From: Bdellovibrionales bacterium
Lineage (GTDB): Bacteria; Bdellovibrionota; UBA1018; CAIMNF01
Direction of reading: 5' to 3'
Assembly (NCBI GenBank): GCA_018266375.1
Contig: JAFEAO010000001.1
Coordinates: 6,800-70,799 of the forward strand
Length of the DNA: 64,000 nt
Part shown: in pieces, positions 1-64,000 of the stretch
Layout of the letters: each line of letters begins with the position of its first letter
Numbering within the stretch: the first letter of the stretch is position 1
Made by a program: the position numbers and the translations under genes
The notes under the pieces: model-generated
What the model was told of the DNA's origin: nothing
Database searches by the model: none
What the model saw: the letters and a program-made list of their open reading frames with translations, nothing else

Positions 1-2
1 TC

Positions 3-341
3 GGCCGCGTACCTCGCCCGTGGATCGGCATCATCTCCCGTCAGGTGACGCCAACTCTCGCCTACTCTTACGGCCTCGGACGCGAAAGCGGAATCATCAT
101 CATCAATCTCGTGCAATCGGCCCCAGCCGATCGCTCGGAATTGCAAGTCGGCGATATCATCTATGAGATCGGCGGCAAAAAAATCATCGAGCAACAAGAA
201 GTCGAACGCGCGCTCGCCAAACTCAAACCCACCGACAATGTTGAAATCACCGTCCAGCGAGGCCGCAAAACCATTAAAAAACTCCTCAAACTCGAAGAAT
301 TCCCGCCGCAACTCAATCGCGTACGGGAAGGAGTCATCTAG
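3..341 (+). CDS. C-terminal PDZ-domain end of an HtrA/DegP-family periplasmic serine protease (5' partial, continues upstream of the window)
   Basis: The frame is open from base 3 to a stop at 339-341. Translation ...PRPWIGIISRQVTPTLAYSYGLGRESGIIIINLVQSAPADRSELQVGDIIYEIGGKKI... matches the PDZ signature (SPA..AGL..GDII..ING) of DegP/HtrA C-terminal domains. Confidence 0.55.
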   Translation, partial: GRVPRPWIGIISRQVTPTLAYSYGLGRESGIIIINLVQSAPADRSELQVGDIIYEIGGKKIIEQQEVERALAKLKPTDNVEITVQRGRKTIKKLLKLEEFPPQLNRVREGVI

Positions 342-447
342 TGCCTTGTTGTACCATTTTTTTCAATTTGTACGCAGGGCTTTTTCGTCCATTCAAGGAA
401 GGGCGACGAAGAACTACTAGAGGTAATTCAAGGAGGAGTGACGCGGA

Positions 448-507
448 ATGAACGAAAAAGAACCAGTAAAAATTGAAAAAAATGGTACAACAAGGCACTC
501 ACTATGA
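448..507 (+). CDS. 19-codon upstream ORF (MNEKEPVKIEKNGTTRHSL) with a perfect Shine-Dalgarno; its TGA stop overlaps the ATG of the 504..1157 gene
   Basis: AAGGAGGAG lies at 431-439, 8 nt before ATG 448. The stop TGA at 505-507 overlaps ATG 504-506 (ctATGAaa). Confidence 0.3.
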   Translation: MNEKEPVKIEKNGTTRHSL

Positions 508-1157
508 AAAAATGGGACAAACGCCTTAAACCCACTCAAGCATCGAATTCGAAGAGCTCGCCCCTTCCTCACGATTACCTGAAACTCGTGGAGCAAACCC
601 TCACTCAAGCACTGGAGAAAGGCTTGACTGAGATTAAAAAAATACATCCCATATCGGAATTCTCCGCCGACGGAGCGCTCTTTGGTGATGAAGTGATCAT
701 TGCGATCACTCTCTCGCACGGACCGAACTCGGTTGCTGCCACCACGGTTTACGCCAGCGCGGATTACAATCCAAACGCCGAGCTTCCGGGCTTGGAAGCC
801 ACGCTCAGCTCATGCGTGGAGTCCGCGGGTTCCGTTTTTGATTTCTATTTGGATGTAGAGAATCCGGAGAAAGTCGCGCAAATCGCCAACCAATCTCTGG
901 GCGCTCTCGAAGAAGCCCCTTTCGAGTGGACTAAATCCACTCTTCCGGAAGGCGTGCAGGCTTGGGTCAAAATCGACAAAACCAATCCGAAACTCGAAGA
1001 AGCCGCCGACGATTGGCTCGCGAAGAACGACCCTAACTATAAAGAGCGTGATAAAAAAGACGACGATGACTCGGAAGACTTCTTAAGCGACCGCTTGGAT
1101 GCGATCAAAAAAGCCAAGAGCGGGTCAGGCGGCGATAGCGGCCCAATCCGACATTAA
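504..1157 (+). CDS. Hypothetical acidic protein (217 aa) with no signal peptide and a D/E-rich C-terminus
   Basis: Long ORF with coding-like composition and no recognisable family motif. The start is probably reached by translational coupling from the upstream small ORF, because no SD of its own is visible. Confidence 0.45.
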   Translation: MKKWDKRLKPTQASNSKSSPLPHDYLKLVEQTLTQALEKGLTEIKKIHPISEFSADGALFGDEVIIAITLSHGPNSVAATTVYASADYNPNAELPGLEATLSSCVESAGSVFDFYLDVENPEKVAQIANQSLGALEEAPFEWTKSTLPEGVQAWVKIDKTNPKLEEAADDWLAKNDPNYKERDKKDDDDSEDFLSDRLDAIKKAKSGSGGDSGPIRH

Positions 1158-1160
1158 CAA

Positions 1161-1251
1161 GGTAACGGGTTCCTTTTGGTTGAGGTTTGCGTCATCCTTC
1201 GTGTGTTGAAGATCGAATGACGCAAATCTCAACCAAAAGGAACCCGTTACC
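1161..1251. repeat. 91-nt perfect hairpin: 35-nt arms (one G·U position) and a 21-nt loop, filling the convergent intergenic gap
   Basis: Left arm ggtaacgggttccttttggttgaggtttgcgtcat (1161-1195). Right arm atgacgcaaatctcaaccaaaaggaacccgttacc (1217-1251) is its reverse complement except one G/A position. Stop codons of the flanking convergent genes lie at 1155-1157 and 1253-1255. Confidence 0.85.
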
Positions 1252-1252
1252 T

Positions 1253-2116
1253 CTATTGGAACTGGCCTGTAGCCAAATGATAACGAGTCAGCTGGCCATG
1301 CACGTCCTGGTGAACGACGACCGAGTTAATCACCTTCACGGTGCCCGCGACTCCGATAAATTTTTCGGTGACCTTATTTCGGGTGGCGTCGAATACGACG
1401 AAGTAATTTCCCATCGAAGCGGCGATAACATCTTTACCACGCACTAAGGTGTCCATATCGTTTCGAGCACCTTCATACTTGCTCACGATTTCTCCGTTGG
1501 CGTAACCCACAAAGTAATTTCCGATCAAGGCGCCGGCGATGCTTTCACCCGCAACCACTTTATTGGCATCGCTTGCAACAATGTACTTGGTCTTGATTTC
1601 CTTACCGTCGGTCACGACAAAGTAAGAGCCCATCACCGCGGCAGCCAAGGTTTTCGATGACGTGAGAATCGGCTTATCTTCCCAGCTTCCGATGTATTGA
1701 GTAGTGAGCTTCGAACCGCGAACGGTCACGAAATATCCACCCGCGATGCCCGCAATCAAGTCCTCACTCACCGTGAGCAAGCGCTTCGACATCGGGCCGA
1801 TAAACTTGCTTTCAATCGCGCCCCGATGGAAATACATGAAGTAAGAACCCGCCAGTGCCGCAGCGGATTTCTCGCTGCATTCCACTGCGACTTCATTCGA
1901 TGAAGCTGTTTGGCCGATGTATTTTTCCCACTTTCCTACTCCGTCGGTAACGCGGAAATATCCGTCGGTGTAGTTACAAATCAGCTTGTCGCCGACTTTT
2001 ATCCGCTTGGTTTTAGTTTTGGTACGAGTGATTGCGGTCGTGGTGACCGGAGAAGCTTGAACTCCGGCGGCCGCCATCGCTCCCGCGACTAGGACGAGAG
2101 ACCCAAACTTTTTCAT
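1253..2116 (-). CDS. Secreted repeat protein (287 aa): signal peptide plus about seven repeats of roughly 35-40 aa with core G(S/N)YF-V-x-x-G-x-x-x-x-KYIG
   Basis: N-terminal MKKFGSLVLVAGAMAAAGVQA signal peptide and AAGGA RBS 9 nt upstream of the ATG at 2114-2116. Motifs GSYFMYF, GGYFVTVRG, GSYFVVTDG, GNYFVGYANG and GNYFVVFDA recur periodically. Confidence 0.6.
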   Translation of the reverse strand: MKKFGSLVLVAGAMAAAGVQASPVTTTAITRTKTKTKRIKVGDKLICNYTDGYFRVTDGVGKWEKYIGQTASSNEVAVECSEKSAAALAGSYFMYFHRGAIESKFIGPMSKRLLTVSEDLIAGIAGGYFVTVRGSKLTTQYIGSWEDKPILTSSKTLAAAVMGSYFVVTDGKEIKTKYIVASDANKVVAGESIAGALIGNYFVGYANGEIVSKYEGARNDMDTLVRGKDVIAASMGNYFVVFDATRNKVTEKFIGVAGTVKVINSVVVHQDVHGQLTRYHLATGQFQ

Positions 2117-2119
2117 GGT

Positions 2120-2593
2120 TTAGTATCCTTTGACGTAGCGGTCGCACACCATGTTTTCAGAGGTGACCGAGCCATTTTCTTTAATGTACTTCGCGAGCGC
2201 CGTAAATTTTTCGTTCGGAGACGATGGGGCGTTGTACTGATAGCTAAAGTTGACGGCGAGTTTAATCGTTTTCAGGTAACCGAGTTTGGTACCTGCGATG
2301 TTCTCACCGGTACGACCGACCGAAGTAAAACGGCTGTCGACGTCCGCGGTGTAAACCGTGCTTGAAGAAGTGAGTAGACCTTGAACTTTTTTGAAGGTGG
2401 CGATGGTTTTATTGCGTCCCTTCAGCTTTGGATCGGATGCAATCAAGATCGCAGCGACACGGGTGCCGAGCTTGGGCTGGGTGTTGTTGTAGACCACGAG
2501 CCTTTGTTTGTAGATCAAACCCTCGCAGCGAAAACCGTCCGCGAATGATGTCTGACCAACCCACACGGCTACGAACACAACAAATGCCTTCAT
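2120..2593 (-). CDS. Small secreted hypothetical protein (158 aa), co-transcribed with the downstream repeat protein
   Basis: Internal ATG at 2591-2593 is preceded by GGAGAG and gives MKAFVVFVAVWVGQTSFA (a signal peptide). Its stop lies 3 nt before the start of the 1253..2116 gene. Confidence 0.55.
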   Translation of the reverse strand: MKAFVVFVAVWVGQTSFADGFRCEGLIYKQRLVVYNNTQPKLGTRVAAILIASDPKLKGRNKTIATFKKVQGLLTSSSTVYTADVDSRFTSVGRTGENIAGTKLGYLKTIKLAVNFSYQYNAPSSPNEKFTALAKYIKENGSVTSENMVCDRYVKGY

Positions 2594-2776
2594 CAATCTC
2601 TCCTTTGCAGCCCTCGCTTGGGCCAGAAACTTTTGATGACGCGGAATTAGCATGCGCAGCAACATATATCCAAAAGTTCGACGACGTTACGGAGAAGTTA
2701 AAACAGAGTCGCAATTATTGCCGTAAAATTAACGATTTGAAGAGAAATTAAAAAAAGGCAAATTTACCGCAACGCG

Positions 2777-3565
2777 TTAAAAATCGCCCTCGTCGCCGTC
2801 TTCTGAACCCTTACCACCGATGGATCCAATAAGGGAATCGATCGAATCACCGTCGTAATCCAAATCGTCGATTGACTCATCGAGCTCGAGATCATGAATG
2901 ATCTTCGTGAAGTTTACTTCGGTTGAAAGATCCTGGCGGATAATGTCGATGTATTTATCCGGGTATTTGCTCACCAACTCTTCGATGTACTGGTTGAGCT
3001 TCCCTTCTTTCAGGATCATTTCCTTACGCTTAATCTTTTTCCAATTCTTGATGTAATCAAGACGGCAGTAACCCTTGGTCGTCGCGATGTTTTCGCAGCC
3101 GGCTTCGCGACAAAGCTTCTCACCGGCGGCTTCAGCGGCGCGGATCGCAGCAGCAGACTTTTCTTTGGGTTTGTCAGCAGCGAGTTTTTTAGGTATTTTC
3201 GCGGCTTTGCCTTGTACAAGCGCGACGACCTCTTTCTCGCCTTTGCCTGCTTTACCCTTTTTGCCGGCGGCGACTTTACTCTCAGCAGACGCTGATACAA
3301 CGGCTTTCGTTGCTGTCTTCGTTGTTGCCGCTTTCGTTACCGACGCTTTCGCCGCGCCTTTTGCGACCTTGGTCGGCTTCGTGACTTTTTCAACCTTTGC
3401 TAGCTTAGTGGCTGAAGGGGCCGGCTTCTTCGTCAGCGCCTTTTTAGCAGCTTTCGGAGCCATGGCTTTTGCCAGAGTCTTTTTCAAGGTTTTTACAAGA
3501 CGGGCCATCGGCTTTTTGCCTCGGACGCTCTTGTTTTGACTCGGCTTTTTAGGGGATTTTTTCAT
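2777..3565 (-). CDS. Histone H1-like Lys/Ala-rich DNA-binding protein with a Cys-containing central region and an acidic D/E/G-rich C-terminal tail
   Basis: N-terminal ~170 aa are KA-rich low-complexity (AKKALTKKPAPSATKLAKVEKVTKPTKVAKGAAKA...) like the histone H1 C-terminal tail and bacterial Hc1-type proteins. This is followed by ...CREAGCENIATTKGYCRLDYIKNWKKIKRKE... and a DDLDYDGDSIDSL...EDGDEGDF tail. The start is ambiguous (TTG 3616, ATG 3565 or ATG 3508). Confidence 0.55.
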   Translation of the reverse strand: MKKSPKKPSQNKSVRGKKPMARLVKTLKKTLAKAMAPKAAKKALTKKPAPSATKLAKVEKVTKPTKVAKGAAKASVTKAATTKTATKAVVSASAESKVAAGKKGKAGKGEKEVVALVQGKAAKIPKKLAADKPKEKSAAAIRAAEAAGEKLCREAGCENIATTKGYCRLDYIKNWKKIKRKEMILKEGKLNQYIEELVSKYPDKYIDIIRQDLSTEVNFTKIIHDLELDESIDDLDYDGDSIDSLIGSIGGKGSEDGDEGDF

Positions 3566-3670
3566 TTCTATTTTGGTGCCCGAAACATCATTCAGCGTCA
3601 AGCTTTTTCTTGACAACCGTACGTTTTTAGTCGATTTTAAACGTTCACAATTTTTTGAAAGGTAACGACC

Positions 3671-3874
3671 ATGGCAGTCCCTAAGAAAAAAGCATCACGC
3701 AGCCGCCGCGATATGCGCCGCTATTCAGCAGCTTACGAGCTCGATCCGATTTCTGCGACCACTTGCAAATTTACTCAGACCCAGGTCCGCGCGCACACGA
3801 TTTCAATGAAGGCGCTTAAGGACGGCTCATACGAAGCTGGTAAAAAAACCACTTCTAAATCAGCAGCTCGTTAA
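3671..3874 (+). CDS. rpmF: 50S ribosomal protein L32
   Basis: MAVPKKKASRSRRDMRR... is the canonical L32 N-terminus. It sits at the classic position upstream of the fab genes. Confidence 0.85.
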   Translation: MAVPKKKASRSRRDMRRYSAAYELDPISATTCKFTQTQVRAHTISMKALKDGSYEAGKKTTSKSAAR

Positions 3875-3887
3875 GTATTAGCTCTGC

Positions 3888-4901
3888 ATGAAGGCAGGCT
3901 TTTTTCCAGGTCAGGGCTCTCAAAGTGTCGGGATGGGTAAACTCTTCTACGACGAATTCACGGTCTTCCGTCAAACGATCGAAGAAGCTTCAGATACGCT
4001 TGGCTTTAACTTCAAAAAACTTCTATTCGAAGGACCGGACGGCGATCTCACTTTAACCGAGAACGCTCAACCGGCAATCCTCGCTGTCTCCACCGGATGC
4101 TTCCGCGTGGCGGAAGCCGAAATCGGAATGAAGACCGACGTCAATCTCGGACATTCACTCGGCGAGTATTCGGCGCTCGTGGCATGCGATGCGATCGATT
4201 TCTCGAATGCGATTGCATGGGTTCGCGAACGCGGACTTGCGATGCAAAAAGCGGTGCCGATCGGCGAAGGCACTATGAGCGCGATCTTGGGAGGAGAGGA
4301 CGCCCAGATCGAAACCTGGTGTAAAGAAGCGACCGCTCTGGCTAAATCCGCGCGCGCAGATGGCGCAAAAACTGCGACCGGTGGCGAGTGGTCGGTCACT
4401 TGTTCGGTGGAACCCGCCAACTACAATGCTCAAGGGCAGATCGTCGTCTCGGGTTCGATCGATGCGGTCGCTGCACTCGAAACCCTGATTACCAACTTGA
4501 AAATCCGCGGCGTGATGGCCAAACGCCTCAATGTCAGCGCTCCTTTCCACAGCTCCTTGATGAAACCGGCGCGCGACAAGATGGAATCGATTTTCGCAAC
4601 AGCCACAAAGCCCACCATCCTCGCCACTCCTTACATTCCAAACCGAACCGCCAACATCACTCACGAGCCGGGAGTGATCCATCCCCTGCTCTCAGAACAG
4701 GTCGATCATTCGGTGTTGTGGAAACAAAGCGTGGAAACACTTCTCCAAAGCGGCTGTAAAAAAGCTTTTGAATTCGGCCCAGGCAAAGTCCTGCAAGGTC
4801 TCGCTAAGCGCATCGCTAAAACCGCAGGCGCTGAATTCGAAACCTACCCGATCTACGATCTTGAATCCTTAAAACTCGCCGAGGGAGCGCTAAAATCATG
4901 A
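3888..4901 (+). CDS. fabD: Malonyl-CoA:ACP transacylase
   Basis: GHSLGEYSAL active-site motif and the FAPFHSSLM region. It is about 25 aa longer than E. coli FabD, from an insert around residues 150-175. Confidence 0.9.
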   Translation: MKAGFFPGQGSQSVGMGKLFYDEFTVFRQTIEEASDTLGFNFKKLLFEGPDGDLTLTENAQPAILAVSTGCFRVAEAEIGMKTDVNLGHSLGEYSALVACDAIDFSNAIAWVRERGLAMQKAVPIGEGTMSAILGGEDAQIETWCKEATALAKSARADGAKTATGGEWSVTCSVEPANYNAQGQIVVSGSIDAVAALETLITNLKIRGVMAKRLNVSAPFHSSLMKPARDKMESIFATATKPTILATPYIPNRTANITHEPGVIHPLLSEQVDHSVLWKQSVETLLQSGCKKAFEFGPGKVLQGLAKRIAKTAGAEFETYPIYDLESLKLAEGALKS

Positions 4902-5647
4902 GTCAGTCTGGAACCGTCCGTCCCATCGCACTTGTCACCGGTGCTTCGCGCGGAATCGGCGCAGGTATTGCCCAAAAACTCGGCACGCTCGGATTCCACG
5001 TGATGGTCAATTACGTTTCGAACGAAGCGAAGGCACAAGAAGTGTGCGCCGCCATTACCGCAGCCGGAGGTTCAGCGGAGCCAATGCGTTTTGATGTCTC
5101 GAGCGAGGCGGAGATCGTGAGCGCGTTCGACACGCTCGCTAAGAAAGGCGCGCTCGAAGTTCTCGTCAATAACGCGGGCATCTCCGAAGACGGCCTGATT
5201 TTGCGCATGAAAAAAGAAACCTTGGATCGCACGCTCCAGACAAACTTGGTCAGCGCCGTAATCACCTCTCGCGAAGCCGCAAAACTCATGATGAGAGCGC
5301 GCAGGGGCTCGATCATCAATATCACGTCGGTAGTCGGCGAAATGGGGAACGCTGGACAAGTGGCGTACGCCGCCGCGAAGGCCGGCCTCCATGGCTTAAC
5401 CAAATCCCTTGCTAAAGAACTCGCTTCTCGCTCGATTCGGGTGAATGCGGTTGCCCCCGGATACATTGAGACCGACATGACGGGCGCTCTAACCGACGTA
5501 CAAAAAAAATCCATCACTGACAATATTCCTCTGGGCTCTTTGGGTACACCCCAAGATGTGGCTGAAATTGTTGGTTTTTTGTCAACCAATGGATCCCGTT
5601 ATATCACCGGCCAAATCATTGGGGTGAACGGCGGCCTTTACATTTGA
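4898..5647 (+). CDS. fabG: 3-oxoacyl-ACP reductase (SDR family)
   Basis: TGASRGIG Rossmann motif and YAAAKAG catalytic motif, with NAGI. A 4-nt ATGA overlap with fabD. Confidence 0.9.
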
Positions 5648-5735
5648 GCGGTTCCGCATTACAAATACCGGATCGCCTAATTATTACATAAGGTTAAATA
5701 TTGCGCCGTTAGGCGTTCGTAAAAGGAGATCGCTC

Positions 5736-5984
5736 ATGTCAGCGAATACGGAAGAAAGAGTTCGTTCAATTATTTGTGATCAGCTTGCAGTTGAAGCGGA
5801 TAAAGTAAAACCAGCTGCATCCTTCATCGAAGATCTCGGTGCGGACAGCCTCGACATCGTCGAGCTCGTAATGACCATGGAAGAAGAGTTCGACATGGAC
5901 ATCCCTGATGAAGAAGCTGAAAAAATGAAGACCGTCGGCGACGTTATCAACTACATCAACGCTAAATCCAACGCTAACCACTAG
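5736..5984 (+). CDS. acpP: Acyl carrier protein
   Basis: [20 protein letters not shown] phosphopantetheine-attachment motif, 82 aa, with a good RBS (AAAAGGAG). Confidence 0.9.
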
Positions 5985-6023
5985 TTTTTGAACCGCTAGG
6001 CATTGATCTAAATTTTTAAGAAA

Positions 6024-6055
6024 GCTCGGGAACAACCCCGGGCTTTTGTTGTTTT
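6024..6055 (+). terminator. Rho-independent terminator downstream of acpP
   Basis: gctcggg / aacaac / cccgggc stem-loop (7 bp with one G·U pair) followed by ttttgttgtttt. Confidence 0.6.
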
Positions 6056-6162
6056 ACGTCCTGCCGGATTACGTCTTATCCAAACTGCCTTAATATATGA
6101 AGTTTAAATAATTATATTAAATAAGTTTACAAATAACAATCAGCGCGGTATAACCCGTTGAG

Positions 6163-8028
6163 ATGAAAAAGAGCAATTCGAAAAATTGGGTATTGGGACT
6201 TTCAACGATTGCGGCGATGACAACGGCCATCGCGGGCCTCACCGGGTGCGATCCGGTACCGCGCCGGACGCTTTCCACGGATGAAAAAATCGCCGACATG
6301 TACTGGATCTATTCCCAGTTCGGCGAGAACTACGCACCGCTCGAATTCAAGCAGGACCGCTACAAGTTCAGCTACGACGAACTCAAGAACAAGTATCTCG
6401 AAGACGCGAAAAAAACGACAACCAACGACGAGTTCTACGCTCTCATGATGAAGTTCGTCGCGGAGTTCAAAGATGCACACACTTCGCCGGCTCTCACGAA
6501 CGCCTCGCTCCCGGATCGCGCAAAAGTCGCGTTTCTCGGATTCAACGGCATCCGTAACGAAGACAACTTGCTAGTGAAGAGCCTTCTTCCGACGATCGCC
6601 TCTGACTCCAATTACCCGATCAAAATCGGCGATAAGATCACCGAGATCAATGGCAAGTCACTCAAAGACGCAGTCGACTCCGAGCTGATTCAGTACCGCA
6701 ACTTGGGTTTCGATCAAGCCAACTACACCTATCATTTCAACAAACTCTTTAACCGCGTTTCGACGACGAACGGTCTTCCAAAAGAAACCGAAGTCACGCT
6801 CACGATCGTACGAGAAGGTAAAAAACGCACCGTGATCATGCCATGGGTCGTGAAAGACGTCGTTCAGTTCCAGAAAGAACAAGAAGACGCGACCGCGAAA
6901 AAGAAGACGGCGCCGGCTACGGATCAGGACGATAGGGCGAAGAGCGAAAACTACTTGATGGTTTCTGACGATCAAAAGGCGACCCTCATGAAGTTTAATT
7001 TCTTCGGCTTTGACGGTCGCATGGAAATGCCTTACGACATGGCCAAGAAAATCACCTCTGGTTTTATCAAGAAAATGACCGACACTTTCGTGTTCGTTGA
7101 TTCTTTCGCCGAGTGGCAGGCCGCGGATGCAGCAATACCGGCCGCCCCGAAAGAAGGCCTGGATAAAATCGCCGAAAACCGCAAAGTAATGGATGACGCA
7201 ATATACATCGCGGGATCGAAAACGTTCCCATCTTACGTCGCTCCGGCAACCGTCGTCGACAAGGACGGCAAAGCGACGCAGGAAAAGAAACTCGTCGGTT
7301 ACGTTTACCTCGATACGTTCTCTCCGGATGGAACGACCGAAGCAGTTGTAAAAGAATTTAAAGCGACACTCGCGGCGTTCAAAAACTTAGGCGTTCGCGA
7401 CATCATCATCGACACCATCAACAACGGTGGCGGATCTTTGGAACTCGGCATGCAACTCGCGCAAGCGCTTAGCCCGACCAAGATCGATCAACCGATGATG
7501 CAGTTCCGCTTGAGCGATACTTGGCTCGATGAATTCGACACCAATGCCCGCACTGGCAACGACGAAGCCACTAAAGAATACTCTCGTCGTATGCTCGTCG
7601 AGCTCACCGCCCAAAAGCAAGGCGGCCAGCGCTTGTCTAAGCCTTACTCGGCCGAGACCCTCTATCGCTACCAAATCGAGGCCAACACCGACATCGACAA
7701 CGCATTCCGCGTAAAACTCCTCACGAACGAAATGTGCGCATCGATGTGCGATATGTTCGCCGGCATCATTCAAGATAACAAACTCGGTCAAATCGTCGGT
7801 ACACGCACGATGGGCGCTGGCGGTAACGTCGTCAACCATCAGCAGGCTCCGAACAGCCACATCGACGTCCGCCAGACGGAATCCCTCATGGTTCGCAAAG
7901 ACGGGACTTACGTCGAGAACAACGGCGTAAACGCGGATGTCGCGATCGAAGTCGTTAAATATGCAAAAAACAAATACGACGCCGTCATCGACAAAGCGGT
8001 CGAGTTGATCGTCAAGAAAACGGAGTAG
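6163..8028 (+). CDS. S41-family (C-terminal processing / tail-specific-like) peptidase lipoprotein, 621 aa
   Basis: Lipobox LTGC after MKKSNSKNWVLGLSTIAAMTTAIAG. IIIDTINNGGGSLELG resembles the S41 'DLRNNxGG' motif, and a downstream CDMFAGIIQD...GTRTMGAGG segment resembles the S41 Ser/Lys catalytic region. Assignment is by motif only. Confidence 0.5.
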   Translation: MKKSNSKNWVLGLSTIAAMTTAIAGLTGCDPVPRRTLSTDEKIADMYWIYSQFGENYAPLEFKQDRYKFSYDELKNKYLEDAKKTTTNDEFYALMMKFVAEFKDAHTSPALTNASLPDRAKVAFLGFNGIRNEDNLLVKSLLPTIASDSNYPIKIGDKITEINGKSLKDAVDSELIQYRNLGFDQANYTYHFNKLFNRVSTTNGLPKETEVTLTIVREGKKRTVIMPWVVKDVVQFQKEQEDATAKKKTAPATDQDDRAKSENYLMVSDDQKATLMKFNFFGFDGRMEMPYDMAKKITSGFIKKMTDTFVFVDSFAEWQAADAAIPAAPKEGLDKIAENRKVMDDAIYIAGSKTFPSYVAPATVVDKDGKATQEKKLVGYVYLDTFSPDGTTEAVVKEFKATLAAFKNLGVRDIIIDTINNGGGSLELGMQLAQALSPTKIDQPMMQFRLSDTWLDEFDTNARTGNDEATKEYSRRMLVELTAQKQGGQRLSKPYSAETLYRYQIEANTDIDNAFRVKLLTNEMCASMCDMFAGIIQDNKLGQIVGTRTMGAGGNVVNHQQAPNSHIDVRQTESLMVRKDGTYVENNGVNADVAIEVVKYAKNKYDAVIDKAVELIVKKTE

Positions 8029-8380
8029 CCCGCGAAACCGGGCAATTCCTTTCGTTTTAACGACGCTCGTAACTGAGCGGTGCGTCTCGTGAGAGTCGTA
8101 AGCAACACAGTCACGACCCAACTTTTGCATCCGTGCACGTCCCACACCACGGTTTTAAAATTCAGGCCAGATAAAAACGGAGTTCTCGACGGTACCAAAT
8201 GTCGTCACACCGCTTACAACGGCTTCGTCATAAATGTCGGTGATTCTCACAAGGTCCGATTCGGCCGCAGGTCGAATGATCATATACTTAGAGGATACGG
8301 CGAGATGACGCACGTCTTAACGCGAACGTCCTCCTGACGTTTTCGGTGACAATTTGGCCCATTCGAGGTCTAATACGGGC

Positions 8381-9712
8381 ATGAATCAAGCTCAAAAACA
8401 ACGCGTCGTGGTGACAGGGATCGGCATCCTGTCTCCGGTCGGAAACACGCGCGAAGAAACGTGGAAAAACATCGTCGCCGGTAAAAGCGGAATTCAAAAA
8501 ATCACTCTGTTTGACACGAAAGACTGTGCCGTGAACTTTGCAGGTGAGGTCAAAGGCTTTGACCCGACTGTCACACTCGCGCAGCCACTCTACCCACGCG
8601 GCAAGGATCAGGCCCCCCTCACTCAAGCAGTGAGTGCAAAAGACAAAAAAAAAATGGATCGCTTCATCCACTTCGCCCTCGCTGCGGGCATTGAAGCTTA
8701 CCAAGACTCCGGACTCGACGAGTACCGCAACTCCAGTCAGTGCGACATCAAACCAACCGACATCGGCATCAACATCGGTTGCGGCATGGGCGGCCTCCCG
8801 GGCATCGAAGAAACTTACAGCACACTTCTTGAGAAAGGCTTCCGCCGGATCACACCGTTTTTCATTCCCCAAGTCATTCCGAACTTGGCCGCAGGTCACA
8901 TGAGCATTCTCCTGAACACTCAGAACACAAACCTCTGTTCGGTATCGGCGTGCTCCTCAAGCGCGCACTCGATCGGCGAGTCCACTCGAACGATTCAGCG
9001 AGGGGATGCAAAGATCATGATCGCGGGCGGTACCGAAGCCGTAGTTTGCGCTCTCGGCATCGGCGGGTTCGCAGCCATGCGCGCTCTCTCGACTCGCAAC
9101 GAAGCACCCGAAAAAGCTTCTCGTCCGTTTGATAAGGATCGCGACGGGTTTGTCATGGGCGAAGGCTCGGCAGTGCTCGTGCTTGAAGAATACAATCATG
9201 CAAAAAAGCGCGGTGCCAAGATTTACGGCGAGATCGCGGGTTACGGCGCATCCTCGGACGCGCACCACATCACAGCTCCGCTCGAAGACGGAAACGGCGG
9301 ATTCCGCGCCATGGAACTCGCGCTGAAAGAATCGGGCTTGACCGCGAAAGACGTGGGCTATATCAACGCCCACGGCACCTCGACTCCGCTCGGAGATCCG
9401 CAGGAAGCAAAAGCGACGGCACGCTTGCTCGGCTCGCGCTCGGACCTGCACATCAGCTCCACAAAGTCGATGACCGGTCACTTGCTCGGCGCTGCCGGTG
9501 CAATCGAAGGCGCGTTCACCGCGCTTGCGATCCGCGACGGCATGATCCCCCCAACGATCAACTTAGATAGCTTGGATCCGGATTGCGCGGCTACGGGCCT
9601 CCATTTCACTCCAAACGTCGCAGTCGCCAAAAAAGATTTGAGAGCGGCATTCACCAACAGCTTCGGCTTCGGTGGAACCAACGTCTCGCTCCTCATTAAG
9701 AAAGTAGATTAA
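8381..9712 (+). CDS. fabF: 3-oxoacyl-ACP synthase II
   Basis: MNQAQKQRVVVTGIG N-terminus and active-site region with the conserved Cys and His residues (...ACSSSAHSIGE..., ...HGTSTPLGD..., ...GHLLGAAGA...). Start is chosen at the ATG with GAGGT 10 nt upstream. About 20 aa longer than typical because of an insert before KKKMDRF. Confidence 0.85.
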   Translation: MNQAQKQRVVVTGIGILSPVGNTREETWKNIVAGKSGIQKITLFDTKDCAVNFAGEVKGFDPTVTLAQPLYPRGKDQAPLTQAVSAKDKKKMDRFIHFALAAGIEAYQDSGLDEYRNSSQCDIKPTDIGINIGCGMGGLPGIEETYSTLLEKGFRRITPFFIPQVIPNLAAGHMSILLNTQNTNLCSVSACSSSAHSIGESTRTIQRGDAKIMIAGGTEAVVCALGIGGFAAMRALSTRNEAPEKASRPFDKDRDGFVMGEGSAVLVLEEYNHAKKRGAKIYGEIAGYGASSDAHHITAPLEDGNGGFRAMELALKESGLTAKDVGYINAHGTSTPLGDPQEAKATARLLGSRSDLHISSTKSMTGHLLGAAGAIEGAFTALAIRDGMIPPTINLDSLDPDCAATGLHFTPNVAVAKKDLRAAFTNSFGFGGTNVSLLIKKVD

Positions 9713-9714
9713 TC

Positions 9715-10164
9715 ATGAAGAAACTACTAATCGCAGCTGACCACGCCGGATACCCGCTCAAACAGGGGCTAATCAAACGTGCGGCTGAGATCGGGGTGAC
9801 CTTCGAAGACCTCGGTACACACTCGGCCGATAGCGTGGATTACCCCGATTACGCAAACCTCGCTTGCAACCGTCTGAGCGGCGGTGACGACGACATCGCG
9901 ATCCTCATCTGCGGGAGCGGCATCGGAATCTCGATTGCGGCCAACCGCCACGCTCACATCCGCGCTGCACTCTGCGAGACTGAAAACACAGCCGCCCGCG
10001 CTCGCTCGCACAACCACGCAAACGTGCTGTGCTTGGGCGCTCAAATCGTCAGCGAAGACCTCGCCCTCAAAATGATCAAGACTTTTTTATCCACGCCGAC
10101 CGACAATGGAGAACGCCACCTCCGTCGGATCAAAAAACTTTGTGGCATCGGAGCGAAGAAATGA
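9715..10164 (+). CDS. rpiB: Ribose-5-phosphate isomerase B (RpiB/LacAB family)
   Basis: [16 protein letters not shown]...[14 protein letters not shown], 149 aa. Confidence 0.85.
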
Positions 10165-11441
10165 AACCGAACGGGTTTAAAGCGCCTGCTTTCTCTCAAG
10201 ACCTGAAATCGACCGACCCAAAAGTATTTGAGTCCATTCAAAATGAAAGTCGGCGTGAAGAGGACGGTCTTGAGCTGATCGCTTCGGAGAACTATACTTC
10301 GAAAGCGGTACTGGAAGCACAAGGTTCGATCATGACCAACAAGTACGCCGAAGGCTATCCCGGCAAGCGTTACTACGGCGGGTGCATGTACGTTGACATC
10401 GCCGAGTCACTCGCGATTGAGCGTGCGTGTAACCTCTTCGGAGCCGAAGCCGCGAACGTCCAGCCGCACTCGGGATCAAGCGCCAACATGGGCGTGTACC
10501 TCTCGATCCTTCAACCCGGCGACACTATCCTCGGCATGGATCTCTCGCATGGCGGTCACCTCACTCACGGTAGTCCGGTCAACTTCTCAGGGAAATTGTT
10601 TCGTGCCACTCACTACGGATTAAACATGGAGACGCATCGTCTCGATTACGATATCATTCGCGACACGGCCAAGCGCGAGAAGCCTAAAATGATCGTCGCG
10701 GGCGCAAGCGCATACCCGCGTGTGATCGATTTCGTAAAATTCAAAGAGATCGCGGACGAGGTCGGCGCGAAGCTCGTCGTCGATATGGCCCACATCGCGG
10801 GTCTCGTAGCGGCGGGTCTCCATCCTTCTCCGATCCCGCATGCGGCATACACCACGACGACCACGCACAAAACCTTGCGCGGTCCTCGCGGCGGGATGAT
10901 CTTGTGCTCGCAAGAAAATTTGAAAGCGATCAACTCGCTCATCTTTCCGGGCATTCAAGGCGGACCGCTCATGCACGTGATCGCGGCTAAAGCAGTATCG
11001 TTTCAGGAAGCTCTTCAGCCGGAATTCAAGACTTATCAATCTCGTGTAGTGGAAAACGCAAAGGTGCTTGCGGAGAGCTTGATCGGCGCAGGTTTCGGCC
11101 TCGTCACCGGTGGCACCGACAACCACTTAATGCTCGTCGATCTCACTCAGTCGCTCGATAAAACCGTCACCGGCAAAGAGGCGGAAAGCTGGCTCGACCT
11201 CGCCGGCATCACCGTGAACAAAAACACGGTACCCAACGAGAAACGCTCGCCGTTTATCACGAGTGGGATCCGCATCGGTACTCCGGCGATGACCACTCGC
11301 GGGCTCGGCGTTGGCGAGATGAAAATGGTTGCCCAGTGGATCAAGTTCGCGCTGGAGTCCAAAGGCAATGCCGGCACGCTCGAAAAAATCCGCAGCGAAG
11401 TCAAAGAACTCTGCCAGCTGTTTCCGGTTTACGGACATTAA
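10161..11441 (+). CDS. glyA: Serine hydroxymethyltransferase
   Basis: [20 protein letters not shown] and [16 protein letters not shown], with the PLP-Lys region [14 protein letters not shown]. The start at ATG 10161 overlaps the rpiB stop (ATGA); the longer track ORF is an upstream in-frame extension. Confidence 0.9.
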
Positions 11442-11442
11442 T

Positions 11443-12594
11443 ATGCAGAAGCTTTTCGACCCCACCTTTGAAACCGAAGCGCAAACGCAGATTCGCGAGC
11501 TCGCTCGCAAATTTTCTAAAGACAAGATCCAACCGATCGTCGAGCACGATGAAGAGACCGGCACTTTCCGCCGCGAAATCATTGCAGGCTTAGGCGAACT
11601 CGGCCTGACCGGTATTCCGGTTAAAGAAGAGTACGGCGGAGCAGGACTCGGTTATCAAGAGTATATTGCGGCGGTCGAAGAGCTCGCGGCAGTGAGTTGC
11701 TCGTACGCCATCAGTGTGGCGGTCTCGGGCCTTCCGCAGGTCATTCTCCAAAACTACGGAACCGAAGAGCAAAAAAAGAAGTACATTCCGAAGCTCGCTT
11801 CAGGCGAATGGGTCGGTGCCTTCGGGTTATCTGAACCTTCAAGCGGCTCGGACGCCGCGAGCTTGCGCACGACCGCCACCAAACAAGGCGATCACTATAT
11901 TTTAAACGGCACCAAACTCTGGATCACCCAAGCGGACACCGCGGACGTGCTCATCGTGATGGCCCGTACCGGTGGCGAAGGCTCAAAAGGAGTGTCGAGC
12001 TTTATCGTCGAGCGCGGAACGCCCGGCTACAAAATGGGCAAGAAAGAAAAGAAGATGGCCGCGCATATCGACCACACGATGGAGATCGTGTTCGAAAATG
12101 CGATGATCCCGGCCGTGAATCTCGTCTCGAAAGAAGGTGATGGAATGAAGATCGCCCTCTCCGCTCTCGATAGCGGGCGCATCACCATTGCGGCAACCGC
12201 ACTTGGCCTCGCACGCGCATCAATCGAAGTGGCGGTCCATCACGCCAACATTCGCGAGCAGTTCGGCAAACCGATCTTGGATTTTCAAGGCGTGGGCTTC
12301 ATGCTCGCGGACATGCTGACTCAGTATCAAGCCGCAAAACTCATGGTGCAAAAAGCTGCGTATCTCAAGGACAACGCTCAGCCTTTCGGCCTTGCTGCCG
12401 CGCAGGCTAAGCTTTTTGCAACCGATATGGCCATGCAAGTGACGACCGATGCCGTGCAAGTACTGGGCGGTTCTGGATACACGCAAGAGTTTCCGGTCGA
12501 ACGATACATGCGTGAAGCTAAGATGCTCCAGATCGTCGAAGGAACGAACCAGATTCAACGCTTGGTGATTTCACGTGCAGTACGCGAGCGCTAG
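11443..12594 (+). CDS. Acyl-CoA dehydrogenase (short/medium-chain type)
   Basis: 383 aa from ATG 11443, immediately after the glyA stop. It has ACAD motifs (GxFGLSEPxxGSD, the YxxxxxxxGG C-terminal region, ...QIxEGTNQIQRLVI...). Confidence 0.85.
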   Translation: MQKLFDPTFETEAQTQIRELARKFSKDKIQPIVEHDEETGTFRREIIAGLGELGLTGIPVKEEYGGAGLGYQEYIAAVEELAAVSCSYAISVAVSGLPQVILQNYGTEEQKKKYIPKLASGEWVGAFGLSEPSSGSDAASLRTTATKQGDHYILNGTKLWITQADTADVLIVMARTGGEGSKGVSSFIVERGTPGYKMGKKEKKMAAHIDHTMEIVFENAMIPAVNLVSKEGDGMKIALSALDSGRITIAATALGLARASIEVAVHHANIREQFGKPILDFQGVGFMLADMLTQYQAAKLMVQKAAYLKDNAQPFGLAAAQAKLFATDMAMQVTTDAVQVLGGSGYTQEFPVERYMREAKMLQIVEGTNQIQRLVISRAVRER

Positions 12595-12875
12595 TAGCGG
12601 TCGCAGTCTTTTACTTCAGACTAAAGTAAAAGGTAAACGCGAAGCCGACCACGACTCCTACAAAGATCCTCATTTTTGATATTTTTTTTGCGTTAGAACG
12701 CGCTAAACGACGGGACAAACGTAACAACTTTCTCAGATTAATAGATTTACCCTCACTACCCGCTCCTTAAATTATATCTAAAATTGATAGAATTTTTAGT
12801 AAAAAACGTCGCAAAATACGCACTTTTTTGTTAAAAACCTTTAAATATCAACGAAACCTAGTGTAACGTAAACGC

Positions 12876-14249
12876 ATGTCAATTACCGCAGCCCGCTTTG
12901 GATCCGCACCGGTGATGCTCGATTGGAGCGGCACCCAACCTCTGACCGCCGAAATCAGCGCAGCCAGACGTACGGAGCTGAACGATCATTGGAATCGGTG
13001 TTTGAAAAAACTCCATGAGCGCGTTTCCGGATTTTACGAAGCCGTTCAAACTCCCGAACTTTCTCAGCTGCAGGAGTCGGTCACGCTCGCGAAAGCGTTT
13101 CTAGCACGACCCGAAATCGAACACTGCGTGTTCATCGGCATCGGCGGTAGTAGCTTAGGCCCGATGTGTTTGATCGACTCGCTCAAGCAGCGCGCCAAAA
13201 CCAAGATCCAATTCCACTTTTTTGAAAACCCGGATCCGATCGATTGGAACTACCGGATTAAAAAACTCGATCCGAAGCACACGCTAGTTTGCGTGGTCAC
13301 CAAGTCGGGCACGACGTACGAGACGTTGTCGATCTTCATGCTTGCTTACGATTGGCTCAAACGCGGAGTCGGTCTGATTGAAGCAGCCAAGCAAACCATT
13401 GCGATCACCGATCCGGAGAAGGGCGAGCTCCTGGAATTCGCGCGCAAATACAACATTGCGACTCTCAAGATCGCCCCGAGCGTCGGCGGTCGTTATAGCG
13501 TCTTCACGCCAGTCGGACTCTTTGCAGGCGCGCTCGCCGGTCTCGACATGGAAAAGTTCCTCGCCGGCGGTAAGAAAGCTCGCGATTATTGCGAGAAGGC
13601 TACGGCGGACAAAAACAACTTTCTCTCTTGGGCGTACGCGCTCTCGAGCCTAGGTCAATCGAATCCGATTCACGTGATGATGCCTTACACCACTCCACTC
13701 CGCTTGCTCGCAAACTGGTGGGTTCAGCTCTGGGCGGAGAGCCTCGGTAAAGATGGCAAAGGCTATACGGCGATTCCGTCTCTAGGCGCAATTGATCAGC
13801 ATTCCATGCTACAACTTCTACGCGACGGCCCGAACGATAAAGTCATCTGGTTCGTGAACGTACTCGATTTCGGCATTAAGGCGAACGTTCCGTCGGTCAA
13901 TTTCAAAGTGAAGTCGTTTGACTTGCTCGAGGGCCAAGAACTTGGACAAATTCTGGACACCGAATTCCGCTCGATTCAGCGGGTGATGACCAATCAACGC
14001 CGGCCGCACTTACAACTCCAGCTGGATTCCATCACCGAAGAATCGATCGGCGCGATATTTTTTATCCTGAGCGTCCTCACCGCTTACATGGGCGAAGTGC
14101 TTAAAGTGAATCCATTCGACCAACCCGGTGTCGAAGAAGGCAAAGTTTACATTCGCGATACGCTAATTAAGCGCAAAGAACAAAATCAAGCGGGCGGCAG
14201 CAACGACGATAACAATGCTGTTCATCGCCTCCGTCTCCATCGAGGGTAA
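12876..14249 (+). CDS. pgi: Glucose-6-phosphate isomerase (short-form PGI, 457 aa)
   Basis: FIGIGGSSLGP and VVTKSGTTYET sugar-isomerase motifs. It is preceded by a 281-bp AT-rich intergenic region. Confidence 0.8.
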   Translation: MSITAARFGSAPVMLDWSGTQPLTAEISAARRTELNDHWNRCLKKLHERVSGFYEAVQTPELSQLQESVTLAKAFLARPEIEHCVFIGIGGSSLGPMCLIDSLKQRAKTKIQFHFFENPDPIDWNYRIKKLDPKHTLVCVVTKSGTTYETLSIFMLAYDWLKRGVGLIEAAKQTIAITDPEKGELLEFARKYNIATLKIAPSVGGRYSVFTPVGLFAGALAGLDMEKFLAGGKKARDYCEKATADKNNFLSWAYALSSLGQSNPIHVMMPYTTPLRLLANWWVQLWAESLGKDGKGYTAIPSLGAIDQHSMLQLLRDGPNDKVIWFVNVLDFGIKANVPSVNFKVKSFDLLEGQELGQILDTEFRSIQRVMTNQRRPHLQLQLDSITEESIGAIFFILSVLTAYMGEVLKVNPFDQPGVEEGKVYIRDTLIKRKEQNQAGGSNDDNNAVHRLRLHRG

Positions 14250-14358
14250 ATCGAGTCGGGTTTAGCATACCGGCGGGCACATGAAACCGGGTTCTGCTCG
14301 GCGTCAAATCCGTAAAATGACTTTAAATCGTGTTTAGATTCTTTTACACTTAGAAGCG

Positions 14359-15309
14359 ATGTCGGGCGACGGCGGAAGTAATGGCAACGATGGAAAAAAC
14401 AACGAACGGACTCAGATATTGGGTCTCGATCAGGAAACCATAAATCGCGAGCTACAGAAGGCTAAAGAACAGCCCGCCTGCCTCATCCTGATTCGCGGAA
14501 CCCCTCAAGGTCACCGCTACTTTATCACCGAAGATGAGATGACGATCGGCCGAGATCCGGCGGCCGACATTTCGATCGCCGATCAAACCATTTCTAAAAA
14601 ACACGCCAAGATCATCCGCGAAGGCGCCGTCATCAAGATCGAAGATTTAGGCTCGTCGAACGGAACACTCATCAACGGTAAAAAGCTCGAAGCCGGCAAC
14701 ACCGCTAAACTCGCAAAAGAGGACATGATCAAACTCGGGAACTCGATCGTGAAGTATCTTCCTGCGGGCGAGATCGAGATTATTTTCTACGGCAATTTGA
14801 ACCAAGCGGCGAACACCGATCCGCTCACGAGCATGTTCAATAAAGGTTATTTTTTGGAAGCGATCGATGCCGAGATCAAGCGCGCAAAAGCGCTATCGAC
14901 TCCACTTGCCCTCATCTTTTTCGATCTGGATCACTTCAAGAAGGTCAACGATACTTATGGCCACGATGGCGGTGACTTCGTACTGAAAGAATTTACCAAA
15001 GTGATCAAAAACTCCGGTGCAGTAAAACCGAAAGACGTCTTGGCTCGATACGGCGGCGAAGAGTTTTGCTTACTCATGCCGGGTACGACGATTCAAGATG
15101 CCGCGAAGTACGCCGAAACTCTGCGCGGTAAAACACAAACTCACGCATTTACCTACGAAAACAAGCGTATTCCGATCACCACGAGCCTCGGCGTCGCCGA
15201 GCTGACCTCGGATATGGAAACCGCGACCGACCTCATCAAAGCCGCCGACAAAGTGCTTTACGAGTCCAAACAAGGCGGCCGTAACCGCGTCACCGTCGCG
15301 CAGGCTTAA
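14359..15309 (+). CDS. FHA-domain diguanylate cyclase (FHA-GGDEF)
   Basis: N-terminal FHA signature (MTIGRDPAADISIAD..ISKKHAKI...DLGSSNGTLING). The C-terminal GGDEF domain has the RYGGEEF active site and DLDHFKKVND. Confidence 0.8.
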   Translation: MSGDGGSNGNDGKNNERTQILGLDQETINRELQKAKEQPACLILIRGTPQGHRYFITEDEMTIGRDPAADISIADQTISKKHAKIIREGAVIKIEDLGSSNGTLINGKKLEAGNTAKLAKEDMIKLGNSIVKYLPAGEIEIIFYGNLNQAANTDPLTSMFNKGYFLEAIDAEIKRAKALSTPLALIFFDLDHFKKVNDTYGHDGGDFVLKEFTKVIKNSGAVKPKDVLARYGGEEFCLLMPGTTIQDAAKYAETLRGKTQTHAFTYENKRIPITTSLGVAELTSDMETATDLIKAADKVLYESKQGGRNRVTVAQA

Positions 15310-15340
15310 TCGCTACAAAAGCCGTCAGGTCGAAAAATAA

Positions 15341-15366
15341 AAGGCCCGGGATTTCTCCCAGGCCTT
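15341..15366. terminator. Bidirectional hairpin terminator between convergent genes
   Basis: aaggcccggg/atttct/cccaggcctt stem (9 of 10 bp paired), flanked by aaaaataa upstream and ttttaattttt downstream. This puts a T-tract on the minus strand and a partial one on the plus strand. Confidence 0.5.
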
Positions 15367-15389
15367 CGACGTATTTTAATTTTTGGAAA

Positions 15390-15845
15390 TTAGTTCTTGC
15401 CGCAGTTTACGTCAACGAACTTCACCAAGCGCTCAGTCGCTGCTGAAGTGTTGATGGTTTGCAAAGATCCGCCGATGGTCACTTTAAGTGCGATCGTTTT
15501 GCCTTTCATGTGGCTCACGTAAGCGGTCTTACCCCCGCCGACCGGCGGGATTTGGTGGGCAACGACCACTTGGCCTTTGCTCGACTCAACGATCAAACTT
15601 TGCAATACCGTATCGTTTGGAATGCCTTTCCAAACCACTTTTTTGGTCTTGCCGTTCGCGATATCGCCAACGATCGTGCGAATGGACACGGTACCGTCGC
15701 TACGGATCGTACAGTTTTTGCTCGTGGCGTACATTGGATTCACGGTGCCGCTACGGCTTGAAACACTTAAATAATCGACAACTGGTTCAGCGAAAGCGCT
15801 AGCAGAAATAAAAACGAGGGGCAGGACAGCGATAAGGTTTTTCAT
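15390..15845 (-). CDS. Secreted hypothetical protein (151 aa)
   Basis: Signal peptide MKNLIAVLPLVFISASAFA. No family motif recognised. Confidence 0.5.
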   Translation of the reverse strand: MKNLIAVLPLVFISASAFAEPVVDYLSVSSRSGTVNPMYATSKNCTIRSDGTVSIRTIVGDIANGKTKKVVWKGIPNDTVLQSLIVESSKGQVVVAHQIPPVGGGKTAYVSHMKGKTIALKVTIGGSLQTINTSAATERLVKFVDVNCGKN

Positions 15846-15972
15846 TATTCTTTCTCCATGTAATAAAATTCGGGGTCTGGGGACGCATGGATCGTACTCT
15901 AGCCGGAAAAATAACGCAATGCGTTTATTTATGATTTTGCGTTATTTATGCAGCTCAGGTAGAAACCCAGGC

Positions 15973-17706
15973 ATGCCTCATCATTCGATTCAAGTACTCC
16001 CCCCGCTAATAGCTGAGCGAATCGCTGCGGGAGAGGTCATCGAACGTCCTGCTAGCGTTATCAAGGAACTGGTAGAAAACTCCATCGATGCCGAAGCAAA
16101 ACAGATCGGAGTGTTTTTGCAGGCCGGCGGTACTGAGTGGATCGAAGTGATCGACGATGGCAAAGGCATGACTCGCGAAGATCTCGAACTTTCAGTTTGC
16201 AGACATGCGACGAGTAAAATTCGCGTTTTCGAAGATTTGATGGATCTCCAGAGTCTTGGATTCCGAGGCGAGGCTCTCCCGAGCATCGCTGCTGTGGCCG
16301 AGATGTCGATTGCTTCTCGCCCTTCGACCGACGCGAGTGCCGATACTTTTGAAATCAAAGTCGTGCAAACCGCTTCGGGCCGTGCGACTGCAGCCAAAGT
16401 TGCCAATCAAAATTTCTTGGGAACCAAACACGGCACGCGCATTCAGGTGAAGTCGCTGTTCTCGCAGATTCCCGCGCGCTTGAAATTTTTGAAATCGCCG
16501 AGTTCGGAAGCGTCCGCAGTGCGCGAAATTTTGGAGCGTCTCGCCCTCACCCACCCGTCAATCCGGTTTAAATTCACGAACGATGATCGCGTAGTTTTGG
16601 ATTTACCGTCTGAAGCGATGGAGAGTCGGATCAAGCGTATCCTCGCCGACGGCAATCCATTTGAGATGATTCACTCTCATCTCCCAGGCGCTTGGTCGAT
16701 CGAACTTTACTGGCTGAAAGGTTTAAGCCAAGCGAATACTCGTTCAATGTACCAGATCGTGAATGGTCGCTCGCTCAAAGACCGTATTTTGCAAACGGCT
16801 TTGCTCGCGCCACTCAAGCAATCTTTCTTGCCGGGCAATTTTCCGGCGATGGTGGCCGTCCTGAAGATTCCGCGCGATGAACTCGACGTGAACGTCCATC
16901 CGACAAAGACTGAAATTCGATTCTTGGATTCAAAAAAAATCTTCGCGCTTTGCCACGCGGGTGTACAGGCGTTGCTAGAAGAGTCGCGGCCGCAAAATTT
17001 GTTTCCGTCAAGTGTGGGTTACACCACCCATCCCGAAGTTCACGCTAATACACCTGCGCCAGGATTCCCAATGCAAGGCGAGATAACTTCGGAGCTCCCG
17101 TACAAGAGCAAACCGTTTGGAACTTATCGCGGCACTTTGTTTTCAACTTACTTGGTGTTTGAAGAGGACAATGACTTGATTTTGGTCGACCAGCATGCGG
17201 CTCACGAGCGCATTCGTTACGAAAGGCTCAAAAAATCAATTCTCTCTCGTGATCAAGTTGAGGAGCAGGCACTTCTCGTCCCCGAGATCATCAAACTTTC
17301 GGACGAATCCTTGCGAGCGGTCGCATCCACTCTCCCGGTACTCAAAAACTTGGGTTTCGATGCCGAGACTTTCGGCGAGACCTCGGTCGTGTTCCGCTCC
17401 ATCCCGGCAGTCTGGGGTAATCACGAATTGCCGATCCGTCTTTTTAATTTGCTCGAGCGCCTCCAAAACGTGAGCGAACAAAACGAAAAAGAACTCGTCT
17501 GGGACGAAACACTCTTCGAAAAAATCGCGATGGAAGCCTGCCGCTCTTCTTATAAGGCCGGCGACTGGTTGAGCGAATCAAACGCGATCACGATGACCCA
17601 AAAGCTTCTCGCGTGCGAACATTTCGGCAACTGCCCGCACGGGCGCCCAACTTTGATCCGGATTTCTAAAAACAAGGTCGAAGAATGGTTCCAGCGCAAA
17701 GTCTAA
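15973..17706 (+). CDS. mutL: DNA mismatch repair protein MutL
   Basis: IQVLPPLIAERIAAGEVIERPASVIKELVENSIDA GHKL-ATPase N-terminus, and the C-terminal dimerisation region with the CPHGRP motif. Start is the internal ATG at 15973. Confidence 0.85.
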   Translation: MPHHSIQVLPPLIAERIAAGEVIERPASVIKELVENSIDAEAKQIGVFLQAGGTEWIEVIDDGKGMTREDLELSVCRHATSKIRVFEDLMDLQSLGFRGEALPSIAAVAEMSIASRPSTDASADTFEIKVVQTASGRATAAKVANQNFLGTKHGTRIQVKSLFSQIPARLKFLKSPSSEASAVREILERLALTHPSIRFKFTNDDRVVLDLPSEAMESRIKRILADGNPFEMIHSHLPGAWSIELYWLKGLSQANTRSMYQIVNGRSLKDRILQTALLAPLKQSFLPGNFPAMVAVLKIPRDELDVNVHPTKTEIRFLDSKKIFALCHAGVQALLEESRPQNLFPSSVGYTTHPEVHANTPAPGFPMQGEITSELPYKSKPFGTYRGTLFSTYLVFEEDNDLILVDQHAAHERIRYERLKKSILSRDQVEEQALLVPEIIKLSDESLRAVASTLPVLKNLGFDAETFGETSVVFRSIPAVWGNHELPIRLFNLLERLQNVSEQNEKELVWDETLFEKIAMEACRSSYKAGDWLSESNAITMTQKLLACEHFGNCPHGRPTLIRISKNKVEEWFQRKV

Positions 17707-18635
17707 AAACCATCATCTTGACCGGCCCGACCGCTGTCGGTAAATCGAGTCTTGCGATTGAAATCGCCGAGAAGCTCGCGCCGCGAGTTCGAGTCGAAAT
17801 CATCAACGCCGATTCGGTCTGCTTTTACCGCGAGTTCAATATCGGTTCGGCAAAGCCTACTCCTCAGGAACTCGAGCGAGTTCCGCACCATTTGATCGAC
17901 GTCGCGGATCCGACCGATCACTATCACGCCGGCAAATTTCTTAAGGACTGCGAAAATAAGATGGCGGAGATCCGTGCTCGGGGAGCAGTACCTCTGATCG
18001 TGGGGGGTAGCGGGTTTTACCTCAAATCGCTCCGTCATGGATTATGGAAAGCTCCTCCGACTTCACCCGAGCTCCGCGCTCAGATGGAAGCCATCGAGAC
18101 CGACAAATTATTCGAGAAGCTTATCGCCCGCGATGCGGATCACGCAAAAAAGATCGGCCCGAACGACCGTTATCGAGTGATTCGAGCCCTCGAGATTATC
18201 GAACTGAGTGGCAATCTCCCGAGCGAGCTCGAATCGCAAATGGACAAAGAACCGGACCCGCGATTTTTACTTTGGGTTTTGGAGCGCGACAAAGCCGAAC
18301 TGCAAACCCGTATTCGCGAGCGCGTTCAAATGATGATCGCCCAGGGATGGATCGACGAAACGATTCGGTTGCGCGATTTGTATCCAACATCAAAAACCTT
18401 GCATGCGGTTGGGTATCAACAAGTTCTCGACTTTTTAAATGGCGTGGAACCTGAGGGGCGTAAGACCGAGCCAGGAATTCCAGGTCTGATCGATGAAATT
18501 GATTTAGCTCACCGTCAGCTCGCCAAAACTCAGCGCACATGGCTAAAGGGCCTAAAACCCGATCGCACCTTCGTTCTACCTGGCGACTCAAGTCAGGTCT
18601 TTGACGAGTTCTCGACAATTTCGTCAGGGGCCTGA
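17685..18635 (+). CDS. miaA: tRNA dimethylallyltransferase
   Basis: IILTGPTAVGKSSLAIEIA P-loop, 316 aa. It overlaps the mutL 3' end by 22 nt. Confidence 0.8.
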   Translation: MVPAQSLKTIILTGPTAVGKSSLAIEIAEKLAPRVRVEIINADSVCFYREFNIGSAKPTPQELERVPHHLIDVADPTDHYHAGKFLKDCENKMAEIRARGAVPLIVGGSGFYLKSLRHGLWKAPPTSPELRAQMEAIETDKLFEKLIARDADHAKKIGPNDRYRVIRALEIIELSGNLPSELESQMDKEPDPRFLLWVLERDKAELQTRIRERVQMMIAQGWIDETIRLRDLYPTSKTLHAVGYQQVLDFLNGVEPEGRKTEPGIPGLIDEIDLAHRQLAKTQRTWLKGLKPDRTFVLPGDSSQVFDEFSTISSGA

Positions 18636-18675
18636 CACGATATCAAAATAATCATGAAACAACCTTTATTCGCCG

Positions 18676-19452
18676 ATGAGAATGCGTATGAAGGTGAAAT
18701 CAAAAACCATTTTCCGCATTCCGAAAATTCATCCCGCACTCGCGGTGTGCTTCGCTCTTTGCAGTTTGAGCGCGCACGCGGATGAATTAAAAATTCTTTC
18801 CAACATTCCGGACTCGAGTGTCTTCGAAGTGAAGAGCGCTCCAGGTTCGAATGCTCCTTCTACAAACGCGGACGAAGAAGAAAAAACATTGCTGGGCAAA
18901 ACACCTCATACCATCAGCGATGCGAGTTCTTCAGACGTGCGCGTGATCAAAGTCGAAAAGCCGGGCTACACACCGGTCTATCTTCCGCTCTTCGGGCATT
19001 TCCGCGGCATAACCGTCATCCGTGTCTCCATGAAAAAAATCACCGACTGGATGCCGGAAGACTCCCAGAAAAAATCACAGGATCTCGCCGAGAGAATCGT
19101 CGACGAAATTTTTGCCGTACAAACCTTGCTCGATGCCAAACAGAGCAAGCAGGCGCTCGGGCTAGCTGAAACCCTTCATGCCAAGTACCCGGGCAGCGTC
19201 GCCGCGAACCTCGTCTACGCAAACGCACTTCTTTTAAACGGTGATTTCGGTCGCGCGCGTGGAATGTACATCGGAGCACTCGATCAAATTCCGGATTCGC
19301 GCAAGCAACTAAAAACTACACTCGCGCGAGTTCTCACCAAGCTGTCGGGACAAAAGCCGGTACCGGATGCGTTGGGTACGGCTGCGACTGCGCGAATGCC
19401 GGCATCCACCGTGCTTAAACCCGGCGTCCGCAAGAAAGGAGCGAAGAAATGA
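18676..19452 (+). CDS. Secreted protein with a PEGA-like beta-sandwich motif and a TPR-like helical region (258 aa)
   Basis: Signal peptide ...ALAVCFALCSLSAHA. VRVIKVEKPGYTPVYLPL resembles the PEGA domain. The C-terminal helical segment is ...HAKYPGSVAANLVYANALLLNGDFGRARGMYIGA.... Its stop overlaps the motA-like start (ATGA). Confidence 0.45.
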   Translation: MRMRMKVKSKTIFRIPKIHPALAVCFALCSLSAHADELKILSNIPDSSVFEVKSAPGSNAPSTNADEEEKTLLGKTPHTISDASSSDVRVIKVEKPGYTPVYLPLFGHFRGITVIRVSMKKITDWMPEDSQKKSQDLAERIVDEIFAVQTLLDAKQSKQALGLAETLHAKYPGSVAANLVYANALLLNGDFGRARGMYIGALDQIPDSRKQLKTTLARVLTKLSGQKPVPDALGTAATARMPASTVLKPGVRKKGAKK

Positions 19453-20180
19453 TCACCGTCATCTTAGGGATATTCTTCTCGGCATTCATCATCGTCGCAA
19501 GCTTCCTGCATTCCAAGGCCACGCTCCAAACTTTCTTGAACCCTGAGGGCCTGTTGATCGTGCTCGGCGGCACCTTCTCGATTTTTTTGATGACCGCTCA
19601 CTTCAAGGACGTCAAGCGCCTCACTCGCCTCATCTGGTTCATGGTGTTCAAGAAATCAAGTCGCAAAAAAGATGTGAAGCGGATCTTGAGCGAATGTACC
19701 GAGACCATCGAACGCGGTCGGATGCCTTCCGAAACCGGCCACGAATTCCTGGACCGTGCGCTCACCTGGCTCGGAGCCGGGCTTAAGGGCGAGGCGCTCG
19801 ACAAACTCCTCATCGACGGAGCCAAGCTTGAGATGGAGCGCAACCAACAAGCGATCCAGGTTATTTCAAACCTGGGTAAATACCCGCCCGCGCTCGGGAT
19901 GATCGGGACCGTATTCGGGATCATCGCGATTTTCTCGGGTCTAGGAATAGCTGAAGGGCAGAAGCACCTCGGAGTCAACCTCGCGTTCGCCATGACCGCG
20001 ACTCTTTACGGTTTGATCACATCGAACTTTATTATTACCCCGCTTGCGGAGTTTCTTTCGCAGATCGCCCAACACGACGAGCTCGAGTTATCGATGGTCG
20101 TTGAGACGGTCAAACTCTGGAGCGAAAAGGAAAGTCAGTTCTTTGTCGAAGAGCATCTGGAGCTATACGATGCTTCTTGA
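19449..20180 (+). CDS. MotA/PomA-family 4-TM proton-channel stator protein (243 aa)
   Basis: Four predicted TM segments with a long cytoplasmic loop between TM2 and TM3. Conserved C-terminal channel motifs ...PPALGMIGTVFGIIAIF... and ...AFAMTATLYGLITSNFIITPLAEF.... Confidence 0.7.
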   Translation: MITVILGIFFSAFIIVASFLHSKATLQTFLNPEGLLIVLGGTFSIFLMTAHFKDVKRLTRLIWFMVFKKSSRKKDVKRILSECTETIERGRMPSETGHEFLDRALTWLGAGLKGEALDKLLIDGAKLEMERNQQAIQVISNLGKYPPALGMIGTVFGIIAIFSGLGIAEGQKHLGVNLAFAMTATLYGLITSNFIITPLAEFLSQIAQHDELELSMVVETVKLWSEKESQFFVEEHLELYDAS

Positions 20181-20874
20181 ACGTAAAAAGCGTCATCGCC
20201 AGCACAACGAAGGATCTTGGGCGGTCAGTTATGTCGATATGCTCACTCTCCTTCTTTGTTTTTTCATCATCTTCTTCAATCAAAAGACGATCACCGGCGA
20301 TGACGACAACAGCGTTCTCAAAAAAGTCATGATGTCGATGAACCAGAACAGCCCTGCCCCTGCCGGCAGCGAAAGCGGTGGTGCTAATGGTACTGCCAAT
20401 CAAAAACAAAACGCCGATGTTAAAGAAACCAGCAACATGCTCGAACAGCTCAAAATCGCTTTCGACAAAAAAATCCCGGCTAAGATCAACGCTAACGCAA
20501 AATCGCTTGAAATCGAATACGACGACGTTTCGTTCTTCGATTCGGGTTCGACCAAGATTACTAAAGAAGGCCTCGAGTCCATCGATAAAATGATTCAAGT
20601 GCTCTATCCGTTCCATACGGCGCTTAAGATCACCGTTCAAGGCCATACCGACCCATCCAAAGTCCGCGGTAAACACAATCAGTTCACGGACAACTGGGAG
20701 TTGAGCGTGCTCCGCGCGACGTCGGTGTTGAAAATATTCTTGAAGTCCGGATTTGAACAGCAGTCTCTGTCGGCCGAGGGCTTCGCGGATACGCTCGTCA
20801 GAGAGCCTTCCGCCGAGAATCTCTCCAAGTACCGGAACATTACCCTTAGAATCGAACCGAAGGTGAACCCATGA
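20170..20874 (+). CDS. MotB-family stator protein with C-terminal OmpA-like peptidoglycan-binding domain (234 aa)
   Basis: N-terminal ...GSWAVSYVDMLTLLLCFFIIFF plug/TM region typical of MotB. The C-terminal ...ITVQGHTDPSKV...NWELSVLRATSVLKIF is an OmpA_C-like motif. It overlaps the motA-like 3' end. Confidence 0.7.
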   Translation: MLLERKKRHRQHNEGSWAVSYVDMLTLLLCFFIIFFNQKTITGDDDNSVLKKVMMSMNQNSPAPAGSESGGANGTANQKQNADVKETSNMLEQLKIAFDKKIPAKINANAKSLEIEYDDVSFFDSGSTKITKEGLESIDKMIQVLYPFHTALKITVQGHTDPSKVRGKHNQFTDNWELSVLRATSVLKIFLKSGFEQQSLSAEGFADTLVREPSAENLSKYRNITLRIEPKVNP

Positions 20875-22577
20875 ACTATCGATGCACGACTCTCACGATG
20901 TTGGCTCTACTGATGGCATCCATGATGCCGCAAAAGCAAGCGCAAGCCGCACCGGCCGACGAGCTGCTGGTCAATTCGTACCTTAACGAGCAAGCCGCGC
21001 GCCGGATGGAGCAGATCGTTCCGAAGGGCGAGTACACCATTCACGTCAACGCCATCCTTCGCAAAGCAGACAGCGAAGAGCACATCACTCTCCCTTTTGC
21101 GAGCACTCCGATCACGATGTCCGACGTCGTTGGCAAAGCCGGCGGATTGAATATCGAATCGCTCCTCGGGCGTATTCATCACTACGAAATCGATCTCTCG
21201 CTCACAAAAAACGTTCCGAACTCGGTCAAGGCTATGATGCAAAGTGCGCTTTATCAGCAATTTGCTCTGAAACCCGCGCGCGGAGATAGGCTTAACATAA
21301 TCGACCTTCCGGCGGAGTTCGAGCTACCTTGGATTTACGCTAATCAAGAGGCAAAAACGCGCGACAAAGAAAAGGATAAAGCTGCGTCAAGCGAAACCGA
21401 AGTTACTATGCCTTCCATGCAGTCCATCATCATGGTCGTCGGAGCGGTCGCATTCGCGATTATTCTTCTCGGCATCATCATCAGCTTCGTTTTCAGCCGT
21501 CACTCTAGCCGGATTTCCGAGTCTCTCCGGGAAGCGGCCGATCAAGTTCAAAGCATCGGTCCGACCAATAGCCCGATGGGAGCTTCGGCTCAGACCGCTG
21601 CTCAGGCTGAGAAAATGGAAACCGCGTCTTCGAGCGCGTTCTCGTCTCAAACGAGCCAAGAGTTTTGGGAATCGGTTCCGCCTGCCGCAATCGCGGCTTT
21701 CTGCGTGGACACCGGCGAGTCCAAAATTTACCGCGCGATCCCAGGCCAGCTCCTGAGCGTCGAGCTTCCGAACACTCTCGCCGATCAAGTCAAGACGCTC
21801 CTCCCTCAGGTGTTTTCCGAGCTTCACTTTGACGAGACTCAGGCACTGGTCGACACGGGCACGCTCCGCTCGGTGTTCAAAAAATATCAATCCGACTACA
21901 AAAAACTCGCACAAAACGAACTTGGCGCCGCTCTTCTCAGAATCGGTGTGAAGCAAGTGATGAAAAAGGTGGCGGAGAAAAAAGAAAGCGACACGCTTTT
22001 GATCATGACTCAGTTGACACCGGTTCGTAAAAACGACGTCATCCGTCAGCTTCCGACCGCGATGAAAGTCAAAATCGCCAAACTCACCCTCTCCGTCCGC
22101 CAAAGTCCGGATTGGAGCACACAAGAGAAAGCGATGGTCGAAGAATTTAAAACGATTCGTCCAAAGTTCGATCTCGATGCAGCCGGTGCGATCGAGATGA
22201 TTTCAAAATCACTTCTACAAGCCTCATCGTTCGAAGAAGACGAGCTTCTTTATCAAGAAGCTCAGAATAACCCGAACTTCCCTTACGTGAGTGCTCTCGA
22301 GGCCCTTGATGCGCTGGAATCCATCGAGTGGGAATCGATGAATTTGCAGGAAGTGGCGTTTGCGTTCTTCGGCTACTCGGAGAACGTCGTTGAGAGCGTC
22401 AAAGCAAAGTTCGCGGGTAAAAAACTCGAGTGGTTGCAGAGCTTTCTTAAAAAAGCCGTTCAGCAAAGCTACCTCTTCGATCAAGCCGAGATTCAAAATG
22501 CCCAGCACAACGTAAAAGAACGAGTCAAAGCCAAGAGAAACGTCGGAGCATCGGAGTCTTCCGCGAATGCATCGTAA
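20871..22577 (+). CDS. Bitopic membrane protein (568 aa): signal peptide, ~150-aa periplasmic domain, one TM, ~360-aa cytoplasmic helical domain
   Basis: MNYRCTTLTMLALLMASMMPQKQAQA signal, then TM IIMVVGAVAFAIILLGIIISFVF. The cytoplasmic part is helical with weak FliG-C/MgtE-N-like character (...LTPVRKNDVIRQLPTAMKVKIAKL...). Its ATG overlaps the motB-like stop (ATGA). Confidence 0.45.
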   Translation: MNYRCTTLTMLALLMASMMPQKQAQAAPADELLVNSYLNEQAARRMEQIVPKGEYTIHVNAILRKADSEEHITLPFASTPITMSDVVGKAGGLNIESLLGRIHHYEIDLSLTKNVPNSVKAMMQSALYQQFALKPARGDRLNIIDLPAEFELPWIYANQEAKTRDKEKDKAASSETEVTMPSMQSIIMVVGAVAFAIILLGIIISFVFSRHSSRISESLREAADQVQSIGPTNSPMGASAQTAAQAEKMETASSSAFSSQTSQEFWESVPPAAIAAFCVDTGESKIYRAIPGQLLSVELPNTLADQVKTLLPQVFSELHFDETQALVDTGTLRSVFKKYQSDYKKLAQNELGAALLRIGVKQVMKKVAEKKESDTLLIMTQLTPVRKNDVIRQLPTAMKVKIAKLTLSVRQSPDWSTQEKAMVEEFKTIRPKFDLDAAGAIEMISKSLLQASSFEEDELLYQEAQNNPNFPYVSALEALDALESIEWESMNLQEVAFAFFGYSENVVESVKAKFAGKKLEWLQSFLKKAVQQSYLFDQAEIQNAQHNVKERVKAKRNVGASESSANAS

Positions 22578-23133
22578 GATCTGGGGGGTTGCTGCATTAT
22601 GCAGTTTCCTTCTCGGGGTTTCGACATGGAGTGCCGAGCCGGAGTATCGTAGTTCGGTCGAAATTTTTGTCGGCGGATACTCGCTTCAGTCTTCGAGCGG
22701 CGCCGCTACCGCGATCGGATCGCTACTCGTTAACTACGGGTACAATATCGACAAGCATTTCAGAGCCGGGTTTGCCTATCAAAACATTCTTTCCAGCTCA
22801 ACCGGCCTGGGCTCGTCGGTCTCAGGTTTCGATCTATCCGGGCAATATTGCTTTTTTTCTTGCGTGACCTTGCGGACCGACGCAGCCGCTGTCGCCATCG
22901 TGCAAGAGCACGCTAAATTTGGTTTGGCAGCCGGATTCGGCCTCTCTCAACGCAGCTTTCAACTCGCGACTCAATCTGTCGGTTTTGCCGGGCCAATGTT
23001 TAAAGCGACAGGAAATTACTTTTGGAAAGATCAGATCAAGCTCCTCCTCGGCGTTCAATATTCCAGTCTGGTAAATGGATCAAACTCGCTTAAGTTTATA
23101 ACGTACTCCGTAGGTTTGGGAGTCGATTGGTAG
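22567..23133 (+). CDS. Small outer-membrane beta-barrel protein (188 aa)
   Basis: Signal peptide MHRKIWGVAALCSFLLGVSTWSA, amphipathic beta-strand pattern, and a C-terminal ...GLGVDW aromatic terminus. Confidence 0.5.
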   Translation: MHRKIWGVAALCSFLLGVSTWSAEPEYRSSVEIFVGGYSLQSSSGAATAIGSLLVNYGYNIDKHFRAGFAYQNILSSSTGLGSSVSGFDLSGQYCFFSCVTLRTDAAAVAIVQEHAKFGLAAGFGLSQRSFQLATQSVGFAGPMFKATGNYFWKDQIKLLLGVQYSSLVNGSNSLKFITYSVGLGVDW

Positions 23134-23324
23134 GCCAGAATTAATTCTGCCTCAAAATCCCATAAATGACTTTGATTGCAATCTTTAAATTCAGGTCAAC
23201 ACTGACACACCTGACATTGTTAAATTTCTATTAGATAATAAAAAGAATTATCAGGGGGAATGTCGGTGCCGTGCGGAGCAACCTTTTTTAATCCTTTCCG
23301 CTAATTATGCCGATAAAGAATTGA

Positions 23325-26300
23325 ATGAGAGTACTCTCAGCCATTGCCATTATCATTCTCTCCGGCTGCTCCGGTGTCTCTAACCAAGACATGGGCAATC
23401 TCATCGGCGTTTCGGTCACCGGTAACAATCAACCTACTTCCACCCCGACCGGCATCACTCTCAACATCGTGGGCGGTAATAATCAAACCAGCGCACCAGG
23501 TACGACCTTCACCGATCCGCTTCGCGTGCAACTTCTCGATGACGGCGTTCCGCAGGCAAACAAAAACGTAAACTTCACGGTGACCAACGGCATGGGTATT
23601 TCGTTCAGCGCCTCTGGCGGCGTGACCGACGCCTCCGGCATGGTGCAAACCTATGTCACCGCTTCGAACGCGGGCAACATTACCATTCGTGCGTCTTACC
23701 TCTCTTACGGCGCGGACTTCTCGCTTTCGGTCACCAACCAAAGCAACGCCACTCTTACAAAGATTTCGGGCGACTCACAAACCGCAACGGTCGGCACGGT
23801 CCTCTCACAACCGTTGATCGTTGAAACGCGTGATTCTGGAACCGGCTCACCGCTCTCGAATATTCTCGTGCGTTTTACCGTTTCAGGCGGGAACGGACGC
23901 TTGAACTCCGCTTCAAGCAGTATGACCGTGGCAAGTGATGGTACAGGCCGTGCGTCGGTAAACTTCGAAGTGGGTACGCTTGCCGGTGCAAACACCGTGG
24001 TTGCATCCATCGTGAGCGTCCCTGCTCAAAACACTACTTTTAGCTCGACCGGTACCGTTCCTACCAACAGTGTCATCAACTTCGCACAAAGTACGGTGAC
24101 CGCCGCAACAGGCACGCTTGTCGCCGACGGATCTCAAACGACGACTCTCACCCTTACGACTCGCGATGTATACGGCAACACGATTCCAAGCGGCGGCAAA
24201 ACAGTTGCATTTACCGTGAATACCGGAACACTCCTTGGCTCAGTGAACGATCTAGGCAACGGGACCTACACCCAAATCGTGCGCGCGCCGGTCGCAATGC
24301 CGCCCAATGCGATTAGCGCAAGCGGTACGGTAAACGGAAGCGCTCTCACCAGTACTGCAGCAAACATTTCTCTCCTCTCCGGTTCGATCAGCTTAACGAA
24401 CTCAACCATCACCAGCGCTGCAAGCTCGATGGTGGCCGATGGCATCGCTACCGTACTTGTCACGGTGACGCTTAAAGACTCTCTCGGAAACCAACTCAGC
24501 ACCGGCGGACAAAACGTGGTTCTCACCTCGAGCATGGGCACCTTGATCGGCTCGGTGACCGACGTCGGAAACGGAACCTACACTCAGACATTAAAATCGT
24601 CGAGCTCGACCGGCACTGCAATCGTGTCCGCCACTGTCGGTGGATCGCCGCTCAGCACCTCCAAAAGTATTGCTTTCGTGGCCGGACCGCCGGACGCCAC
24701 CAAAGCGGTGATCGTCGCGAACCCGACTTCATTGCCGCCAAACGGTTCTTCAGCAAGCGTGATCACCGTTCAACTTCGTGACGCCAACAACAATCCATGC
24801 ACCAATGCCACTGGACATACCGTCACCTTGACTAAATCCACGGGTGGAACTTGGATGGGCTCAGGTACCAACGTTGTCGCAGCAACGGACAACGCCGACG
24901 GAACATATTCGGCGATCCTCATCGCCGCAGCAACTCTTGGCAATAGCACGATCACCGGGACCGACAACGCCGCCGTTCTCTCTAAAACGGCAACCGTCTA
25001 CTTTACTAACGGTGCTTACGGTCCGGATGTCAGCAATTCAACCATTCAGGTCATCGGCTCTAACCCGACTGCTGCGGATGGCGTGAGTACTGTTGTCGTT
25101 AAAGTCAGCTTGCGTGATTCTTTCAACAGTCCAATTTTGACGGGCGGGTCGGCCGTCACGATTACTACAAATTCGGGAACGCTTCTGGGTTCGGTCACCG
25201 ACAACGGCGACGGCACTTATCAGCAAACGCTCCGCGCGCCAAGCTCGGCTGCAATCGCTACTGTCGGCGCGAGCGTCGACGGCAACACATTAGTTCGCAC
25301 GGCGAACGTCAGCTTCTATGGTTCGATCAGTTTAACGACTTCAACGATCACCGCCGCTCCGGGATCGATCGTCGCGAACGGAACTTCAACGACCGTACTC
25401 TATCTCAATGCCAAGGATTCAAACGGCACCGAGATTCCGGTTGGAGGTGAAGCCACGATCGTCTTCGGCACTACCGGAGGGACCTTGGTCGGATCCGTTA
25501 CGGATAACGGCAACGGAACTTACTCGCAGGTTTTACGCTCAGCCGCTTCCGCGCTCACCGCAAGTGTTGGCGCAACTCGTTCAGGAGTTCCATTTTCCAA
25601 TACCGTGAACGTCGAATTCTACACTGCCAACAACCGGGCTGGTTTGACGATCGACTGCTCGAACATCGCGACTTATCAAAACACCACGCTACTCGTCGAC
25701 AACGGTACCCTCACGATGAACTCGACCGGTTCGGCCGGCACTTGCCCCTCGTCATTTACTTTTAACGGCATCATTCTCCAAAACAACGCCATCCTCACCC
25801 ACACCGCTGCTACGACGACTCAGGAGTATGGACTCGAGTTGACCGCAAATTACATTACGATCGACGCGACCAGCACGATCGATGTTTCGGCAAAAGGTTA
25901 TCCATTTTCGCCAACTAACAACATGATCCGTACGCAAGGCAACACCGATGTGAGTTCGGGTGCAAGTATGCAGGTCGGCGGCTCGTATGGCGGACAAGGT
26001 GCTTCGAGCAGCGGCGCCGGAACCAACGTCAACCTCACCTACGGTAGCATCTTCGAGCCTTTCGATCTCGGATCGAGCGGAGGACGCTACTCCACTCATC
26101 AATCCGGTTCGGGCGGCGGCAAGGTAAAACTCACCGTTACCGGTCCTTCGGGTATTCTGAACTCCGGATCCATCAAAGCCGAAGGCGGCAAAGTCCCGAA
26201 CACCCAGCTCAGCGGAGCCGGAAGCGGCGGCAGCATCTGGATCAATACCACCAAACTTGCCGGCACCGGCACGATCAACGCCAACGGAGCTGGAACGAAC

Positions 26301-29300
26301 TTCGACGGAACCCTTCGCTACGCGGGCAGTGGCGGGCGGATCGCGATCTATTACGGCGATTTCAGCGATTTAACAAATAACTTCTCGTATCCGACGAACG
26401 CGCTCGCAAATATCACTGCACGAGGCGGGATCGGTGTCGGCAGCTGCGCCGCCGGCGCAGGCACCGTCTATCTGAAGTCGACCGCGCAGACCTACGGTGA
26501 TTTGATCATCGACAACAAAGGTGTCGCGACTTGCACTTCAACGAATGGAACCATCATTAATCAACCTGCAATTCCTACGAACGAAGCCATTACCGCTACT
26601 ACCCTCACCCGCACAAACTCCTTCGGTGACAGCTACAATACCGCCGCATCTCCATATAAAGGCTGGTACGTCGATCCGAATACCACTCAAAACGCGACTC
26701 CGAAAAAATCGGACAATAGTCTTTTCAAAATTACGGGCGCAACCGCGAGCGTCCTCACCACAACCGGCGGCAATATGACTTCGGTCGCGACTGTAGCTGA
26801 CCCGGCAGAGTTAGTATTGGTTTTTGACAATTTCGAACAAGGTGACAAAACTCAAATTTCTGTGGGAAACTTGCGTATCCTCTCCTACGGCGGAGACTTG
26901 CGTTCAACTGACAATATTACCGTTACGCTCACAGATGCCCTTCCACCTAAAGGCATTGAATTTGTCGGAGCCCAAAACATTACTTTCAACCTAAATTCGT
27001 GGACTTTGCCATCATTTTTAAATGAAGACTTTGGAACCGCGAGTTTGACAGTTTCAGGAGGAAACTTTAACTTCGGAACAATTAACGCTAGAAACTTCAT
27101 TGCATCCGCTGCAAATTTGTTCGGCACTAAATTGCGAATAGCGGGAAACGTTAGCTTGAGTTCTGTAAACGCAACTTTTAACCAGCTTAAAGGAAACTTT
27201 GCAATTCAAGCCGACGGGGCGATTGAATTTTTAAATGCTACTACAATCACACAAACAGCTACCACATCTACGGTTGAACATTCCCTGGAAATCTTCGGCT
27301 CAAGTATAAATTTAGCCACTGGCTGCACATTATCTGCAAGAGGTAAAGGCTACCCCTCAGTAGTCGCTACTAAAAATCGTGTTTTTGGAAATGTGGATGC
27401 GACCGTGTCCTGGACAGGAGCTGCAGCCACGGGCGCCGGAGGCACCCATGGAGGTCGAGGAGGCGCTCAAGGAACCACATATTATCCAGCGGAAGTTTGG
27501 GGAAATTATCGTGATCCTTACACATCAGGAGGGAGCGGCGGGACCTCAAATGGATCTTCGGGACCCGGTGGCGGCATTATTCGAATCAGCACATCAGGTG
27601 CGGGGCCAATTACGATTTCCGGAACAGTAGACGCCCGAGCGACAGACGTAAATGCCGACAATGGGGCTGGAGGAAGCATTTATTTGAATGGGGGGCTCGT
27701 AACCGGCTCAGGAACACTCGACGCACGGGGGGGGACGAATTCCGGTGGAATGAACTACATGGGAGGAGGAGGAGGACGAATTGCAGTATATTACACTTCA
27801 TTAGGTGGAAATTTCACTTACCCTACAAACGCGATCGCAAATATTAAAGCCTGGGGTGGCACCTCAAATGCGAATACTTCTTACTGGGCCGCTGCAGGAA
27901 CAATATTTATGAAGGCTTCATCTGAGAACTATGGACGGCTGATTGTGAATAATAATAATAGCCCATTAGTTGATTCGAGCGGGCGCCGAACTGTCATCAA
28001 TTTTCCGGCCATAGTATCCAGTTCGGGATTGGTTTACGATTCCGGCACAGACACAACAACATTGACGTCCGTCGGTACCTTCAATGAACGTTATGGCCCT
28101 TCAAATGCGTATATTGGCATGTATCTTAATCCGAATACTGCCCAAAATGCCACAACAGCAATTCAGGATGATGCTTTATTTCCAATTATCGGCCAAACTG
28201 CGAACACGTTGATCGCACAAGGAAACGCAACAAGCGTGGGAACTTCTGGAAACATTTTTCAGCTTAATTCAAAACTGGATGAACTAAGAGTAATTGGAAA
28301 AGGAATTTTAGAAATCAATAACGGTGTGATCCTAACTAATAACCTTGTCGTGATCAATGGGCAAATCGGCGGCACAGGATCAGTCGAAGTCGCTCAACCT
28401 TCTTTGTCGGATTTAACCCTCACTCCAAATGGCGGGACAGTTCGGCTAAACGGCCTCAGCAATATTGGCATACTGAATTTGCTACCCGGTACTTACATTG
28501 TTCCATCGGGTGGGACGATTTCCACCAACGGCAATTTAACTATGTCTGGCGCAACGATCTCGGGATCAAATATCAATTATAATGTGATAGGCGACTTCAC
28601 AGCCACTTCATCGACTCTCGGGACAATTGGAACCATCACGACAACGGGAGATATGAATCTTACTTCGACAACGGGTACGGCCAATGGAAACATCTCGATC
28701 GGGGGGGCGTCGGTCCTAAGCGGAGCAACTCTGGCCCAGACTACGGGTAATTTCAGTGTCGGGACCAATCTCACGGTAGGACCAGTCAGTACACTCACCC
28801 AATCACAATACAACGCGACACTCACTGTGCCCGGCAATTTTTTCATCACCACAAACTCATCTGTTACAGCAAATTATCCTACTATCGCCGGAAACCTGAG
28901 TGTAGACCAAGTTTCAACTCTCTCTAGCGGCAATGCCGTACTGACTCCATTTACGACCTACAACACTGTTTCAAATTTAAACGTGACCGGAGATACCACC
29001 GTTACAAATGGTTCTACAATTTATTCAAACGTTACAAATTCGACGACTGAGTACTACCTCTATTTAACGACTACAAACTTAAATATTGATAATACCTCGT
29101 CCATCAGCGCAGACAACCGCGGCTATCGAAACGTCGTCTACAGAACATTCAGAAGTCTCGGAAACACCGACTACCTCCCAATGAACAGCGCAGGAACAGG
29201 CTACCTAACTACTTCTGAAACGGCGTCCGCAGGAGCTTATGGCGGTGCTGGTGGCGGCGCCGGCGGGCCTCATCGATCCAATCGCCCTTATGGTTCGTTT

Positions 29301-30272
29301 TATAATCCGATTTATTTAGGATCGAGCGGATCATGTTGGGGCGCAAGTGCGGGTTGTCCCGATGCGGCAGGCGGTGCGGTCCGGTTAAAGGTTCCGGGCA
29401 CAGCAACCATTAACGGAATCATCACCGCAGGCGGATCACAACAAAGCCAATCGGCCGGATCAGGAGGCAGCATCTACCTTGATGTCGGGACACTCACGGG
29501 GACGGGTACCGGGATCATTCGAGCAAACGGACCGCAGACTGCGACCGTGTATGGTGGAGGGGGAGGCGGAAGAATCGCTATTTACTACAATACATTTGGC
29601 GGACAATATGCCACTCCATCGACTTTAATCAGTAGTCTTCAGGCCTACGGTGGCAACCCCAGTGGAACAGCTGACGCCCGTGGAAGCGCTGGAACGATTT
29701 ACCTGAAAGCAAGTTCGCAAACATACGGTGATCTGATCATTAACAATAACGGAGCCGACAGCAATTTGACGACCTATTTCTTTCCGTTGGGATATGCCAC
29801 GCCGACATCGTCAGTTGTGACTTCGACTACTCTCACATCGCCCCTTGGTTTTTACAACTTGTACGGAGTTCTTGATTTTTTCAAAGGTTACTTCTTGAAT
29901 CCAAACGTTGCGCAAAACGCGACTGCCAAACTATCTGACGATACCGTGTTTTCAGTGACTGGCAATGATAACGCCACTTTAACTACCGCAACGACTGGCA
30001 TGGACAGCATCGCGAGCGCCGGTAACACCTTTGCTCTGCAGTTGATTTTTGATAACTTGGAAATCCGAAATCGTGGCAAATTGAATGCCACAGCTGTCAA
30101 CGTCCGTGTTTTGGACGGTGACCTTGGTTCAAACAACACTACCACCTTCTCGCAGGATGGGGGTCTATGGGGCCGCACTGTTGATCTCGGCCCGGGTGTG
30201 ACCTGGAGCAATACAGCCAACGCATCCGGCACCATCACCACAAAGTGCGCCGCGAACTTTCCTTGTCCTTAA
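23325..30272 (+). CDS. Giant surface lipoprotein (2315 aa): N-terminal Big-like (invasin/intimin-type Ig) domain array, then three diverged copies of a ~480-600-aa Gly-rich beta-helix-like module
   Basis: Lipobox ILSGCSG. At least five Ig-like repeats share (T/S)GTL(L/I/V)GSVTD(N/V/L)GNGTY(T/S/Q)Q(T/I/V)L(R/K). A three-fold module carries the motifs GSGG...RIA(I/V)YY...FxYPTNAxANIxAxGG, AGAGT(V/I)YLK(S/A)(T/S)xQTYGDLII(D/N)N, Y(V/L/F)(D/N)PNT(T/A)QNAT and D(N/D)xxF..(T/I)G. Confidence 0.8.
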   Translation: MRVLSAIAIIILSGCSGVSNQDMGNLIGVSVTGNNQPTSTPTGITLNIVGGNNQTSAPGTTFTDPLRVQLLDDGVPQANKNVNFTVTNGMGISFSASGGVTDASGMVQTYVTASNAGNITIRASYLSYGADFSLSVTNQSNATLTKISGDSQTATVGTVLSQPLIVETRDSGTGSPLSNILVRFTVSGGNGRLNSASSSMTVASDGTGRASVNFEVGTLAGANTVVASIVSVPAQNTTFSSTGTVPTNSVINFAQSTVTAATGTLVADGSQTTTLTLTTRDVYGNTIPSGGKTVAFTVNTGTLLGSVNDLGNGTYTQIVRAPVAMPPNAISASGTVNGSALTSTAANISLLSGSISLTNSTITSAASSMVADGIATVLVTVTLKDSLGNQLSTGGQNVVLTSSMGTLIGSVTDVGNGTYTQTLKSSSSTGTAIVSATVGGSPLSTSKSIAFVAGPPDATKAVIVANPTSLPPNGSSASVITVQLRDANNNPCTNATGHTVTLTKSTGGTWMGSGTNVVAATDNADGTYSAILIAAATLGNSTITGTDNAAVLSKTATVYFTNGAYGPDVSNSTIQVIGSNPTAADGVSTVVVKVSLRDSFNSPILTGGSAVTITTNSGTLLGSVTDNGDGTYQQTLRAPSSAAIATVGASVDGNTLVRTANVSFYGSISLTTSTITAAPGSIVANGTSTTVLYLNAKDSNGTEIPVGGEATIVFGTTGGTLVGSVTDNGNGTYSQVLRSAASALTASVGATRSGVPFSNTVNVEFYTANNRAGLTIDCSNIATYQNTTLLVDNGTLTMNSTGSAGTCPSSFTFNGIILQNNAILTHTAATTTQEYGLELTANYITIDATSTIDVSAKGYPFSPTNNMIRTQGNTDVSSGASMQVGGSYGGQGASSSGAGTNVNLTYGSIFEPFDLGSSGGRYSTHQSGSGGGKVKLTVTGPSGILNSGSIKAEGGKVPNTQLSGAGSGGSIWINTTKLAGTGTINANGAGTNFDGTLRYAGSGGRIAIYYGDFSDLTNNFSYPTNALANITARGGIGVGSCAAGAGTVYLKSTAQTYGDLIIDNKGVATCTSTNGTIINQPAIPTNEAITATTLTRTNSFGDSYNTAASPYKGWYVDPNTTQNATPKKSDNSLFKITGATASVLTTTGGNMTSVATVADPAELVLVFDNFEQGDKTQISVGNLRILSYGGDLRSTDNITVTLTDALPPKGIEFVGAQNITFNLNSWTLPSFLNEDFGTASLTVSGGNFNFGTINARNFIASAANLFGTKLRIAGNVSLSSVNATFNQLKGNFAIQADGAIEFLNATTITQTATTSTVEHSLEIFGSSINLATGCTLSARGKGYPSVVATKNRVFGNVDATVSWTGAAATGAGGTHGGRGGAQGTTYYPAEVWGNYRDPYTSGGSGGTSNGSSGPGGGIIRISTSGAGPITISGTVDARATDVNADNGAGGSIYLNGGLVTGSGTLDARGGTNSGGMNYMGGGGGRIAVYYTSLGGNFTYPTNAIANIKAWGGTSNANTSYWAAAGTIFMKASSENYGRLIVNNNNSPLVDSSGRRTVINFPAIVSSSGLVYDSGTDTTTLTSVGTFNERYGPSNAYIGMYLNPNTAQNATTAIQDDALFPIIGQTANTLIAQGNATSVGTSGNIFQLNSKLDELRVIGKGILEINNGVILTNNLVVINGQIGGTGSVEVAQPSLSDLTLTPNGGTVRLNGLSNIGILNLLPGTYIVPSGGTISTNGNLTMSGATISGSNINYNVIGDFTATSSTLGTIGTITTTGDMNLTSTTGTANGNISIGGASVLSGATLAQTTGNFSVGTNLTVGPVSTLTQSQYNATLTVPGNFFITTNSSVTANYPTIAGNLSVDQVSTLSSGNAVLTPFTTYNTVSNLNVTGDTTVTNGSTIYSNVTNSTTEYYLYLTTTNLNIDNTSSISADNRGYRNVVYRTFRSLGNTDYLPMNSAGTGYLTTSETASAGAYGGAGGGAGGPHRSNRPYGSFYNPIYLGSSGSCWGASAGCPDAAGGAVRLKVPGTATINGIITAGGSQQSQSAGSGGSIYLDVGTLTGTGTGIIRANGPQTATVYGGGGGGRIAIYYNTFGGQYATPSTLISSLQAYGGNPSGTADARGSAGTIYLKASSQTYGDLIINNNGADSNLTTYFFPLGYATPTSSVVTSTTLTSPLGFYNLYGVLDFFKGYFLNPNVAQNATAKLSDDTVFSVTGNDNATLTTATTGMDSIASAGNTFALQLIFDNLEIRNRGKLNATAVNVRVLDGDLGSNNTTTFSQDGGLWGRTVDLGPGVTWSNTANASGTITTKCAANFPCP

Positions 30273-30391
30273 AAGCGCATAAAATAGCTTTCATGCCTTC
30301 ACAATAGAAAAACTGATTACCCTTCATCACCAAAGATTAGACGACCAAAAACACCCCTTAAGTTAACCTAAATAATGAGGGGCAGCATTAT

Positions 30392-31330
30392 ATGGCGCGT
30401 GGCAGTAATATTTGGTTAAATGGTAAAATCCTTCCGGCAGAAGAGGCAAAATTAAGCCTTTTCTCTCACGTAATTCATTACGGTACCGGAGCGTTCGAAG
30501 GCATTCGCGCGTATAAGCAAAAAGCCGGCGGCGGAGCAATTTTCCGTCTTCGCGAACACATGGAACGTCTCGAAGACTCCATCAAAATTATGGGATTCGA
30601 CATCGGTTTCTCGGTCGAAGAACTCATGCAAGCCGCCATCGACGTTTGCAAAGCCAACAACTTCGAAGAATGCTACCTCCGCCCGATCGCATTCATCGGC
30701 GACGGACCACTCGGCGTCTTTCCGGGATTGACTCCAAAAATCGAAGTCGCGATCCTCACTTGGGAGTGGGGCTCCTACCTCGGCGACAAAGGCATCAATG
30801 AAGGCGCGAAACTCATGACTTCCACCTTTGCTCGTCCGCAAGTCAATAGCGTCCTCTCCAAAGGTAAAGTCTCCGGTCAGTATGTGATGGGTGTCGCTGC
30901 TAAACGCGAAGCGATTCAAGCCGGATTCGACGAGGCTCTTATGCTCGACGTCGATGGTTTCATGACCGAAGGTACCGGCGAAAACCTTTTCATCATCAGC
31001 GGTGGCAAAGTAAAGACCACCCCACTCACCTCGATTTTGAACGGCATCACTCGCAACACCGTCATGCAAATGATCGAAAAGCGGGGTCTCAAACTCGAAG
31101 AGCAACGTTTTACTCGCGATGAGTTGTGGGTTGCCGACGAAGTATTCCTGACCGGGACTGCCGCCGAAATCACACCGGTATCCGAAGTCGATCGCCGTAA
31201 GATCGGCCGTGGCCCGAAAGCCGGTAAACCCGGCGAAGTGTCACTCATGCTTCAACGCGATTACAATAAACTCGTGCGCGGCGAACTCGTGAGCGAGTTT
31301 CCAAAACACTGGTTGACGCTCATTAAATAA
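30392..31330 (+). CDS. ilvE: Branched-chain amino acid aminotransferase (class IV)
   Basis: ...HVIHYGTGAFEGIRAYK... and ...EVFLTGTAAEITPV..., with the conserved Lys region. 312 aa. Confidence 0.85.
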   Translation: MARGSNIWLNGKILPAEEAKLSLFSHVIHYGTGAFEGIRAYKQKAGGGAIFRLREHMERLEDSIKIMGFDIGFSVEELMQAAIDVCKANNFEECYLRPIAFIGDGPLGVFPGLTPKIEVAILTWEWGSYLGDKGINEGAKLMTSTFARPQVNSVLSKGKVSGQYVMGVAAKREAIQAGFDEALMLDVDGFMTEGTGENLFIISGGKVKTTPLTSILNGITRNTVMQMIEKRGLKLEEQRFTRDELWVADEVFLTGTAAEITPVSEVDRRKIGRGPKAGKPGEVSLMLQRDYNKLVRGELVSEFPKHWLTLIK

Positions 31331-31346
31331 CTTACACTCGGGGTAA

Positions 31347-32042
31347 GTGACTTCACCTTTCGAGATCTTCTTTGAAGATCAACATCTCATCGTTTTGTCC
31401 AAAGCGCCGGGCGTCTTAAGCCAAGGCGATGTCTCAGGCGACCAGAACCTCGTCGACCTTTTACGCGCGCATTTCGGCCGGAGTTACGTGGGAACGCTCC
31501 ACCGCCTCGATCGCAACACGAGCGGCCTCATGGTTTTTGCAAAACGCAGTAAGGCGGCTGAGCGCCTCACCTCCGCGCTCCAAAACGGAGAGCTCATCCG
31601 CAAGTATCACGCACTCTTGTGGGGAGAACTGAAAACAAAATCCCCGGAGCCGATGCGACTTGAGCACTGGCTTCTCAAAAACGAAAAAACAAACGAGACA
31701 AAAATCGTAGCGCCCAAAGTGAACGGCGCAAAACAAGCCCTGCTCCACCTGCAACCTCTCAAAACTTTCGCTCATCCGAAGACCGGTGACCTCATCACTT
31801 CGGCCGAATTTACGCTTGAAACAGGCCGAAGCCACCAAATCCGCGCACAAACCAACGCTATCGGTCACCCATTAATCGGAGACCATAAGTACGGTAACGC
31901 CAAAAGTTTGGCACTCTTTTCCCGCCCAGCTCTCCATTCTTGCTTCCTATCGTTTCCACACCCGATGTCCAAAGAATGGATGACGTTTGAGCAGCGTTAT
32001 TATGCTGACATGATTGAAAATTTTTCAACTGCGCTTGAATAA
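31347..32042 (+). CDS. RluA-family RNA pseudouridine synthase
   Basis: HRLDRNTSGLMVFAK catalytic-Asp motif and ...GRSHQIRAQ... motif III. Confidence 0.8.
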   Translation: MTSPFEIFFEDQHLIVLSKAPGVLSQGDVSGDQNLVDLLRAHFGRSYVGTLHRLDRNTSGLMVFAKRSKAAERLTSALQNGELIRKYHALLWGELKTKSPEPMRLEHWLLKNEKTNETKIVAPKVNGAKQALLHLQPLKTFAHPKTGDLITSAEFTLETGRSHQIRAQTNAIGHPLIGDHKYGNAKSLALFSRPALHSCFLSFPHPMSKEWMTFEQRYYADMIENFSTALE

Positions 32043-32069
32043 GTTTTCGCCCACGTTACCCTATTAAGG

Positions 32070-33428
32070 ATGGGCTCTTGGGCTTTTAAATTCTTTATTT
32101 TCCTTGTGTTCTCCTCATGCAACGCTTTTGCGACGGTCGGAACTTTGGTCGATTACAAATCGATCGACAGTCGGTCTATCGGAAGCATCGGACTCGATAC
32201 TTCGAGCTTTATGTATAAGGCCAAAGGCCGCGATACTTCAGCCACAACTTTCGAAGCCTCTCTCGGAGGACAATTCGACACCGCGATTTTACACGGCGTC
32301 GGCTCCGCCCAGTTTTTTACATTCGTAAATAATTCACCCCAACTCGGATTCGAAGCACCCGAGCTCTACCTCTCGACTCAAAAGAATCTTCTCGATGCCC
32401 ACACCATCACCGTCGGCCGCCGGAAGTTCGAATGGTCGAAGGTCGACAAAGAATGGAACATGATGAGCCTCTGGTCGCCGCGTTTTACCTGGGATCAAAT
32501 CTACCCTGAGACCATCGGGATGACCGGGCTTTTTTACACGTACGAAACGCCCCGCTTTAAATTTATGGCGTTCGGTTCGCCGATCGCGATTCCGGAGCGC
32601 GGTACCCCGATCTCCGAAGAAAACGGCAACATCGTTTCTCCCAATCCATTTTGGAATCCGCTTCCAAGCCAACTCAGCGTCCAAGGCGCACCGACGCAAA
32701 TCAACTACACCCTCCTCATGCCGGCGCTTCAGGATATTCTTTTGCGTCCGAACTTTGCCGTTCGCGGATACTACGATCTCGGCGAAGGCTTTTGGTTGAG
32801 CGCGAACGCAGGGGTGCTTCCAGTCAACATGACTCAGCTCGCGGCCGAGCCGTATTATTACCATGGCAACATCAACGTGAACATCCGCCCTCAGTTCCCG
32901 ATGCGTAACCTCTACACCGCCGAGTTTGGCTACAATGACTCCAGTAAACTTTGGAACGCGTGGATGTCCGTCAGTTACGAAAAACCCTTCAACTTCGAAA
33001 ACAACCGCAACTGGTTGAATCCGGTGATCACTCCGACTTCGGTCGTGAGCTTGGGCACCGACTTTCAAGTCACCAATAACTTCCGTTTCGACGGTGCGAT
33101 CTTGTTCGTGCGCGAGCAGGAGTTTGTCCGCGACTCAAGCCTTCCGAACATCAACGTCGATCTTCCGACCCGCTACCCGCTTAAGCAGGGCATCAAAGCG
33201 GCAGGCACCTGGTCGTTCAGCGACACAAACGAAGCCACCGTGGCTTGGATTCAAGATCTCGTGCAATCATCAAACTTCGTCTCTTTCGATTTACAGCACA
33301 AAATTTTCAGCGCGAATATGTCCATCGGCGGGGGTGCTGATCTCATGCTTGCGAATACAAACAAGGGTTGGGTCGGGCAATATTACGGGGATGACCGACT
33401 TCGAGGTTGGCTAAAGTATGCGTTCTAA
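32070..33428 (+). CDS. Outer-membrane beta-barrel protein, hypothetical (452 aa)
   Basis: Signal peptide MGSWAFKFFIFLVFSSCNAFA, aromatic-rich alternating pattern, and a C-terminal ...GWLKYAF terminal Phe. Confidence 0.5.
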   Translation: MGSWAFKFFIFLVFSSCNAFATVGTLVDYKSIDSRSIGSIGLDTSSFMYKAKGRDTSATTFEASLGGQFDTAILHGVGSAQFFTFVNNSPQLGFEAPELYLSTQKNLLDAHTITVGRRKFEWSKVDKEWNMMSLWSPRFTWDQIYPETIGMTGLFYTYETPRFKFMAFGSPIAIPERGTPISEENGNIVSPNPFWNPLPSQLSVQGAPTQINYTLLMPALQDILLRPNFAVRGYYDLGEGFWLSANAGVLPVNMTQLAAEPYYYHGNINVNIRPQFPMRNLYTAEFGYNDSSKLWNAWMSVSYEKPFNFENNRNWLNPVITPTSVVSLGTDFQVTNNFRFDGAILFVREQEFVRDSSLPNINVDLPTRYPLKQGIKAAGTWSFSDTNEATVAWIQDLVQSSNFVSFDLQHKIFSANMSIGGGADLMLANTNKGWVGQYYGDDRLRGWLKYAF

Positions 33429-35736
33429 AATTCTTTCCTACATTTCGGTCTTGAGCCTCTGCCTTAGCGGCTGCGGTCTTTTAGGCAATAAAGACGCTCC
33501 CGAGGCAAAGTCAAACGTGAGCGCGACCGGATGCTTGAACGAATCCAAAGACTTGATCGGTCGTTACGTCGGGGGCAGAATGACCCAGACCGAATGGAAA
33601 TCCGCTTTCGACTGTATTAACAAATCCCTCGATTTCTTCACCGACTTCGTCCGCGGATCGGGCGTCGACTCTTACACGCAAGGCGACATGTACGAACTCG
33701 TAACCAAGTTTTTGATCACGAACGGCAAAGTCCGTCCCGATCTCATGCGCGGGGCCTTTAACCTGAAGATGGCTCTCTTCGGCGGTGACGCAAAAGAATT
33801 CAAAAAAGACGAAGTGGAAGTCCTGAAGCGCTCTCTCACTCGGCTTCATGATATTACCAGTGACCTCATTCCTTATCTGCAACTCCGCCAGAATCCGAAT
33901 GCGGATCTGAACCAAATCCTTGAAATGGTTCCGGCCTTCAAACGCGCCGGCGACCAACTCGCGGACTTCATGAACACGCTGCCGACCAACATCATGAGTT
34001 CGGACGCGATGGATTTGCTCTTTAATGAACTCACCTACACCCTGGGCCTCTCTCAAGTCGATAACTTGGGCGAAAAGGTGTCGGTCGCGAAATGGCTTTT
34101 GTTCAACACCCGCCGAGACGCGTTCGAGCCCTATGACTGGGCACAGATCTTCCGCGATGCCTTCGGCTTAGGCGGTATCTTGCTCGCTCTTAAAACCGCG
34201 GGTGCTCCTGCCGAAGTTTGCGCTGACCCCAACAACTCCGAGCCTAAATGCAAGGTGTTCCAGCGTTTAGGCGAAGACTACCGTTACCGCGAATTCTTCT
34301 GGGAACTTCTCCAGCAAGCGAAACCTTACTTCACCGATGCCCTGAAACGCCATAACGGCTCGGTTCCGCTTCCCATCTTCGATCACATCGTCGACAACCT
34401 TCCCAAAGGCATGCTCGATAGCGTGCCAAAACCAGTACTGAAGAACGTGATCCGTCCGATGGTGATGCGCCTCATCGGTTCTGAGAGCGAAATCGGTTTT
34501 GACAACCGTACCATCGACAACCTCTACGGCCTCGTTGAGAACGTCGTGAAGGATTTAGGCCTCCTCGATCGATTCTACGAGAGAACCGGGCTGAATCCGG
34601 ATAGCGTCACGGTGGCAAACTTCAATACTACCATTAAACAATACGAGGGAAGCCTCTCCGGCGACGATCTCCGCCGATTCCAAACGATTGAAACTGCGTT
34701 GACCGAGCAACCTGCCCTCATGCAGCCGGACGGATTTATCAAATACGTTCCAAATCTCGGTTACTCGCTCACTCAGCACCGCGTGGTGCTCGCGTTCCGC
34801 AACTTGGTGAACTTCATCCACGTCGGTTACGGAAGCGGTTCCGATCACTTTCTCGAAAACGATTTTACCCAGTTCTTCGCCGACTACACCGAGCTTTGCT
34901 ACGCATTTAAGTTGATCGACATCACCGTCGCGGATTTCGGCAAAAAACGTTTCTCGGATCTCGATCTCTTTACCGCGAAAAGTAACGGCGACGCAAAAGC
35001 CCAGATCCCAGAAATAGTGACCTACGCGCTCACTCTCGTGTCATCAGGCAAAATGACTACGAAAATGAAAAAGGAAATCGACGCCGCTTGTCCGCTCAGT
35101 AACGGCATGGACAACATGGACACGTATTGGGTGGACGGTGATTGTTTCCGCCGTCAGTACAATGAGCGCCTCGAGTATTGGCTCGATAACTTCCCGCGCT
35201 TTAAAGCCTATTGGGTCAACCTCGGTCCGACCGACAAAGCCAAGGCCATGAAGTGGCTCGAGCACGGTGCCCGTCGTAACGGCTACACCGGCGACCTGAA
35301 CCAGCCGCAAATGGACTGGTTCGGCGCCTTCGACTTCCAAGCGATGGCGACAGTGATCCATTATACCGAAGCCCTGTTTACTCGCTTCGACGGCAATATC
35401 AACGAGACTCTGAGCAAGTCCGAGGTCAACAACGCGTTTGACCTCTTTAAAAACCTGATTCAGAGAAAAGCAAAAGACGTCGCCAACACCGACATCTCAA
35501 GTAACTACATCTTGAAGGCGGTGTTTTCGTACATCGTGCGATACCGCTCGATGCCGGTCCTGAGCTTAAGTCAGTTGGGTAACACCGCGCAATTCGTGTG
35601 GTGGCTCGCCGTTTACTCGCTTCCGACGACAAACTATTCGGCCGACCGTATCGGCGTTTTCAACATCGTCTGTCAACTTGCATTACCGGATTCAGATGAC
35701 CAGAAAAAACGCACAAAAGACATCTGCGCACCATAA
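33418..35736 (+). CDS. Large lipoprotein, hypothetical (772 aa), with one canonical EF-hand-like Ca-binding loop
   Basis: Lipobox LSGCGLL. The DGNINETLSKSE segment is a 12-residue EF-hand loop (DxNxNxxxxxxE). No other family recognised. It overlaps the preceding OMP gene by 11 nt. Confidence 0.5.
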   Translation: MRSKILSYISVLSLCLSGCGLLGNKDAPEAKSNVSATGCLNESKDLIGRYVGGRMTQTEWKSAFDCINKSLDFFTDFVRGSGVDSYTQGDMYELVTKFLITNGKVRPDLMRGAFNLKMALFGGDAKEFKKDEVEVLKRSLTRLHDITSDLIPYLQLRQNPNADLNQILEMVPAFKRAGDQLADFMNTLPTNIMSSDAMDLLFNELTYTLGLSQVDNLGEKVSVAKWLLFNTRRDAFEPYDWAQIFRDAFGLGGILLALKTAGAPAEVCADPNNSEPKCKVFQRLGEDYRYREFFWELLQQAKPYFTDALKRHNGSVPLPIFDHIVDNLPKGMLDSVPKPVLKNVIRPMVMRLIGSESEIGFDNRTIDNLYGLVENVVKDLGLLDRFYERTGLNPDSVTVANFNTTIKQYEGSLSGDDLRRFQTIETALTEQPALMQPDGFIKYVPNLGYSLTQHRVVLAFRNLVNFIHVGYGSGSDHFLENDFTQFFADYTELCYAFKLIDITVADFGKKRFSDLDLFTAKSNGDAKAQIPEIVTYALTLVSSGKMTTKMKKEIDAACPLSNGMDNMDTYWVDGDCFRRQYNERLEYWLDNFPRFKAYWVNLGPTDKAKAMKWLEHGARRNGYTGDLNQPQMDWFGAFDFQAMATVIHYTEALFTRFDGNINETLSKSEVNNAFDLFKNLIQRKAKDVANTDISSNYILKAVFSYIVRYRSMPVLSLSQLGNTAQFVWWLAVYSLPTTNYSADRIGVFNIVCQLALPDSDDQKKRTKDICAP

Positions 35737-37623
35737 ATGACTGGCCCCGAGCACTCGATCCAGATCACTCGTCTTAAGATTCAAGGCACTCGCACCCCTT
35801 TTTCGGAACGGTTTGACGACGTCTACTTTGCCGAAGACTCGGGCATCGAAGAATCTCGCTATGTGTACCTGGAAGGGGTTGATCTGGCTTCACGCCTCTC
35901 TGTTAATCCTGTGCACACGATCGGTGAAATCGGGTTCGGCGTCGGGCTTAATTTTTTGCTCACGCTTCAATTTTTTAAGAGCGCCGCGAAGAGCACGCAA
36001 AAACTCTTCTACTTCTCGGCCGAGCAGTTCCCCGTCCATAAAAACGATCTGGTGGCGTTATATGCGCTTTATCCCGAACTGGCACAAGAATCCCACGAGC
36101 TTTTAGTTCAATACCCGGTACTGACTCCGGGCGTGCACACTCTGAGATTTTGCGAAGGACGGATCGTTCTGTATCTCCTGATCGGGTCGGCCGAACAGAT
36201 GTTTGCCAATATCGATACGCCGATTCAGTCCTGGTACTGGGACGGCTTCGCGCCCACTAAAAATCCAGATGCGTTTTCAGAAACGCTGTTTCAAACGCTG
36301 TCCGCGGTTTCGGCGCCGCGCGCGCGCGGCGCTAGCTTTACCTCGGCCGGTTGGGTGCGCCGAGGTTTAGAGAAAGCGGGTTTCAAAATCGAAAAACGTT
36401 GTGGGTTTGGAAGAAAGCGCGAATGCATTCGCGGCGATCTCGTTCGAGAAAAGACACTCGCGCCGAAGACACCCGCTTGGTTCTCCGGGGAGAAGCTAAA
36501 ACTCGCCGATCCTGCACACGATTCGATCGCAGTCGCCGGGGCCGGGCTTGCGGGCTCGGCCATAGCACGCGTTCTGGCCGACCGCGGATTCAAAGTTACC
36601 GTCTATGATCCGAACGGGATTGCGACTCGAGCCTCTGGCAATCGCGCCGGGTTGTTTAATGTCCAAATTAGCCGACTTCCAAACCCGATCAGCCGATTTG
36701 CGCAGGCGGCGCTCGTGCAGTTTTTGCAAGAAGTTACAAATTACGATTTGACCGTTGATTACGGCATTCTCCGCAACGACTCCGGAGATCTCCAGGCATT
36801 TCAAAATTCTCAGTATCCCGAAGACTTTTATAGCCTACGCGACGACGGACTCTTTTTACCCCGGTGCGGGTTTTTGAATCCGGCCGAACTTTGCAAAATG
36901 CGCCTTACTCACCCAAATATCACCGTCGTCGCGCAAGGTCTGCCCGAAAAGTCCGAGGCCTCGCATGTCATCTATGCTCAAGGCGCGGACCTGAAACTTG
37001 CGGATTCGATCCATCATCCGGTCTTAGATCAATTTCCGGTGAGACCGATCCGCGGACAGGTGCTTGAGCTTAAATCCACCGAAAAATCCACGGAGATCCA
37101 GACCGCTCGGGTGTTTCATGGATACGTGACACCACTCCGTCCGGAGATCACCGGCTACGCCGTCCATATACTCGGCGCCACCTATCAGGCAAAAAACATC
37201 GCGTCTAACCAAGAAGAAATCGATCGCAACTTCCTCATGAGTGAAGCGCGTCGCTCCTGGCCCGGAGAGTTCGCGAATCTCGAAGCCGCAAACGTCGTCC
37301 GCAGCCGCGAAGGGTTCCGGCTCTCGACTCCGGATAAGCTCCCGTTGATCGGCCCGCTCGCCGATCCGCGGTGGTTAAAGACAAACTACGAACGGGCACT
37401 CAAAGGGACACGAGGCGCTGCGGTTCCGCCGCTGGAGGTCCGGCCGGGAGAGTGGTGTTTATTGGGTTTGGGCTCGAGAGGAATCACGTTCTCATGCCTG
37501 GGCGCTCAAATTCTGGCAAGCGTCATGACTGGGGAACCGCTTCCAATCGAACTCGATCTCTGGTCTCACCTGCATCCGGCGCGATTTTTTATCAGAAACC
37601 TGCGCAAAAATGAGCCCATTTGA
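35737..37623 (+). CDS. mnmC: Bifunctional tRNA 5-methylaminomethyl-2-thiouridine biosynthesis protein MnmC (methyltransferase + FAD-dependent oxidase)
   Basis: N-terminal ...FSERFDDVYFAEDSGIEESRYVYLEG...IGEIGFGVGLNFL (MnmC_N methyltransferase domain). C-terminal ...IAVAGAGLAGSAIARVLADRGFKVTVYD (FAD/DAO fold). The ATG directly follows the TAA of the lipoprotein gene. Confidence 0.8.
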   Translation: MTGPEHSIQITRLKIQGTRTPFSERFDDVYFAEDSGIEESRYVYLEGVDLASRLSVNPVHTIGEIGFGVGLNFLLTLQFFKSAAKSTQKLFYFSAEQFPVHKNDLVALYALYPELAQESHELLVQYPVLTPGVHTLRFCEGRIVLYLLIGSAEQMFANIDTPIQSWYWDGFAPTKNPDAFSETLFQTLSAVSAPRARGASFTSAGWVRRGLEKAGFKIEKRCGFGRKRECIRGDLVREKTLAPKTPAWFSGEKLKLADPAHDSIAVAGAGLAGSAIARVLADRGFKVTVYDPNGIATRASGNRAGLFNVQISRLPNPISRFAQAALVQFLQEVTNYDLTVDYGILRNDSGDLQAFQNSQYPEDFYSLRDDGLFLPRCGFLNPAELCKMRLTHPNITVVAQGLPEKSEASHVIYAQGADLKLADSIHHPVLDQFPVRPIRGQVLELKSTEKSTEIQTARVFHGYVTPLRPEITGYAVHILGATYQAKNIASNQEEIDRNFLMSEARRSWPGEFANLEAANVVRSREGFRLSTPDKLPLIGPLADPRWLKTNYERALKGTRGAAVPPLEVRPGEWCLLGLGSRGITFSCLGAQILASVMTGEPLPIELDLWSHLHPARFFIRNLRKNEPI

Positions 37624-37638
37624 GGTAAATTAGGGTTC

Positions 37639-38409
37639 ATGCAGCCCGTCTCCGCGCTTCTCATCATCAAGAACGAAGAACAATACATCGAACGCGCGCT
37701 TGCATCCGTCGCTTGGTGCGATGAAATCGTGGTGATCGACGCCATGAGTACCGACCGCACCAAAGAGATCTGTATTCGCAAAGATACTCCTTGGGCGAAA
37801 ACAGTAAGATTCATCGAACGACCATGGCTCGGTTTTGCCGGCCAACGCAATTTCGCGCTTGCACAGGCGAGCCACGAGTGGGTGTTTTTCTTGGACGGCG
37901 ACGAAGCTTGCTCTCCCGGCCTCGAAACCGCGATCAAACAAGTGCTCGCGGAAAACCCGAAGAAGCAGTTCAAAATCCGCCGGCAAGAATACTTCCTGAA
38001 AAAGCCGATTCATCACGGGATTTGGAACCCCTCGACCCCAATCCGTTTGTTTCCGAAGTCCGGAGTGAAGTTTATCGGCGAAGTCCATGAGGGCGTCGCG
38101 AGTCGCTGGGAAACCGGGCTTATCGATGCGCCAATCCTCCACGTCGAGGATCTGAGGATTGAGCGTTTTTTGAACAAGCTCAACCACTACACGACCCTCC
38201 AAGCCCAAGCCGATTACGATTCTGGCCACCGGACCAGTGTCCTTCGGATTCTTTTATCGTTTCCCGCCATGTTTTATAAAAACTACTTCTATTACGGCGC
38301 TTACAAGGACGGGGTCCATGGAGTGATCATCTCTATATTAGAGGGGGTTTCCCGCACCGTCCGCCACCTCAAGATCTGGCAGATCACCCAGGTCTCAAAA
38401 TTAAACTAA
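37639..38409 (+). CDS. Family-2 glycosyltransferase (LPS-core/cell-envelope type)
   Basis: VSALLIIKNEEQYIERALASVAWCDEIVVIDAMSTDRT is the GT-A N-terminal signature. Confidence 0.7.
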   Translation: MQPVSALLIIKNEEQYIERALASVAWCDEIVVIDAMSTDRTKEICIRKDTPWAKTVRFIERPWLGFAGQRNFALAQASHEWVFFLDGDEACSPGLETAIKQVLAENPKKQFKIRRQEYFLKKPIHHGIWNPSTPIRLFPKSGVKFIGEVHEGVASRWETGLIDAPILHVEDLRIERFLNKLNHYTTLQAQADYDSGHRTSVLRILLSFPAMFYKNYFYYGAYKDGVHGVIISILEGVSRTVRHLKIWQITQVSKLN

Positions 38410-38449
38410 ATTAGTGTAATTTAACGAAAACACAGATTGTTAAAAATAC

Positions 38450-38478
38450 TTGACACATACAGTCAAATCATTTACCAT
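38450..38478 (+). promoter_or_regulatory. Candidate sigma70-type promoter (TTGACA, 17 nt, TACCAT) for the downstream 11-gene operon
   Basis: TTGACA at 38450-38455, a 17-nt spacer and TACCAT at 38473-38478. This leaves a ~235-nt leader that contains an 8+8 palindrome acgcattg-ca-caatgcgt at 38610-38627. Confidence 0.35.
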
Positions 38479-38714
38479 TTAAGTAACAGAGTAAAACTGT
38501 CAACTTTGGTCGTGGATGACCATTATAGGTGCAGGTATGAATTCACGGATGAAAAAGCAGGTCGCACGTCGTTTTTATCTTTCTCCATCCATTTGTAACC
38601 TCTTGATAACGCATTGCACAATGCGTCAAAAGTCCTTTTCCTACTTAATCCAAGTGACCGGAAAGCCGATAGGTATCCGTACCACTCGCAGTGGCTCAAC
38701 CAGGAGACTGAAAG

Positions 38715-39578
38715 ATGAATAAGTTCATGAAAACAGCGGCAATACTCCTCGTCCTCGCCTTCGTCACGTTTACCGTGTATCGCTTAGGAACTAAAAAATC
38801 GGGTGACGTGTCCACGACCGAAGTCACGCAACTCAACGCTCAAAAAGATGCAAACGGCAATCTCGTTGATCAAAACGGCCACGAGATGGCCGGCGTCGAC
38901 ACCAACGCGGGTGCAGTGAACGCAACTTCGGGCAATGGCGGCGAGCAAAATACTCAAAGCACCGAGAACGGCGAAAAGGGCGATGCCGTTCCTAAAGTCA
39001 AATTCGGCGCGGCTCAAGCCCCGAAAGCGGAAGGCTCATTGAGCGACAAGCTCAATCAACCTACCTTTACTCAGACCAAGCCCGAGAGCAACTGCTTTTC
39101 GTTTGAATACAAACACGAAAAAGAAGCGTTAAACAAAGACATCGAAGACTTCTTGGATTACTCGAACGCATTCCCGATCTTTCACGACAAAGTGACTGAA
39201 AAATCGATCTGCGTGAAAGTGAACGACAAAGCGGTTCCTTTCAAAGTTTCAAAATACAAAAATCAAAAAGAAATCGTCGTCGGATCGGTTGTCGGTCCGG
39301 AAGCGACGATCAAAGTCTCTTACTGCGTGAACACCAGCAAGTGTAAAGAAGCTTGCGCGGTGAAATCGAACCGTTTCATGGACGATTTAATGTCCGACAC
39401 GGGTGACGAAAACGAATTTAAAGAGTCTTGGGGAGACGCTAAAGCACAAAAGAAAGCCCTTCAAGCGGGCGTAAAAGAATTCAGAAAAGTGGCCAGCGAA
39501 AACCGCGATTTGCAAAAGCAGTCGACGATTCGCAGCTGGGACACGGTTCAGAAAAACGAATGGGTCTGTAATAAGTAA
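38715..39578 (+). CDS. Membrane-anchored/secreted Cys-containing hypothetical protein (287 aa), first gene of the operon
   Basis: N-terminal hydrophobic anchor MNKFMKTAAILLVLAFVTFTVY, a Gly/Asn/Gln-rich linker and six Cys in the C-terminal half. RBS AGGAG. Confidence 0.5.
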   Translation: MNKFMKTAAILLVLAFVTFTVYRLGTKKSGDVSTTEVTQLNAQKDANGNLVDQNGHEMAGVDTNAGAVNATSGNGGEQNTQSTENGEKGDAVPKVKFGAAQAPKAEGSLSDKLNQPTFTQTKPESNCFSFEYKHEKEALNKDIEDFLDYSNAFPIFHDKVTEKSICVKVNDKAVPFKVSKYKNQKEIVVGSVVGPEATIKVSYCVNTSKCKEACAVKSNRFMDDLMSDTGDENEFKESWGDAKAQKKALQAGVKEFRKVASENRDLQKQSTIRSWDTVQKNEWVCNK

Positions 39579-39602
39579 TCTAAGGAATAAGGAGAAACTA
39601 AA

Positions 39603-40259
39603 ATGGGAATTTTTGAATTTATCAGAGACAATTTTTTGCACGTCGTACCGATCTTGGTAGCGGGTTTTATCGCCGTGGCGATCATCTTCGAGCGTGCTCA
39701 AACCCTTTTCAAAACCTATACTCTTCCGGCAAAAGACGCGTTCTTCGACAAAGCGCGCGAATTGGTTTCGAAAGGTCAAATGAACGAAGCTTTGGCTCTT
39801 TGCCAGCAATTCTCGGGTAAGCCGACAGCGGAGATCGTGAAAGTCGCGATCGAACGCGCTCACCAGCCGGAAGAATTGATCATGAACTCGGTCGAACTGA
39901 CTCGTAACAAGTACGCCGAACTCATTCAGAAACGCACGAGCTACCTTGCTACGATTGCAAACGTCGCCACCCTCCTCGGCCTCTTGGGTACCATCGCCGG
40001 TCTGATCGAATCATTCGCGGCCGTGGGTCACGCCGATGCTCAGCAAAAAGCGCAACTCCTCGCGAACGGTATTTCAACCGCGATGAACGCGACGATGCTG
40101 GGCCTGGGTGTTGCCGTCCCCTGCATGATCGTATTCAGCTTCTATATCAATAAAGCAAACCGTTTGGTTGCCGAGCTTGAATCAGCCGGCTTGATGGCTT
40201 TGGACTCGATTATGGTTTGCAGCCTTAATCAGAACCAAAACGATCGGAGAGTGTCATGA
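39603..40259 (+). CDS. TolQ/ExbB/AglR-type 3-TM proton channel protein
   Basis: Three TM segments. MotA_ExbB C-terminal signature ...LLGLLGTIAGLIESF... and ...ANGISTAMNATMLGLGVAVPCMIVFSF.... RBS AAGGAGA. Confidence 0.8.
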   Translation: MGIFEFIRDNFLHVVPILVAGFIAVAIIFERAQTLFKTYTLPAKDAFFDKARELVSKGQMNEALALCQQFSGKPTAEIVKVAIERAHQPEELIMNSVELTRNKYAELIQKRTSYLATIANVATLLGLLGTIAGLIESFAAVGHADAQQKAQLLANGISTAMNATMLGLGVAVPCMIVFSFYINKANRLVAELESAGLMALDSIMVCSLNQNQNDRRVS

Positions 40260-40699
40260 GTGCCAATTTTGGCAGCTCCAGTGATGGGGAAGTCGAGTTA
40301 AACATCACTCCCATCATTGACTGTTTTACCGTGTTAATCACGTTCTTGCTCGCATCGGCAAGCTTCATCAGTATCGGTTTCTTCGAAGCCTATACTCCTG
40401 GAACCAGCGTCGATCCGGGACAAACCGAACCCGACACCGAAGCGATCGTAAAGATCAAGTCGAACTCGATCGCGGAGTTTCAGGTTAAAGGCAAAAAGAA
40501 CTTAACTTTGCATTTCGATATGAAGCAAAAAGACGCTCTTAACGGACTCGACGAAGAGCTTAAAAAACTTCACGACGAAAAGCTCAACATGAACAATGTC
40601 CTCGTCAGCGCGGACGACGATGTCGACTACAAGGTTTTGGCTGATCTGATGAGCCACCTGAACGAATCGCAGTTCCCTGTCGTGGTGGGAGATTTCTAA
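40256..40699 (+). CDS. ExbD/TolR/AglQ-S-type single-TM protein (147 aa)
   Basis: ...ELNITPIIDCFTVLITFLL... is the ExbD/TolR N-terminal TM signature. ATGA overlap with the upstream gene, RBS GGAGAG. Confidence 0.75.
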   Translation: MSANFGSSSDGEVELNITPIIDCFTVLITFLLASASFISIGFFEAYTPGTSVDPGQTEPDTEAIVKIKSNSIAEFQVKGKKNLTLHFDMKQKDALNGLDEELKKLHDEKLNMNNVLVSADDDVDYKVLADLMSHLNESQFPVVVGDF

Positions 40700-41220
40700 T
40701 GTTTCACCGTAAAAGAAAGCTCTTTGGACGCAAAAAGAAAGGTGGTGGGGACGGTCAAGTGGCCCTTCAGATCACTTCGATGGCGGATATTTTCACGATC
40801 CTCCTCGTCTTCTTGCTCAAAGGTCTGGCTACAGACGCACTCCAAATCTCGCCTTCAAGCGGGACCGTGCTTCCAAACGGTATTCGCACGAGCCCACTCA
40901 ATGAAGTCGCTCTCCAGGTCGAAGTCTCCAAAGATGGGATTTTGATCGAGAAGGAATTCTTGATGCCGCTCAACGAAGGCCGCTTAACTCATAAAGATCT
41001 TGGCAAAGACGGTTTCATCACCGTCATGAACGAAAGATTAACCAAGGAACGTGATAGACAGAAGTTGATCGCGCAAGCAAACGACACCGTGAAAATCGAC
41101 TCACGCGCAATCATCATGTCTGACCAGAGCGTTCCGTTCGCAACCATGAAACCTGTTCTCCGTACCCTGGCCTCTCAAGGCTACTCTGAGATCAAGTTCG
41201 CGGTGGTGAAAGAAAACTAG
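40699..41220 (+). CDS. Second ExbD/TolR-type single-TM protein (173 aa)
   Basis: ...LQITSMADIFTILLVFLL... signature. TAATG junction with the upstream gene. Confidence 0.7.
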   Translation: MFHRKRKLFGRKKKGGGDGQVALQITSMADIFTILLVFLLKGLATDALQISPSSGTVLPNGIRTSPLNEVALQVEVSKDGILIEKEFLMPLNEGRLTHKDLGKDGFITVMNERLTKERDRQKLIAQANDTVKIDSRAIIMSDQSVPFATMKPVLRTLASQGYSEIKFAVVKEN

Positions 41221-41234
41221 AAGGAGAAGTTGCG

Positions 41235-44200
41235 ATGAGCACGAAGCTGATCTCAACATTACGCTTTATAATCCTGGGTTGGATGATGTACTCCCTCTCT
41301 TATGCGGAGGAAGCGCAAGTCCGCAGCAAAACGGCGAAACTGACCGATATGGCTGCTTTGTCCGTTCAGGATCGCTCGATCAACAAGCTCAAATCATTGC
41401 TCTCGCAATACCGCGGTACCCCGCGCGAGCCTGAGTTCTTGGTTCGTTTGGCCGACCTTTATATGGAGCGTTCGGGCATCAGCTTCCGTATTTCGGAAGG
41501 TGCGGCAACCAAGAAGACTCACCTCTATAAAGAATCGTTGAAAGAAAGCGTGAAGATCTTCTCCGAGATCATCGCAAAATATCCTTACTACGTCGGTACT
41601 CCGATGGCGCACTTCAAGCGCGGCAAGGCTTACAAAGAACTCGCTCAAATCAAAAACGCGAAAACCGACTATTTGTGGTTGGATTCTCACGCGCAAGACT
41701 TCGAATATCTCGACTCGGTGTTGATCGACCTCGCCGATTTCGCGCAAGATGCCGCTCAACATCAAGAAGCTCTCGGTTATCTGGGTAAAGTCGAAAAGAT
41801 GATCGGAAGCGATTACTATCCGCTCGCCCTGCACCGCTCGGCTTGGAGCCATTTCAACCTCGCTAACTTCCAACAAGCGCACGACTATTTGAAACGCGAG
41901 ATCGGTTACTACTTCGAAAGCACAAAAGACCAAAAAGAAGCGGGTTCGGGAGCTGAAGTTGCGTTCTTGGAAGCGGCTTTCAACGATCTCGCGCTCTTCT
42001 ACTTCGAATCGATCAACAAAAAATCTTCATTCGCGACTCCGGACAAGGCGATCGCCCTCTTCGACAAACTCGACGAGAGCAAAGATCGCAAGTATTTCGG
42101 TCCAACCGCGGCTCGTTTCGCGCGTCTTTTGAAGGCTTACACCCTGGTTCCGGAAATGAACCAAGTTAATAAGATCATGATCAGCGATTACGTCAAGACC
42201 CCGGAAACCGCCGACATCGCGATGCTCGTGTTCCAATTCCACGCTGAACGCCGTGAGTACAACCTCCTCCCGGCCGCTCTCGCCGACTTAAACAAAGTCC
42301 GTGCTGGCGTAAAAAGCAAGGATCTCGATAGCAAAGTCGAGAGTGCCGTTTCAGGAGCTTTGACCAACTTGCACAAACTCGTGATTAAAAACAAACTTGC
42401 CACCGAACGCAATACCCTCTTCCGTCCGTTGATTGCGCTTACCGAATCGGTATCCGAACTCCTCGGCAACGAAAACTCGACCGCCTTGATGGCAAACTAC
42501 TCGTTGGCCGAGACTTCATTCGAACTCGGCGAGTACGAGCGCGCGACTCAAAAGTACGTCGATCTCCTCGATCCGAAATATGCAAAAACTCTCGAAGCCA
42601 AAAAGATCACTCGTCCGAACCTGGCGCTCCGCCTGCTCTCTTCACGCTATCGCGAGCTCAAGAAAGACAAATTGGTTCCAGAAAAGCTCACCATCCGAGC
42701 ATTGAACACAAAAGTCAGTCCCGCACCAAAAGACCAAATCAAGAAGATGAACGATTGGATCGCTTGGGTCGATCAATTTACCCAAGAAATCTCGAAAAGT
42801 ACGCCGGTTGAAGACAAACTCTCTTACTGGGCGTTCAATCTCGAAGCGAATAAGCTCACTTACGAATACATCGACCAACAACGAGCTCTCACTCGCCTCG
42901 AAGAGTTTTCTTACAAACACGCCGACACCGACGAGGGCAACGTCTCGATCACCATCGTGCTCGACACCTTGGCCAAGTCCGAAGACTCGATCCGCCTCTA
43001 CGACGTGACTCAAAAAGTGCTTGCGGTCAAAAACTGGAAGAGCAAGGGTTTCTTGGAAAAAGTCGCCGAGCAAAGCGCCGACTCCCACCTGAAAATCACT
43101 CTCAAAGTCGAAAAGCCGGAAGAAATCTTAGCACGCACCAAAGAGTGCCAAAGCAAGTTCAAGAACTCCAAAGTCAGCCAAGAATGCTTGATCATCGAGG
43201 CAAAAACCGAGCTTAAACTCCAGCAGTACGAGAAAGCCGATAAAGAATTCACGACTCTCATGAGCCAGGTCAAGGATGCCAACAAAGTGCAACCGATCCT
43301 CCTCATGCGCTCGGATGCCCGCAACAAACTCGGCCGTTTGGATGATTCGGTTCATGACCTCTTCCAATATCAAACCATGACCGAGTTCAAGGATGCCGAC
43401 ATCACCCAAACCATCCTTCAACACTATTGGTTCAAGCGCGACACTCAGCACCTCGACGCTCTTTTGAAAAACCCGAAAGTATGTGCCGGTAAAAACGCCG
43501 AAGCATGCGAACAGTATCAGGTCGTCCGAGTACTCGAAGAAGGCGACTCGAAAATAAACTACCAAAAGATCTTCAAGAACACCACACACGGGGACAAGGG
43601 CCTCGTAACGGTTTGGGCGCTGACCGCGCTTCAAACCCCGAAGAAGCTCCCGTTCCAAGACCGACTGGTGCTCTTGAACCGTTTGGCGACTTCTTGGGAA
43701 CACCTGAACCCGCTCTTGCAAGTGCACCTCTTGCCGACGCTTCAAACTCGCGTAAAAGACACGCTTGAATCGATTCAAGTATCCGCTCCGGGGATTGCTC
43801 CATTGACCGAAGATACCGCGACCATCGAACGCCGCATGAAACTCATGCAAGAAATCGACGCTACTTTCGCCAAAGTCATGAAGCTCCCTTGGCTTGAAAT
43901 CAAGATCAAAGGCGCAAACGAGCTCGGAATCATCTATGAACGCTTGGTCCGTGACCTCCGCGGCATCAACACCCCGGAAGACCTTTTGAAACCGTTCGTG
44001 AACAAGTCGAAAGAAATCAACAACGCGATCCAACAGCTTCAAGCGATGGCAATCAACTATACCGGCGTATCCGTTCAGCAGGTTGCTGTCGCACCTGGCA
44101 AGAGCGGTAAAGCCGTCCCTTCCCGCGCTCCGGCAAGCGCGACCAAGGCTCAGAACCAGGAAGTAGCGGTCAAAAACCAACTTCTCTCGAAAGAAGTTGA

Positions 44201-44453
44201 GAACACCATCCCGGCAAACCTTTGGGGTGAGTGGAAAAACGGCGTGGAACACAAACGCCGCGACTACCTCTTTTACCTGGTATCCGTTACGGAAACCGCT
44301 AACCCTGAATTCAAAAACATCAGTCCTGTCGTCAAAGGCATGGTGCTCTTGTTTGCGGATGCCCCGGCAGAAGCATACGAGCTCGTCAAGAACGCTCCGG
44401 AGACTCCGTTCAAAGCAACCGTTCTTACTCAATTTCAAGGAGTGAAGCCATGA
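41235..44453 (+). CDS. Large periplasmic TPR-repeat protein (1072 aa), GltD/AgmU-like by size and context
   Basis: Signal peptide MSTKLISTLRFIILGWMMYSLSYA, helical repeat (TPR-like) composition throughout, RBS AAGGAGA. Confidence 0.65.
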   Translation: MSTKLISTLRFIILGWMMYSLSYAEEAQVRSKTAKLTDMAALSVQDRSINKLKSLLSQYRGTPREPEFLVRLADLYMERSGISFRISEGAATKKTHLYKESLKESVKIFSEIIAKYPYYVGTPMAHFKRGKAYKELAQIKNAKTDYLWLDSHAQDFEYLDSVLIDLADFAQDAAQHQEALGYLGKVEKMIGSDYYPLALHRSAWSHFNLANFQQAHDYLKREIGYYFESTKDQKEAGSGAEVAFLEAAFNDLALFYFESINKKSSFATPDKAIALFDKLDESKDRKYFGPTAARFARLLKAYTLVPEMNQVNKIMISDYVKTPETADIAMLVFQFHAERREYNLLPAALADLNKVRAGVKSKDLDSKVESAVSGALTNLHKLVIKNKLATERNTLFRPLIALTESVSELLGNENSTALMANYSLAETSFELGEYERATQKYVDLLDPKYAKTLEAKKITRPNLALRLLSSRYRELKKDKLVPEKLTIRALNTKVSPAPKDQIKKMNDWIAWVDQFTQEISKSTPVEDKLSYWAFNLEANKLTYEYIDQQRALTRLEEFSYKHADTDEGNVSITIVLDTLAKSEDSIRLYDVTQKVLAVKNWKSKGFLEKVAEQSADSHLKITLKVEKPEEILARTKECQSKFKNSKVSQECLIIEAKTELKLQQYEKADKEFTTLMSQVKDANKVQPILLMRSDARNKLGRLDDSVHDLFQYQTMTEFKDADITQTILQHYWFKRDTQHLDALLKNPKVCAGKNAEACEQYQVVRVLEEGDSKINYQKIFKNTTHGDKGLVTVWALTALQTPKKLPFQDRLVLLNRLATSWEHLNPLLQVHLLPTLQTRVKDTLESIQVSAPGIAPLTEDTATIERRMKLMQEIDATFAKVMKLPWLEIKIKGANELGIIYERLVRDLRGINTPEDLLKPFVNKSKEINNAIQQLQAMAINYTGVSVQQVAVAPGKSGKAVPSRAPASATKAQNQEVAVKNQLLSKEVENTIPANLWGEWKNGVEHKRRDYLFYLVSVTETANPEFKNISPVVKGMVLLFADAPAEAYELVKNAPETPFKATVLTQFQGVKP

Positions 44454-44695
44454 AATGGATTTTAATCGTCGGCATGATGTTGATCACTTCAGAGGTCCAG
44501 GCGCAGAACAGCAAGCGCTCGACCGTACTCAATTTTGAAGACGAGATGGTGGAAGGGATCAACCGGAAACCTCTCGATTCCGTGAACCAGATCAGTGAAC
44601 GGAATAAAAAAGGAAAATCCCACCTCTACAAAAAACGCGCCGGTTTCGCTGACCGCGACCAAATCCTCATGAATGAGTTGAGGCTGCAACCATGA
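44450..44695 (+). CDS. Small secreted protein (81 aa)
   Basis: RBS AGGAGTG, signal peptide MKWILIVGMMLITSEVQA, ATGA overlaps on both sides. Confidence 0.45.
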   Translation: MKWILIVGMMLITSEVQAQNSKRSTVLNFEDEMVEGINRKPLDSVNQISERNKKGKSHLYKKRAGFADRDQILMNELRLQP

Positions 44696-45891
44696 AGATC
44701 CATTTCAATAAGCACGAGTTCTTTGTTCAGTACTTCTACGGAAAACGGACTTCCGATATTCCGCAGAGTGAACGTTGGGATGGCGAAAGCCCGTTGGCAC
44801 TCGGCCACCCTGCCCGTTTCATTCTTCAGAGACGCGGTTCAAGGATTTTTATCCGCGACATGACCGAACCATTGGGCGTGAAACGCCCTTTGAGCAATTT
44901 CGATCTGACTCCGGATCAATACAATCAAAAGATCGCGATCGGCAATCTTGGCCGCGAAAGCTTGCTCATCCGTCCGATCTTCCAGACGAAGCCGGCCAGC
45001 ATCGAGAAGGCCCGCCTCATGCCGAAAGTCCCGCTTGCTGAAACGGCGGTCGCGGCGATCGAAGACACGCTTTTCAACAAGAACCTGAAAATAGTCGGCA
45101 GTGTCTGCGCTGCCCTCTTCTTGGCCGTGTTCGTGAGCAACATGATGCAACCCGATGTTCAAACGGACGAAGATTTGATTCCGAAGAAATTCGCGAAAAT
45201 CATCATGACCAAGCCGAAAGAAAAGATGAGCCAGCCCAGCTCCGGCGGCGCGGCTGCAAGCCAGGCCCAAGCAAAAGCGGTGGCTCGTGCGATGCAATCA
45301 AAGACCGTTCAAAAGAGCTTGAAAGCGATCTTGAAAGGCGGCTTGGCTAAGTACTCGGTGATGAATACGGGACGCGCGATCCAGAGCTTGTCTCAAAAAA
45401 TCGTATCGAACAACAACGTCACCGGTGCGGGCCTTCAAAACAAAGCGTCCGATATCCTGGCGGGCAGCCGGGTCGGTACTTTCCAAATCGGCAGCGAAAA
45501 CGGTTACGGTTCCGGCAACGGCGTGAACGTCAAGGGTCAAGGTAACGGTCAGTTCGAAATCGGTTTGAACACCAACGAAGCGTCGGTGGATGAAGGCTTG
45601 ACCCGCGAAGAGGTCGCGAAAGTCATCCACAGCCACATGAACGACATCCGTTACTGCTATGAAACCGGTATCTTAAAAGATCCGTCTTTGGCGGGTAAGG
45701 CTTTGATCGATTTTAAAATCAACCCGGAGGGAGCCGTTCCAAACGCGAAGGTGGGTGAGATGACCCTTTCTGACCGTTCGGTCGGAAGCTGTCTCATCAG
45801 CAAACTTCAAACTTGGAAATTCCCTAAACCACGCGGCGGAGTTCACGTAGCAGTGAGCTATCCGTTCGTATTCAAGAGCTTATCGAGGTAA
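44692..45891 (+). CDS. Single-TM protein with Gly-rich periplasmic linker and C-terminal TonB-C-like domain (GltG/PglI-AgmX-like), 399 aa
   Basis: ~110-aa cytoplasmic N-domain, TM IVGSVCAALFLAVFVSNMM, then GSGNGVNVKGQGNG. C-terminal ...IRYCYETGILKDPSLAGKALIDFKINPEGAVPNAKV...SVGSCLISKLQTWKFP... follows the TonB_C pattern (the xGxVxVxFxIxxxGxV...W.F.P beta fold). Confidence 0.55.
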   Translation: MKIHFNKHEFFVQYFYGKRTSDIPQSERWDGESPLALGHPARFILQRRGSRIFIRDMTEPLGVKRPLSNFDLTPDQYNQKIAIGNLGRESLLIRPIFQTKPASIEKARLMPKVPLAETAVAAIEDTLFNKNLKIVGSVCAALFLAVFVSNMMQPDVQTDEDLIPKKFAKIIMTKPKEKMSQPSSGGAAASQAQAKAVARAMQSKTVQKSLKAILKGGLAKYSVMNTGRAIQSLSQKIVSNNNVTGAGLQNKASDILAGSRVGTFQIGSENGYGSGNGVNVKGQGNGQFEIGLNTNEASVDEGLTREEVAKVIHSHMNDIRYCYETGILKDPSLAGKALIDFKINPEGAVPNAKVGEMTLSDRSVGSCLISKLQTWKFPKPRGGVHVAVSYPFVFKSLSR

Positions 45892-45896
45892 TCATC

Positions 45897-47690
45897 ATGA
45901 AACTGATCACGCTATCGGCATTGATGCTGGTTGTAAACGCCCACGCTGGGGACTTTCGGTCGATCAGCGAACGTGGCTCCGTCTCTGTTAAACAAGGTTG
46001 CCAATCCGGCGAACGCTGGACCATCGGCGGAACCTCGAACCCGAAATGGTTGGACCGTTTCCACGACTTCACCAGCGGCAAAATCACTCCGGTAAGCGGT
46101 TTCGCCGAAGCTGTGTCATTGAAACGCATCAGCGCGCTTCTCAAGAAATCCGATTTCGAACGCGACTTCTCGGAATATTGGGTCGGCCGCATCCTGTACG
46201 AGATGAAACTCGATCCGTTGGCGCACCAAGTGTTCGAATCCGTCCTTGAAAACACCGACCAACAAGAAATTAAGAAAGCCGCTTTCGTCTGCATGGCGAT
46301 GATCCAACACCGTAGCCCGGATTGGAAAGCGCCTGCCGACAAAGTTGAATGGGGCGCGTTTGACCTCACCGCGGACGATGCGGATGCGATCTACACCGCC
46401 TCCCTCACACGTCCGACCAAAAATACTTGGTTGCTCCCGGCCGGCTATCGCGATTTCTACAAAGGCGTACAAGCGATGAAAGATCGCAAGTACACCGAAG
46501 CGCACGAGCATCTTACCAAGTTCATCGCTTACCTCGATGCTCCGAAGGTCGTGACGCGCTTAGAGAGATATCGCGACGTTGCTCACATCATGCTGGGCCG
46601 CGCGCTTTACTCGACCGCTCACTTCAAAGAAGCGACTCTCGAGTTTCAAAAAGTCAAAAAGACATCGAACATGCAGATCGAGACATTGAGCAACTTGAGC
46701 TGGGCGTACCTGCTTCAAGAAGACTTCGATGCTTCGCTCGGGATCTCATTGCAGTTGCGTACCGGCAACTTGCGTAACGCTTTCGCGCCTGAAACCCAAA
46801 TGGTGGCTGCGATGGCGCTGAACGAACTTTGCATGTATCAAGACTCCATTCGTGAAGTTCAAACTTTCATTAACGACTACGGCACAAGCTTCAAATGGCT
46901 CTCCGCGAACCAAAAGAACAAAGAGATCTACGCCGAGCTTTTGAAATACTTCAAAAAGCAAAGCACGGTTCCGACTAAGGTCGCTACCGAGTGGATGAAG
47001 AGCCCTCAATACATCAGCCGTCAGGAAGAGATCAACCGTCTGATCGAACACCCGAGAAAAATGGTGGAATGGCACCAAAAGGGTTATCAGGAACAGATCA
47101 AGATCACCAACGACTTTATCGCTAAAAGCATGAAGTTCGTTGCCGACGTCAAGCAAGCCAAAATCAGACAGAAACCGGGTGACGATGAGATGCCCGAGAA
47201 GCTCGCGATTCAGTATCTTAACATGAAGCGCGACCTCCGCCGCCTCACCCGCTACTACCGTGCTTCCAAAATCTGGAAAAACCTGACTCGTAACTACGAG
47301 AAGCGCATTCCGGGCTATCGCATGATGGTCGTCAACAACATCAACGCCGACCTTCAAAAAACCAATAAGTCGATGCTCATGACCCTCAACATGGTCCGTG
47401 AGAATATGGACTTGATCGAAGTCGAGATCTACAACGGCGCGAGCCAAGACTTGGTTTGGAAGGAAGCTCACCCCGACTACGAGAAGGTGTCGGCTGAGAT
47501 CGAAACCCCGGAACAAGAAGTCGCGAACTCGACGGTTTGGAAATGGGGGCGCTTTCTCGCCTCTGACGTTGAAAACGCCGAGGTCTGGGAAGATGAAGTC
47601 GGTACCCTGAAGGCCGATATCTCCAACCAATGCGATAAGAAAGACCGTTATTTGAAAGTTAAATTGACCACAAGAAGGACGAAGTCATGA
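45897..47690 (+). CDS. Secreted TPR-like protein (597 aa), GltE/AglT-like by size and context
   Basis: Signal peptide MKLITLSALMLVVNAHA, helical repeats, RBS GAGGT. Confidence 0.55.
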   Translation: MKLITLSALMLVVNAHAGDFRSISERGSVSVKQGCQSGERWTIGGTSNPKWLDRFHDFTSGKITPVSGFAEAVSLKRISALLKKSDFERDFSEYWVGRILYEMKLDPLAHQVFESVLENTDQQEIKKAAFVCMAMIQHRSPDWKAPADKVEWGAFDLTADDADAIYTASLTRPTKNTWLLPAGYRDFYKGVQAMKDRKYTEAHEHLTKFIAYLDAPKVVTRLERYRDVAHIMLGRALYSTAHFKEATLEFQKVKKTSNMQIETLSNLSWAYLLQEDFDASLGISLQLRTGNLRNAFAPETQMVAAMALNELCMYQDSIREVQTFINDYGTSFKWLSANQKNKEIYAELLKYFKKQSTVPTKVATEWMKSPQYISRQEEINRLIEHPRKMVEWHQKGYQEQIKITNDFIAKSMKFVADVKQAKIRQKPGDDEMPEKLAIQYLNMKRDLRRLTRYYRASKIWKNLTRNYEKRIPGYRMMVVNNINADLQKTNKSMLMTLNMVRENMDLIEVEIYNGASQDLVWKEAHPDYEKVSAEIETPEQEVANSTVWKWGRFLASDVENAEVWEDEVGTLKADISNQCDKKDRYLKVKLTTRRTKS

Positions 47691-48151
47691 AGACGTCGGA
47701 ACGCTACTACCTATTCAAAGGCGGCCAACTCTTCGGGCCGATCGTGCAGGAGAAACTTGAAACCCTGCGTAAAACCGGAGAGATCCTCCGTTACTCGTGG
47801 ATCATGAATGAGTCGGATCAGAGCTGGGAACCGGTCGATACCAAACCTAAAGAAAACCCATTTACGGCGACGAAGACGACTTTAAAGTCCCGCGACTTCT
47901 CTGGCGCGTTCATTTTCGCCAAGAATCCCTATTTGGGTGAAGTTAAAGGAATACACTCTTTCGGTGTAGAACTTTTTATCGACGGTCATAAAATCGCCGG
48001 CCTTCAGCCCAATACCGTGTTACAATTGAACCTAGCAGACGAGACTCACGATCAGGCCATCAATACCGAGGTGGTCTTTCAACAAGCTGAAGAGCAGGCC
48101 AATGGAGTACTATTGCGCTTCGGCTGGGTCCAGGGTCCCGCGCAGCTGTAA
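47687..48151 (+). CDS. Cytoplasmic GYF-like (DUF4339-type) domain protein with a beta-rich C-terminal half (154 aa)
   Basis: YYLFKGGQLFGPIVQEKLETLRKTGEILRYSWIMNESDQSWEPV fits the DUF4339/GYF-like pattern (WYY..NGQ.GP...EL..L...G.I...TLVW..G...W.P). The C-terminal ~80 aa are beta-strand-like, possibly PilZ-like. Confidence 0.45.
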   Translation: MKTSERYYLFKGGQLFGPIVQEKLETLRKTGEILRYSWIMNESDQSWEPVDTKPKENPFTATKTTLKSRDFSGAFIFAKNPYLGEVKGIHSFGVELFIDGHKIAGLQPNTVLQLNLADETHDQAINTEVVFQQAEEQANGVLLRFGWVQGPAQL

Positions 48152-48181
48152 TTATTAACGAACCAAAGTAGGAGGTTGACC

Positions 48182-49009
48182 ATGAAGGTCCATCGCATTG
48201 CTTTACTGCCCGTCTCAATCCTAGTTTTAATGCTCTGTCAAAACGCATTCGGCGCGGACAAGAAAAAGAAAGTTGCAGCACCCGCTCCCGTAGCAGCCGC
48301 AACCGCTCCGACCAGGGATGCAGCCGCCGCTGCCGCAGCTAACGAAAAAGCCGCGGAAGAAGGCGAAAGCGTCGACGTCAGCAAGATCACCGAAAAATAC
48401 TGGGCCCAAGGCAAAGAGACCGAGCTCGGCGTAGTTCAAAACCGCAAGTACACGAGCGCAGGTCGTTTCGAACTCGAGGGTTTTTTCGGTACGATCTCGA
48501 GCGACCCGATGTTGACCGTGCACCACTTCGGTGGGTCGCTCGGTTATCACTTCGATCAATATTTTAGTTTGCATGCGATCGCATGGCGCTCGATCGCGAA
48601 AGGTTCGGACGCATTGGCCGCATTCGATGCGCTGAACTCAGGCACGAACGCGAACACCAACCTTCCGTCGGGATTCTACGGCTTACAGGCCAATTACAAC
48701 ATCCTCTACGGCAAGGCGTCTCTCGTCGGTAAGGCGATTATCTACGTCGATATCTTCGTGCTCGGCGGCTTGGGCATCACCGGAACCGAAACCGGGAACT
48801 ACTTCACTCCGTTCCTCGGCCTCGGACAGAAAATTCACTTGAACAAGTACATGGCGCTCTCGCTCGACTACCGAGTCATGCGCTACAACGAGACCATCAA
48901 GTACAAAAGTCCGGGAACGCTTCCTGTAACCCACTCGGTGGGTGACGTCGCGGGCGATCGTGCGAATACGACCGACGTCGTGACCTTGGGCATAAGTTTC
49001 TTTTACTAA
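48182..49009 (+). CDS. Outer-membrane beta-barrel protein (276 aa), last gene of the operon
   Basis: Perfect RBS AGGAGG 6 nt upstream, signal peptide MKVHRIALLPVSILVLMLCQNAFG, Ala-rich linker, beta-barrel pattern and a C-terminal ...LGISFFY terminus. Confidence 0.6.
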   Translation: MKVHRIALLPVSILVLMLCQNAFGADKKKKVAAPAPVAAATAPTRDAAAAAAANEKAAEEGESVDVSKITEKYWAQGKETELGVVQNRKYTSAGRFELEGFFGTISSDPMLTVHHFGGSLGYHFDQYFSLHAIAWRSIAKGSDALAAFDALNSGTNANTNLPSGFYGLQANYNILYGKASLVGKAIIYVDIFVLGGLGITGTETGNYFTPFLGLGQKIHLNKYMALSLDYRVMRYNETIKYKSPGTLPVTHSVGDVAGDRANTTDVVTLGISFFY

Positions 49010-49076
49010 GGAGCCTGCAGACCCAGCGTTTTTTACTTGTAGACGATGAAGTTAACGTCGCACCGACGGGCGCGAA

Positions 49077-49820
49077 TCAAGACTTCTTGCTGATGCGGTA
49101 ACCGGCGCCGTAAACGGTTTGGAAATTGCCGTCGAATGCGGAGACTTTTTTACGCAACGAAGTGACGTGCGCATCGATCAAACGGTCGTTTTTATTTTGG
49201 TCTCCCCAGACGACGTCCATGATATCTTTACGGGAAACCACGGTACCCGCTCTCGCCATCAAAAGTTGGAGAATGCCGAACTCGCTCGGACTCAAGTCGA
49301 TCGCGCGGCCGTCGACATTGACTTCGCGGCTCTGCACGTTGAGCGTGAGATTACCCAAGATCAGTACCATCTCGGAAACTTTGCCGAGCTCGCGTGCGCG
49401 CTTCAATTTTGATCGCAAACGAGTGAGGAGCTCTTCGATTTCGAAAGGTTTGGAAATAAAATCATCGGCACCGCTGTTGAAAGCACGGATACGTTCAAAA
49501 CTGGTGTTTGCCGCGGTCAACATCAATACAGGAATGTGTTTTGTTTCCGGCATTTGCCTCAACTGATCGCAAGCGGCGACGCCGTCGAGTTTCGGCATCA
49601 TGATGTCCATGAGAATGAGATCCGGACGAATTTTTTTTGCGAGTTCGACGGCTTCGCGTCCGGTGGATCCCAGCGTCACTTGAAAGTGATCGGTAAGAAA
49701 TTCTTTCAAAAGCACACGAATTTGCGGCTCATCGTCGATTACGAGAAGCTTCGGCAAATTAGATGACCTTTGTGTATTTGGTGCTGCTGTATTCACGATT
49801 TCGTTCATGAACTCTCTCAT
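49077..49820 (-). CDS. OmpR/PhoB-family response regulator (receiver + winged-helix) with no adjacent histidine kinase
   Basis: ...KLLVIDDEPQIR...DLILMDIMMPKLDG... receiver domain. ...LTLNVQSREVNVDGRAIDLSPSEFGILQLLM...GAGYRI trans_reg_C domain. Confidence 0.8.
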   Translation of the reverse strand: MREFMNEIVNTAAPNTQRSSNLPKLLVIDDEPQIRVLLKEFLTDHFQVTLGSTGREAVELAKKIRPDLILMDIMMPKLDGVAACDQLRQMPETKHIPVLMLTAANTSFERIRAFNSGADDFISKPFEIEELLTRLRSKLKRARELGKVSEMVLILGNLTLNVQSREVNVDGRAIDLSPSEFGILQLLMARAGTVVSRKDIMDVVWGDQNKNDRLIDAHVTSLRKKVSAFDGNFQTVYGAGYRISKKS

Positions 49821-49912
49821 CTAAATTTCTATCGGAAATCGTAACTCAAGACAAGCCCCAAAAGAGCTATTCATCATCTCCAGCTCACCGCCGAACCGAG
49901 ACAAAGTGAAAA

Positions 49913-50311
49913 TTATTTCATACCTGCTTTTTGCCGAATAATCAGGTCGATCTGCTTCTGCGCGGAAGCAGGCGGAGTTTTCTCCACGCCTCGGTCGAAA
50001 TACTTAACGGAGCGCAACTTGGTGTCTTCGCCGTAATACAACCAAAGCCCTTCTTTACGTCCCTCATCAAATTGGCCTTCGAGCGCGATCGTTCCGGTGG
50101 TTTTATAGGCCTGTGTAAACTTGCCGTGGTTGAGCATTTTGTGCCCTGAAAACTCCTTTTGCTCGCAGCGCTTGTCTCCGGTGATCTTCGGATTCCAAGT
50201 GATGTCCCCGCCTTCTGAGCAGGGTTTATGGATCGCGCAACCGCCGATCAGCAGAGTCAAATACAGTGACAATAAAGTGACGTGATGGCCGCGCAAAACG
50301 GTTCGATTCAT
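49913..50311 (-). CDS. Small lipoprotein with MORN/YwqK-like repeats (133 aa)
   Basis: MNRTVLRGHHVTLLSLYLTLLIGGCAI lipobox. HGKFTQAYKTTGTIALEGQFDEGRKEGLWLYYGEDTKLRSVKYF resembles MORN-variant / YwqK-type repeats. Confidence 0.5.
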   Translation of the reverse strand: MNRTVLRGHHVTLLSLYLTLLIGGCAIHKPCSEGGDITWNPKITGDKRCEQKEFSGHKMLNHGKFTQAYKTTGTIALEGQFDEGRKEGLWLYYGEDTKLRSVKYFDRGVEKTPPASAQKQIDLIIRQKAGMK

Positions 50312-50321
50312 AAATATTATA

Positions 50322-52214
50322 TTAGCGCACTTTAAGAGCCTTACGCACGAAATTTGGATCGACGTCAGTGCGGGGTACCGAAAACTCGAACCAACCGCGG
50401 ACATCCTGATCAAGACCGATACCGAGCATGAAATTGTAAACCGCTTTGCGCAATCCCTTGCCCAGGCCGTCATGATCGACACCGGTCGGATCGACAAATT
50501 CTAAATCGTTCTCGGCGAACTCGATATTTTTGTCACGCAAAATCTTAATCCCGTAATCATCGGGCGAGAGCCCCACCGGAGAATGAGCGGTGGCCGAAAA
50601 CCGGTGCCAAAAAGCGGAAGTTAAACATCCGGCTTCGAACAATTGTCTTACGCGTTCCAAACTATCGATGGTTTCCTGCACGGTCTCGGTTGGAACCCCG
50701 TACATCAAATAAGCGTGCACAAGTACGTTCGAATCACGAAAGTTTTTAGTCACTCGCGCCACCTGCTCGACGGTGACGCCTTTTTTCATCATTTTTAAAA
50801 GGCGATCCGATGCGACTTCCAAACCGCCCGACACCGCGACACAGCCAGCGTCACTCATTCTCTCGGTCAGCTCGGCGCTAAAGGTTTTCTCGAAGCGAAT
50901 ATTGCCCCACCAACTGAAACTTAATTTTTGTTCGATCAGCTCTCTCGAAAGCTCTTTCAAAACTGCCGGCGGTGCCGCTTCGTCGACGAAGTGAAACCCG
51001 CTCGAACCGGTTTCATCGCTGAGCTTTTTCATCCGCTCTACCGTGAGTTTGACCGGAGAAATTTCGTATCGCTTGATGTAATCGAGACTCACATCGCAGA
51101 AACTGCACTGATGCCAATAGCAGCCATGCGCGAGCATCAGCTTGTTCCAATAAAGGTCGGACCAATACCGATGCATCGGATTCAGCATCTCGACCATCGA
51201 AAGATAATCGTGAATCCTGAGTCCGTCCGTGGTCGGCAGGCCGGTCTGAAGTTGCGGAATATCGTGCTCGTCCGGGGAATTGCAGTACTCGATGAGGGCC
51301 TTTGATTTTTCGGAAAGCAGGAACGTTCGGAGCAAACTGTCACGTTCGCGCTTTCCGGACCAAAACTCGAGCAAACACTCCAGAGGCCTCTCACCGTCAT
51401 CGAGGGTGATCGCGTCCACGAACTCGAACAACCGCGCATCCTTGAGCTGCCTGAGCTCGGTATTGACGTAGCCTCCACCCATCGCGATTTTCAAACTGCG
51501 ATTTTTCGATGCGGCCCATTCCCGCGCCGAGTTCGCGATCTTCAACGCACCCAGTACGCAACCCGGAAAAGGCACGGTCAATAAAAGGACATCCGGCTGC
51601 ACCTGATCCAAAGTTTCTTGTGTCATCTCCTTGAGCAAGCCGGTTAAAAGTGCAGCTGGGTTTTCTTTCTTAATCTCATCATATAACGCGTCAAACTTTG
51701 CCTGACTGGCCGCTAATTTCTCGCCATAGCGCGATAAAAAGAAGTAAGAATCCACTCCTTCAGTCACAACATCGGTTAAATCATCGATGTAGAGACTCGC
51801 TAAGTGCTTGGCTTGATCCTGCACTCCCATCGATCCGAACGCCCATTGCAAATCTACGGCATCGACGGATTGAAATCTCGGGCCCTCCGGAAGAAGCGTA
51901 CGTGCCGCAATTCGGTGAGCGAGCGCTGGATCCTTGGCCTGGAGGAAGCGAATCGCGGGATCAACGGTTTTTTGATAATCGTCGAAACTTTCGAGGAAGA
52001 ATTCAATACGGTCTGATTTTTGCTCCAACGCCGAAACCGTTTCGCGAACCCGCGCAAGACCAGGCGGCGAAAATAATCGAAGAACGAGTTCCAAACCCAA
52101 GTCGCGCTGCTCGGCGTTGATCCCGCGCGAACGCAAGAAGCCCGTGATGAACGTCGTCGATGGGTACGGCGTGTTCACTTGGACGAGCGGTGGAATGATC
52201 GATAAAACCTTCAT
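50322..52214 (-). CDS. B12-binding-domain radical SAM protein (630 aa) with atypical CX4CX2C cluster motif
   Basis: N-terminal Rossmann-like B12-binding-type region (MKVLSIIPPLVQVNTPYPS...), GCYWHQCSFC in the radical-SAM core position, and a downstream ...SGGLEVASDRLLKMMKKG... (GGE-like SAM-binding) motif. Confidence 0.65.
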   Translation of the reverse strand: MKVLSIIPPLVQVNTPYPSTTFITGFLRSRGINAEQRDLGLELVLRLFSPPGLARVRETVSALEQKSDRIEFFLESFDDYQKTVDPAIRFLQAKDPALAHRIAARTLLPEGPRFQSVDAVDLQWAFGSMGVQDQAKHLASLYIDDLTDVVTEGVDSYFFLSRYGEKLAASQAKFDALYDEIKKENPAALLTGLLKEMTQETLDQVQPDVLLLTVPFPGCVLGALKIANSAREWAASKNRSLKIAMGGGYVNTELRQLKDARLFEFVDAITLDDGERPLECLLEFWSGKRERDSLLRTFLLSEKSKALIEYCNSPDEHDIPQLQTGLPTTDGLRIHDYLSMVEMLNPMHRYWSDLYWNKLMLAHGCYWHQCSFCDVSLDYIKRYEISPVKLTVERMKKLSDETGSSGFHFVDEAAPPAVLKELSRELIEQKLSFSWWGNIRFEKTFSAELTERMSDAGCVAVSGGLEVASDRLLKMMKKGVTVEQVARVTKNFRDSNVLVHAYLMYGVPTETVQETIDSLERVRQLFEAGCLTSAFWHRFSATAHSPVGLSPDDYGIKILRDKNIEFAENDLEFVDPTGVDHDGLGKGLRKAVYNFMLGIGLDQDVRGWFEFSVPRTDVDPNFVRKALKVR

Positions 52215-52228
52215 GCTTCGCCCCTGCC

Positions 52229-53023
52229 TTATTTGCGTTCCATCACGAAATGACTGATTCGGTAGATGCCTTGGCCCTTCGGAGCCGGATGATCGCTGCT
52301 GACGGTGTGAATGAATACGTTCATGGTCTTCGGACTGAACACGCTGGCCATCGCGACCAAATTTTTCGGTTCGTTCTCAAAACTCGCGACAACTTCGCCG
52401 AAGCCCATGATCGTCGCCGCCGCCTTGGACTTAAATTCCAAGTCGTCGATGTGACGCTTTGGCTTGAGAATGAGGCGCGAACGCTCCTGCTCGATCGGAA
52501 ACTCGTGCTGTTTGAGTTGATCGAAGGTACCAAACGACATGAGCGGCACGTCCCGACCGGTAAGATACACGATCTTCGCGCCGCGTTCGTAGAGCTCTTG
52601 CACGAACTTCACGGCGCCGTCGGTCGGTTCGTCGTGAACCATATAGTCGTTGCTGAAAAACCGGTCGCGCCAGAATTTTTTTGCATCCTTGAACGACTCG
52701 GAATGCGGAGCCGTCTCAGGATCGATCTTCTTGGCGTCCCAAACATCTTGAAGCGAATATTTCATGTCGTCGGGCTTCAAAGTCTTTAGCGCTTTTACCG
52801 TATCCGAATATTGCTGAGTCGACGGATGCGTGATCCATTCCTGCAAAATCTCGTAAGAGCGCCGGGAAACATCAAACAAAGTGGAGTCCAGGTCGAACAC
52901 GACGACCGGGAGTTTGCCTTCTTTTTTAACGAGATCAACTCGCCTCAATACTTCACTAAGAACAGCGGCGTCCTTCATGTCCTGGAACTCGGTTCTCTTG
53001 ATCCACTCGTCGCGAATAAACAT
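52229..53023 (-). CDS. HAD-superfamily hydrolase (264 aa)
   Basis: VVFDLDSTLFD motif I (DxDxT) and ...KIVYLTGRD... (motif II/III region). Confidence 0.6.
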   Translation of the reverse strand: MFIRDEWIKRTEFQDMKDAAVLSEVLRRVDLVKKEGKLPVVVFDLDSTLFDVSRRSYEILQEWITHPSTQQYSDTVKALKTLKPDDMKYSLQDVWDAKKIDPETAPHSESFKDAKKFWRDRFFSNDYMVHDEPTDGAVKFVQELYERGAKIVYLTGRDVPLMSFGTFDQLKQHEFPIEQERSRLILKPKRHIDDLEFKSKAAATIMGFGEVVASFENEPKNLVAMASVFSPKTMNVFIHTVSSDHPAPKGQGIYRISHFVMERK

Positions 53024-53040
53024 GACTGCTCTTATAGATC

Positions 53041-54738
53041 CTACCTAAAGCTCTCGACCGGACGATATCTCACTCGCTTCGGAGTCAGAGCCTCGGCGCC
53101 CAAGCGGCGTTTCTTGTCTTCTTCGTAATCCTGGTAGTTACCCTCGAAGAATACGACGTTCGAGTCGCCTTCGAACGCGATGATGTGAGTCGCGATGCGG
53201 TTCAAGAACCAGCGATCGTGCGAGATCACCATCGCGGTACCCGCGAAGTTCGAGAGCGCTTCTTCGAGCGCGCGCAAGGTGTTGACGTCGAGATCGTTGG
53301 TCGGCTCGTCGAGCATGAGGACGTTCGCGCCCGATTTCAAAATCTTTGCCAAATGGAGACGGTTACGCTCCCCACCTGAGAGTACGCCGACCATTTTTTG
53401 CTGGTCCGAACCGCTGAAATTAAAGCGCGCGCAGTAGCTGCGCGAAGGCACTTCGCGGTTACCGACCATCACGACTTCGTTTTTTCCGTCGGAGATTTCT
53501 TCCCACACGGTCCAGTTCGGATTCAACGCATCGCGAGATTGATCAACATACGCAAGCTTCACGGTGTCGCCAGTGCGGATCGTGCCGCTATCCGGTTTTT
53601 CCTGGCCGGTGAGCATGCGGAAGAGCGTGGTTTTGCCCGCGCCGTTCCCGCCGATAATACCGATGATCGCGCCCGCGGGAATTTTAAAGCTCAAGTCCTT
53701 GAAAAGCACTTTGTCGCCGAATGCTTTGGAAATATTATCCGCTTCAAACACCACTTGACCCAGGCGTGGGCCTGCAGGAATGAAAATCTCCATCTCCTCG
53801 TCGCGTTTTGCGGCGTTTTGGTTTTCCGCGAGCATTTGCTCGTAGGCTTGAACGCGCGCTTTTGATTTAGCCTGACGCGCGCGAGGAGACATCGAAATCC
53901 ACTCGAGTTCGCGAGCCAATGTTTTTTGGCGTTTTGATTCTTGCTTCTCTTCTTGCGCGAGGCGCGCTTGTTTTTGCGCAAGCCATGAAGAATAATTGCC
54001 TTCCCAAGGTATCCCATGACCGCGATCGAGTTCCAAGATCCAGCCCGCGATGTTGTCCAAGAAGTAACGATCGTGAGTGACCGCAATGACCGTACCTTCG
54101 TACTTTTGAAGGAACGTCTCCAGCCAACCCACCGATTCCGCGTCCAAATGGTTGGTCGGCTCGTCCAGGAGCAACACGTCCGGACGTTGAATGAGGAGAC
54201 GGCACATCGCCACGCGACGGCGTTCACCACCCGATAAATTTTTAACGTTCGCGTCAGGCGGAGGACAACGAAGCGCTTCCATCGACACTTCAAGCTTACG
54301 ATCGATATCCCAACCGTCCTTGGCTTCGATCCGCTCTTGAACCTTTGCTTGCTCCTCGAGGAGGTCGTTCATTTTATCCGGATCGAGATCCGGATCAGCA
54401 AAGGCAGCTCCGATTTCTTCGAAGCGCTTCAGGTCGCGGCCAAGCTCACCCGTACCTTCCATCACGATCTCGCGTACGGTTTTAGTTGGGTCGAGTTCCG
54501 GCTCTTGCTTCAAGTAACCGAAGGTGATTCCATCTGACGGGAGCACTTCGCCGTTCACGTTTTTTTCTTCGCCCGCGATGATTTTCATCAGCGTTGACTT
54601 ACCCGCTCCGTTCAGACCCAAGATGCCGATCTTCGCGCCGTAAAAAAACGAAAGCGAAATATCCCGAAGCACCTGCTTGTTGGGCGGATATATCTTGGAG
54701 ACGCGACTCATCGAGAACGCAAACTTGGGTTTTGCCAT
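53041..54738 (-). CDS. ettA: ABC-F family ATPase, energy-dependent translational throttle EttA-like
   Basis: MAKPKFAFSMSRVSKIYPPNKQVLRDISLSFFYGAKIGILGLNGAGKSTL closely parallels the EttA N-terminus. Two ABC cassettes (LSGGERRR and LSGGERNR signatures), 565 aa. Confidence 0.85.
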   Translation of the reverse strand: MAKPKFAFSMSRVSKIYPPNKQVLRDISLSFFYGAKIGILGLNGAGKSTLMKIIAGEEKNVNGEVLPSDGITFGYLKQEPELDPTKTVREIVMEGTGELGRDLKRFEEIGAAFADPDLDPDKMNDLLEEQAKVQERIEAKDGWDIDRKLEVSMEALRCPPPDANVKNLSGGERRRVAMCRLLIQRPDVLLLDEPTNHLDAESVGWLETFLQKYEGTVIAVTHDRYFLDNIAGWILELDRGHGIPWEGNYSSWLAQKQARLAQEEKQESKRQKTLARELEWISMSPRARQAKSKARVQAYEQMLAENQNAAKRDEEMEIFIPAGPRLGQVVFEADNISKAFGDKVLFKDLSFKIPAGAIIGIIGGNGAGKTTLFRMLTGQEKPDSGTIRTGDTVKLAYVDQSRDALNPNWTVWEEISDGKNEVVMVGNREVPSRSYCARFNFSGSDQQKMVGVLSGGERNRLHLAKILKSGANVLMLDEPTNDLDVNTLRALEEALSNFAGTAMVISHDRWFLNRIATHIIAFEGDSNVVFFEGNYQDYEEDKKRRLGAEALTPKRVRYRPVESFR

Positions 54739-54768
54739 AATAATTTCCTAGCGGTTGTTCGCTGAGCG

Positions 54769-55494
54769 TTAAATGTACCAAATTAAGCGCACAAGCGCAA
54801 TTTGCGGGAGCGGAAGCTTTGAAATCCGGCCCATCGCGTCCGAAGCGTCCACATAGGGATCCGTCGGATCGGCCGCACTCTGATCCGCATTGACGGTCAC
54901 GTTCCCCCAGGAAATGGGCGAAAGTTGAGCGCCGAGATCGACGCCGATTGAAACATTCTCACTGAGCGGCCACTGTCCACCGACAATCAGGCCAAAAAAC
55001 ACGGTATTGAGACTGAGACCCGCGGAGGATGCAAGCGGCGCCTCCCCGTCCGACTTGTAACTTGAAATGTCGGCATTGAATCCGACATGACGATATCCAA
55101 ATTCAATCCCAATCAAAAACCAATCCGACCAAGGGTGGTAACGAACGCCGACCATGGCCGTCCAATCGTTTAGAATCCGGTTATTGCCGAAACTCAAACG
55201 GAAGTAACCGCCTTCCACAAAAAAGCTGAGATCCGGATCAAATGAAGGAATCGCTTCAAGCCCGACCGACAACGGCTGCGGAACCGTGATCGCAGTGACC
55301 ACGCCCAAGCGATATTGATCGTTACCGATCGAAGTTTTGTACGGAGTCTCGAGCGTGTTTTTGGCCGCCGCGGTCGGAACTTGCTCCTCCGGCACGGACC
55401 TTGGCCGCGGTTGAAGCCCGCGGTCCGATGGCGTGACGTCAGACGCCTGTGCGCATAGACCCGCGAGTAATGCCAGCACCACCCATCCCTTCAT
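54769..55494 (-). CDS. Secreted, probably outer-membrane beta-barrel-like hypothetical protein
   Basis: Signal peptide MKGWVVLALLAGLCAQA and a beta-strand-rich, aromatic-rich body. The start is chosen at the internal ATG. Confidence 0.4.
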   Translation of the reverse strand: MKGWVVLALLAGLCAQASDVTPSDRGLQPRPRSVPEEQVPTAAAKNTLETPYKTSIGNDQYRLGVVTAITVPQPLSVGLEAIPSFDPDLSFFVEGGYFRLSFGNNRILNDWTAMVGVRYHPWSDWFLIGIEFGYRHVGFNADISSYKSDGEAPLASSAGLSLNTVFFGLIVGGQWPLSENVSIGVDLGAQLSPISWGNVTVNADQSAADPTDPYVDASDAMGRISKLPLPQIALVRLIWYI

Positions 55495-56933
55495 GGCACG
55501 ACCTTCACCGGATTTGAAATCACCCACTGATACCGCTGAGACGCGTACTTTTTGCTGAAGATGAGGTCAAACAGATGCAGCGGATACATATAGACGTGCA
55601 TCCGGTAGTGACCCGCGGCCGGATTATTGTAAACGATTTGCTCCCCACCCTTTGCCAATGCGACGACCGATTCGTTCCCGGATGCATCAATGTAATGGAG
55701 CTCGCCTTCGATGAACGGTTGATTGCGCGGGTTCATAAAAAAGGAAGACGAATGCGCTGTCGGAACAGTTGCGATGATCGAAGCCATCTGCCCGCCCACG
55801 GTGAGGGTACCGCCCATCTCGACGATGGTTCCGTTTTGATTTCCGTAAAAATCGAGACCCGCCGGAGTGCCGATCCCTTCGAGCGCGAAGTAGACCCGTC
55901 CCGCTTGAATCGCCGCTTTAATGGTCGTGCTGTCGTCGGCTGTCGTGAGCACGAGGTTGGACATGAATCTCGTCATCCGGCGATGGCCGTCGAGGCGCTC
56001 TCCGTCTGACGCTTTTTGCGGGAAAACGTTTTCGTGCGAATCGAGTCCGCCGAGACCGGTGACTTGCATCCCACCTGCGAGAAGCGCATTCCAACGCTGC
56101 ATATATACCGGCGCAAATTGCACGAACTCCATGAAAAAGAAATCGGCATTGAGCTGATTGAACGGATCGACCAGATAATTCAAAAATTTTGCAATATGCT
56201 CGAAAGGCGCGAGGCCAAGCCACTTTTTACGCAACTTCGGATCGATATTGGCATGGACGTTGTAGATCTCGATAAATTTAGGCGCGATGCTTTGAATCGT
56301 CGTGAGATCGCGGCTCTCAGTGTGCGGAACTCCAACCAGCGCGTTTGATAGGGTTTCAAGTTGGGCACGCTCAGTAGACGACTCTCCTCCATAGATTGCT
56401 TGTCGAGTGGCAATCACCGGCGAAGCGTGATGCTCCATCCCGAGCGCAAGCAAGCGGCCTTCGAGGCCCGGAGCCATCGCCGATTTAAAACCGTCCGAGC
56501 AATTGATCTGAGTCGCGATGGGCTCCGCGGAGCCATTGTAAAGAATCGTATCCCCTGCTTCCGCCAGCACGAGTTGCGGAAATTCGTAGTCAGCTAAATG
56601 CGAAACGTGATCGGTGAGGAACGCGAGGTTGACGTGATTGGTGCAGAATGCTTTTTTGATGTCATGAAGGCAGTCGGTATTGGGATTACCTGCATCATCA
56701 AGTCCTTTGCTGTCGCAAGCGTCAAAGCTGTAAGGACTATGAAAATGCGTTTGCACGCGCGCGAAGTGAAGCCCGCGTACTGTTCCGAGTGCCGTCGTAT
56801 CGACAAGTCCCGGGCTCGGATCTTTGCGAGCGCAAGAACTCGCCATGGCCGTTAAAGCTGCAACCCAAATGATCAATGATGCCGTGCGTTTATTTTTACT
56901 CACCCCTGGAATCCTTGATCTGCACACTACCAC
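55491..56933 (-). CDS. Secreted metal-dependent phosphoesterase-like protein (PHP-like motif), 480 aa
   Basis: ...HFARVQTHFHSPYSFDA... resembles the PHP/CehA-type His-x-His metal site. N-terminal hydrophobic signal with a GTG start. Assignment is weak. Confidence 0.35.
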   Translation of the reverse strand: MVVCRSRIPGVSKNKRTASLIIWVAALTAMASSCARKDPSPGLVDTTALGTVRGLHFARVQTHFHSPYSFDACDSKGLDDAGNPNTDCLHDIKKAFCTNHVNLAFLTDHVSHLADYEFPQLVLAEAGDTILYNGSAEPIATQINCSDGFKSAMAPGLEGRLLALGMEHHASPVIATRQAIYGGESSTERAQLETLSNALVGVPHTESRDLTTIQSIAPKFIEIYNVHANIDPKLRKKWLGLAPFEHIAKFLNYLVDPFNQLNADFFFMEFVQFAPVYMQRWNALLAGGMQVTGLGGLDSHENVFPQKASDGERLDGHRRMTRFMSNLVLTTADDSTTIKAAIQAGRVYFALEGIGTPAGLDFYGNQNGTIVEMGGTLTVGGQMASIIATVPTAHSSSFFMNPRNQPFIEGELHYIDASGNESVVALAKGGEQIVYNNPAAGHYRMHVYMYPLHLFDLIFSKKYASQRYQWVISNPVKVVP

Positions 56934-57146
56934 CTGATTTTGGGCCCGTCATCCCGTTTTTTCGTATAATCCACTATGATTTCGATGAATTAGCCCTCTT
57001 TAGGTTCTCCCATCCGCCGCCGATAAGGATTTAAGGCCAAGGACTTACGTTGGCGATCACCCCAAACTCTCTGTTGCCACTGGACGGTAAGCACAGTTTG
57101 AAACGAGCTACTCACACTTGAAACGTGGGAGTGATTCGAGGACAAC

Positions 57147-57824
57147 ATGCTGATCCCGTTTCGCGCATTTTTATTCGTCATCGCTTTGGTCACTGGCGTG
57201 ATCACCTCATACACCGTGTTCGCCGAAGAACTCGTGTTTGACCGTCTCGACGGTCATGGTCCGTCGGGCAAACGCGTCGACGTCATCGAGTGGGAAGGTA
57301 ACCTCGAAGTTCACGTTTATCCGAAGGGCTCATTGAAAGGTTTGAGCGTAAAACTCGACGATCGCGAAAAGGGCAAGAAAGTGATGGTCATCGGTTATCG
57401 TTTCGACGCGGATAAAAACGCGCATCCACTCGTCCGTCGCGCGATCTTGGGTGTGCCGTTCAACGCAAATTTGAAAGCGTTTATCGACAGGTCCGAGCCC
57501 GAATTCGACAAACTCGCGATCTCGAACAACGGCCTCGCCAAGCCTTGGGAAAATTACCAGCTCGATCCGGCCGTGAAGCAATGGTACCCTGATGGTGTGG
57601 AAGACAGGAACGAAGAGAACAACGCGCAACCTTTCTTGGGCAGCAAATCGATTCCGGAAAACAACACTCGACCGGCGAACACCGTTCGTACGACCGGCGA
57701 CACCGTAAAAGGCCAGCAGCGCGCTCCGGCGTCCGTGATTTCTGACGACGATTTCGGTGATATGCGTGAAACCGATCAAAAAGCCCAAGACAAGGAAGGC
57801 CGGATTAAAAACTTCTCGTGGTAA
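57147..57824 (+). CDS. Secreted hypothetical protein (225 aa)
   Basis: N-terminal hydrophobic signal MLIPFRAFLFVIALVTGVITSYTVFA. No family motif. Confidence 0.45.
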   Translation: MLIPFRAFLFVIALVTGVITSYTVFAEELVFDRLDGHGPSGKRVDVIEWEGNLEVHVYPKGSLKGLSVKLDDREKGKKVMVIGYRFDADKNAHPLVRRAILGVPFNANLKAFIDRSEPEFDKLAISNNGLAKPWENYQLDPAVKQWYPDGVEDRNEENNAQPFLGSKSIPENNTRPANTVRTTGDTVKGQQRAPASVISDDDFGDMRETDQKAQDKEGRIKNFSW

Positions 57825-58348
57825 TCGAAACCGAAAGACTGCGCCTTCGTCCGATGACCGTGAACGACGCTGCGTTCATGCTCGCCCTCATGAATGAACC
57901 GATCTATCACCAAAATATCGGCGACCGGGGATTGCGCACGGTTGAAGACGCTCGCAAATACATCCAAGAAAAAATCATCGCCGGCGCCGCTAAAAACGGA
58001 TTCGGAATCGGCATCGTTGAAATCCTCGATTTGGACAATGATGACGACGAAGCACCCGGCGAAGTGGTCGGTATCTGCGGACTGGTAAAACGCGATCACC
58101 TTCCGGCGGTCGATATCGCTTTTGCCTTCGCTGCAAATCATCGCGGACAAGGTTATGCGACCGAAGCGGCAAGCGCGGTACTTGATTATGCACGCCTCCG
58201 ACTCAAGCTCAAAACCATTGCAGGCGTCGTCAATCCGACGAACAAATCGTCGATCAAAGTTTTGGAAAAGCTCGGTTTGAAATTCAAAAACAAAGTCACG
58301 CTTCCGGGTGAGGCTGCGGCGATCGATTACTACGAACGCAACCTTTAA
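57818..58348 (+). CDS. GNAT-family N-acetyltransferase (RimJ/RimL-like)
   Basis: ETERLRLRPMTVNDAAFMLALMNEP N-terminus and the ...NHRGQGYATEA... acetyl-CoA-binding motif. GTG start overlaps the upstream stop. Confidence 0.7.
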   Translation: MVIETERLRLRPMTVNDAAFMLALMNEPIYHQNIGDRGLRTVEDARKYIQEKIIAGAAKNGFGIGIVEILDLDNDDDEAPGEVVGICGLVKRDHLPAVDIAFAFAANHRGQGYATEAASAVLDYARLRLKLKTIAGVVNPTNKSSIKVLEKLGLKFKNKVTLPGEAAAIDYYERNL

Positions 58349-58438
58349 ACATTCACGCGGTTAAACAATAATCATTTAAAGTAACAGTTCCTGATCAAAA
58401 AATTGGGCGCTCCGCCTTTGCAGTGATACAATTCGCGC

Positions 58439-60100
58439 ATGCCGCGCTCCGACCTTAATCAGTCAGTTGCATCCCTCCTCCTCTGCTCGTTTCTCACGAG
58501 TCCCGCGCACGCGATGTGTGATTCAAATGACTGGACCGTGCAACCGACCGTTCAAAAACTTTCCGAAATGCCTTTCGACCGATACGTTCAGAAACGCTGG
58601 CAGCTCGACATCGATGAAATCGACCGTCGGTTCGCTCAAATCGGGGAAAAACCCGCGGGGGTGTCGCTTGCGGCGGACCTCGACCCGAAGATGGAGTACG
58701 TCAACGTATGGGAACGAGATAACGGCATTACCGCTCGGCAAATCAAGGAACGCAAATTGTGGCTCGCTTACCTCGACCGCGCAGCCGCTCGCAGGTTGGC
58801 CGCTAAGGTTCAAAAACACGATTTGAGCCATGCCCTATTCAACCAAAAAGGCGATCCATTGCCTTGGCTCTCTCAGGGCGACGGTCCGGCTTACCGGTCG
58901 TTGAACGAGAATACGGAAGCCCTTTATCAGCTAAAACTGGGCCAGCGCCAGGAAGCGTTGAAATACTACAATCCGGTCGACGGACTCATTTTTAAAGCGG
59001 ATGGAACGTTCGAAACCAAATTAAAAGACGGCAAAGATCTGAACACCGCTAAACAAGATGCCGACTGGCTCGCGGAGAAATCACTCAAAGACACTGTCGA
59101 TCTTTGGGAAGAAATCGGCGGAATCCACTTTCATACCGCTATGCTCGACCACGCGGCACTCGAAAACGCTTACCAGATGGAATTGCGCTTTTCGAACAAC
59201 ATCGAAACCGCGGACGCGATCAAGTACCGGACCGCCGCCGACAAGATCAAGCTCTATGTGCGCAAAAACGCGTGGGATGCCGAAGGCAAATACCTGAAAT
59301 CGACCTTAACGGTCAATCCGAAGCTCGGCTTCCGAGTCAAGGAACCACTCGACATCGCGGTCATAATCGGCTGGTTGCACACTCGGAATTATATCGATCC
59401 GTCCCGCGCAATTTACAGCGGCACCGACGATATGATGCTCGCGACGATGGCCACGCTTGAAAGCAGATTCGAGCAAAACTACGTGATCAACAAACAAGAC
59501 TTCGTGACAAAAAAATCCAATCAAGGTGCGGTCTTCCTCGGTCGTTACACCTGGGATCCGTTTCACGGTGGAAACTCGTGGGCTCTAGCCAACTACATCG
59601 CCGCGCAATTTTATACGGTCGACGCGGAGTTAATCTTAGGCGGCGCTCCCGTTAAGATTAACGCGATCAACCGGGGGTTCTTCGCACGTTTGCTCGGTGT
59701 CGAGCTCACCAATCCTAAAATTGCGGTTGGCACACCGGTTCAGAACGGATTCCGGAATGAAGTGGTGAACGCGATGAAAAAAAAGGGCGAAGCGTACCTT
59801 CGCCTCATGCAACGCGTGACTCCGGATGACGGAATTTTCCACGAACAAATCGCGCGCGGCTACGTCCCGGACGACAAAGGATATCCGTGGGCGGACGAGT
59901 ACCGCAAGTTGATCGGCTTAGCGTGGGATAAATCCCACGTTCCGGTCGTCGATAAGGACCTGCCGATCATGCTCGGAGCCCGAAACCTACTTTGGAACAA
60001 TTACGAAGAAGAAGTGTCTTTCGAAGATATCGCCCGTCTCAATCGGAAGATGCAAAACCGCGCTGAACTCGAACAAAAAGCCAAACAAAGACGCCATTGA
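58439..60100 (+). CDS. Secreted GH15-like (glucoamylase/glucodextranase superfamily) (alpha/alpha)6-barrel protein, 553 aa
   Basis: GRYTWDPFHGGNSWALANYIAAQFY parallels the GH15 'GRYPED.Y.GGNPW.L.T' motif. Signal peptide ...LLCSFLTSPAHA. Confidence 0.5.
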   Translation: MPRSDLNQSVASLLLCSFLTSPAHAMCDSNDWTVQPTVQKLSEMPFDRYVQKRWQLDIDEIDRRFAQIGEKPAGVSLAADLDPKMEYVNVWERDNGITARQIKERKLWLAYLDRAAARRLAAKVQKHDLSHALFNQKGDPLPWLSQGDGPAYRSLNENTEALYQLKLGQRQEALKYYNPVDGLIFKADGTFETKLKDGKDLNTAKQDADWLAEKSLKDTVDLWEEIGGIHFHTAMLDHAALENAYQMELRFSNNIETADAIKYRTAADKIKLYVRKNAWDAEGKYLKSTLTVNPKLGFRVKEPLDIAVIIGWLHTRNYIDPSRAIYSGTDDMMLATMATLESRFEQNYVINKQDFVTKKSNQGAVFLGRYTWDPFHGGNSWALANYIAAQFYTVDAELILGGAPVKINAINRGFFARLLGVELTNPKIAVGTPVQNGFRNEVVNAMKKKGEAYLRLMQRVTPDDGIFHEQIARGYVPDDKGYPWADEYRKLIGLAWDKSHVPVVDKDLPIMLGARNLLWNNYEEEVSFEDIARLNRKMQNRAELEQKAKQRRH

Positions 60101-60113
60101 AAAACTTCATAAT

Positions 60114-60677
60114 TTAAATCGCCGTGACTTCGATCACTTCCGGAACAAGTTCTTTAAGCTTTGTTTCGATACCCATTTTGAGGGTCATCGAAGAGCTCGG
60201 ACAACCCGAGCAAGCGCCTTGCATGTGCAAATAGGCAACACCGTCTTCGAATCGGTCGAGGGTCACGTCGCCACCGTCCATCGCCACTGCCGGACGAATT
60301 TCATCGTCCAAAAACTTTTGAATACGTCGCTCGACTTCAGAGGCATTTTGACTTCCGAGCTTGTTGGTCTCTTCTTCGTTCACGACCATCTCGCCCGCGG
60401 TGAGGTGGGATTCGATCAACTCGGACGCGCTCTTGTGCACGAGATCCCAATCACCGTCTTCAGTCTTGGTCACGGTGACGAAATCACGACCGATCATGAC
60501 GCCCGAGATTCCCACGATTTTAAGGAGCTTCGTCGCGAGTGGCGAGCGCGCTTCGGCGTCCGCGAGGTTGGTAAAGTTAGCCGCGCCCTTATCGAGGAGC
60601 TTGCGATTGACCGAATACTTCAAAGTATTCGGGTTTGGGGTGAATTCGAGGGATACGTAGACCGCAGATTGTTCCAT
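60114..60677 (-). CDS. NfuA/NifU-like Fe-S cluster carrier protein
   Basis: C-terminal Nfu domain ...HMQGACSGCPSSSMTLKMGIE... (CxxC), 187 aa. Confidence 0.7.
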   Translation of the reverse strand: MEQSAVYVSLEFTPNPNTLKYSVNRKLLDKGAANFTNLADAEARSPLATKLLKIVGISGVMIGRDFVTVTKTEDGDWDLVHKSASELIESHLTAGEMVVNEEETNKLGSQNASEVERRIQKFLDDEIRPAVAMDGGDVTLDRFEDGVAYLHMQGACSGCPSSSMTLKMGIETKLKELVPEVIEVTAI

Positions 60678-60779
60678 GAGATAAATCTATACTAAAAAGT
60701 ATGGTTTTTCAACTCTGAGACGTGTCCGGGCTTAAAATCCCCTATTTTTGTGCCAGAAACGAGGGTATCTTCCTAAGAT

Positions 60780-62183
60780 ATGGAATTCATACCCACGATT
60801 CTCTCTGGCGGCGCCGGCACCCGTCTTTGGCCGGTCTCCCGGACCAAGTTTCCTAAACAATTTTGCGATATTTTCAATTCCAGCCTCTTCCAGATGACTC
60901 TCGACCGTCTCTCGAAGCTCGGCTCCCCTTGGGTGGTGACCAACGAAGGCCTGAAGGTCCTGACCGAAACCGCGCTTCGGAATTCCGCCATTCCGGTGGA
61001 ACAAGCTCTGTTCGAGCCGAAAGCCAATAACACCGCGCCTGCGATTGCCTTCCTTTGCAAAGTGCTTCAACAACAAGGAAAGCAAAAATCCGTTGTGGGG
61101 ATTTTTCCGTCCGACCACCTGGTCGACAATGCCAAAAACTTTGAAGCGGCGGTAAAACTCGGAATCGAGTGCGCGCAAAAAGGCCAGGTCGTCACGCTCG
61201 GAATCAAGCCGACTTACCCGGCGACCGGCTACGGTTACATCGAGATCACCAAAGATGTTTTTAAAACTTCGGGTGGTTTGAGCGCGCAACCGACCAAGGG
61301 CTTCCGTGAGAAACCGAACTTCGATACTGCCGAAAACTTCATCGCGGCCGGAAATTTTTTCTGGAACGCGGGGATGTTTATCTTCGAAGCGGCAACCATG
61401 ATCGAACATTTCAAAAAGTGGATGCCGGATCTGTGGGCCGTGATCGACACGCTTGCGCCGAATTTCAATAATCTAAAAGAAGTCTACGCCCGTTGCCCGT
61501 CCCAGAGTATCGACTACGGCATCATGGAAAAAATCAAAGAACAGGTTTGTATCCCGTGCGATCTTGGCTGGAGCGACGTCGGATCCTGGGATGAGATCGC
61601 GAAACTCAAACCGTCGGCACCGAAAACCGAAGTGGACTCCTACCGAAATTACGTATTTTCCGAATCGGCTTCAATCGGCGATAAAGTCGTTGGCTTCATC
61701 GATGTCACCGATTTGATCGTGATCGACACGGTGGACGCGCTCCTGATCACGAAGCGAGACTCTTCTCAGAAAGTGAAAACCCTTTTAGAGATCATTTTGA
61801 AATCGGGTCCGGGCCGTGCGGGTAAACTCGCGGCCGAGCACCCGTTTGAAATCCGTCCTTGGGGCCGCTTCGAAGTTTTGCGCGACACCGACGGATTTAA
61901 ATCAAAAATCATCCAGGTCAATCCGGGCCAACAGCTATCTTATCAAAGCCATGCTAAGCGCGCCGAACACTGGGTGATCGTCAAAGGCAACCCGGAAGTC
62001 ACTCTCGACGACGTCGTTCATCAACTTAAACCCGGCGAAAACATCTACATCCCACAAGGCGCCAAACACCGTATCCGTAATCCGGACAAAAAAGAAATCG
62101 TGGAGTTCGTCGAAGTCCAGGTCGGCACCTACTTCGGAGAGGACGACATCGTCCGCTACCAAGACGATTACAAACGCGTATAG
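60780..62183 (+). CDS. manC: Mannose-1-phosphate guanylyltransferase / mannose-6-phosphate isomerase (bifunctional, cupin C-terminus)
   Basis: MEFIPTILSGGAGTRLWPVSR nucleotidyltransferase N-terminus and a C-terminal cupin region ...KRAEHWVIVKGNPEVTL...GENIYIPQGAKHRIRN. Confidence 0.85.
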   Translation: MEFIPTILSGGAGTRLWPVSRTKFPKQFCDIFNSSLFQMTLDRLSKLGSPWVVTNEGLKVLTETALRNSAIPVEQALFEPKANNTAPAIAFLCKVLQQQGKQKSVVGIFPSDHLVDNAKNFEAAVKLGIECAQKGQVVTLGIKPTYPATGYGYIEITKDVFKTSGGLSAQPTKGFREKPNFDTAENFIAAGNFFWNAGMFIFEAATMIEHFKKWMPDLWAVIDTLAPNFNNLKEVYARCPSQSIDYGIMEKIKEQVCIPCDLGWSDVGSWDEIAKLKPSAPKTEVDSYRNYVFSESASIGDKVVGFIDVTDLIVIDTVDALLITKRDSSQKVKTLLEIILKSGPGRAGKLAAEHPFEIRPWGRFEVLRDTDGFKSKIIQVNPGQQLSYQSHAKRAEHWVIVKGNPEVTLDDVVHQLKPGENIYIPQGAKHRIRNPDKKEIVEFVEVQVGTYFGEDDIVRYQDDYKRV

Positions 62184-62205
62184 AAGGTAACGGGTGCATT
62201 ACGGT

Positions 62206-63150
62206 TTAGATCTTCGCGAAATACTCGTGTGTGAGCTTTAAGCCCTCGGCAAGCTGCACCCTTGGTTCCCAATTGAGGAGTCGTTGTGCGGTCGTGATGT
62301 CGGGCTTGCGTTGCTTTGGGTCGTCGCTCGGCAAAGGCCTGAACGTCATCTGGAGCGCTTTGCCCGTGAGCTTCTCGATCTCTTTGGCAAGTTCGAGAAT
62401 GGTGAACTCGTTCGGGTTACCCAAGTTCACCGGCTGATTGTAATCCACATCCATCAAGCGAATTACGCCTTCAATGAGATCACTCACGTATTGGAAGCTA
62501 CGAGTTTGTTTGCCGTCACCGTAGATCGTGAACTCCTGCCCGCGAATCGCCTGCATGAGGAGGTTCGTGACCACGCGGCCATCTTCCGGATCCATCTTCG
62601 GCCCGTACGTGTTGAAGATACGGATCACACGCACGTCGAGTTTTTTGGCGCGATGGTAGGCGTAAGTGATCGCCTCTCCGTAACGTTTGCCTTCGTCGTA
62701 GATGGAGCGCACACCGATCGGATTGACATTACCCCAGTAACTCTCGGTTTGCGGATGCACGAGCGGATCGCCGTACACTTCGGACGTCGAAGAATAGAAA
62801 AACTTGGCGCGAGATGCATGCGCGAAATCGAGAAGATGGCGAGTCCCCTCGCCATTGACGAGCATGGTCTCAATCGGAATCGCGAAATACTTAGGTGGAG
62901 ACGCCGGAGACGCGAAGTGCATCACCCAATCAAACTTCATACGCGATACCGGACACGCGATCGGAAAGGGCTTTGAAATATCGTGTTCTAGGAAATCAAA
63001 GTCCTTATTGGTCTTGAGACCATCGAGATTGATGGAGCGGCCGGTACAAAAATTGTCGATGCCTAAAACAAAGTGTCCGTGCGCCGTAAGTTCGGTCGCG
63101 AGATGGGATCCAATAAAGCCGGCTGCGCCCGTCAGTAAGATATTGGCCAT
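62206..63150 (-). CDS. UDP-glucuronate decarboxylase (UXS-type SDR; UDP-xylose synthase)
   Basis: ILLTGAAGFIGSHL Rossmann motif, the YxxxK region (...YDEGKRYGE...), 314 aa, with overall UXS-like spacing. Confidence 0.75.
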   Translation of the reverse strand: MANILLTGAAGFIGSHLATELTAHGHFVLGIDNFCTGRSINLDGLKTNKDFDFLEHDISKPFPIACPVSRMKFDWVMHFASPASPPKYFAIPIETMLVNGEGTRHLLDFAHASRAKFFYSSTSEVYGDPLVHPQTESYWGNVNPIGVRSIYDEGKRYGEAITYAYHRAKKLDVRVIRIFNTYGPKMDPEDGRVVTNLLMQAIRGQEFTIYGDGKQTRSFQYVSDLIEGVIRLMDVDYNQPVNLGNPNEFTILELAKEIEKLTGKALQMTFRPLPSDDPKQRKPDITTAQRLLNWEPRVQLAEGLKLTHEYFAKI

Positions 63151-63153
63151 GGT

Positions 63154-64000
63154 TTAGGAGGATCTCCCAAGGATCGTGGTTTTTAAGCCGAGCTTTTGAA
63201 GCTTTGCTTGCTCGAAGAGACCTCGTCCGTCGAGGATAAACTTGTTTCTCATCGCACTTGCGGCTTCGTCAAACGCGAGGCTCGCAAATTCTGGCCATTC
63301 GGTAATCAAGCAAACAGCATCGGATTCCTGGAACACTTCCATCGCGCCATTTGCATACTCGATCTCGAGGCCCTTCCACTCTTTCTGAGCGCGTTCCATC
63401 GCGACCGGATCGTAAACCACGACCTTTGCGCCGCGCTCGATCAGCTTTTGTACAATCTCGTACGCCGGAGCATCACGAAGGTCATCAGTGAAAGGCTTAA
63501 ACGCGAGACCGAGAATCCCGATCTTCTTGCCTTTTAAAATTTTAAGCTCGTTCATCAGGATATCGACGACGCGAATGCGCTGACGAGAGTTGACGTCTTT
63601 TGCCGCTTTCGAGATCGGCATATTGAGGCCGTACTCTTGTCCGGTAGCAATGAGCGCCGCCGTATCTTTACCGAAGCATGATCCGCCCCAGCCAATGCCC
63701 GCTTGTAAAAAGCGGTTACCTATCCGCGAATCAAGGCCGATGCCTTTGGCGATGTGAGTGATGTCCGCTCCAACCTTTTCAGAAAGCTCGGCGATCTCGT
63801 TGATGAAAGAAATCTTCAGAGCCAGAAACGCGTTTGCTGCGTACTTGATGAGCTCGGCTGACTGAAGATCCGAAGCCAAAAAATGTACGGATTTAAAGCC
63901 TTCCGGACGCATCAAAAAACCAGGAGCCAGAAACGTTTGCTCGATGAGGGGTTTGTAGAGATCGCGAAGCACTTCGACCGCCTTCGGATCGTCCGCGCCA
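63154..64000 (-). CDS. ugd: UDP-glucose 6-dehydrogenase (N-terminal part lies beyond the window end; 3' partial in window coordinates)
   Basis: ...GWGGSCFGKDTAALIATGQEYG... is the UDPG/GDP-mannose dehydrogenase catalytic-Cys motif, plus a C-terminal UDP-binding domain. The frame is open to the window edge. Confidence 0.8.
   Translation of the reverse strand, partial: GADDPKAVEVLRDLYKPLIEQTFLAPGFLMRPEGFKSVHFLASDLQSAELIKYAANAFLALKISFINEIAELSEKVGADITHIAKGIGLDSRIGNRFLQAGIGWGGSCFGKDTAALIATGQEYGLNMPISKAAKDVNSRQRIRVVDILMNELKILKGKKIGILGLAFKPFTDDLRDAPAYEIVQKLIERGAKVVVYDPVAMERAQKEWKGLEIEYANGAMEVFQESDAVCLITEWPEFASLAFDEAASAMRNKFILDGRGLFEQAKLQKLGLKTTILGRSS

Follow-up and report, generated by a model that had tools for sequence, protein, structure and literature searches.

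The window, by which we mean the whole 64-kb stretch of Bdellovibrionales DNA analysed here, carries near its left end a long inverted repeat lodged between the stop codons of two convergent genes. The upstream gene encodes a protein identical to JST80_00040 of a Bdellovibrionales MAG and served as the anchor for finding orthologous loci; the convergent gene has syntenic counterparts of 269-279 aa in two relatives, L001 and L002. The features discussed below are the following.

504..1157, + strand: upstream flanking gene, 217 aa, conserved hypothetical protein, outside the element (69 homologs, no Pfam family)
1157..1195, + strand: left unit, probably a REP unit (nhmmer E 9e-8 with an HMM of the 54-unit family)
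1157-1177, + strand: small-hairpin part of the left unit with A-rich and T-rich flanks, weak (AACAAGGTAACGGGTTCCTTTT)
1174-1195, + strand: core of the left unit, TTTTGGTTGAG-GTTT-GCGTCAT (ungapped alignment to 50 other units)
1196..1216, no strand: spacer (loop) of the doublet, 21 nt (CCTTCGTGTGTTGAAGATCGA)
1217..1255, - strand: right unit, probably a REP unit, inverted so that the cores face inward (nhmmer 1255-1217, E 2e-8)
1217-1238 and 1235-1255, - strand: core and small-hairpin part, respectively, of the right unit (covariance model match 1217-1258, 50.6 bits)
1253..2116, - strand: convergent flanking gene, 287 aa, outside the element (signal-peptide-like N terminus, weak PQQ_2/BamB-like repeat match)
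8305-8344, - strand: weak covariance model match, 11.6 bits, E about 0.04 (GAAAACGTCAGGAGGACGTTCGCGTTAAGACGTGCGTCAT), inside a non-coding stretch at ~8029-8380
62184..62220, + strand: candidate decayed singlet, AAGGTAACGGGTGCATTACGGTTTAGATCTTCGCGAA, 26/37 identical to the window unit
1857-1942 of relative L011: homologous doublet, compared with window 1157-1255

A repeat search placed the arms at 1160-1195 and 1217-1252, 36 nt each and 97% complementary, with 21 nt between them. Thus, the 35-bp stem with one mismatch described in an earlier note on this DNA exists and gains an extra pair at its outer end, and the 21-nt loop (1196-1216) is as described there. The single G/A difference between the arms is also compatible with pairing in RNA, as G1185 forms a G.U pair in the + strand transcript. 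Folding of the RNA gave -67.8 kcal/mol for the + strand (z -12.8) and -65.7 kcal/mol for the - strand (z -11.9), with 0/200 shuffles as good in either case. When a 120-nt sliding fold was run across all 64 kb, the hairpin proved by far the most stable local fold of the window, at -71.5 compared with -52.3 for the second-best position and an average of -29.9 (sd 6.9). Position 1157 is the last base of the TAA of gene 504..1157; the two nucleotides CA come next, and the stem begins at 1160. At the other side, the stem end at 1252 directly adjoins (0 nt) the stop codon (CTA = TAG) of gene 1253..2116. The exact filling of a convergent stop-to-stop gap that the earlier note had recorded is, therefore, a correct description of the placement.

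Since the source is a MAG and chimeric reads can give long perfect inverted repeats, a fold-back chimera introduced during assembly deserves consideration, but its probability is negligible. The arms are not copies of adjacent sequence, and a homolog occupies the equivalent site in another organism (see below). Moreover, a Logan contig from another run (L010, SRR22038625, 1158 nt) is identical to window positions 32-1189 save for an A instead of G at 1185. This independent contig carries the left flank and arm, and therefore the hairpin is no assembly artefact. The contig ends within the left arm, which is where an assembly graph with k=31 is expected to break if the inverted repeat is perfect. 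Its A at 1185 falls on the sole mismatched position, so that the stem would be perfect in that sample; the G/A difference reflects either a polymorphism in the population or a sign of arm-to-arm correction.

The gene order around the site, protease followed by hypothetical protein and a convergent gene of 270-280 aa, is kept in relatives, and this allows filled and empty states to be compared. In L001 (75% amino acid identity, alignment A1), only 3 nt separate the stop codons (TAAccgTTA) and no hairpin is found; likewise, L002 (69% amino acid identity) has 18 nt between the stop codons and no hairpin. L003 and L004 carry a different downstream gene, with gaps that are likewise short or missing. 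In L011, the closest relative (76%), the equivalent position holds a hairpin, TAAaaGGTCGTCCCCGACTTTTGGTTGAGAGTAGCGTCAT - 20 nt - ATGACGCATTTCTCAACCAAAAGTCGGGGAC, and the contig ends there. Both states of the presence/absence polymorphism that had been proposed for checking are thus seen among syntenic relatives (filled in L011; empty in L001 and L002), with the limitation that a protein divergence of ~25% blurs gain versus loss. In a neighbour-joining tree of the flanking protein, the window and L011 are sisters with the empty-site clade next, a grouping that is not firm because the identities, 75-76%, are too close.

The two filled sites differ in a telling manner. The inner 22 nt of each arm match between the window and L011 except for a 4-nt variable patch. 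In contrast, 9 of 10 nt within the outer arm part are different, with the same changes in both arms, and the window spacer CCTTCGTGTGTTGAAGATCGA is not conserved with the 20-nt spacer of L011. Judging from these alignments, the same core combined with a symmetric swap of the hairpin interior is not what drift by point mutation would be expected to produce. It suggests either the independent insertion at a favoured site of a subtype proper to each genome or the conversion of a resident element to the master sequence of the genome.

Could the hairpin instead be a locus-specific bidirectional terminator, or an mRNA-stabilising hairpin, that evolved and was conserved in place without ever being mobile? 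The exact fit to the convergent gap agrees with this idea, as does the homologous hairpin of the sister L011 with both arms changed in step. The earlier note had stated that no U-tract follows on either strand. This holds for the + strand, where CUAUUGGA comes next, but not for the - strand, where the hairpin runs into UUGUUAAU (5 U in 8), a weak U-rich stretch that would again suit a terminator. On the other hand, intrinsic terminators have a GC-rich stem of ~5-12 bp, a short loop, and a direct U-tract, and this combination is absent from an element with a 36-bp stem and a 21-nt loop; a stem far above the need of termination speaks against a simple terminator, as had been argued previously. 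A promoter/terminator scan of positions 1-4000 made no call at the hairpin, and Rfam at gathering thresholds gave no match in the whole window. The earlier note had named, as grounds for abandoning its reading, an element conserved in relatives only as a generic terminator. The site is shared with one relative, in the form of a homologous long hairpin, and otherwise nearly no gap is present in the relatives, none of which has an ordinary terminator; L001 and L002 manage with 3-18 nt and no hairpin. [quoted passage not shown] We consider a terminator evolved in place very unlikely, and as an account of the origin of the element it fails; a mobile element of the kind that we favor may nonetheless also terminate transcription.

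The arm belongs to a dispersed family. Within the 64-kb window, no other copy was found with up to 3 mismatches, and an exact 18-mer of the outer arm gave only 5 single-arm matches, in unrelated phyla and at chance level, in a collection of 185,579 species genomes to which the source MAG does not belong. When a metagenome collection was scanned with the inner-stem core alone (query TTTTGGTTGAGNNNNGCGTCAT), 77 loci with 83 matches were recovered, ~60 of which are true units and ~20 apparent chance matches. The ~60 units share an upstream small hairpin that was not part of the query, AAAAGGT-N9-10-CC-TTTT (e.g., AAAAGGTGtccgtCACCTTTT), and the consensus nnnAAAAGGTnnCCnnnnnCTTTTGGTTGAGAnnTGCGTCAT can be aligned to every unit without a gap. 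The search for copies of the arm that had been recommended earlier thus reveals dispersed singlets and inverted doublets. Searching the fetched loci with a family HMM gave 109 units (E < 0.01), with up to five on a 10.8-kb contig, and one unit subtype was found on 6 contigs from two samples. The commonest subtype stems from GC-rich contigs, and the family looks phylum-wide in Bdellovibrionota because the DNA polymerase I on one of these contigs is closest to Oligoflexia, Bdellovibrionales, and Bacteriovoracia proteins.

Each arm of the window element corresponds to one unit of ~39 nt, in which a small hairpin with A-tract and T-tract precedes the core TTTTGGTTGAG-N4-GCGTCAT; the 16-mer GGTAACGGGTTCCTTT is suited to counting unit copies. 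Both arms score as family units. The covariance model R1 matched the left one at 1154-1195 with 49.6 bits, a score to be read in light of the presence of this arm in the training alignment. Taken as full units, the element overlaps both stop codons, by 1 nt and by 3 nt: the first base of the left unit overlaps the TAA (1155-1157) of gene 504..1157, and the outer 3 nt of the right unit are the TAG (1253-1255, - strand) of gene 1253..2116.

Across the family, the positions of the small hairpin are paired in 78.8% of cells versus 72.6 +/- 0.9% in shuffles (0/500 as high), and changes on both sides of a pair number 32 versus 10.4 expected, with covariation at the inner pairs; the innermost pair is GC in 21 units, AU in 17, and CG in 5. 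The pairing together with the both-sided changes indicates that the hairpin structure is kept while its sequence differs by lineage. Single units of most subtypes resemble terminators composed of A-tract, stem, and T-tract (e.g., -15.8 kcal/mol, z -4.6), a likeness that counts in favor of a terminator function as discussed above. A single unit of the window subtype pairs at 6/8 hairpin positions, and its folding energy of -3.5 to -5 kcal/mol is matched by shuffled sequences. Because its single unit folds so weakly, the recognition of the window subtype as a REP hairpin is less certain than that of the others. Possibly, this subtype relies on being a doublet, or it is undergoing decay.

Singlets and inverted doublets are the defining organisation of REP sequences and REPINs (PMC3116915), and inverted doublets are the rule in this family. 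Inward-facing pairs hold 47/100 non-redundant units, direct pairs are few, and only one close outward-facing pair was seen. Nineteen doublets are compact, with spacers of 1-188 nt, and the spacers of the window (21 nt) and of L011 (20 nt) lie in the middle of this range. Three doublets (L054 ~3010-3110, L056 ~982-1102, and L076 1336-1462) have a common spacer of 46-49 nt (GCGTAGCAAACCGG..GCCG..GGTTTGC.AAGCCTG.AATTGACGCGGGTCTCAACC), and by this sequence they would form a sub-family in which the loop was copied along with the arms.

With a size of ~95-100 nt, near-perfect arms, and presence or absence at an orthologous site, the window element might also be taken for a classical MITE with terminal inverted repeats, moved by a DDE transposase. 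However, no target-site duplication is visible at either junction, and about half of the units of the family are stand-alone singlets with unchanged boundaries. Furthermore, the arms are spaced by anything from 1 to 188 nt with no common internal sequence, and the only transposase found between inverted units is of the HUH-Y1 type. Neither a DDE transposase flanked by units nor consistent target-site duplications were found in the ~0.5 Mb of fetched loci. Hence, we regard mobilisation of this kind as highly improbable.

An association with an HUH-Y1 transposase is apparent in a Bdellovibrio sp. contig (L044), where inverted units enclose an ORF of 205 aa with an HUH motif (NHYH) and the tyrosine motif KYVLRNP. 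Inverted units also stand on both sides of a Y1 gene in L033/L052 and in the cultured B. bacteriovorus and B. svalbardensis, and the Y1 transposase gene of L061 has a unit immediately upstream of it, which makes four independent settings with L044 included. The B. bacteriovorus unit at this gene reads AAAAGGTACGGACTTACTTTTGGTAGCGCAGTTGCGTTA (unit sequence, AAAAGGTACGGACTTACTTTTGG). The transposase TGA stop of L044 (1841-1843) lies within the ATGACGC core of the right-hand unit, so that gene and repeat overlap, and in L089 (~10630-10667) the end of the transposase gene meets the adjacent inverted unit. No RAYT gene is encoded within the 64-kb window.

The L044 ORF matched Pfam Y1_Tnp with 35 bits (cut-off, 23); among the NCBIfam models, REP_Tyr_transpos (NF047646; E 4e-17) matched it best, at 62.3 bits, below the curated cut-off of 80. 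Because REP_Tyr_transpos is the best-scoring family and yet is missed at its threshold, the unit-linked transposase would, by its sequence, represent a divergent RAYT clade. H61 and H63 of the HUH motif and the catalytic tyrosine Y121 are invariant in 48 homologs. Named homologs come mostly from Bdellovibrio and Bdellovibrionales, and some carry the JGI label "REP element-mobilizing transposase RayT." When the B. bacteriovorus protein was modelled with AlphaFold (pLDDT 91, pTM 0.89), Foldseek gave 4ER8, the E. coli RAYT-REP complex, as the best match to the predicted structure (E 1.5e-10, TM 0.72). The transposase of the relatives thus combines HUH and tyrosine motifs with a predicted Y1 fold nearer to TnpA(REP) than to IS200 TnpA, as expected of a RAYT.

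Given that the enzyme flanked by the units is a Y1 HUH protein of the same superfamily and falls below the curated RAYT cut-off, and that a gene between inverted units resembles an insertion sequence with subterminal hairpins, one may ask whether the element is rather a PATE/MITE derivative of an autonomous IS200/IS605-type element, moved by the TnpA of that element and not by a domesticated single-copy RAYT. Several observations make this improbable, although it is the most credible of the alternatives that we considered. The TnpA proteins of IS200, IS608, and ISDra2 were weaker structural matches (E about 1e-5), so that the predicted structure fits 4ER8 about five orders of magnitude better, and 4ER8 is also the only PDB entry matched at the sequence level. 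The gene measures ~200-230 aa, not ~130-150 aa, and has no tnpB partner. Its chromosomal surroundings are shared by two B. bacteriovorus genomes and B. svalbardensis, which is consistent with vertical inheritance of a single-copy RAYT gene, as read from gene order, and not with a multicopy insertion sequence. Finally, the units far outnumber the transposase genes on the fetched loci. In the B. bacteriovorus and B. svalbardensis loci L089/L090 (10001-10654) and L091 (10001-10678), the RAYT gene has ftsE/ftsX and the M23 and S41 peptidases to one side and trigger factor to the other.

Taken together, the hairpin is very probably a REPIN, composed of two inverted, core-inward REP units of ~39 nt and a 21-nt spacer, and a member of a Bdellovibrionota family whose units bracket a RAYT gene in relatives. 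REPINs are short non-coding mobile elements in which a repeat recognised by a RAYT, a transposase acting on single-stranded DNA, is present as two inverted copies. An inverted pair of units separated by a short spacer is predicted to fold here into one long hairpin, as REPINs do. Of the possibilities listed in the earlier note, the REP/MITE-like palindromic element has gained support, from the dispersed unit family, the bracketing of RAYT genes in related genomes, and the locus that is present or absent. Stems this long are formally RNase III substrates. An RNase III substrate or a recombination site, the other two possibilities, is compatible with a REPIN without being its defining feature. 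As to other structured elements, the ends do not fit the RYYYAAC/GTTRRRY of an integron attC site, which would leave the RAYT linkage unexplained, and neither a group IIC intron target, a XerCD site, nor a CRISPR repeat fits the unit or explains that linkage.

The position of the units with respect to genes is distinctive. The A-tract starts at most 3 nt from an upstream stop codon in 32 of 109 units versus 1.7 expected (~19-fold), and at most 10 nt away in 41 of 109 versus 2.5 expected. Units lie inside long stop-free frames in 29% of cases, compared with 77% of random positions. As a doublet presents an A-tract end on each side, a convergent stop-to-stop gap is its natural home.

How such an element might be placed and maintained can be reasoned from the biochemistry of TnpA(REP) and of the IS200/IS605 TnpA (PMC3479197, PMC6006769). 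By analogy, the RAYT would recognise the folded unit together with the conserved single-stranded tail GGTTGAG-N4-GCGTCAT, and RAYT-catalysed cleavage and joining of single-stranded DNA would have placed the element with no target duplication. Replication of the doublet as a unit would keep its arms near-identical.

In transcripts, the 36-bp RNA stem would cap the 3' ends of both convergent mRNAs and act as a barrier to 3' exonucleases, as a transcription stop, or as both. Newbury et al. (1987; cited in PMC7509114) described REP-dependent mRNA stabilisation. Transcription stop by the stem may be more plausible for the - strand gene. At distances of 2 nt and 0 nt from the stop codons, the stem could also interfere with terminating ribosomes. 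REPs within ~15 nt of a stop codon are said, in work attributed to Liang, Rudd, and Deutscher from 2015, to be able to stall terminating ribosomes, and both flanking genes fall within this stop-to-stem distance.

In many respects, the family resembles REPINs as described in 2017 (PMC5581495): short inverted units with a variable spacer form a long extragenic hairpin, doublets are the prevailing form and singlets have a decayed look, the units flank an HUH-Y1 gene that is probably single-copy and inherited vertically and whose product has a predicted structure like that of E. coli TnpA(REP), and relatives have orthologous sites in both the filled and the empty state. It differs from these REPINs in that the unit lacks the GT[AG]G tag, which is absent from either strand of the consensus nnnAAAAGGTnnCCnnnnnCTTTTGGTTGAGAnnTGCGTCAT, so that by the classical GTAG definition it would not be called a REP. 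Instead, the unit has a small hairpin, with A- and T-tracts lengthening its stem, and on the 3' side of this hairpin comes a conserved 22-nt tail, TTTTGGTTGAG-N4-GCGTCAT. This tail is common to divergent Bdellovibrionota lineages, whereas the hairpin sequence is lineage-specific. The units also abut stop codons very often, and their abundance looks low in 64 kb; within the window we count one doublet and one or two doubtful relics, whereas related populations are dense in units.

Likewise, a transposase gene flanked by inverted units is reminiscent of the REPtron of TnpA(Y1) classes 2.6 and 3 (Quentin et al. 2018, PMC6006769). Some TnpA(Y1) classes have units that lack GT[AG]G and show weaker secondary structure (PMC6006769), as the units do here. 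The 5' foot CnGA of class 3 is, in contrast, not the part that is conserved here. Bdellovibrio receives no mention in the main text of that study (PMC6006769).

The CGTC-tagged REPs (Di Nocera et al. 2013, PMC3733652) are also short palindromes, mostly arranged as head-to-head dimers, with stems that begin with A-T pairs, and the core described here contains CGTC within GCGTCAT. In those REPs, the tag directly adjoins a stem of 8-9 bp with a loop of 4-5 nt, and no dedicated transposase was found (PMC3733652). Because CGTC lies ~12 nt from the stem in the present family and its units bracket a RAYT gene, the resemblance is probably superficial. The likeness to the IS200/IS605 elements (IS608, ISDra2) and their miniature derivatives lies in HUH-Y1 chemistry on single-stranded DNA, in the recognition of subterminal hairpins with adjacent single-stranded bases, and in the lack of a target duplication. 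Unlike those elements, the present system has a longer enzyme, structurally nearer to RAYT, that is syntenic and probably single-copy and is greatly outnumbered by the repeats.

It is conceivable, and we offer this more tentatively than the assignment as a REPIN, that the family represents an uncatalogued REP superfamily specific to Bdellovibrionota. It would combine a lineage-variable hairpin with a phylum-wide 22-nt tail (TTTTGGTTGAG-N4-GCGTCAT) and a divergent RAYT clade. Its units would be targeted to, or kept at, positions just after stop codons, where they would supply 3' ends and sometimes the stop itself. The window and L011 subtypes would then have arisen by site-specific re-insertion or by master-sequence conversion and not by simple descent.

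While REPINs as such are already known, a REP-RAYT family in predatory bacteria of the Bdellovibrio type may be new. Literature searches on Bdellovibrio together with RAYT or REP returned nothing relevant, and it follows that a REP-RAYT system carried by these predators was not found described in the literature searched. Given that a long conserved single-stranded tail accompanies a variable hairpin, the rules of RAYT recognition and cleavage should be easily testable in vitro. The ~19-fold preference for positions following a stop codon is relevant to a long-standing debate, in which REPs are seen either as parasites that the genome tolerates or as signals recruited to form 3' ends. For annotation, 1157-1255 is best described as a repeat element and not as a gene, an sRNA, or a terminator.

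No further convincing unit was detected in the window by nhmmer (E up to 50) or by the covariance model with its filters off. The earlier note had pointed to a degenerate relative at 62184, and here the evidence is divided. Beyond the 12-mer shared with the window unit, the site matches at 15/25 positions, a likeness reached by 0.04% of window positions (p about 4e-4), but it is missed by both the family HMM and the covariance model. The site likewise lies in a convergent gap, where it directly follows the TAG that ends the manC-like gene 60780..62183, and its 3' part overlaps the end of gene 62206..63150 on the - strand. Tentatively, we regard it as a probable decayed singlet of the window REP unit, going by this residual similarity. 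The weak match at 8305-8344 could be another relic or a chance match. The stretch of ~8029-8380 that surrounds it, between an S41 peptidase gene and a fabF-like gene, is unusually long for a non-coding region.

A second inverted repeat, at 340-499, fills the gap upstream of gene 504..1157. Its 34-nt arms differ by one mismatch and enclose 92 nt, and it folds at -71 kcal/mol (z -9.2). In sequence it has no relation to the REP unit, and no relatives of it were found in the ~0.5 Mb of fetched loci or in a viral collection. Its presence was confirmed in the independent contig L010. This hairpin is an insertion: the corresponding genes of L001 and L002 overlap by ATGA at this position, and those of L011 are 2 nt apart. 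The first bases of the insertion give the upstream protease gene its TAG stop and leave the C-terminal residues unchanged. The loop contains AAGGAGG together with an ORF of 19 codons (448..507) with a TGA that overlaps the ATG of gene 504.

Follow-up and report, generated by a model that had tools for sequence, protein, structure and literature searches.

We found that five genes of a Bdellovibrionales bacterium, coding for a secreted TPR protein (T), a stator pair (MotA and MotB), a bitopic protein (X) and a putative outer-membrane protein (Y), form a conserved module; on balance, this is probably a rotor-stator device that is complete in itself and evolved from the flagellar motor. The module looks like a stripped-down rotary motor that is so far undescribed, as no earlier description was found in the literature examined.

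The five genes lie on the + strand of the window, by which we mean the whole stretch of 64,000 nucleotides that was analysed. T (18676..19452, 258 residues) is predicted to be a secreted, periplasmic protein, in which a signal peptide precedes an N-terminal domain rich in beta structure and C-terminal TPR repeats. MotA (19449..20180, 243 residues) is the A subunit of a MotA/PomA-type stator and has 4 TM helices, and MotB (20170..20874, 234 residues) has a TM helix with Asp23 and a plug, which a low-complexity linker joins to an OmpA-like peptidoglycan-binding domain. They are followed by X (20871..22577), a bitopic protein of 568 residues and the candidate single-chain rotor, and by Y (22567..23133, 188 residues), a predicted small outer-membrane beta-barrel with a signal peptide and an aromatic residue at its C-terminus. 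According to the ORF coordinates, successive genes overlap by 4, 11, 4 and 11 nt, in agreement with the original prediction, in which T, MotA and MotB had overlapping stops and starts and the other two genes followed without gaps. T could start at ATG 18676, 18682 or 18688, a slight uncertainty, and ATG 18688 may be the true start. For MotB the mechanical ORF list gives TTG 20044, whereas with a start at ATG 20170 the match to MotB_plug begins at residue 6 of the protein. Flagellar genes were not found in the whole 64-kb window, so that none flank the block, as had been predicted, and the module itself lacks FliM, FliN, export apparatus, rod, hook and filament genes.

The module was compared across 82 non-redundant related loci, nearly all of which come from Bdellovibrionota MAGs. 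Of these loci, 54 had T, MotA, X and Y together. The order T-MotA-MotB-X-Y with 4-nt overlaps was observed in unrelated genomic contexts, the flanking genes differed between loci and several loci had a rearranged gene order, such as divergent T-X-Y and MotA-MotB units or T-A-B-Y-X. Some genomes contained the module in two or three copies. This co-conservation despite rearrangement argues for a functional link between the genes, and the five genes are one co-inherited Bdellovibrionota module, not a chance neighbourhood. A flagellar motAB pair lying by coincidence beside unrelated passengers, a reading for which nothing speaks except that X has no Pfam annotation, was refuted by the joint occurrence of the same families in the 54 loci with differing flanks, rearranged orders and overlapping start and stop codons, and its probability is close to nil. 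Many predatory Bdellovibrionota have the module, which in the loci inspected lay apart from flagellar genes. No flagellar gene adjoined it in the loci whose neighbours were listed or scanned, and over all loci a single motility-type neighbour was seen, namely a second MotAB pair of the PomA-like kind at locus L052.

MotA matched Pfam MotA_ExbB (8e-18) and MotA_N (7e-6), and the top PDB match of its family profile was Vibrio PomA (2e-27). With the NCBIfam PomA/MotA models it scored about 90 bits, where the cut-offs are 237-394; the best scores of the stator pair, 90.6 bits for PomA (cut-off 341) and 102.5 bits for MotD (cut-off 283), missed the curated thresholds of the flagellar stator equivalog models. 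MotB matched Pfam MotB_plug (8.9e-11, residues 6-42) and OmpA (2e-13, residues 122-222) and scored 70-102 bits with the NCBIfam MotD/MotB models, which is under their cut-offs. The TolQ and ExbB models gave just 16-26 bits. TM3 of MotA contains the invariant motif KYPPALGMxGTVxGI (P147, T154) and TM4 the invariant motif AMTATLYGL..N...P (T185, P198), and the invariant prolines P147 and P198 align with P151 and P199 of PomA. The channel aspartate of MotB is Asp23 in the TM motif SYVDMLTLL. When 58 cassette MotAs were aligned, the TM2-TM3 loop was 5-8 residues shorter than in E. coli and had no conserved charge equivalent to R90/E98 of E. coli MotA (R88/E96 of PomA). Judged by its sequence, the pair is a PomAB-type 4-TM stator in which the channel residues, the plug and the peptidoglycan-binding domain are kept. 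The flagellar stator MotAB/PomAB is termed the FIT type in PMC12505986.

In a neighbour-joining tree, calculated without support values and with TolQ as the outgroup, the cassette MotAs formed one clade that was nearest to PomA and apart from the PomA-like MotA that adjoins the cassette in the same genome at L052. The original prediction had asked for such a phylogeny and had named what would refute it, a MotAB pair that clusters with bona fide flagellar stators together with downstream genes that are unrelated passengers. This holds by half: the pair is indeed a flagellar one, PomA/MotA in type rather than TolQ/ExbB, yet it constitutes a separate clade, and the downstream genes are conserved partners. 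The module is also distinct, as had been proposed, from the TolQ/ExbD-type cluster, which lies separately at 38.7-49 kb.

The ZorB models of PADLOC matched MotB (5.6e-15), which would fit a Zorya-like anti-phage defence built on a MotAB-like channel. This match, however, is generic MotB similarity. There was no match to ZorA, MotA has no long C-terminal tail, PADLOC matched nothing in T, X or Y, and nuclease or helicase partners were not present. The features that define Zorya, a long-tailed ZorA with ZorC/D or ZorE, were thus not found, as PADLOC returned only ZorB-level matches to MotB. In addition, the module has spread vertically in one phylum and has FliA-type promoters, so we regard a defence function as very improbable.

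X begins with an N-terminal signal peptide or TM1. Its periplasmic domain is connected by a TM helix and a disordered linker to a helical region. The TM helix (21420..21491, + strand, residues 184-207) was read from the sequence, and the AF2 model has a helix at 184-227. Since basic residues follow the TM helix, the C-terminal part should be cytoplasmic. From hhalign, profile and Foldseek searches, the periplasmic domain (20952..21320, + strand, residues 28-150) is predicted to be an alpha/beta ring-building motif like RBM3 of FliF. It has conserved LPL (P75) and RGD (residues 137-139) motifs, and a short insert replaces the FliF beta-collar. With hhalign, residues 30-63 aligned with E. coli FliF 234-267 (E 0.065) and residues 115-149, including the RGD, with FliF 396-430 (E 0.013), so that the two alignments fall on both halves of RBM3. 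The X family profile A1 matched the FliF chains 9yh6_Oj and 12dr, and one of 24 family members matched Pfam YscJ_FliF_C (6e-4). Foldseek placed the X model on FliF RBM3 rings with a probability of 1.00, a TM-score of 0.42-0.46 and E values of 6e-3 to 6e-2. RBM1, RBM2 and the beta-collar are absent from X, the periplasmic part of which consists of a single alpha/beta domain of about 125-155 residues.

The all-helical region of X (21654..22571, + strand, residues 262-567) was found to be FliG-like by profile searches, by Pfam matches in relatives and by hhalign. X by itself had no significant match, neither in Pfam nor in NCBIfam, and the protein of the window was under the FliG_C threshold. A member of clade 1 of the X family matched MgtE_N (6.4e-6) and a member of clade 2 matched FliG_C (1.5e-7), and the two clades are homologous across 464 columns (probability 99.3). 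The faint FliG-C/MgtE-N character that had been predicted for the 568-residue protein is therefore significant at the family level. At residues of about 350-430, X resembles FliG_M/MgtE_N and has an LTPxKR motif, and positions 359-443 of the A1 profile aligned with Aquifex FliG 111-197. Residues 455-560 resemble FliG_C, where SFEEDE corresponds to the MFxF region, FGYSE to ALKGA and K517/K518 to R281 of FliG. The hhalign comparison with E. coli FliG covered its residues 230-316, the segment from MFxF to the torque helix. The A1 profile had just 3 PDB matches at E <= 10, all of them FliG or FliF and in colinear order, and the merged profile A6 matched the C-domain of T. maritima FliG (1.3e-4).

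The structure of X was predicted with AF2 from a 24-sequence MSA (pLDDT 78, pTM 0.40), a check that the original prediction had suggested for the FliG-like fold. The top 27 PDB matches of the model in Foldseek were all FliG or FliF RBM3 rings and the next matches had E >= 0.4; for the FliG structure 1qc7 the TM-score was 0.59 and the probability 0.98. The family profiles and this model, on which the case for X rests, and the Pfam matches in relatives together indicate that X consists of a ring domain resembling RBM3 of FliF, a TM helix and a cytoplasmic region like full-length FliG; the FliF matches agree with one another but are weak one by one (E 0.01-0.4). Since the periplasmic half appears to be RBM3-like, X resembles a FliF-FliG fusion and is a candidate rotor, not merely a partner of the stator. 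Unlike FliG, which is soluble and binds the C-terminus of FliF through FliG_N, it would be anchored in the membrane, with the FliG-like region covalently joined to the RBM/TM part.

The residues of the torque interface were then compared. The torque-helix lysine K517/K518 is kept in 84-93% of the X members and SFEEDE in 93-99%. Asp288 and Asp289 of FliG (E. coli numbering) align with the non-acidic S524/F525, and the FliM-binding EHPQR motif of the FliG middle domain is not found in X, where the aligned segment is KKESDTLLIMTQLTPVRK. The classic torque interface is thus absent, and any coupling must use other contacts. A C-terminal -AA is conserved on both MotA and X.

The absence of the canonical torque charges from both MotA and X would also fit a non-rotary module. 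In this reading X is a static membrane platform, or a regulator, by which the MotAB channel is gated or sequestered, and the whole serves as a peptidoglycan-anchored envelope tether, an ion-leak sensor or a signalling device, following a logic like that of Tol-Pal or of surface sensing by stators. The module has no axle and no obvious output component, and the -AA termini hint at a regulated turnover. Against this, it is difficult to see why a module with no rotor-like role would keep an RBM ring domain together with a complete FliG-like region that retains the torque-helix Lys and the MFxF-like SFEEDE, and the known 5:2 MotA-type complexes are all rotary (PMC12505986). We consider a non-rotary function unlikely.

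For the rotor-stator device, we propose that X would form a ring in the inner membrane by oligomerising via its RBM domain, and would so present a ring of FliG-like domains beneath the membrane. Peptidoglycan-anchored MotA5B2 units would dock on this ring and the ion flow would push the FliG_C-like domain, in which the conserved K517/K518 sit at the position of FliG R281. Such a device would share with the flagellar motor core an A subunit with 4 TM helices and the TM3/TM4 prolines, a B subunit with the TM Asp, the plug and the OmpA-like domain, and, in X, a putative RBM3-like domain ahead of a TM helix and a FliG-like region that includes a FliG_C-like domain and has a basic residue at the position of FliG R281. 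It differs in that the FliF-like and FliG-like parts are one polypeptide, in its non-flagellar context and in its several copies in some genomes. As it has no export gate, rod, hook, FliM/FliN or RBM1-2, it should not be able to build or turn a flagellum by itself. Engineered fusions of FliF and FliG assemble rings, according to PMC6079021. The full-length Salmonella fusions combine the MS-ring and FliG functions in a single chain, as proposed for X; they are laboratory constructs of the complete FliF and FliG within the flagellum, whereas X is natural, much shorter and divergent and has its own stator genes.

T matched Pfam TPR_19 (1.3e-7), as did 23 of the 44 members of its family alignment (A4), and a signal peptide or lipobox is found in every member. 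The predicted PEGA/TPR-like secreted protein was thus borne out for the TPR part and for secretion, and only weakly for a PEGA-like N-terminal part, as PEGA was matched in 2 of the 44 members (0.002). The PDB matches of the T family profile were generic TPR structures only, and the match to NCBIfam FlcA_CTERM was negligible (0.06). Y had a weak match to Pfam OMP_b-brl (0.011), its family profile (A5) matched Ail/OmpX at 0.004 and NspA at 0.047, and the family members end in F or W. Y is probably an 8-stranded barrel like OmpX, Ail and NspA, in line with the outer-membrane beta-barrel originally expected. Gene-neighbourhood conservation, profile searches and structure prediction all support the proposal that the stator has dedicated periplasmic, cytoplasmic and outer-membrane partners.

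TPR scaffolds for stators occur in Vibrio, Campylobacter and Borrelia. MotX/MotY of the Vibrio T-ring, Campylobacter PflA/PflB and Borrelia FlcA are secreted TPR or Sel1-type proteins that are encoded with MotB/PomB or act on it. By analogy, it is possible that T is such a periplasmic stator scaffold and Y its outer-membrane anchor. T shares no specific sequence similarity with these proteins beyond the generic TPR, and they are flagellar parts. In the rotor-stator device, T and Y would scaffold the stators like MotX/MotY or PflA/PflB, or would relay movement to the outer membrane.

The promoter scan, with a consensus taken from PMC3627812, detected a FliA-type promoter upstream of T in 22 of 58 loci and in 3 of 58 control windows. 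This suggests that the module is expressed in the motile attack phase. Flagellar genes are also driven by FliA-type promoters, and the module might serve the normal polar sheathed flagellum as an accessory, providing extra stators, like the multiple motAB pairs of Bdellovibrio, and a T/Y scaffold analogous to MotX/MotY, PflA/PflB or FlcA, with X as an adaptor or docking ring that would gather these stators around the basal body. The flagellar PomA/MotA type of the pair and the precedent of the TPR scaffolds point in this direction. Bdellovibrionota are flagellated and have 1-4 motAB pairs, those of BALOs being treated as flagellar stators (PMC11323537), and the FG-1 organism, which has two modules, carries a single thick polar flagellum (PMC13200544). 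However, X duplicates both rotor parts that touch the membrane and the stator, neither of which a scaffold would need, and the equivalents of R90/E98, required for driving canonical FliG, are missing. The absence of neighbouring flagellar genes in the window and in the loci listed or scanned, the two or three module copies of some genomes and the separate PomA-like pair beside the cassette at L052 also speak against an accessory, which we regard as a possible but doubtful explanation.

Ion-driven complexes of the MotA type are used for non-flagellar envelope tasks by TolQR, ExbBD, AglRQS (gliding), GldLM (T9SS/gliding), ZorAB and SiiAB, as proposed here for the module. Unlike the module MotA, their A subunits belong to the TolQ/ExbB, GldL or ZorA types, and in TolQR, ExbBD and AglRS the A subunit has 3 TM helices and a condensed cytoplasmic domain and the B subunit has neither a plug nor an OmpA domain. 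To our knowledge, none of the non-flagellar 5:2 motors uses a FliF- or FliG-like partner. Some of them serve large surface adhesins (SprB with GldLM, SiiE with SiiAB), and genes for large Ig-like lipoproteins often follow the module, so that moving or tensioning surface proteins is a candidate output of the rotor-stator device. Surface motility or envelope remodelling, which the original prediction had suggested, would be more speculative outputs of the module. In the window, this variable, non-core sixth element (23288..30272, + strand) comprises a FliA-type promoter at 23288-23315 and a gene at 23325-30272, which encodes a lipoprotein of 2315 residues with the lipobox LSGC and five Invasin_D3/Big_1 domains (Pfam). 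Large Ig-like, fn3 or propeller lipoproteins were found after Y in about 10 other loci.

The five-gene block was confirmed as + strand open reading frames at 18676-23133 joined by overlapping stops and starts. It encodes the periplasmic TPR protein T (18676-19452, 258 aa), MotA (19449-20180, 243 aa), MotB (20170-20874, 234 aa), the bitopic protein X (20871-22577, 568 aa) and the outer-membrane barrel Y (22567-23133, 188 aa), with successive overlaps from T to Y of 4, 11, 4 and 11 nt. X is the hypothetical protein JST80_00145 of the Bdellovibrionales MAG. The genes mutL and miaA lie upstream of T with a 40-nt gap, and downstream of Y a gap of 192 nt precedes the gene for a 2315-aa protein. The original remark that no flagellar genes flank the block was borne out: none were found within the whole 64-kb window. 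An Rfam search of 17-24.5 kb gave no match. A diguanylate cyclase with FHA and GGDEF domains is encoded at 14359-15309, 3 kb upstream of the module, in a neighbourhood that is not conserved in the other loci.

The conservation of the block was analysed in other genomes. A homologue search with MotA returned one family at 34-72% identity and a second tier near 30%, and the contigs carrying the relatives had the identical five-gene string between unrelated flanks. When one genome per GTDB species was scanned with the MotA motifs KYPPALGM and AM[TA][AS]TLYGL, 80 loci were obtained, nearly all from Bdellovibrionales, Bacteriovoracia, Oligoflexia and other Bdellovibrionota MAGs. The open reading frames of the loci were called and searched with one HMM per component. 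MotA, T, X and Y were all present in 54 of 82 non-redundant loci. A partial set was found in 10 of the 82, several of them truncated by contig ends, and MotA alone in 17, mainly in Actinomycetes and Silvanigrellaceae and with different neighbours. The usual gene order is T-MotA-MotB-X-Y with 4-nt overlaps. T-X-Y is divergent from MotA-MotB in five loci, X and Y are exchanged (T-MotA-MotB-Y-X) in one locus, and some genomes have two or three copies of the module. The survival of the gene set through these rearrangements is strong evidence for a functional linkage of T, MotA, MotB, X and Y, and a chance adjacency of the five genes can be neglected. B. bacteriovorus HD100 was absent among the matches of both the MotA homologue search and the motif scan, which suggests that the module is missing from this strain.

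Several loci deviated from this pattern. In one of them (L045, 7378-8884), the X gene is broken up into a series of three ORFs (214, 193 and 89 aa), reflecting either a pseudogene or assembly frameshifts. MotAs with the same TM3/TM4 motifs were also observed in Actinomycetes/Ilumatobacteraceae MAGs (L071, L075, L080, L083, L084, L087), followed by MotB and a protein of about 355 aa, with conserved neighbours other than the cassette genes. In Silvanigrellaceae (L055, L059, L072), a protein of about 600 aa and then one of about 420 aa follow. The former, located 3' of MotAB, was considered as a relative of X and rejected as unrelated. Both groups may represent further uncharacterised stator modules.

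MotA matched the Pfam models MotA_ExbB (8e-18) and MotA_N, and MotB matched MotB_plug (9e-11) and OmpA (2e-13). The best flagellar-stator equivalog models of NCBIfam reached about 90-100 bits where the curated cut-offs are 237-394, and the pair is therefore MotA/MotB-like and not a recognised flagellar stator. With the MotA family profile, the best PDB match was Vibrio PomA (2e-27), followed by other flagellar MotAs. The TolQ and ExbB models gave only 16-26 bits with MotA. The separate TolQ/ExbD-type cluster of the window (38715-49009) encodes a TolQ/ExbB-type protein (39603-40259), an ExbD/TolR protein (40699-41220), an outer-membrane protein (48176-49009) and TPR proteins of 1072 and 597 aa; it is probably an Agl/Glt-like gliding system or a Tol-like system.

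The cassette MotAs have invariant prolines equivalent to P151 and P199 of PomA, and the MotB aspartate is invariant across the family. Also invariant are the threonines T154 (19908-19910) and T185 (20001-20003), which align with T158 and T186 of PomA, whereas E. coli MotA has an alanine at the first of these positions and a threonine at the second. The two PomA threonines line the Na+ site of PomAB, so the aligned residues suggest that Na+ may be the coupling ion of the module. The torque loop of E. coli MotA carries R90 and E98, whereas the cassette loop is shorter by 5-8 residues and lacks any conserved charge. Conserved charges of the cassette MotAs are found at K144, E201, E228 and E235.

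A neighbour-joining tree of MotA was rooted with TolQ. All cassette MotAs formed one clade with two sub-clades. The sister group of this clade comprised PomA, the MotAs of the actinomycetes and, from a cassette-bearing genome, a second MotA encoded right beside the cassette; E. coli MotA fell outside both. Since the tree has few references and no support values, it is taken only as showing that the cassette MotAs are a distinct clade inside the flagellar-type radiation. A phylogenetic placement of the pair among flagellar and non-flagellar stators had been proposed as a check: a flagellar affinity was found, and a grouping within bona fide flagellar stators was not. The second MotA belongs to a PomA-like MotA/MotB pair in Bdellovibrionota bacterium FG-1 (L052, 9657-11287), which lies directly beside a cassette, convergent to it and outside the cassette clade. 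The FG-1 genome has two cassettes (L052, L070). FG-1 itself, a magnetotactic predator-like cell known only from uncultured material, carries one thick polar flagellum (PMC13200544).

X begins with a signal-like hydrophobic segment, followed by about 155 residues in the periplasm, a TM helix at 184-207 and about 360 cytoplasmic residues. Pfam and NCBIfam gave no match with the X of the window, and word-based homologue searches, with the single sequence or a profile, recovered only X itself. An exhaustive HMMER search retrieved just 39 cluster representatives of uniform length and architecture, and the relatives looked up in the clusters were all hypothetical proteins of metagenomic origin. When a profile of 24 family members (A1) was compared with the PDB, just three matches were obtained at E <= 10, and these were in colinear order: a FliF chain (23-155), a flagellar M-ring protein (131-211 to 425-495) and Aquifex FliG (profile positions 359-443 to FliG 111-197). 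Members scanned singly against Pfam matched MgtE_N (6.4e-6) and YscJ_FliF_C (6e-4). A second alignment of 37 X sequences from more distant cassettes (A3) was homologous to A1 across 464 columns (hhalign probability 99.3, E 9e-21), and three of its members matched Pfam FliG_C, the best at 1.5e-7. With the merged profile of 68 sequences (A6), the top PDB matches were four T. maritima FliG C-domain structures at 1.3-2.2e-4.

The structure of X was predicted with AlphaFold2. The A1 alignment gave a model with a pLDDT of 78 and 85-96 in most of the folded regions; the single-sequence prediction, with a pLDDT of 40, was useless. In a Foldseek search of the PDB, the top 27 matches of the model were all FliG or FliF RBM3 rings, and the following matches began at E 0.4. 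Among the FliG matches were the full-length Aquifex protein, aligned over 326 columns, as well as M+C domains and subunits of the C-ring, and the FliF matches had probabilities of 0.80-1.00 and E values of 1e-3 to 9e-2. By hhalign, X 30-63 aligned with E. coli FliF 234-267 and X 115-149 with FliF 396-430, so that both RBM3 halves are represented, along with the RGD motif that precedes TM2. X 455-556 aligned with E. coli FliG 230-316, a stretch between the MFxF region and the torque helix that takes in both. Taken singly the matches are modest, but the independent lines concur, and from profiles and the model we conclude that X is predicted to be a FliF(RBM3)-TM-FliG-like fusion, the FliF part of the case being weaker than the FliG part. 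The faint FliG-like character noted originally for the 568-aa protein was thus supported.

X differs from its flagellar counterparts at several defining features, as do the MotAB proteins. FliF has RBM1, RBM2 and a long beta-collar, whereas X is without all three. In contrast to FliG, X lacks EHPQR, the motif that binds FliM, and is not acidic at the positions of D288/D289. X keeps a Lys-Lys that is 84-93% conserved at the position of R281, and a nearly invariant SFEEDE motif at that of MFxF. A non-rotary platform or regulator, to which these losses and the lack of a conserved charge in the MotA loop might point, is improbable in our judgement. The rewired charges on both partners would fit a dedicated pair without cross-talk to the flagellar rotor. 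The alternative that the module is a flagellar accessory, contributing an extra stator with scaffold and adaptor, appears unlikely to us, although it would accommodate the flagellar-type MotA.

We lean towards the module being an autonomous rotor-stator device that works like the core of the flagellar motor and is derived from it. The parts and their co-inheritance were observed directly, and from them we infer the steps of ring formation, docking, rotation and scaffolding. Like FliF, X would form a ring in the inner membrane via its RBM domain; ring assembly is also reported for engineered FliF-FliG fusions (PMC6079021). Peptidoglycan-anchored MotA5B2 units would dock on the FliG_C-like domains of X, and ion flow would turn the ring. 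T and Y could be either a scaffold for the stators or a link between the ring and the outer membrane. As export gate, rod and switch are all missing from the module, it cannot be a flagellum. It is also not of the TolQR/ExbBD/AglRS, GldLM or Zorya type. Zorya was considered and rejected, and the probability of a role as a defence system is negligible.

MotA/PomA-type stators and FliG are generally regarded as working solely within flagella. A recent stator classification equates the MotA/PomA structural type with flagellar function (PMC12505986), and the motAB pairs of BALOs, the Bdellovibrio-like predatory bacteria, are counted as flagellar (PMC11323537); these counts may include non-flagellar pairs. 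Searches of the literature available for this analysis found no description of the module, no natural FliF-FliG-like fusion or FliG-like non-flagellar protein, and nothing relevant on the HD100 genes adjoining motAB. If the autonomous device is real, no earlier example is known of the flagellar rotor-stator pair being re-used outside the flagellum, and rotation independent of a flagellum, if shown, could make it a new kind of machine. The torque-generating core could then exist and evolve as a separable unit, which bears on the assembly of the flagellar motor from parts. With its five proteins, the module would also be a minimal system in which to study how rotor and stator couple across a rewired interface, and it would provide a candidate for those steps of bacterial predation that require force and lack an explanation.

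T matched Pfam TPR_19 (1.3e-7), and every member of its family carries either a lipobox or a signal peptide; of 44 members, 23 were matched by TPR models and 2 by PEGA. Y matched OMP_b-brl weakly (0.011), and its family, with C-termini of F or W, resembles 8-stranded barrels such as Ail/OmpX (0.004). The 2315-aa protein encoded downstream (23325-30272, + strand) is a predicted lipoprotein with the lipobox LSGC and five Invasin_D3/Big_1 domains, after which come long repetitive Gly/Ser/Thr-rich modules. Large Ig-like, fn3 or propeller lipoproteins are encoded 3' of Y in about 10 loci of both clades (among them L001, L011, L032, L045, L048, L061, L063, L066 and L067), and are outside the conserved core of the module.

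The FliA consensus of B. bacteriovorus, TTAAG-N16-CCGATA, accounts for about two-thirds of the attack-phase promoters, many of them for non-flagellar genes (PMC3627812). This consensus was applied to the relatives as TTAAG-N15-17-CCGATA with <=1 mismatch per box. It was found directly 5' of T in 22 of 58 loci, compared to 3 of 58 control windows. A test of the sigma-28 -10 box by itself gave no significant result (6 of 58 versus about 3.8 expected), and a generic scan for sigma-70 promoters and terminators inside the block was no better than shuffles. The distance from the FliA -10 box to the start codon is often only about 8-20 nt, suggesting very short leaders at these putative promoters. 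For T in the window, only a -10-like GCCGATGA was found, which overlaps its first ATG (18676; region 18672-18688); alternative starts are the ATGs at 18682 and 18688. Since no -35 box matching GCCGATGA was found upstream of T, the module in this genome may be transcribed by read-through from mutL-miaA. Near-consensus FliA sites are located before the giant lipoprotein gene (23288-23315), the TolQ/ExbD cluster (38645-38671) and the gene at 57147 (56999-57025).

Tentatively, and with less confidence than for the device itself, we propose that Bdellovibrionota possess an autonomous, ion-driven and flagellum-independent rotary machine of the attack phase, in which an X ring driven by PomAB-like stators is connected by T and Y to the outer membrane and serves a surface process. 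This process could be the moving or tensioning of large Ig-like lipoproteins in gliding, prey attachment or prey entry.

A C-terminal -AA was observed in 49 of 79 MotA and 39 of 60 X proteins across loci L001-L087, compared to 6 of 594 background ORFs, 0 of 58 T and 0 of 56 Y proteins. MotA and X are the cassette proteins with cytoplasmic C-termini. The tails in the window are -DAS for MotA (codons 20172-20180) and -NAS for X (22566-22574), and the actinomycete MotAs end with -KKAA. The -AA tail may act as a degron of the ssrA type or as a binding tail common to both proteins.

Follow-up and report, generated by a model that had tools for sequence, protein, structure and literature searches.

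A giant Bdellovibrionales lipoprotein with an Ig-like array and three Gly-rich modules, encoded beside a MotAB-type gene cluster: a candidate outer-membrane adhesin

The giant gene described here may encode a lipid-anchored, rod-like adhesin of the outer membrane that works with a MotAB-type, proton-driven envelope complex, a reading to which we assign a probability of about 0.45. The gene lies in a window of 64,000 nucleotides from a Bdellovibrionales bacterium (contig JAFEAO010000001.1, positions 6,800 to 70,799), and all coordinates refer to this window (Table 1). Three lines of evidence bear on this reading: the architecture of the protein, the properties of its repeated Gly-rich module, and the conserved linkage of its gene to a set of five others.

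Table 1. Features of the giant gene and the adjoining cluster.
Feature	Position	Strand	Basis
Cluster gene 1: 258-aa TPR-containing protein, signal peptide	18676..19452	+	Pfam TPR_19 1.3e-7; homologues in 7 loci
Cluster gene 2: divergent MotA/PomA-type stator subunit, 243 aa	19449..20180	+	PF01618 8.3e-18, MotA_N
Cluster gene 3: MotB-type subunit, 229 aa from ATG at 20185	20185..20874	+	PF13677 3.5e-10, PF00691 1.9e-13
Cluster gene 4: 568-aa bitopic protein, signal peptide	20871..22577	+	sequence, domain search
Cluster gene 5: 188-aa OMP-like protein, signal peptide, C-terminal …GLGVDW	22567..23133	+	OMP_b-brl E=0.011, full model length
Sigma-70-like promoter match, CTGACA-17-GATAAT, 10/12	23211..23239	+	in the 191-nt gap 5′ of the giant gene
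Giant gene, 2,315-aa lipoprotein	23325..30272	+	ORF, signal peptide; identical to "hypothetical protein JST80_00155" (Bdellovibrionales MAG)
Predicted type-II signal peptide, lipobox L-S-G-C (Cys15), Ser at +2	23325..23369	+	sequence; lipobox kept in 12/15 orthologues
Seven Ig-like domains, aa ~38-769	23438..25631	+	Pfam, repeat HMM, self-BLAST
Gly-rich module copy 1, aa 786-1238 (part A ~786-1060, part B ~1060-1238)	25680..27038	+	self-BLAST, family HMM, AF2
Gly-rich module copy 2, aa 1272-1710	27138..28454	+	self-BLAST, family HMM
Spacer of ~150 aa, aa 1711-1861, T/N/G/S-rich, short beta-strand-like repeats	28455..28907	+	read from sequence
Gly-rich module copy 3, aa 1862-2314	28908..30266	+	self-BLAST, family HMM
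Conserved C-terminal Cys loop, …TTKC-AANFP-CP, Cys2308 and Cys2314	30246..30269	+	~12/15 orthologues

Architecture of the Giant Protein

The open reading frame is uninterrupted, and its product begins with MRVLSAIAIIILSG, followed directly by CSG. This N-terminus is a canonical type-II signal peptide with a lipobox (LSG before the Cys), combining the positive n-region, the hydrophobic h-region and the [LVI][ASTVI][GAS]C motif that characterize lipoproteins; the three same-architecture orthologues in which it is missing have truncated or miscalled starts. The sequence suggests that the protein would be lipidated at Cys15 and, given Ser at +2, sorted to the outer membrane by the E. coli Lol rule. 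The giant protein with a lipobox noticed in an earlier, sequence-only reading of this DNA is thus borne out. Promoter-like matches around the gene are no more numerous than expected by chance, and the sigma-70-like site in the upstream gap is only suggestive.

The N-terminal third of the protein is an array of Ig-like domains, in which Pfam detects Invasin_D3 in five stretches (E=2.6e-72) and Big_1 in seven (E=1e-16), the only other match at E≤1 being a faint one to GH2_C5. Two diverged Big_1-type units (aa ~38-250) open the array and are followed by five clear Invasin_D3-type units, placed by a repeat HMM at aa 251-354, 355-455, 457-564, 567-667 and 668-769. Where five or more Ig-like repeats of ~100 aa and of Big_1/invasin type had been noticed, domain annotation and the repeat HMM find seven. 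Tandem Big_1/Invasin_D3 domains also build the extended stalk of invasin and intimin, which carries a distal binding part. In those two proteins, however, a beta-barrel in the outer membrane provides the N-terminal anchor and a C-type-lectin-like domain closes the chain, where the giant protein has a lipobox and three Gly-rich modules of an unannotated family; Pfam at E≤1 finds in it neither an inverse-autotransporter barrel nor a lectin-like C-terminal domain.

The three Gly-rich modules, each of ~440 aa, are recovered by off-diagonal self-BLASTP with 30-41% identity to one another and E values down to 1e-30. A family HMM delimits them at the bounds given in Table 1, with E values of 3e-156, 6e-113 and 2e-128 for copies 1 to 3, and the copy starts are spaced by 486 and 590 aa, the spacer of ~150 aa being found after copy 2 only. 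The three diverged copies of a ~480-600-aa unit that had been described are therefore real, and the motifs quoted for them all lie at the positions given: R[IV]A[IV]YY at aa 1005, 1485 and 2083; F[ST]YPTN at aa 1020 and 1497; QTYGDL at aa 1055 and 2132, with ENYGRL at aa 1534; and QNAT at aa 1122, 1607 and 2197. The N-glycosylation-like character read into this region did not hold. Composition-preserving shuffles give 50.7 +/- 5.9 NxS/T sequons, and the protein has 61 (z=1.7); sequons of the bacterial D/E-x-N-x-S/T type number three, with 2.4 expected. The Asn of QNAT is not conserved among distant members of the module family. Because the sequon count lies within the expectation from composition, this character reflects an N/T/S-rich composition only, and the glycosylation reading was rejected.

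The Gly-Rich Module

The AF2 model of module copy 1 (aa 781-1262) is all-beta (pLDDT 88.9, pTM 0.92) and consists of coils of ~35 residues bounded by Gly, of the form GGxGGSIxI…LxGxGxIxAnGG. This predicted periodicity is compatible with a beta-solenoid. Among 1,392 copies from 253 proteins, conservation is concentrated in Gly runs ~35 aa apart and in Ala, Ile and Leu, as well as at R1005 (95%), P912 (94%), T1047 (90%) and Y906 (87%), and no conserved set of Asp, Glu, His, Cys or Lys is found in this sample. The module therefore seems to serve structure or binding and not catalysis. Its conservation pattern is consistent with a structural or adhesive role, and so are the extracellular domains to which the module is fused elsewhere, i.e., Big_5, Big_7, Laminin_G_3, TSP3, cadherin-like, PKD, G8 and CarboxypepD_reg. 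To this extent the proposal of a surface adhesin stands, while exposure at the cell surface is a step that we infer, as are the binding of a ligand and the coupling of the lipoprotein to a motor.

Many beta-helix proteins act on glycans, and each module could in principle be a beta-helix glycanase or lyase, directed at prey envelopes or extracellular polysaccharide. Foldseek searches with the module model do return faint matches that include a GH110 galactosidase and phage tailspikes, and one A1 member matches Rhamnogal_lyase at E=0.075. Nevertheless, the faint Foldseek matches have TM scores of at most 0.24 and E values of at least 0.05, no Pfam or NCBIfam enzyme model matches the window protein at E≤1, and structural repeats, unlike catalytic domains, typically occur in tandem arrays such as the module forms, with up to 12 copies in one protein. 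An enzymatic reading is disfavoured because no residues of catalytic type are conserved across the module copies, and we consider it very improbable.

The module has no match among Pfam, NCBIfam or PDB sequences, profile searches included, and 31 module sequences submitted to Pfam gave none either. Foldseek likewise found no PDB neighbour for the model, with E>2 against tailspikes and beta-helices, and neither Beta_helix nor Pectate_lyase from Pfam matches the giant protein or its modules. The beta-helix adhesin that had been suggested is supported as regards the Gly-rich all-beta coils of the AF2 model; a classical parallel helix of the pectate-lyase type would be a more tentative reading of them. 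The Gly_rich Pfam model (ALK/LTK-type PGII domain) does not match the module, and in the Foldseek list the phage PGII sandwich of gp38 appears only at E=2.7 (TM 0.08-0.12) and ALK is absent. FHA/TpsA, the passengers of autotransporters and the chlamydial Pmp proteins resemble the module arrays in their Gly-bounded beta coils stacked in long rods, their tandem repeats and the very large size of the surface proteins concerned. They differ from the module in that the latter has coils of ~35 residues and no match in Pfam, and family models detect no TPS domain, C-terminal translocator barrel or Pmp repeats (GGA[ILV]/FxxN) in the giant protein or its modules. A match of the modules to a well-known, characterised adhesin family, which would have spoken against the sequence-only reading, was not found: they correspond to no Pfam, NCBIfam or PDB entry. 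The giant proteins of Omnitrophota contain "novel beta-helix tubules" built of antiparallel helices with alpha helices on the outside (10.1101/2023.11.21.568195); an identity of these tubules with the module was considered and rejected on account of that arrangement.

Judged by sequence comparison, the triplicated module is a very widespread and undescribed domain family, absent from Pfam, NCBIfam and PDB. The family comprises 13,419 representative clusters at 50% identity and is distributed over Bdellovibrionota, many CPR bacteria, DPANN archaea, Myxococcota, Verrucomicrobiota and others. When genomes were scanned for it, single-sequence patterns matched nothing and a family pattern was needed. 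A phage tail-fibre origin was rejected, since a search of 2.9 million viral contigs confirmed only one relative and the matches in BFVD are weak (TM≤0.3). At ~270-440 aa, the module is one of the most frequent units from which the giant proteins of uncultured bacteria and archaea are built, and a definition of the family would provide annotation for thousands of giant proteins that are now "hypothetical". Many of its carriers belong to host-dependent CPR and DPANN lineages or are predators, in which cell-cell attachment is the central unknown.

In seven proteins of other phyla (P0057, P0066, P0067, P0072, P0101, P0102 and P0114), the module lies N-terminal to RHS/YD shells (PF05593/PF25023). 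This arrangement recalls the stalk of a polymorphic toxin and gives some substance to the earlier suggestion that the giant protein might be a scaffold for contact-dependent delivery of an effector. Against it, the giant protein and its orthologues end directly after the third module in the conserved Cys loop, Pfam finds no RHS/YD repeats or C-terminal toxin domain in the giant protein, and no RHS, toxin or immunity gene was found. The giant protein itself lends the suggestion no support, and we regard a toxin-delivery function as extremely unlikely.

The Adjacent Five-Gene Cluster

The sequence-only reading missed what is the most informative feature of the region, i.e., a conserved MotA/MotB-type cluster adjoining the giant gene. 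Its five genes overlap one another, and there is no terminator-like site between them and the giant gene. The first encodes the TPR-containing protein, the N-terminal part of which looks PEGA-like by eye. The divergent MotA-type subunit is followed by a MotB-type subunit that keeps the plug, the transmembrane Asp (…SYVDMLTLL…) and the OmpA-like peptidoglycan-binding domain. The 568-aa protein is predicted to have ~170 aa in the periplasm, one transmembrane helix (~186-208) and a mostly helical cytoplasmic part of ~350 aa. Domain searches place it in no family. Homologue searches with it returned only itself and one fragment, a profile search against PDB gave nothing, and a near-single-sequence structure model reached a pLDDT of 40; a likeness to FliG/MgtE_N or a ring-building motif would be speculation, its sole support being one sub-threshold MgtE_N match (E=1.6e-4) in the counterpart at locus L009. 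The OMP-like protein has homologues in seven other loci, and an aromatic last residue is found in six of the eight family members.

The best NCBIfam matches of the two stator-type subunits are flagellar (PomA/MotA and MotB/MotD, respectively) and score well above TolQ/ExbB, and a MotB plug combined with a peptidoglycan-binding domain is typical of flagellar stators. The flagellum of Bdellovibrio is sheathed, and the genus has several motAB pairs. The cluster could accordingly be a flagellum-associated envelope structure, in which MotAB is one of the flagellar stators, the TPR-like, OMP-like and 568-aa proteins form a scaffold or disk in the manner of MotX/MotY, FlgO/FlgP or PflAB, and the giant lipoprotein is a periplasmic or sheath element. 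Yet the scores fall far under every flagellar equivalog cut-off: the MotA-type subunit reaches ~90-91 bits against cut-offs of 340-341 for PomA/MotA, and the MotB-type subunit 100 against 283 bits at best. No flagellar structural gene was found where the window is annotated, nor at the orthologue loci, and a rod of 2,315 aa made up of Ig domains and solenoid-like modules has the architecture of an adhesin and, to our knowledge, no flagellar precedent. A flagellar function is improbable on these grounds.

Conservation of the linkage was surveyed in 11 contexts, i.e., the window and 10 orthologue contigs, a set being counted as linked at a distance of no more than 8 kb from the giant gene. The set of TPR-like protein, divergent MotA, MotB (plug and OmpA domain), ~550-aa bitopic membrane protein and ~190-aa OMP-like protein is linked in eight of them (the window, L003, L083, L001, L009, L082, L084 and L085). 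At least five arrangements are found: upstream co-directional, downstream co-directional, upstream divergent, downstream convergent, and convergent with two inserted genes. Beyond the pair formed by cluster and giant gene, the flanking genes differ between loci. MotA, MotB, the TPR-like and the OMP-like proteins each form a connected homology network across the linked loci, with MotA identities of 25-67%, and the linked giant-gene orthologues diverge down to 35% identity. When the cluster proteins were used in tblastn at 76 loci of other phyla that carry module genes, no MotA neighbour was detected, which indicates that the linkage is specific to the Bdellovibrionales-type lipoprotein with an Ig array plus three modules and does not belong to the module family as such.

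These data have to be weighed against a simpler explanation, in which the giant protein is a stand-alone passive adhesin or surface coat, an outer-membrane lipoprotein displaying its Ig stalk and modules, and the MotAB cluster is an unrelated neighbour kept by residual synteny. The architecture alone is enough for an adhesin, the giant gene has a promoter-like site of its own and an upstream gap of 191 nt, the orthologues at L002 and L004 have no five-gene cluster within 8 kb, and the module loci of other phyla lack a MotA neighbour. By contrast, the adjacency has outlasted at least five rearrangements and a complete change of the outer flanks, at orthologue and MotA identities as low as those given above. 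Inertia alone is a difficult explanation for an adjacency that persists through such rearrangements and sequence divergence, and a purely passive adhesin seems to us conceivable but doubtful.

A Tentative Model and Its Precedents

Altogether, the reading of a motor-linked adhesin leads to a model in which the giant protein would be lipidated at Cys15 and then sorted to the outer membrane, as Ser at +2 would direct under the E. coli Lol rule. The seven Ig-like domains would serve as an extended stalk, and the three Gly-rich modules as a rigid, solenoid-type distal part that touches the substratum or another cell. On the basis of gene neighbourhood alone, the protein would work with the adjacent five-gene set, so that the proton-motive force may deploy, retain, unmask or move the adhesin. 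5:2 motors are known to drive many outer-membrane processes (PMC12204202). If the link between adhesin and stator is true, it would add a new proton-motor-coupled process of the outer membrane to the flagellum, Tol, TonB, Agl/Glt, GldLM, SiiAB and Zorya, and would provide a testable handle on the attachment or gliding of Bdellovibrio-like predators. A wider proposal joins two claims, first that the giant lipoprotein is the outer-membrane output of an undescribed Bdellovibrionales trans-envelope machine of MotAB type (5:2 stator), composed of a TPR-like protein, MotA, MotB, a ~550-aa bitopic inner-membrane protein and a small outer-membrane barrel, that draws on the proton-motive force and moves, unmasks or tensions the adhesin for gliding or prey attachment, and second that the module founds a new and very large family that accounts for a large part of the giant surface proteins in CPR bacteria, DPANN archaea and predatory bacteria. 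Taken together, they are put forward as a conjecture that is less likely than not.

Among known systems, SiiE with SiiAB and CglB with Glt and AglRQS are the closest analogies. In Salmonella SPI-4, the genes of SiiE, a giant adhesin of Ig repeats, and of a proton channel that is MotA/MotB-like and binds peptidoglycan are likewise linked (10.1101/641415; PMC6272769); SiiAB, the MotAB-like channel, is needed for SiiE function (10.1101/641415). However, SiiE is type-I-secreted, non-lipidated and built of 53 BIg domains, and SiiAB belongs to a T1SS operon, whereas the giant protein has a lipobox, three further conserved partner proteins and no T1SS genes nearby. No T1SS genes were found in the window flanks or the orthologue loci, and the giant protein has no RTX match. 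Adhesins of the SiiE/LapA type are marked by the lack of an N-terminal signal peptide, by a C-terminal T1SS signal or RTX repeats and by adjacent ABC/MFP/OMF genes; the giant protein, with its lipobox signal peptide, is not of this type. In Flavobacterium gliding, SprB is also a giant repetitive surface adhesin moved by proton-driven motors, namely GldLM (PMC8986121), but it travels through the T9SS, carries a C-terminal sorting domain and is not a lipoprotein; Gld/T9SS domains were not detected in the giant protein.

In Myxococcus gliding, small Glt beta-barrels hold the outer-membrane lipoprotein CglB, an adhesin that is coupled to AglRQS (PMC9946355). The likeness extends to a TPR protein, a pmf-driven motor and a predatory bacterium (PMC9946355). 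CglB differs in being a 42-kDa VWA protein with a TolQ/TolR-like motor, whereas the protein described here has 2,315 aa without VWA and is accompanied by a MotA/MotB-like motor with an OmpA domain. As a separate observation, an AglRQS-like cluster, distinct from the five-gene set, lies ~9 kb downstream of the giant gene.

Architecture of the giant lipoprotein

The giant protein is encoded by an uninterrupted ORF, and an identical entry, 'hypothetical protein JST80_00155', is public for a Bdellovibrionales MAG. The ~51% GC content of the window and the housekeeping genes in it (pgi, mutL, miaA, ilvE, an rluA-like gene and mnmC) are in keeping with a chromosomal locus. The sequence-only reading had proposed a lipobox followed by an Ig-like array, and both are borne out: the N-terminus (MRVLSAIAIIILSG followed by CSG) has all the marks of a classical lipobox-containing type-II signal peptide, and Pfam assigns five stretches to Invasin_D3 (E=2.6e-72) and seven to Big_1. 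Residues 781-2315 have no match in Pfam, NCBIfam or PDB sequences and contain three copies of one module. The three diverged copies already described are recovered by off-diagonal BLASTP (up to E=1e-30, 30-41% identity) and delimited by the family HMM, and every motif quoted from them is found where it had been placed. The protein does not qualify as NxT-rich and glycosylation-like, with 61 sequons vs 50.7 +/- 5.9 expected by composition (z=1.7). The full architecture (lipobox, Ig array and three modules, once four) is common to ~15 proteins, whose module regions are 33-55% identical; the lipobox is recognisable in 12 of the 15, and about as many (~12) end in a '…NASGTxTTxC-x5-CP' loop.

Features of the giant protein, its neighbourhood and two related loci (nt, window or locus; aa, giant protein)
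Feature	Position	Size	Evidence or character
Giant gene	23325-30272 (+)	2,315 aa	
Diverged Ig-like units, two	aa ~38-250		
Clear Ig-like units, five	aa 251-354, 355-455, 457-564, 567-667, 668-769		repeat HMM
Module copies 1, 2, 3	aa 786-1238, 1272-1710, 1862-2314		family HMM
Part A coil starts	aa 966/1001, 1447/1481, 2045/2079		sequence
Spacer	after module copy 2	~150 aa	T/N/G-rich
TPR protein	five-gene set	258 aa	
MotA	five-gene set		PF01618, MotA_N
MotB	five-gene set		plug + OmpA
568-aa protein	five-gene set	568 aa	signal peptide, one TM helix, helical cytoplasmic half
OMP-like protein	five-gene set	188 aa	OMP_b-brl E=0.011 over full model length; C-terminus …GVDW
Second proton-channel cluster	39603-47690 (+)		
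TolQ/ExbB-like	second cluster	218 aa	PF01618 2.8e-25
ExbD/TolR-like, two	second cluster	147 + 173 aa	small bitopic proteins, by eye
Helical-repeat protein	second cluster	1,072 aa	signal peptide, no Pfam match
399-aa protein	second cluster	399 aa	hypothetical
TPR protein	second cluster	597 aa	
Overlapping pair	32070-35736 (+)		no Pfam match for either
One of pair	overlapping pair	452 aa	signal peptide, OMP-type C-terminus …WLKYAF
Other of pair	overlapping pair	772 aa	lipoprotein, lipobox LSGC
FHA/GGDEF-like gene	14359-15309 (+)	316 aa	FHA-like N-terminal, GGDEF-type C-terminal part (…RYGGEEF…), by eye
L001 further giant gene	23169-23524 and beyond	2,481 aa	Big_3/Laminin_G_3
L084 Lcl_C genes, two	15606-17432		PF07603

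A Gly-rich module with a predicted all-beta fold

Mapping onto 120 database hits split the module into two parts. Part A, the first ~270 positions, is Gly-rich, ends at 'AGTxYLK' and is the universal unit, found elsewhere in tandem arrays of 4-8 copies; Part B, containing 'QTYGDLIIDN … NPNxxQNxT … FDNLE', accompanies only about one third of the copies. AlphaFold2 modelling of residues 781-1262, which followed the alignment of 31 full-module sequences (A1), gave a mean pLDDT of 88.9 and a pTM of 0.92. The model is essentially all-beta, and its long Gly-rich stretches receive no DSSP secondary-structure assignment, yet are predicted with high confidence. In its second half, Part A repeats coils of ~35 residues that follow the pattern 'G-[SG]-G-G-x-[IV]-x-[IL] … L-x-G-x-G-x-I-x-A-x-G-G', and the main strands of the model are spaced 35-42 residues, as expected from a beta-solenoid with Gly-rich arcs; from sequence and model, we infer solenoid geometry for the module. 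Foldseek matches of the model (m45f27ce43abe) in BFVD are weak, high-probability ones (E 1.7e-5 to 9e-4, TM<=0.3) to Gly-rich giant-virus proteins, namely a prasinovirus 'PA14 domain' protein and Pandoravirus and Orpheovirus 'collagen-like' proteins, which may be remote relatives or compositional.

A glycan-degrading beta-helix enzyme is an alternative, improbable reading. Across 1,392 aligned copies, conservation falls on Gly runs, Ala/Ile/Leu and a single Arg (95%), Pro (94%), Thr (90%) and Tyr (87%), with no conserved set of Asp/Glu/His/Cys/Lys, a pattern that marks a structural repeat and not an enzyme.

Spread of the module family

When 1.84 billion representative proteins were searched exhaustively with the profile, 13,419 proteins matched at E<=1e-3; stricter thresholds left 9,533 (E<=1e-10) and 5,379 (E<=1e-30). 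Lengths of 3,000-7,000 aa are frequent among the matches, and as many as 12 copies occur in one protein. A pattern scan for [GS]GGRIA[IV]YY plus a second motif, with one genome per species, confirmed at least 353 relatives. In 2.9 million viral contigs, only one was found. The best 76 loci belong to Bdellovibrionota/Oligoflexia, ~27 Patescibacteria/CPR lineages (Saccharibacteria, Dojkabacteria, Moranbacteria, Woesebacteria and others), two DPANN archaea, Myxococcota, Verrucomicrobiota, Acidobacteriota, Planctomycetota, Chloroflexota, and Gamma- and Alphaproteobacteria. Nearly all of these are MAGs, with Pseudomarimonas arenosa as a cultured exception. In one Oligoflexia MAG locus of 18.4 kb (L010), no complete ORF of >=180 aa is present, which points to a single module-bearing ORF of >6,000 aa that outruns it.

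Domains fused to the module elsewhere are of the extracellular or adhesion type (Big_5, Big_7, Laminin_G_3, TSP3, cadherin-like, PKD, TIG, G8, CarboxypepD_reg), and several family members carry C-terminal RHS/YD shells. In proteins P0057, P0066, P0067, P0072, P0101, P0102 and P0114, from other lineages, tandem modules are N-terminal to RHS/YD-shell regions (PF05593, PF25023), and the module is there the stalk of polymorphic-toxin-like proteins. That the giant protein is likewise a toxin-delivery stalk is improbable; toxin and enzyme signatures are absent from it.

Conserved linkage to a MotAB-type gene cluster

The five genes 5' of the giant gene are mutually overlapping, which suggests translational coupling. 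MotB keeps its TM Asp (…SYVDMLTLL…). The nearest NCBIfam models for the MotA/MotB pair are flagellar PomA/MotA and MotB/MotD, with TolQ/ExbB far off, and a less probable reading makes the giant protein part of a flagellum-associated structure; both members of the pair score well under all the equivalog cut-offs (91 against 341 bits for MotA, 100 against 283 bits for MotB). For the 568-aa protein, a profile search of PDB found zero relatives, homologue searches gave none usable and the structure model was unusable (pLDDT 40); the sole domain match obtained is a sub-threshold MgtE_N match in its L009 counterpart.

In 7 of the 10 orthologue contigs, the five-gene set is found no more than 8 kb from the giant gene; with the window included, this makes 8 of 11 contexts. 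It is upstream and co-directional in L003 and L083, as in the window, upstream with MotA on the opposite strand in L009, upstream and divergent in L082, downstream and co-directional in L001, and downstream and convergent in L085 and L084, in the latter with two Lcl_C genes between. Flanks beyond the set are unlike in every locus. Of the three remaining contexts, L002 and L004 have no such set within 8 kb, and the L005 contig ends upstream of the giant gene. In all-against-all phmmer, MotA, MotB, the TPR-like and the OMP-like proteins each form one connected homology network across loci, with MotA identity of only 25-67%; for the ~550-aa protein, homology is demonstrable in the window, L003 and L082 alone, its counterparts elsewhere being positional and architectural. 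Because the adjacency outlasts at least five rearrangements at such divergence, there is good comparative evidence, short of proof, for a functional link, which argues against a stand-alone passive adhesin, a reading that L002 and L004 favour. In 76 loci, module-bearing genes of other phyla have zero MotA neighbours; the linkage is hence specific to the Bdellovibrionales lipoprotein and not to the whole module family.

Two loci hold further giant or adhesin-type genes. In L001, a further giant gene lies just 3' of the MotAB-type cluster. The Lcl_C domain of the L084 genes, beside a four-module orthologue, is the Legionella collagen-like adhesin C-terminal domain, another adhesin-type addition to the neighbourhood.

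Proposed working and relation to known adhesins

The giant protein would receive its lipid and be targeted to the outer membrane, with the Ig domains as a stalk and the three modules, joined by solenoid-like linkers, as a rigid distal part binding a surface or another cell. Neighbourhood and precedent suggest that this adhesin may cooperate with a MotAB-type proton-driven envelope complex. The giant Ig adhesin SiiE needs SiiAB, a MotAB-like, peptidoglycan-binding proton channel, for function (10.1101/641415), the lipoprotein adhesin CglB relies on small Glt beta-barrels, a TPR protein and the AglRQS motor to hold and unmask it (PMC9946355), and many outer-membrane processes are powered by 5:2 motors (PMC12204202). 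In its proposed working, the giant protein most resembles SiiE/SiiAB or CglB/Glt-Agl, although membership in neither can be claimed. Its Ig array puts it near invasin/intimin, but it lacks the beta-barrel anchor and the lectin-like tip that define them. As a T1SS, T5SS, T9SS or RHS protein, it fails on every criterion tested.

We rate it among the giant Ig-stalk adhesins, a known kind. Two of its elements are new: the distal module, undescribed though very abundant, whose confidently predicted fold gave no solved neighbour, and the conserved association with a cluster of divergent MotAB type.

Other genes in the window

The second proton-channel cluster has a one-TolQ-plus-two-TolR layout, reminiscent of the AglRQS clusters that encode gliding motors in Myxococcus and Bdellovibrio. 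The overlapping pair could, from its sequence features, be another outer-membrane barrel and lipoprotein module. The FHA/GGDEF-like gene, which precedes the MotAB-type cluster by ~3.4 kb, could provide a c-di-GMP input.
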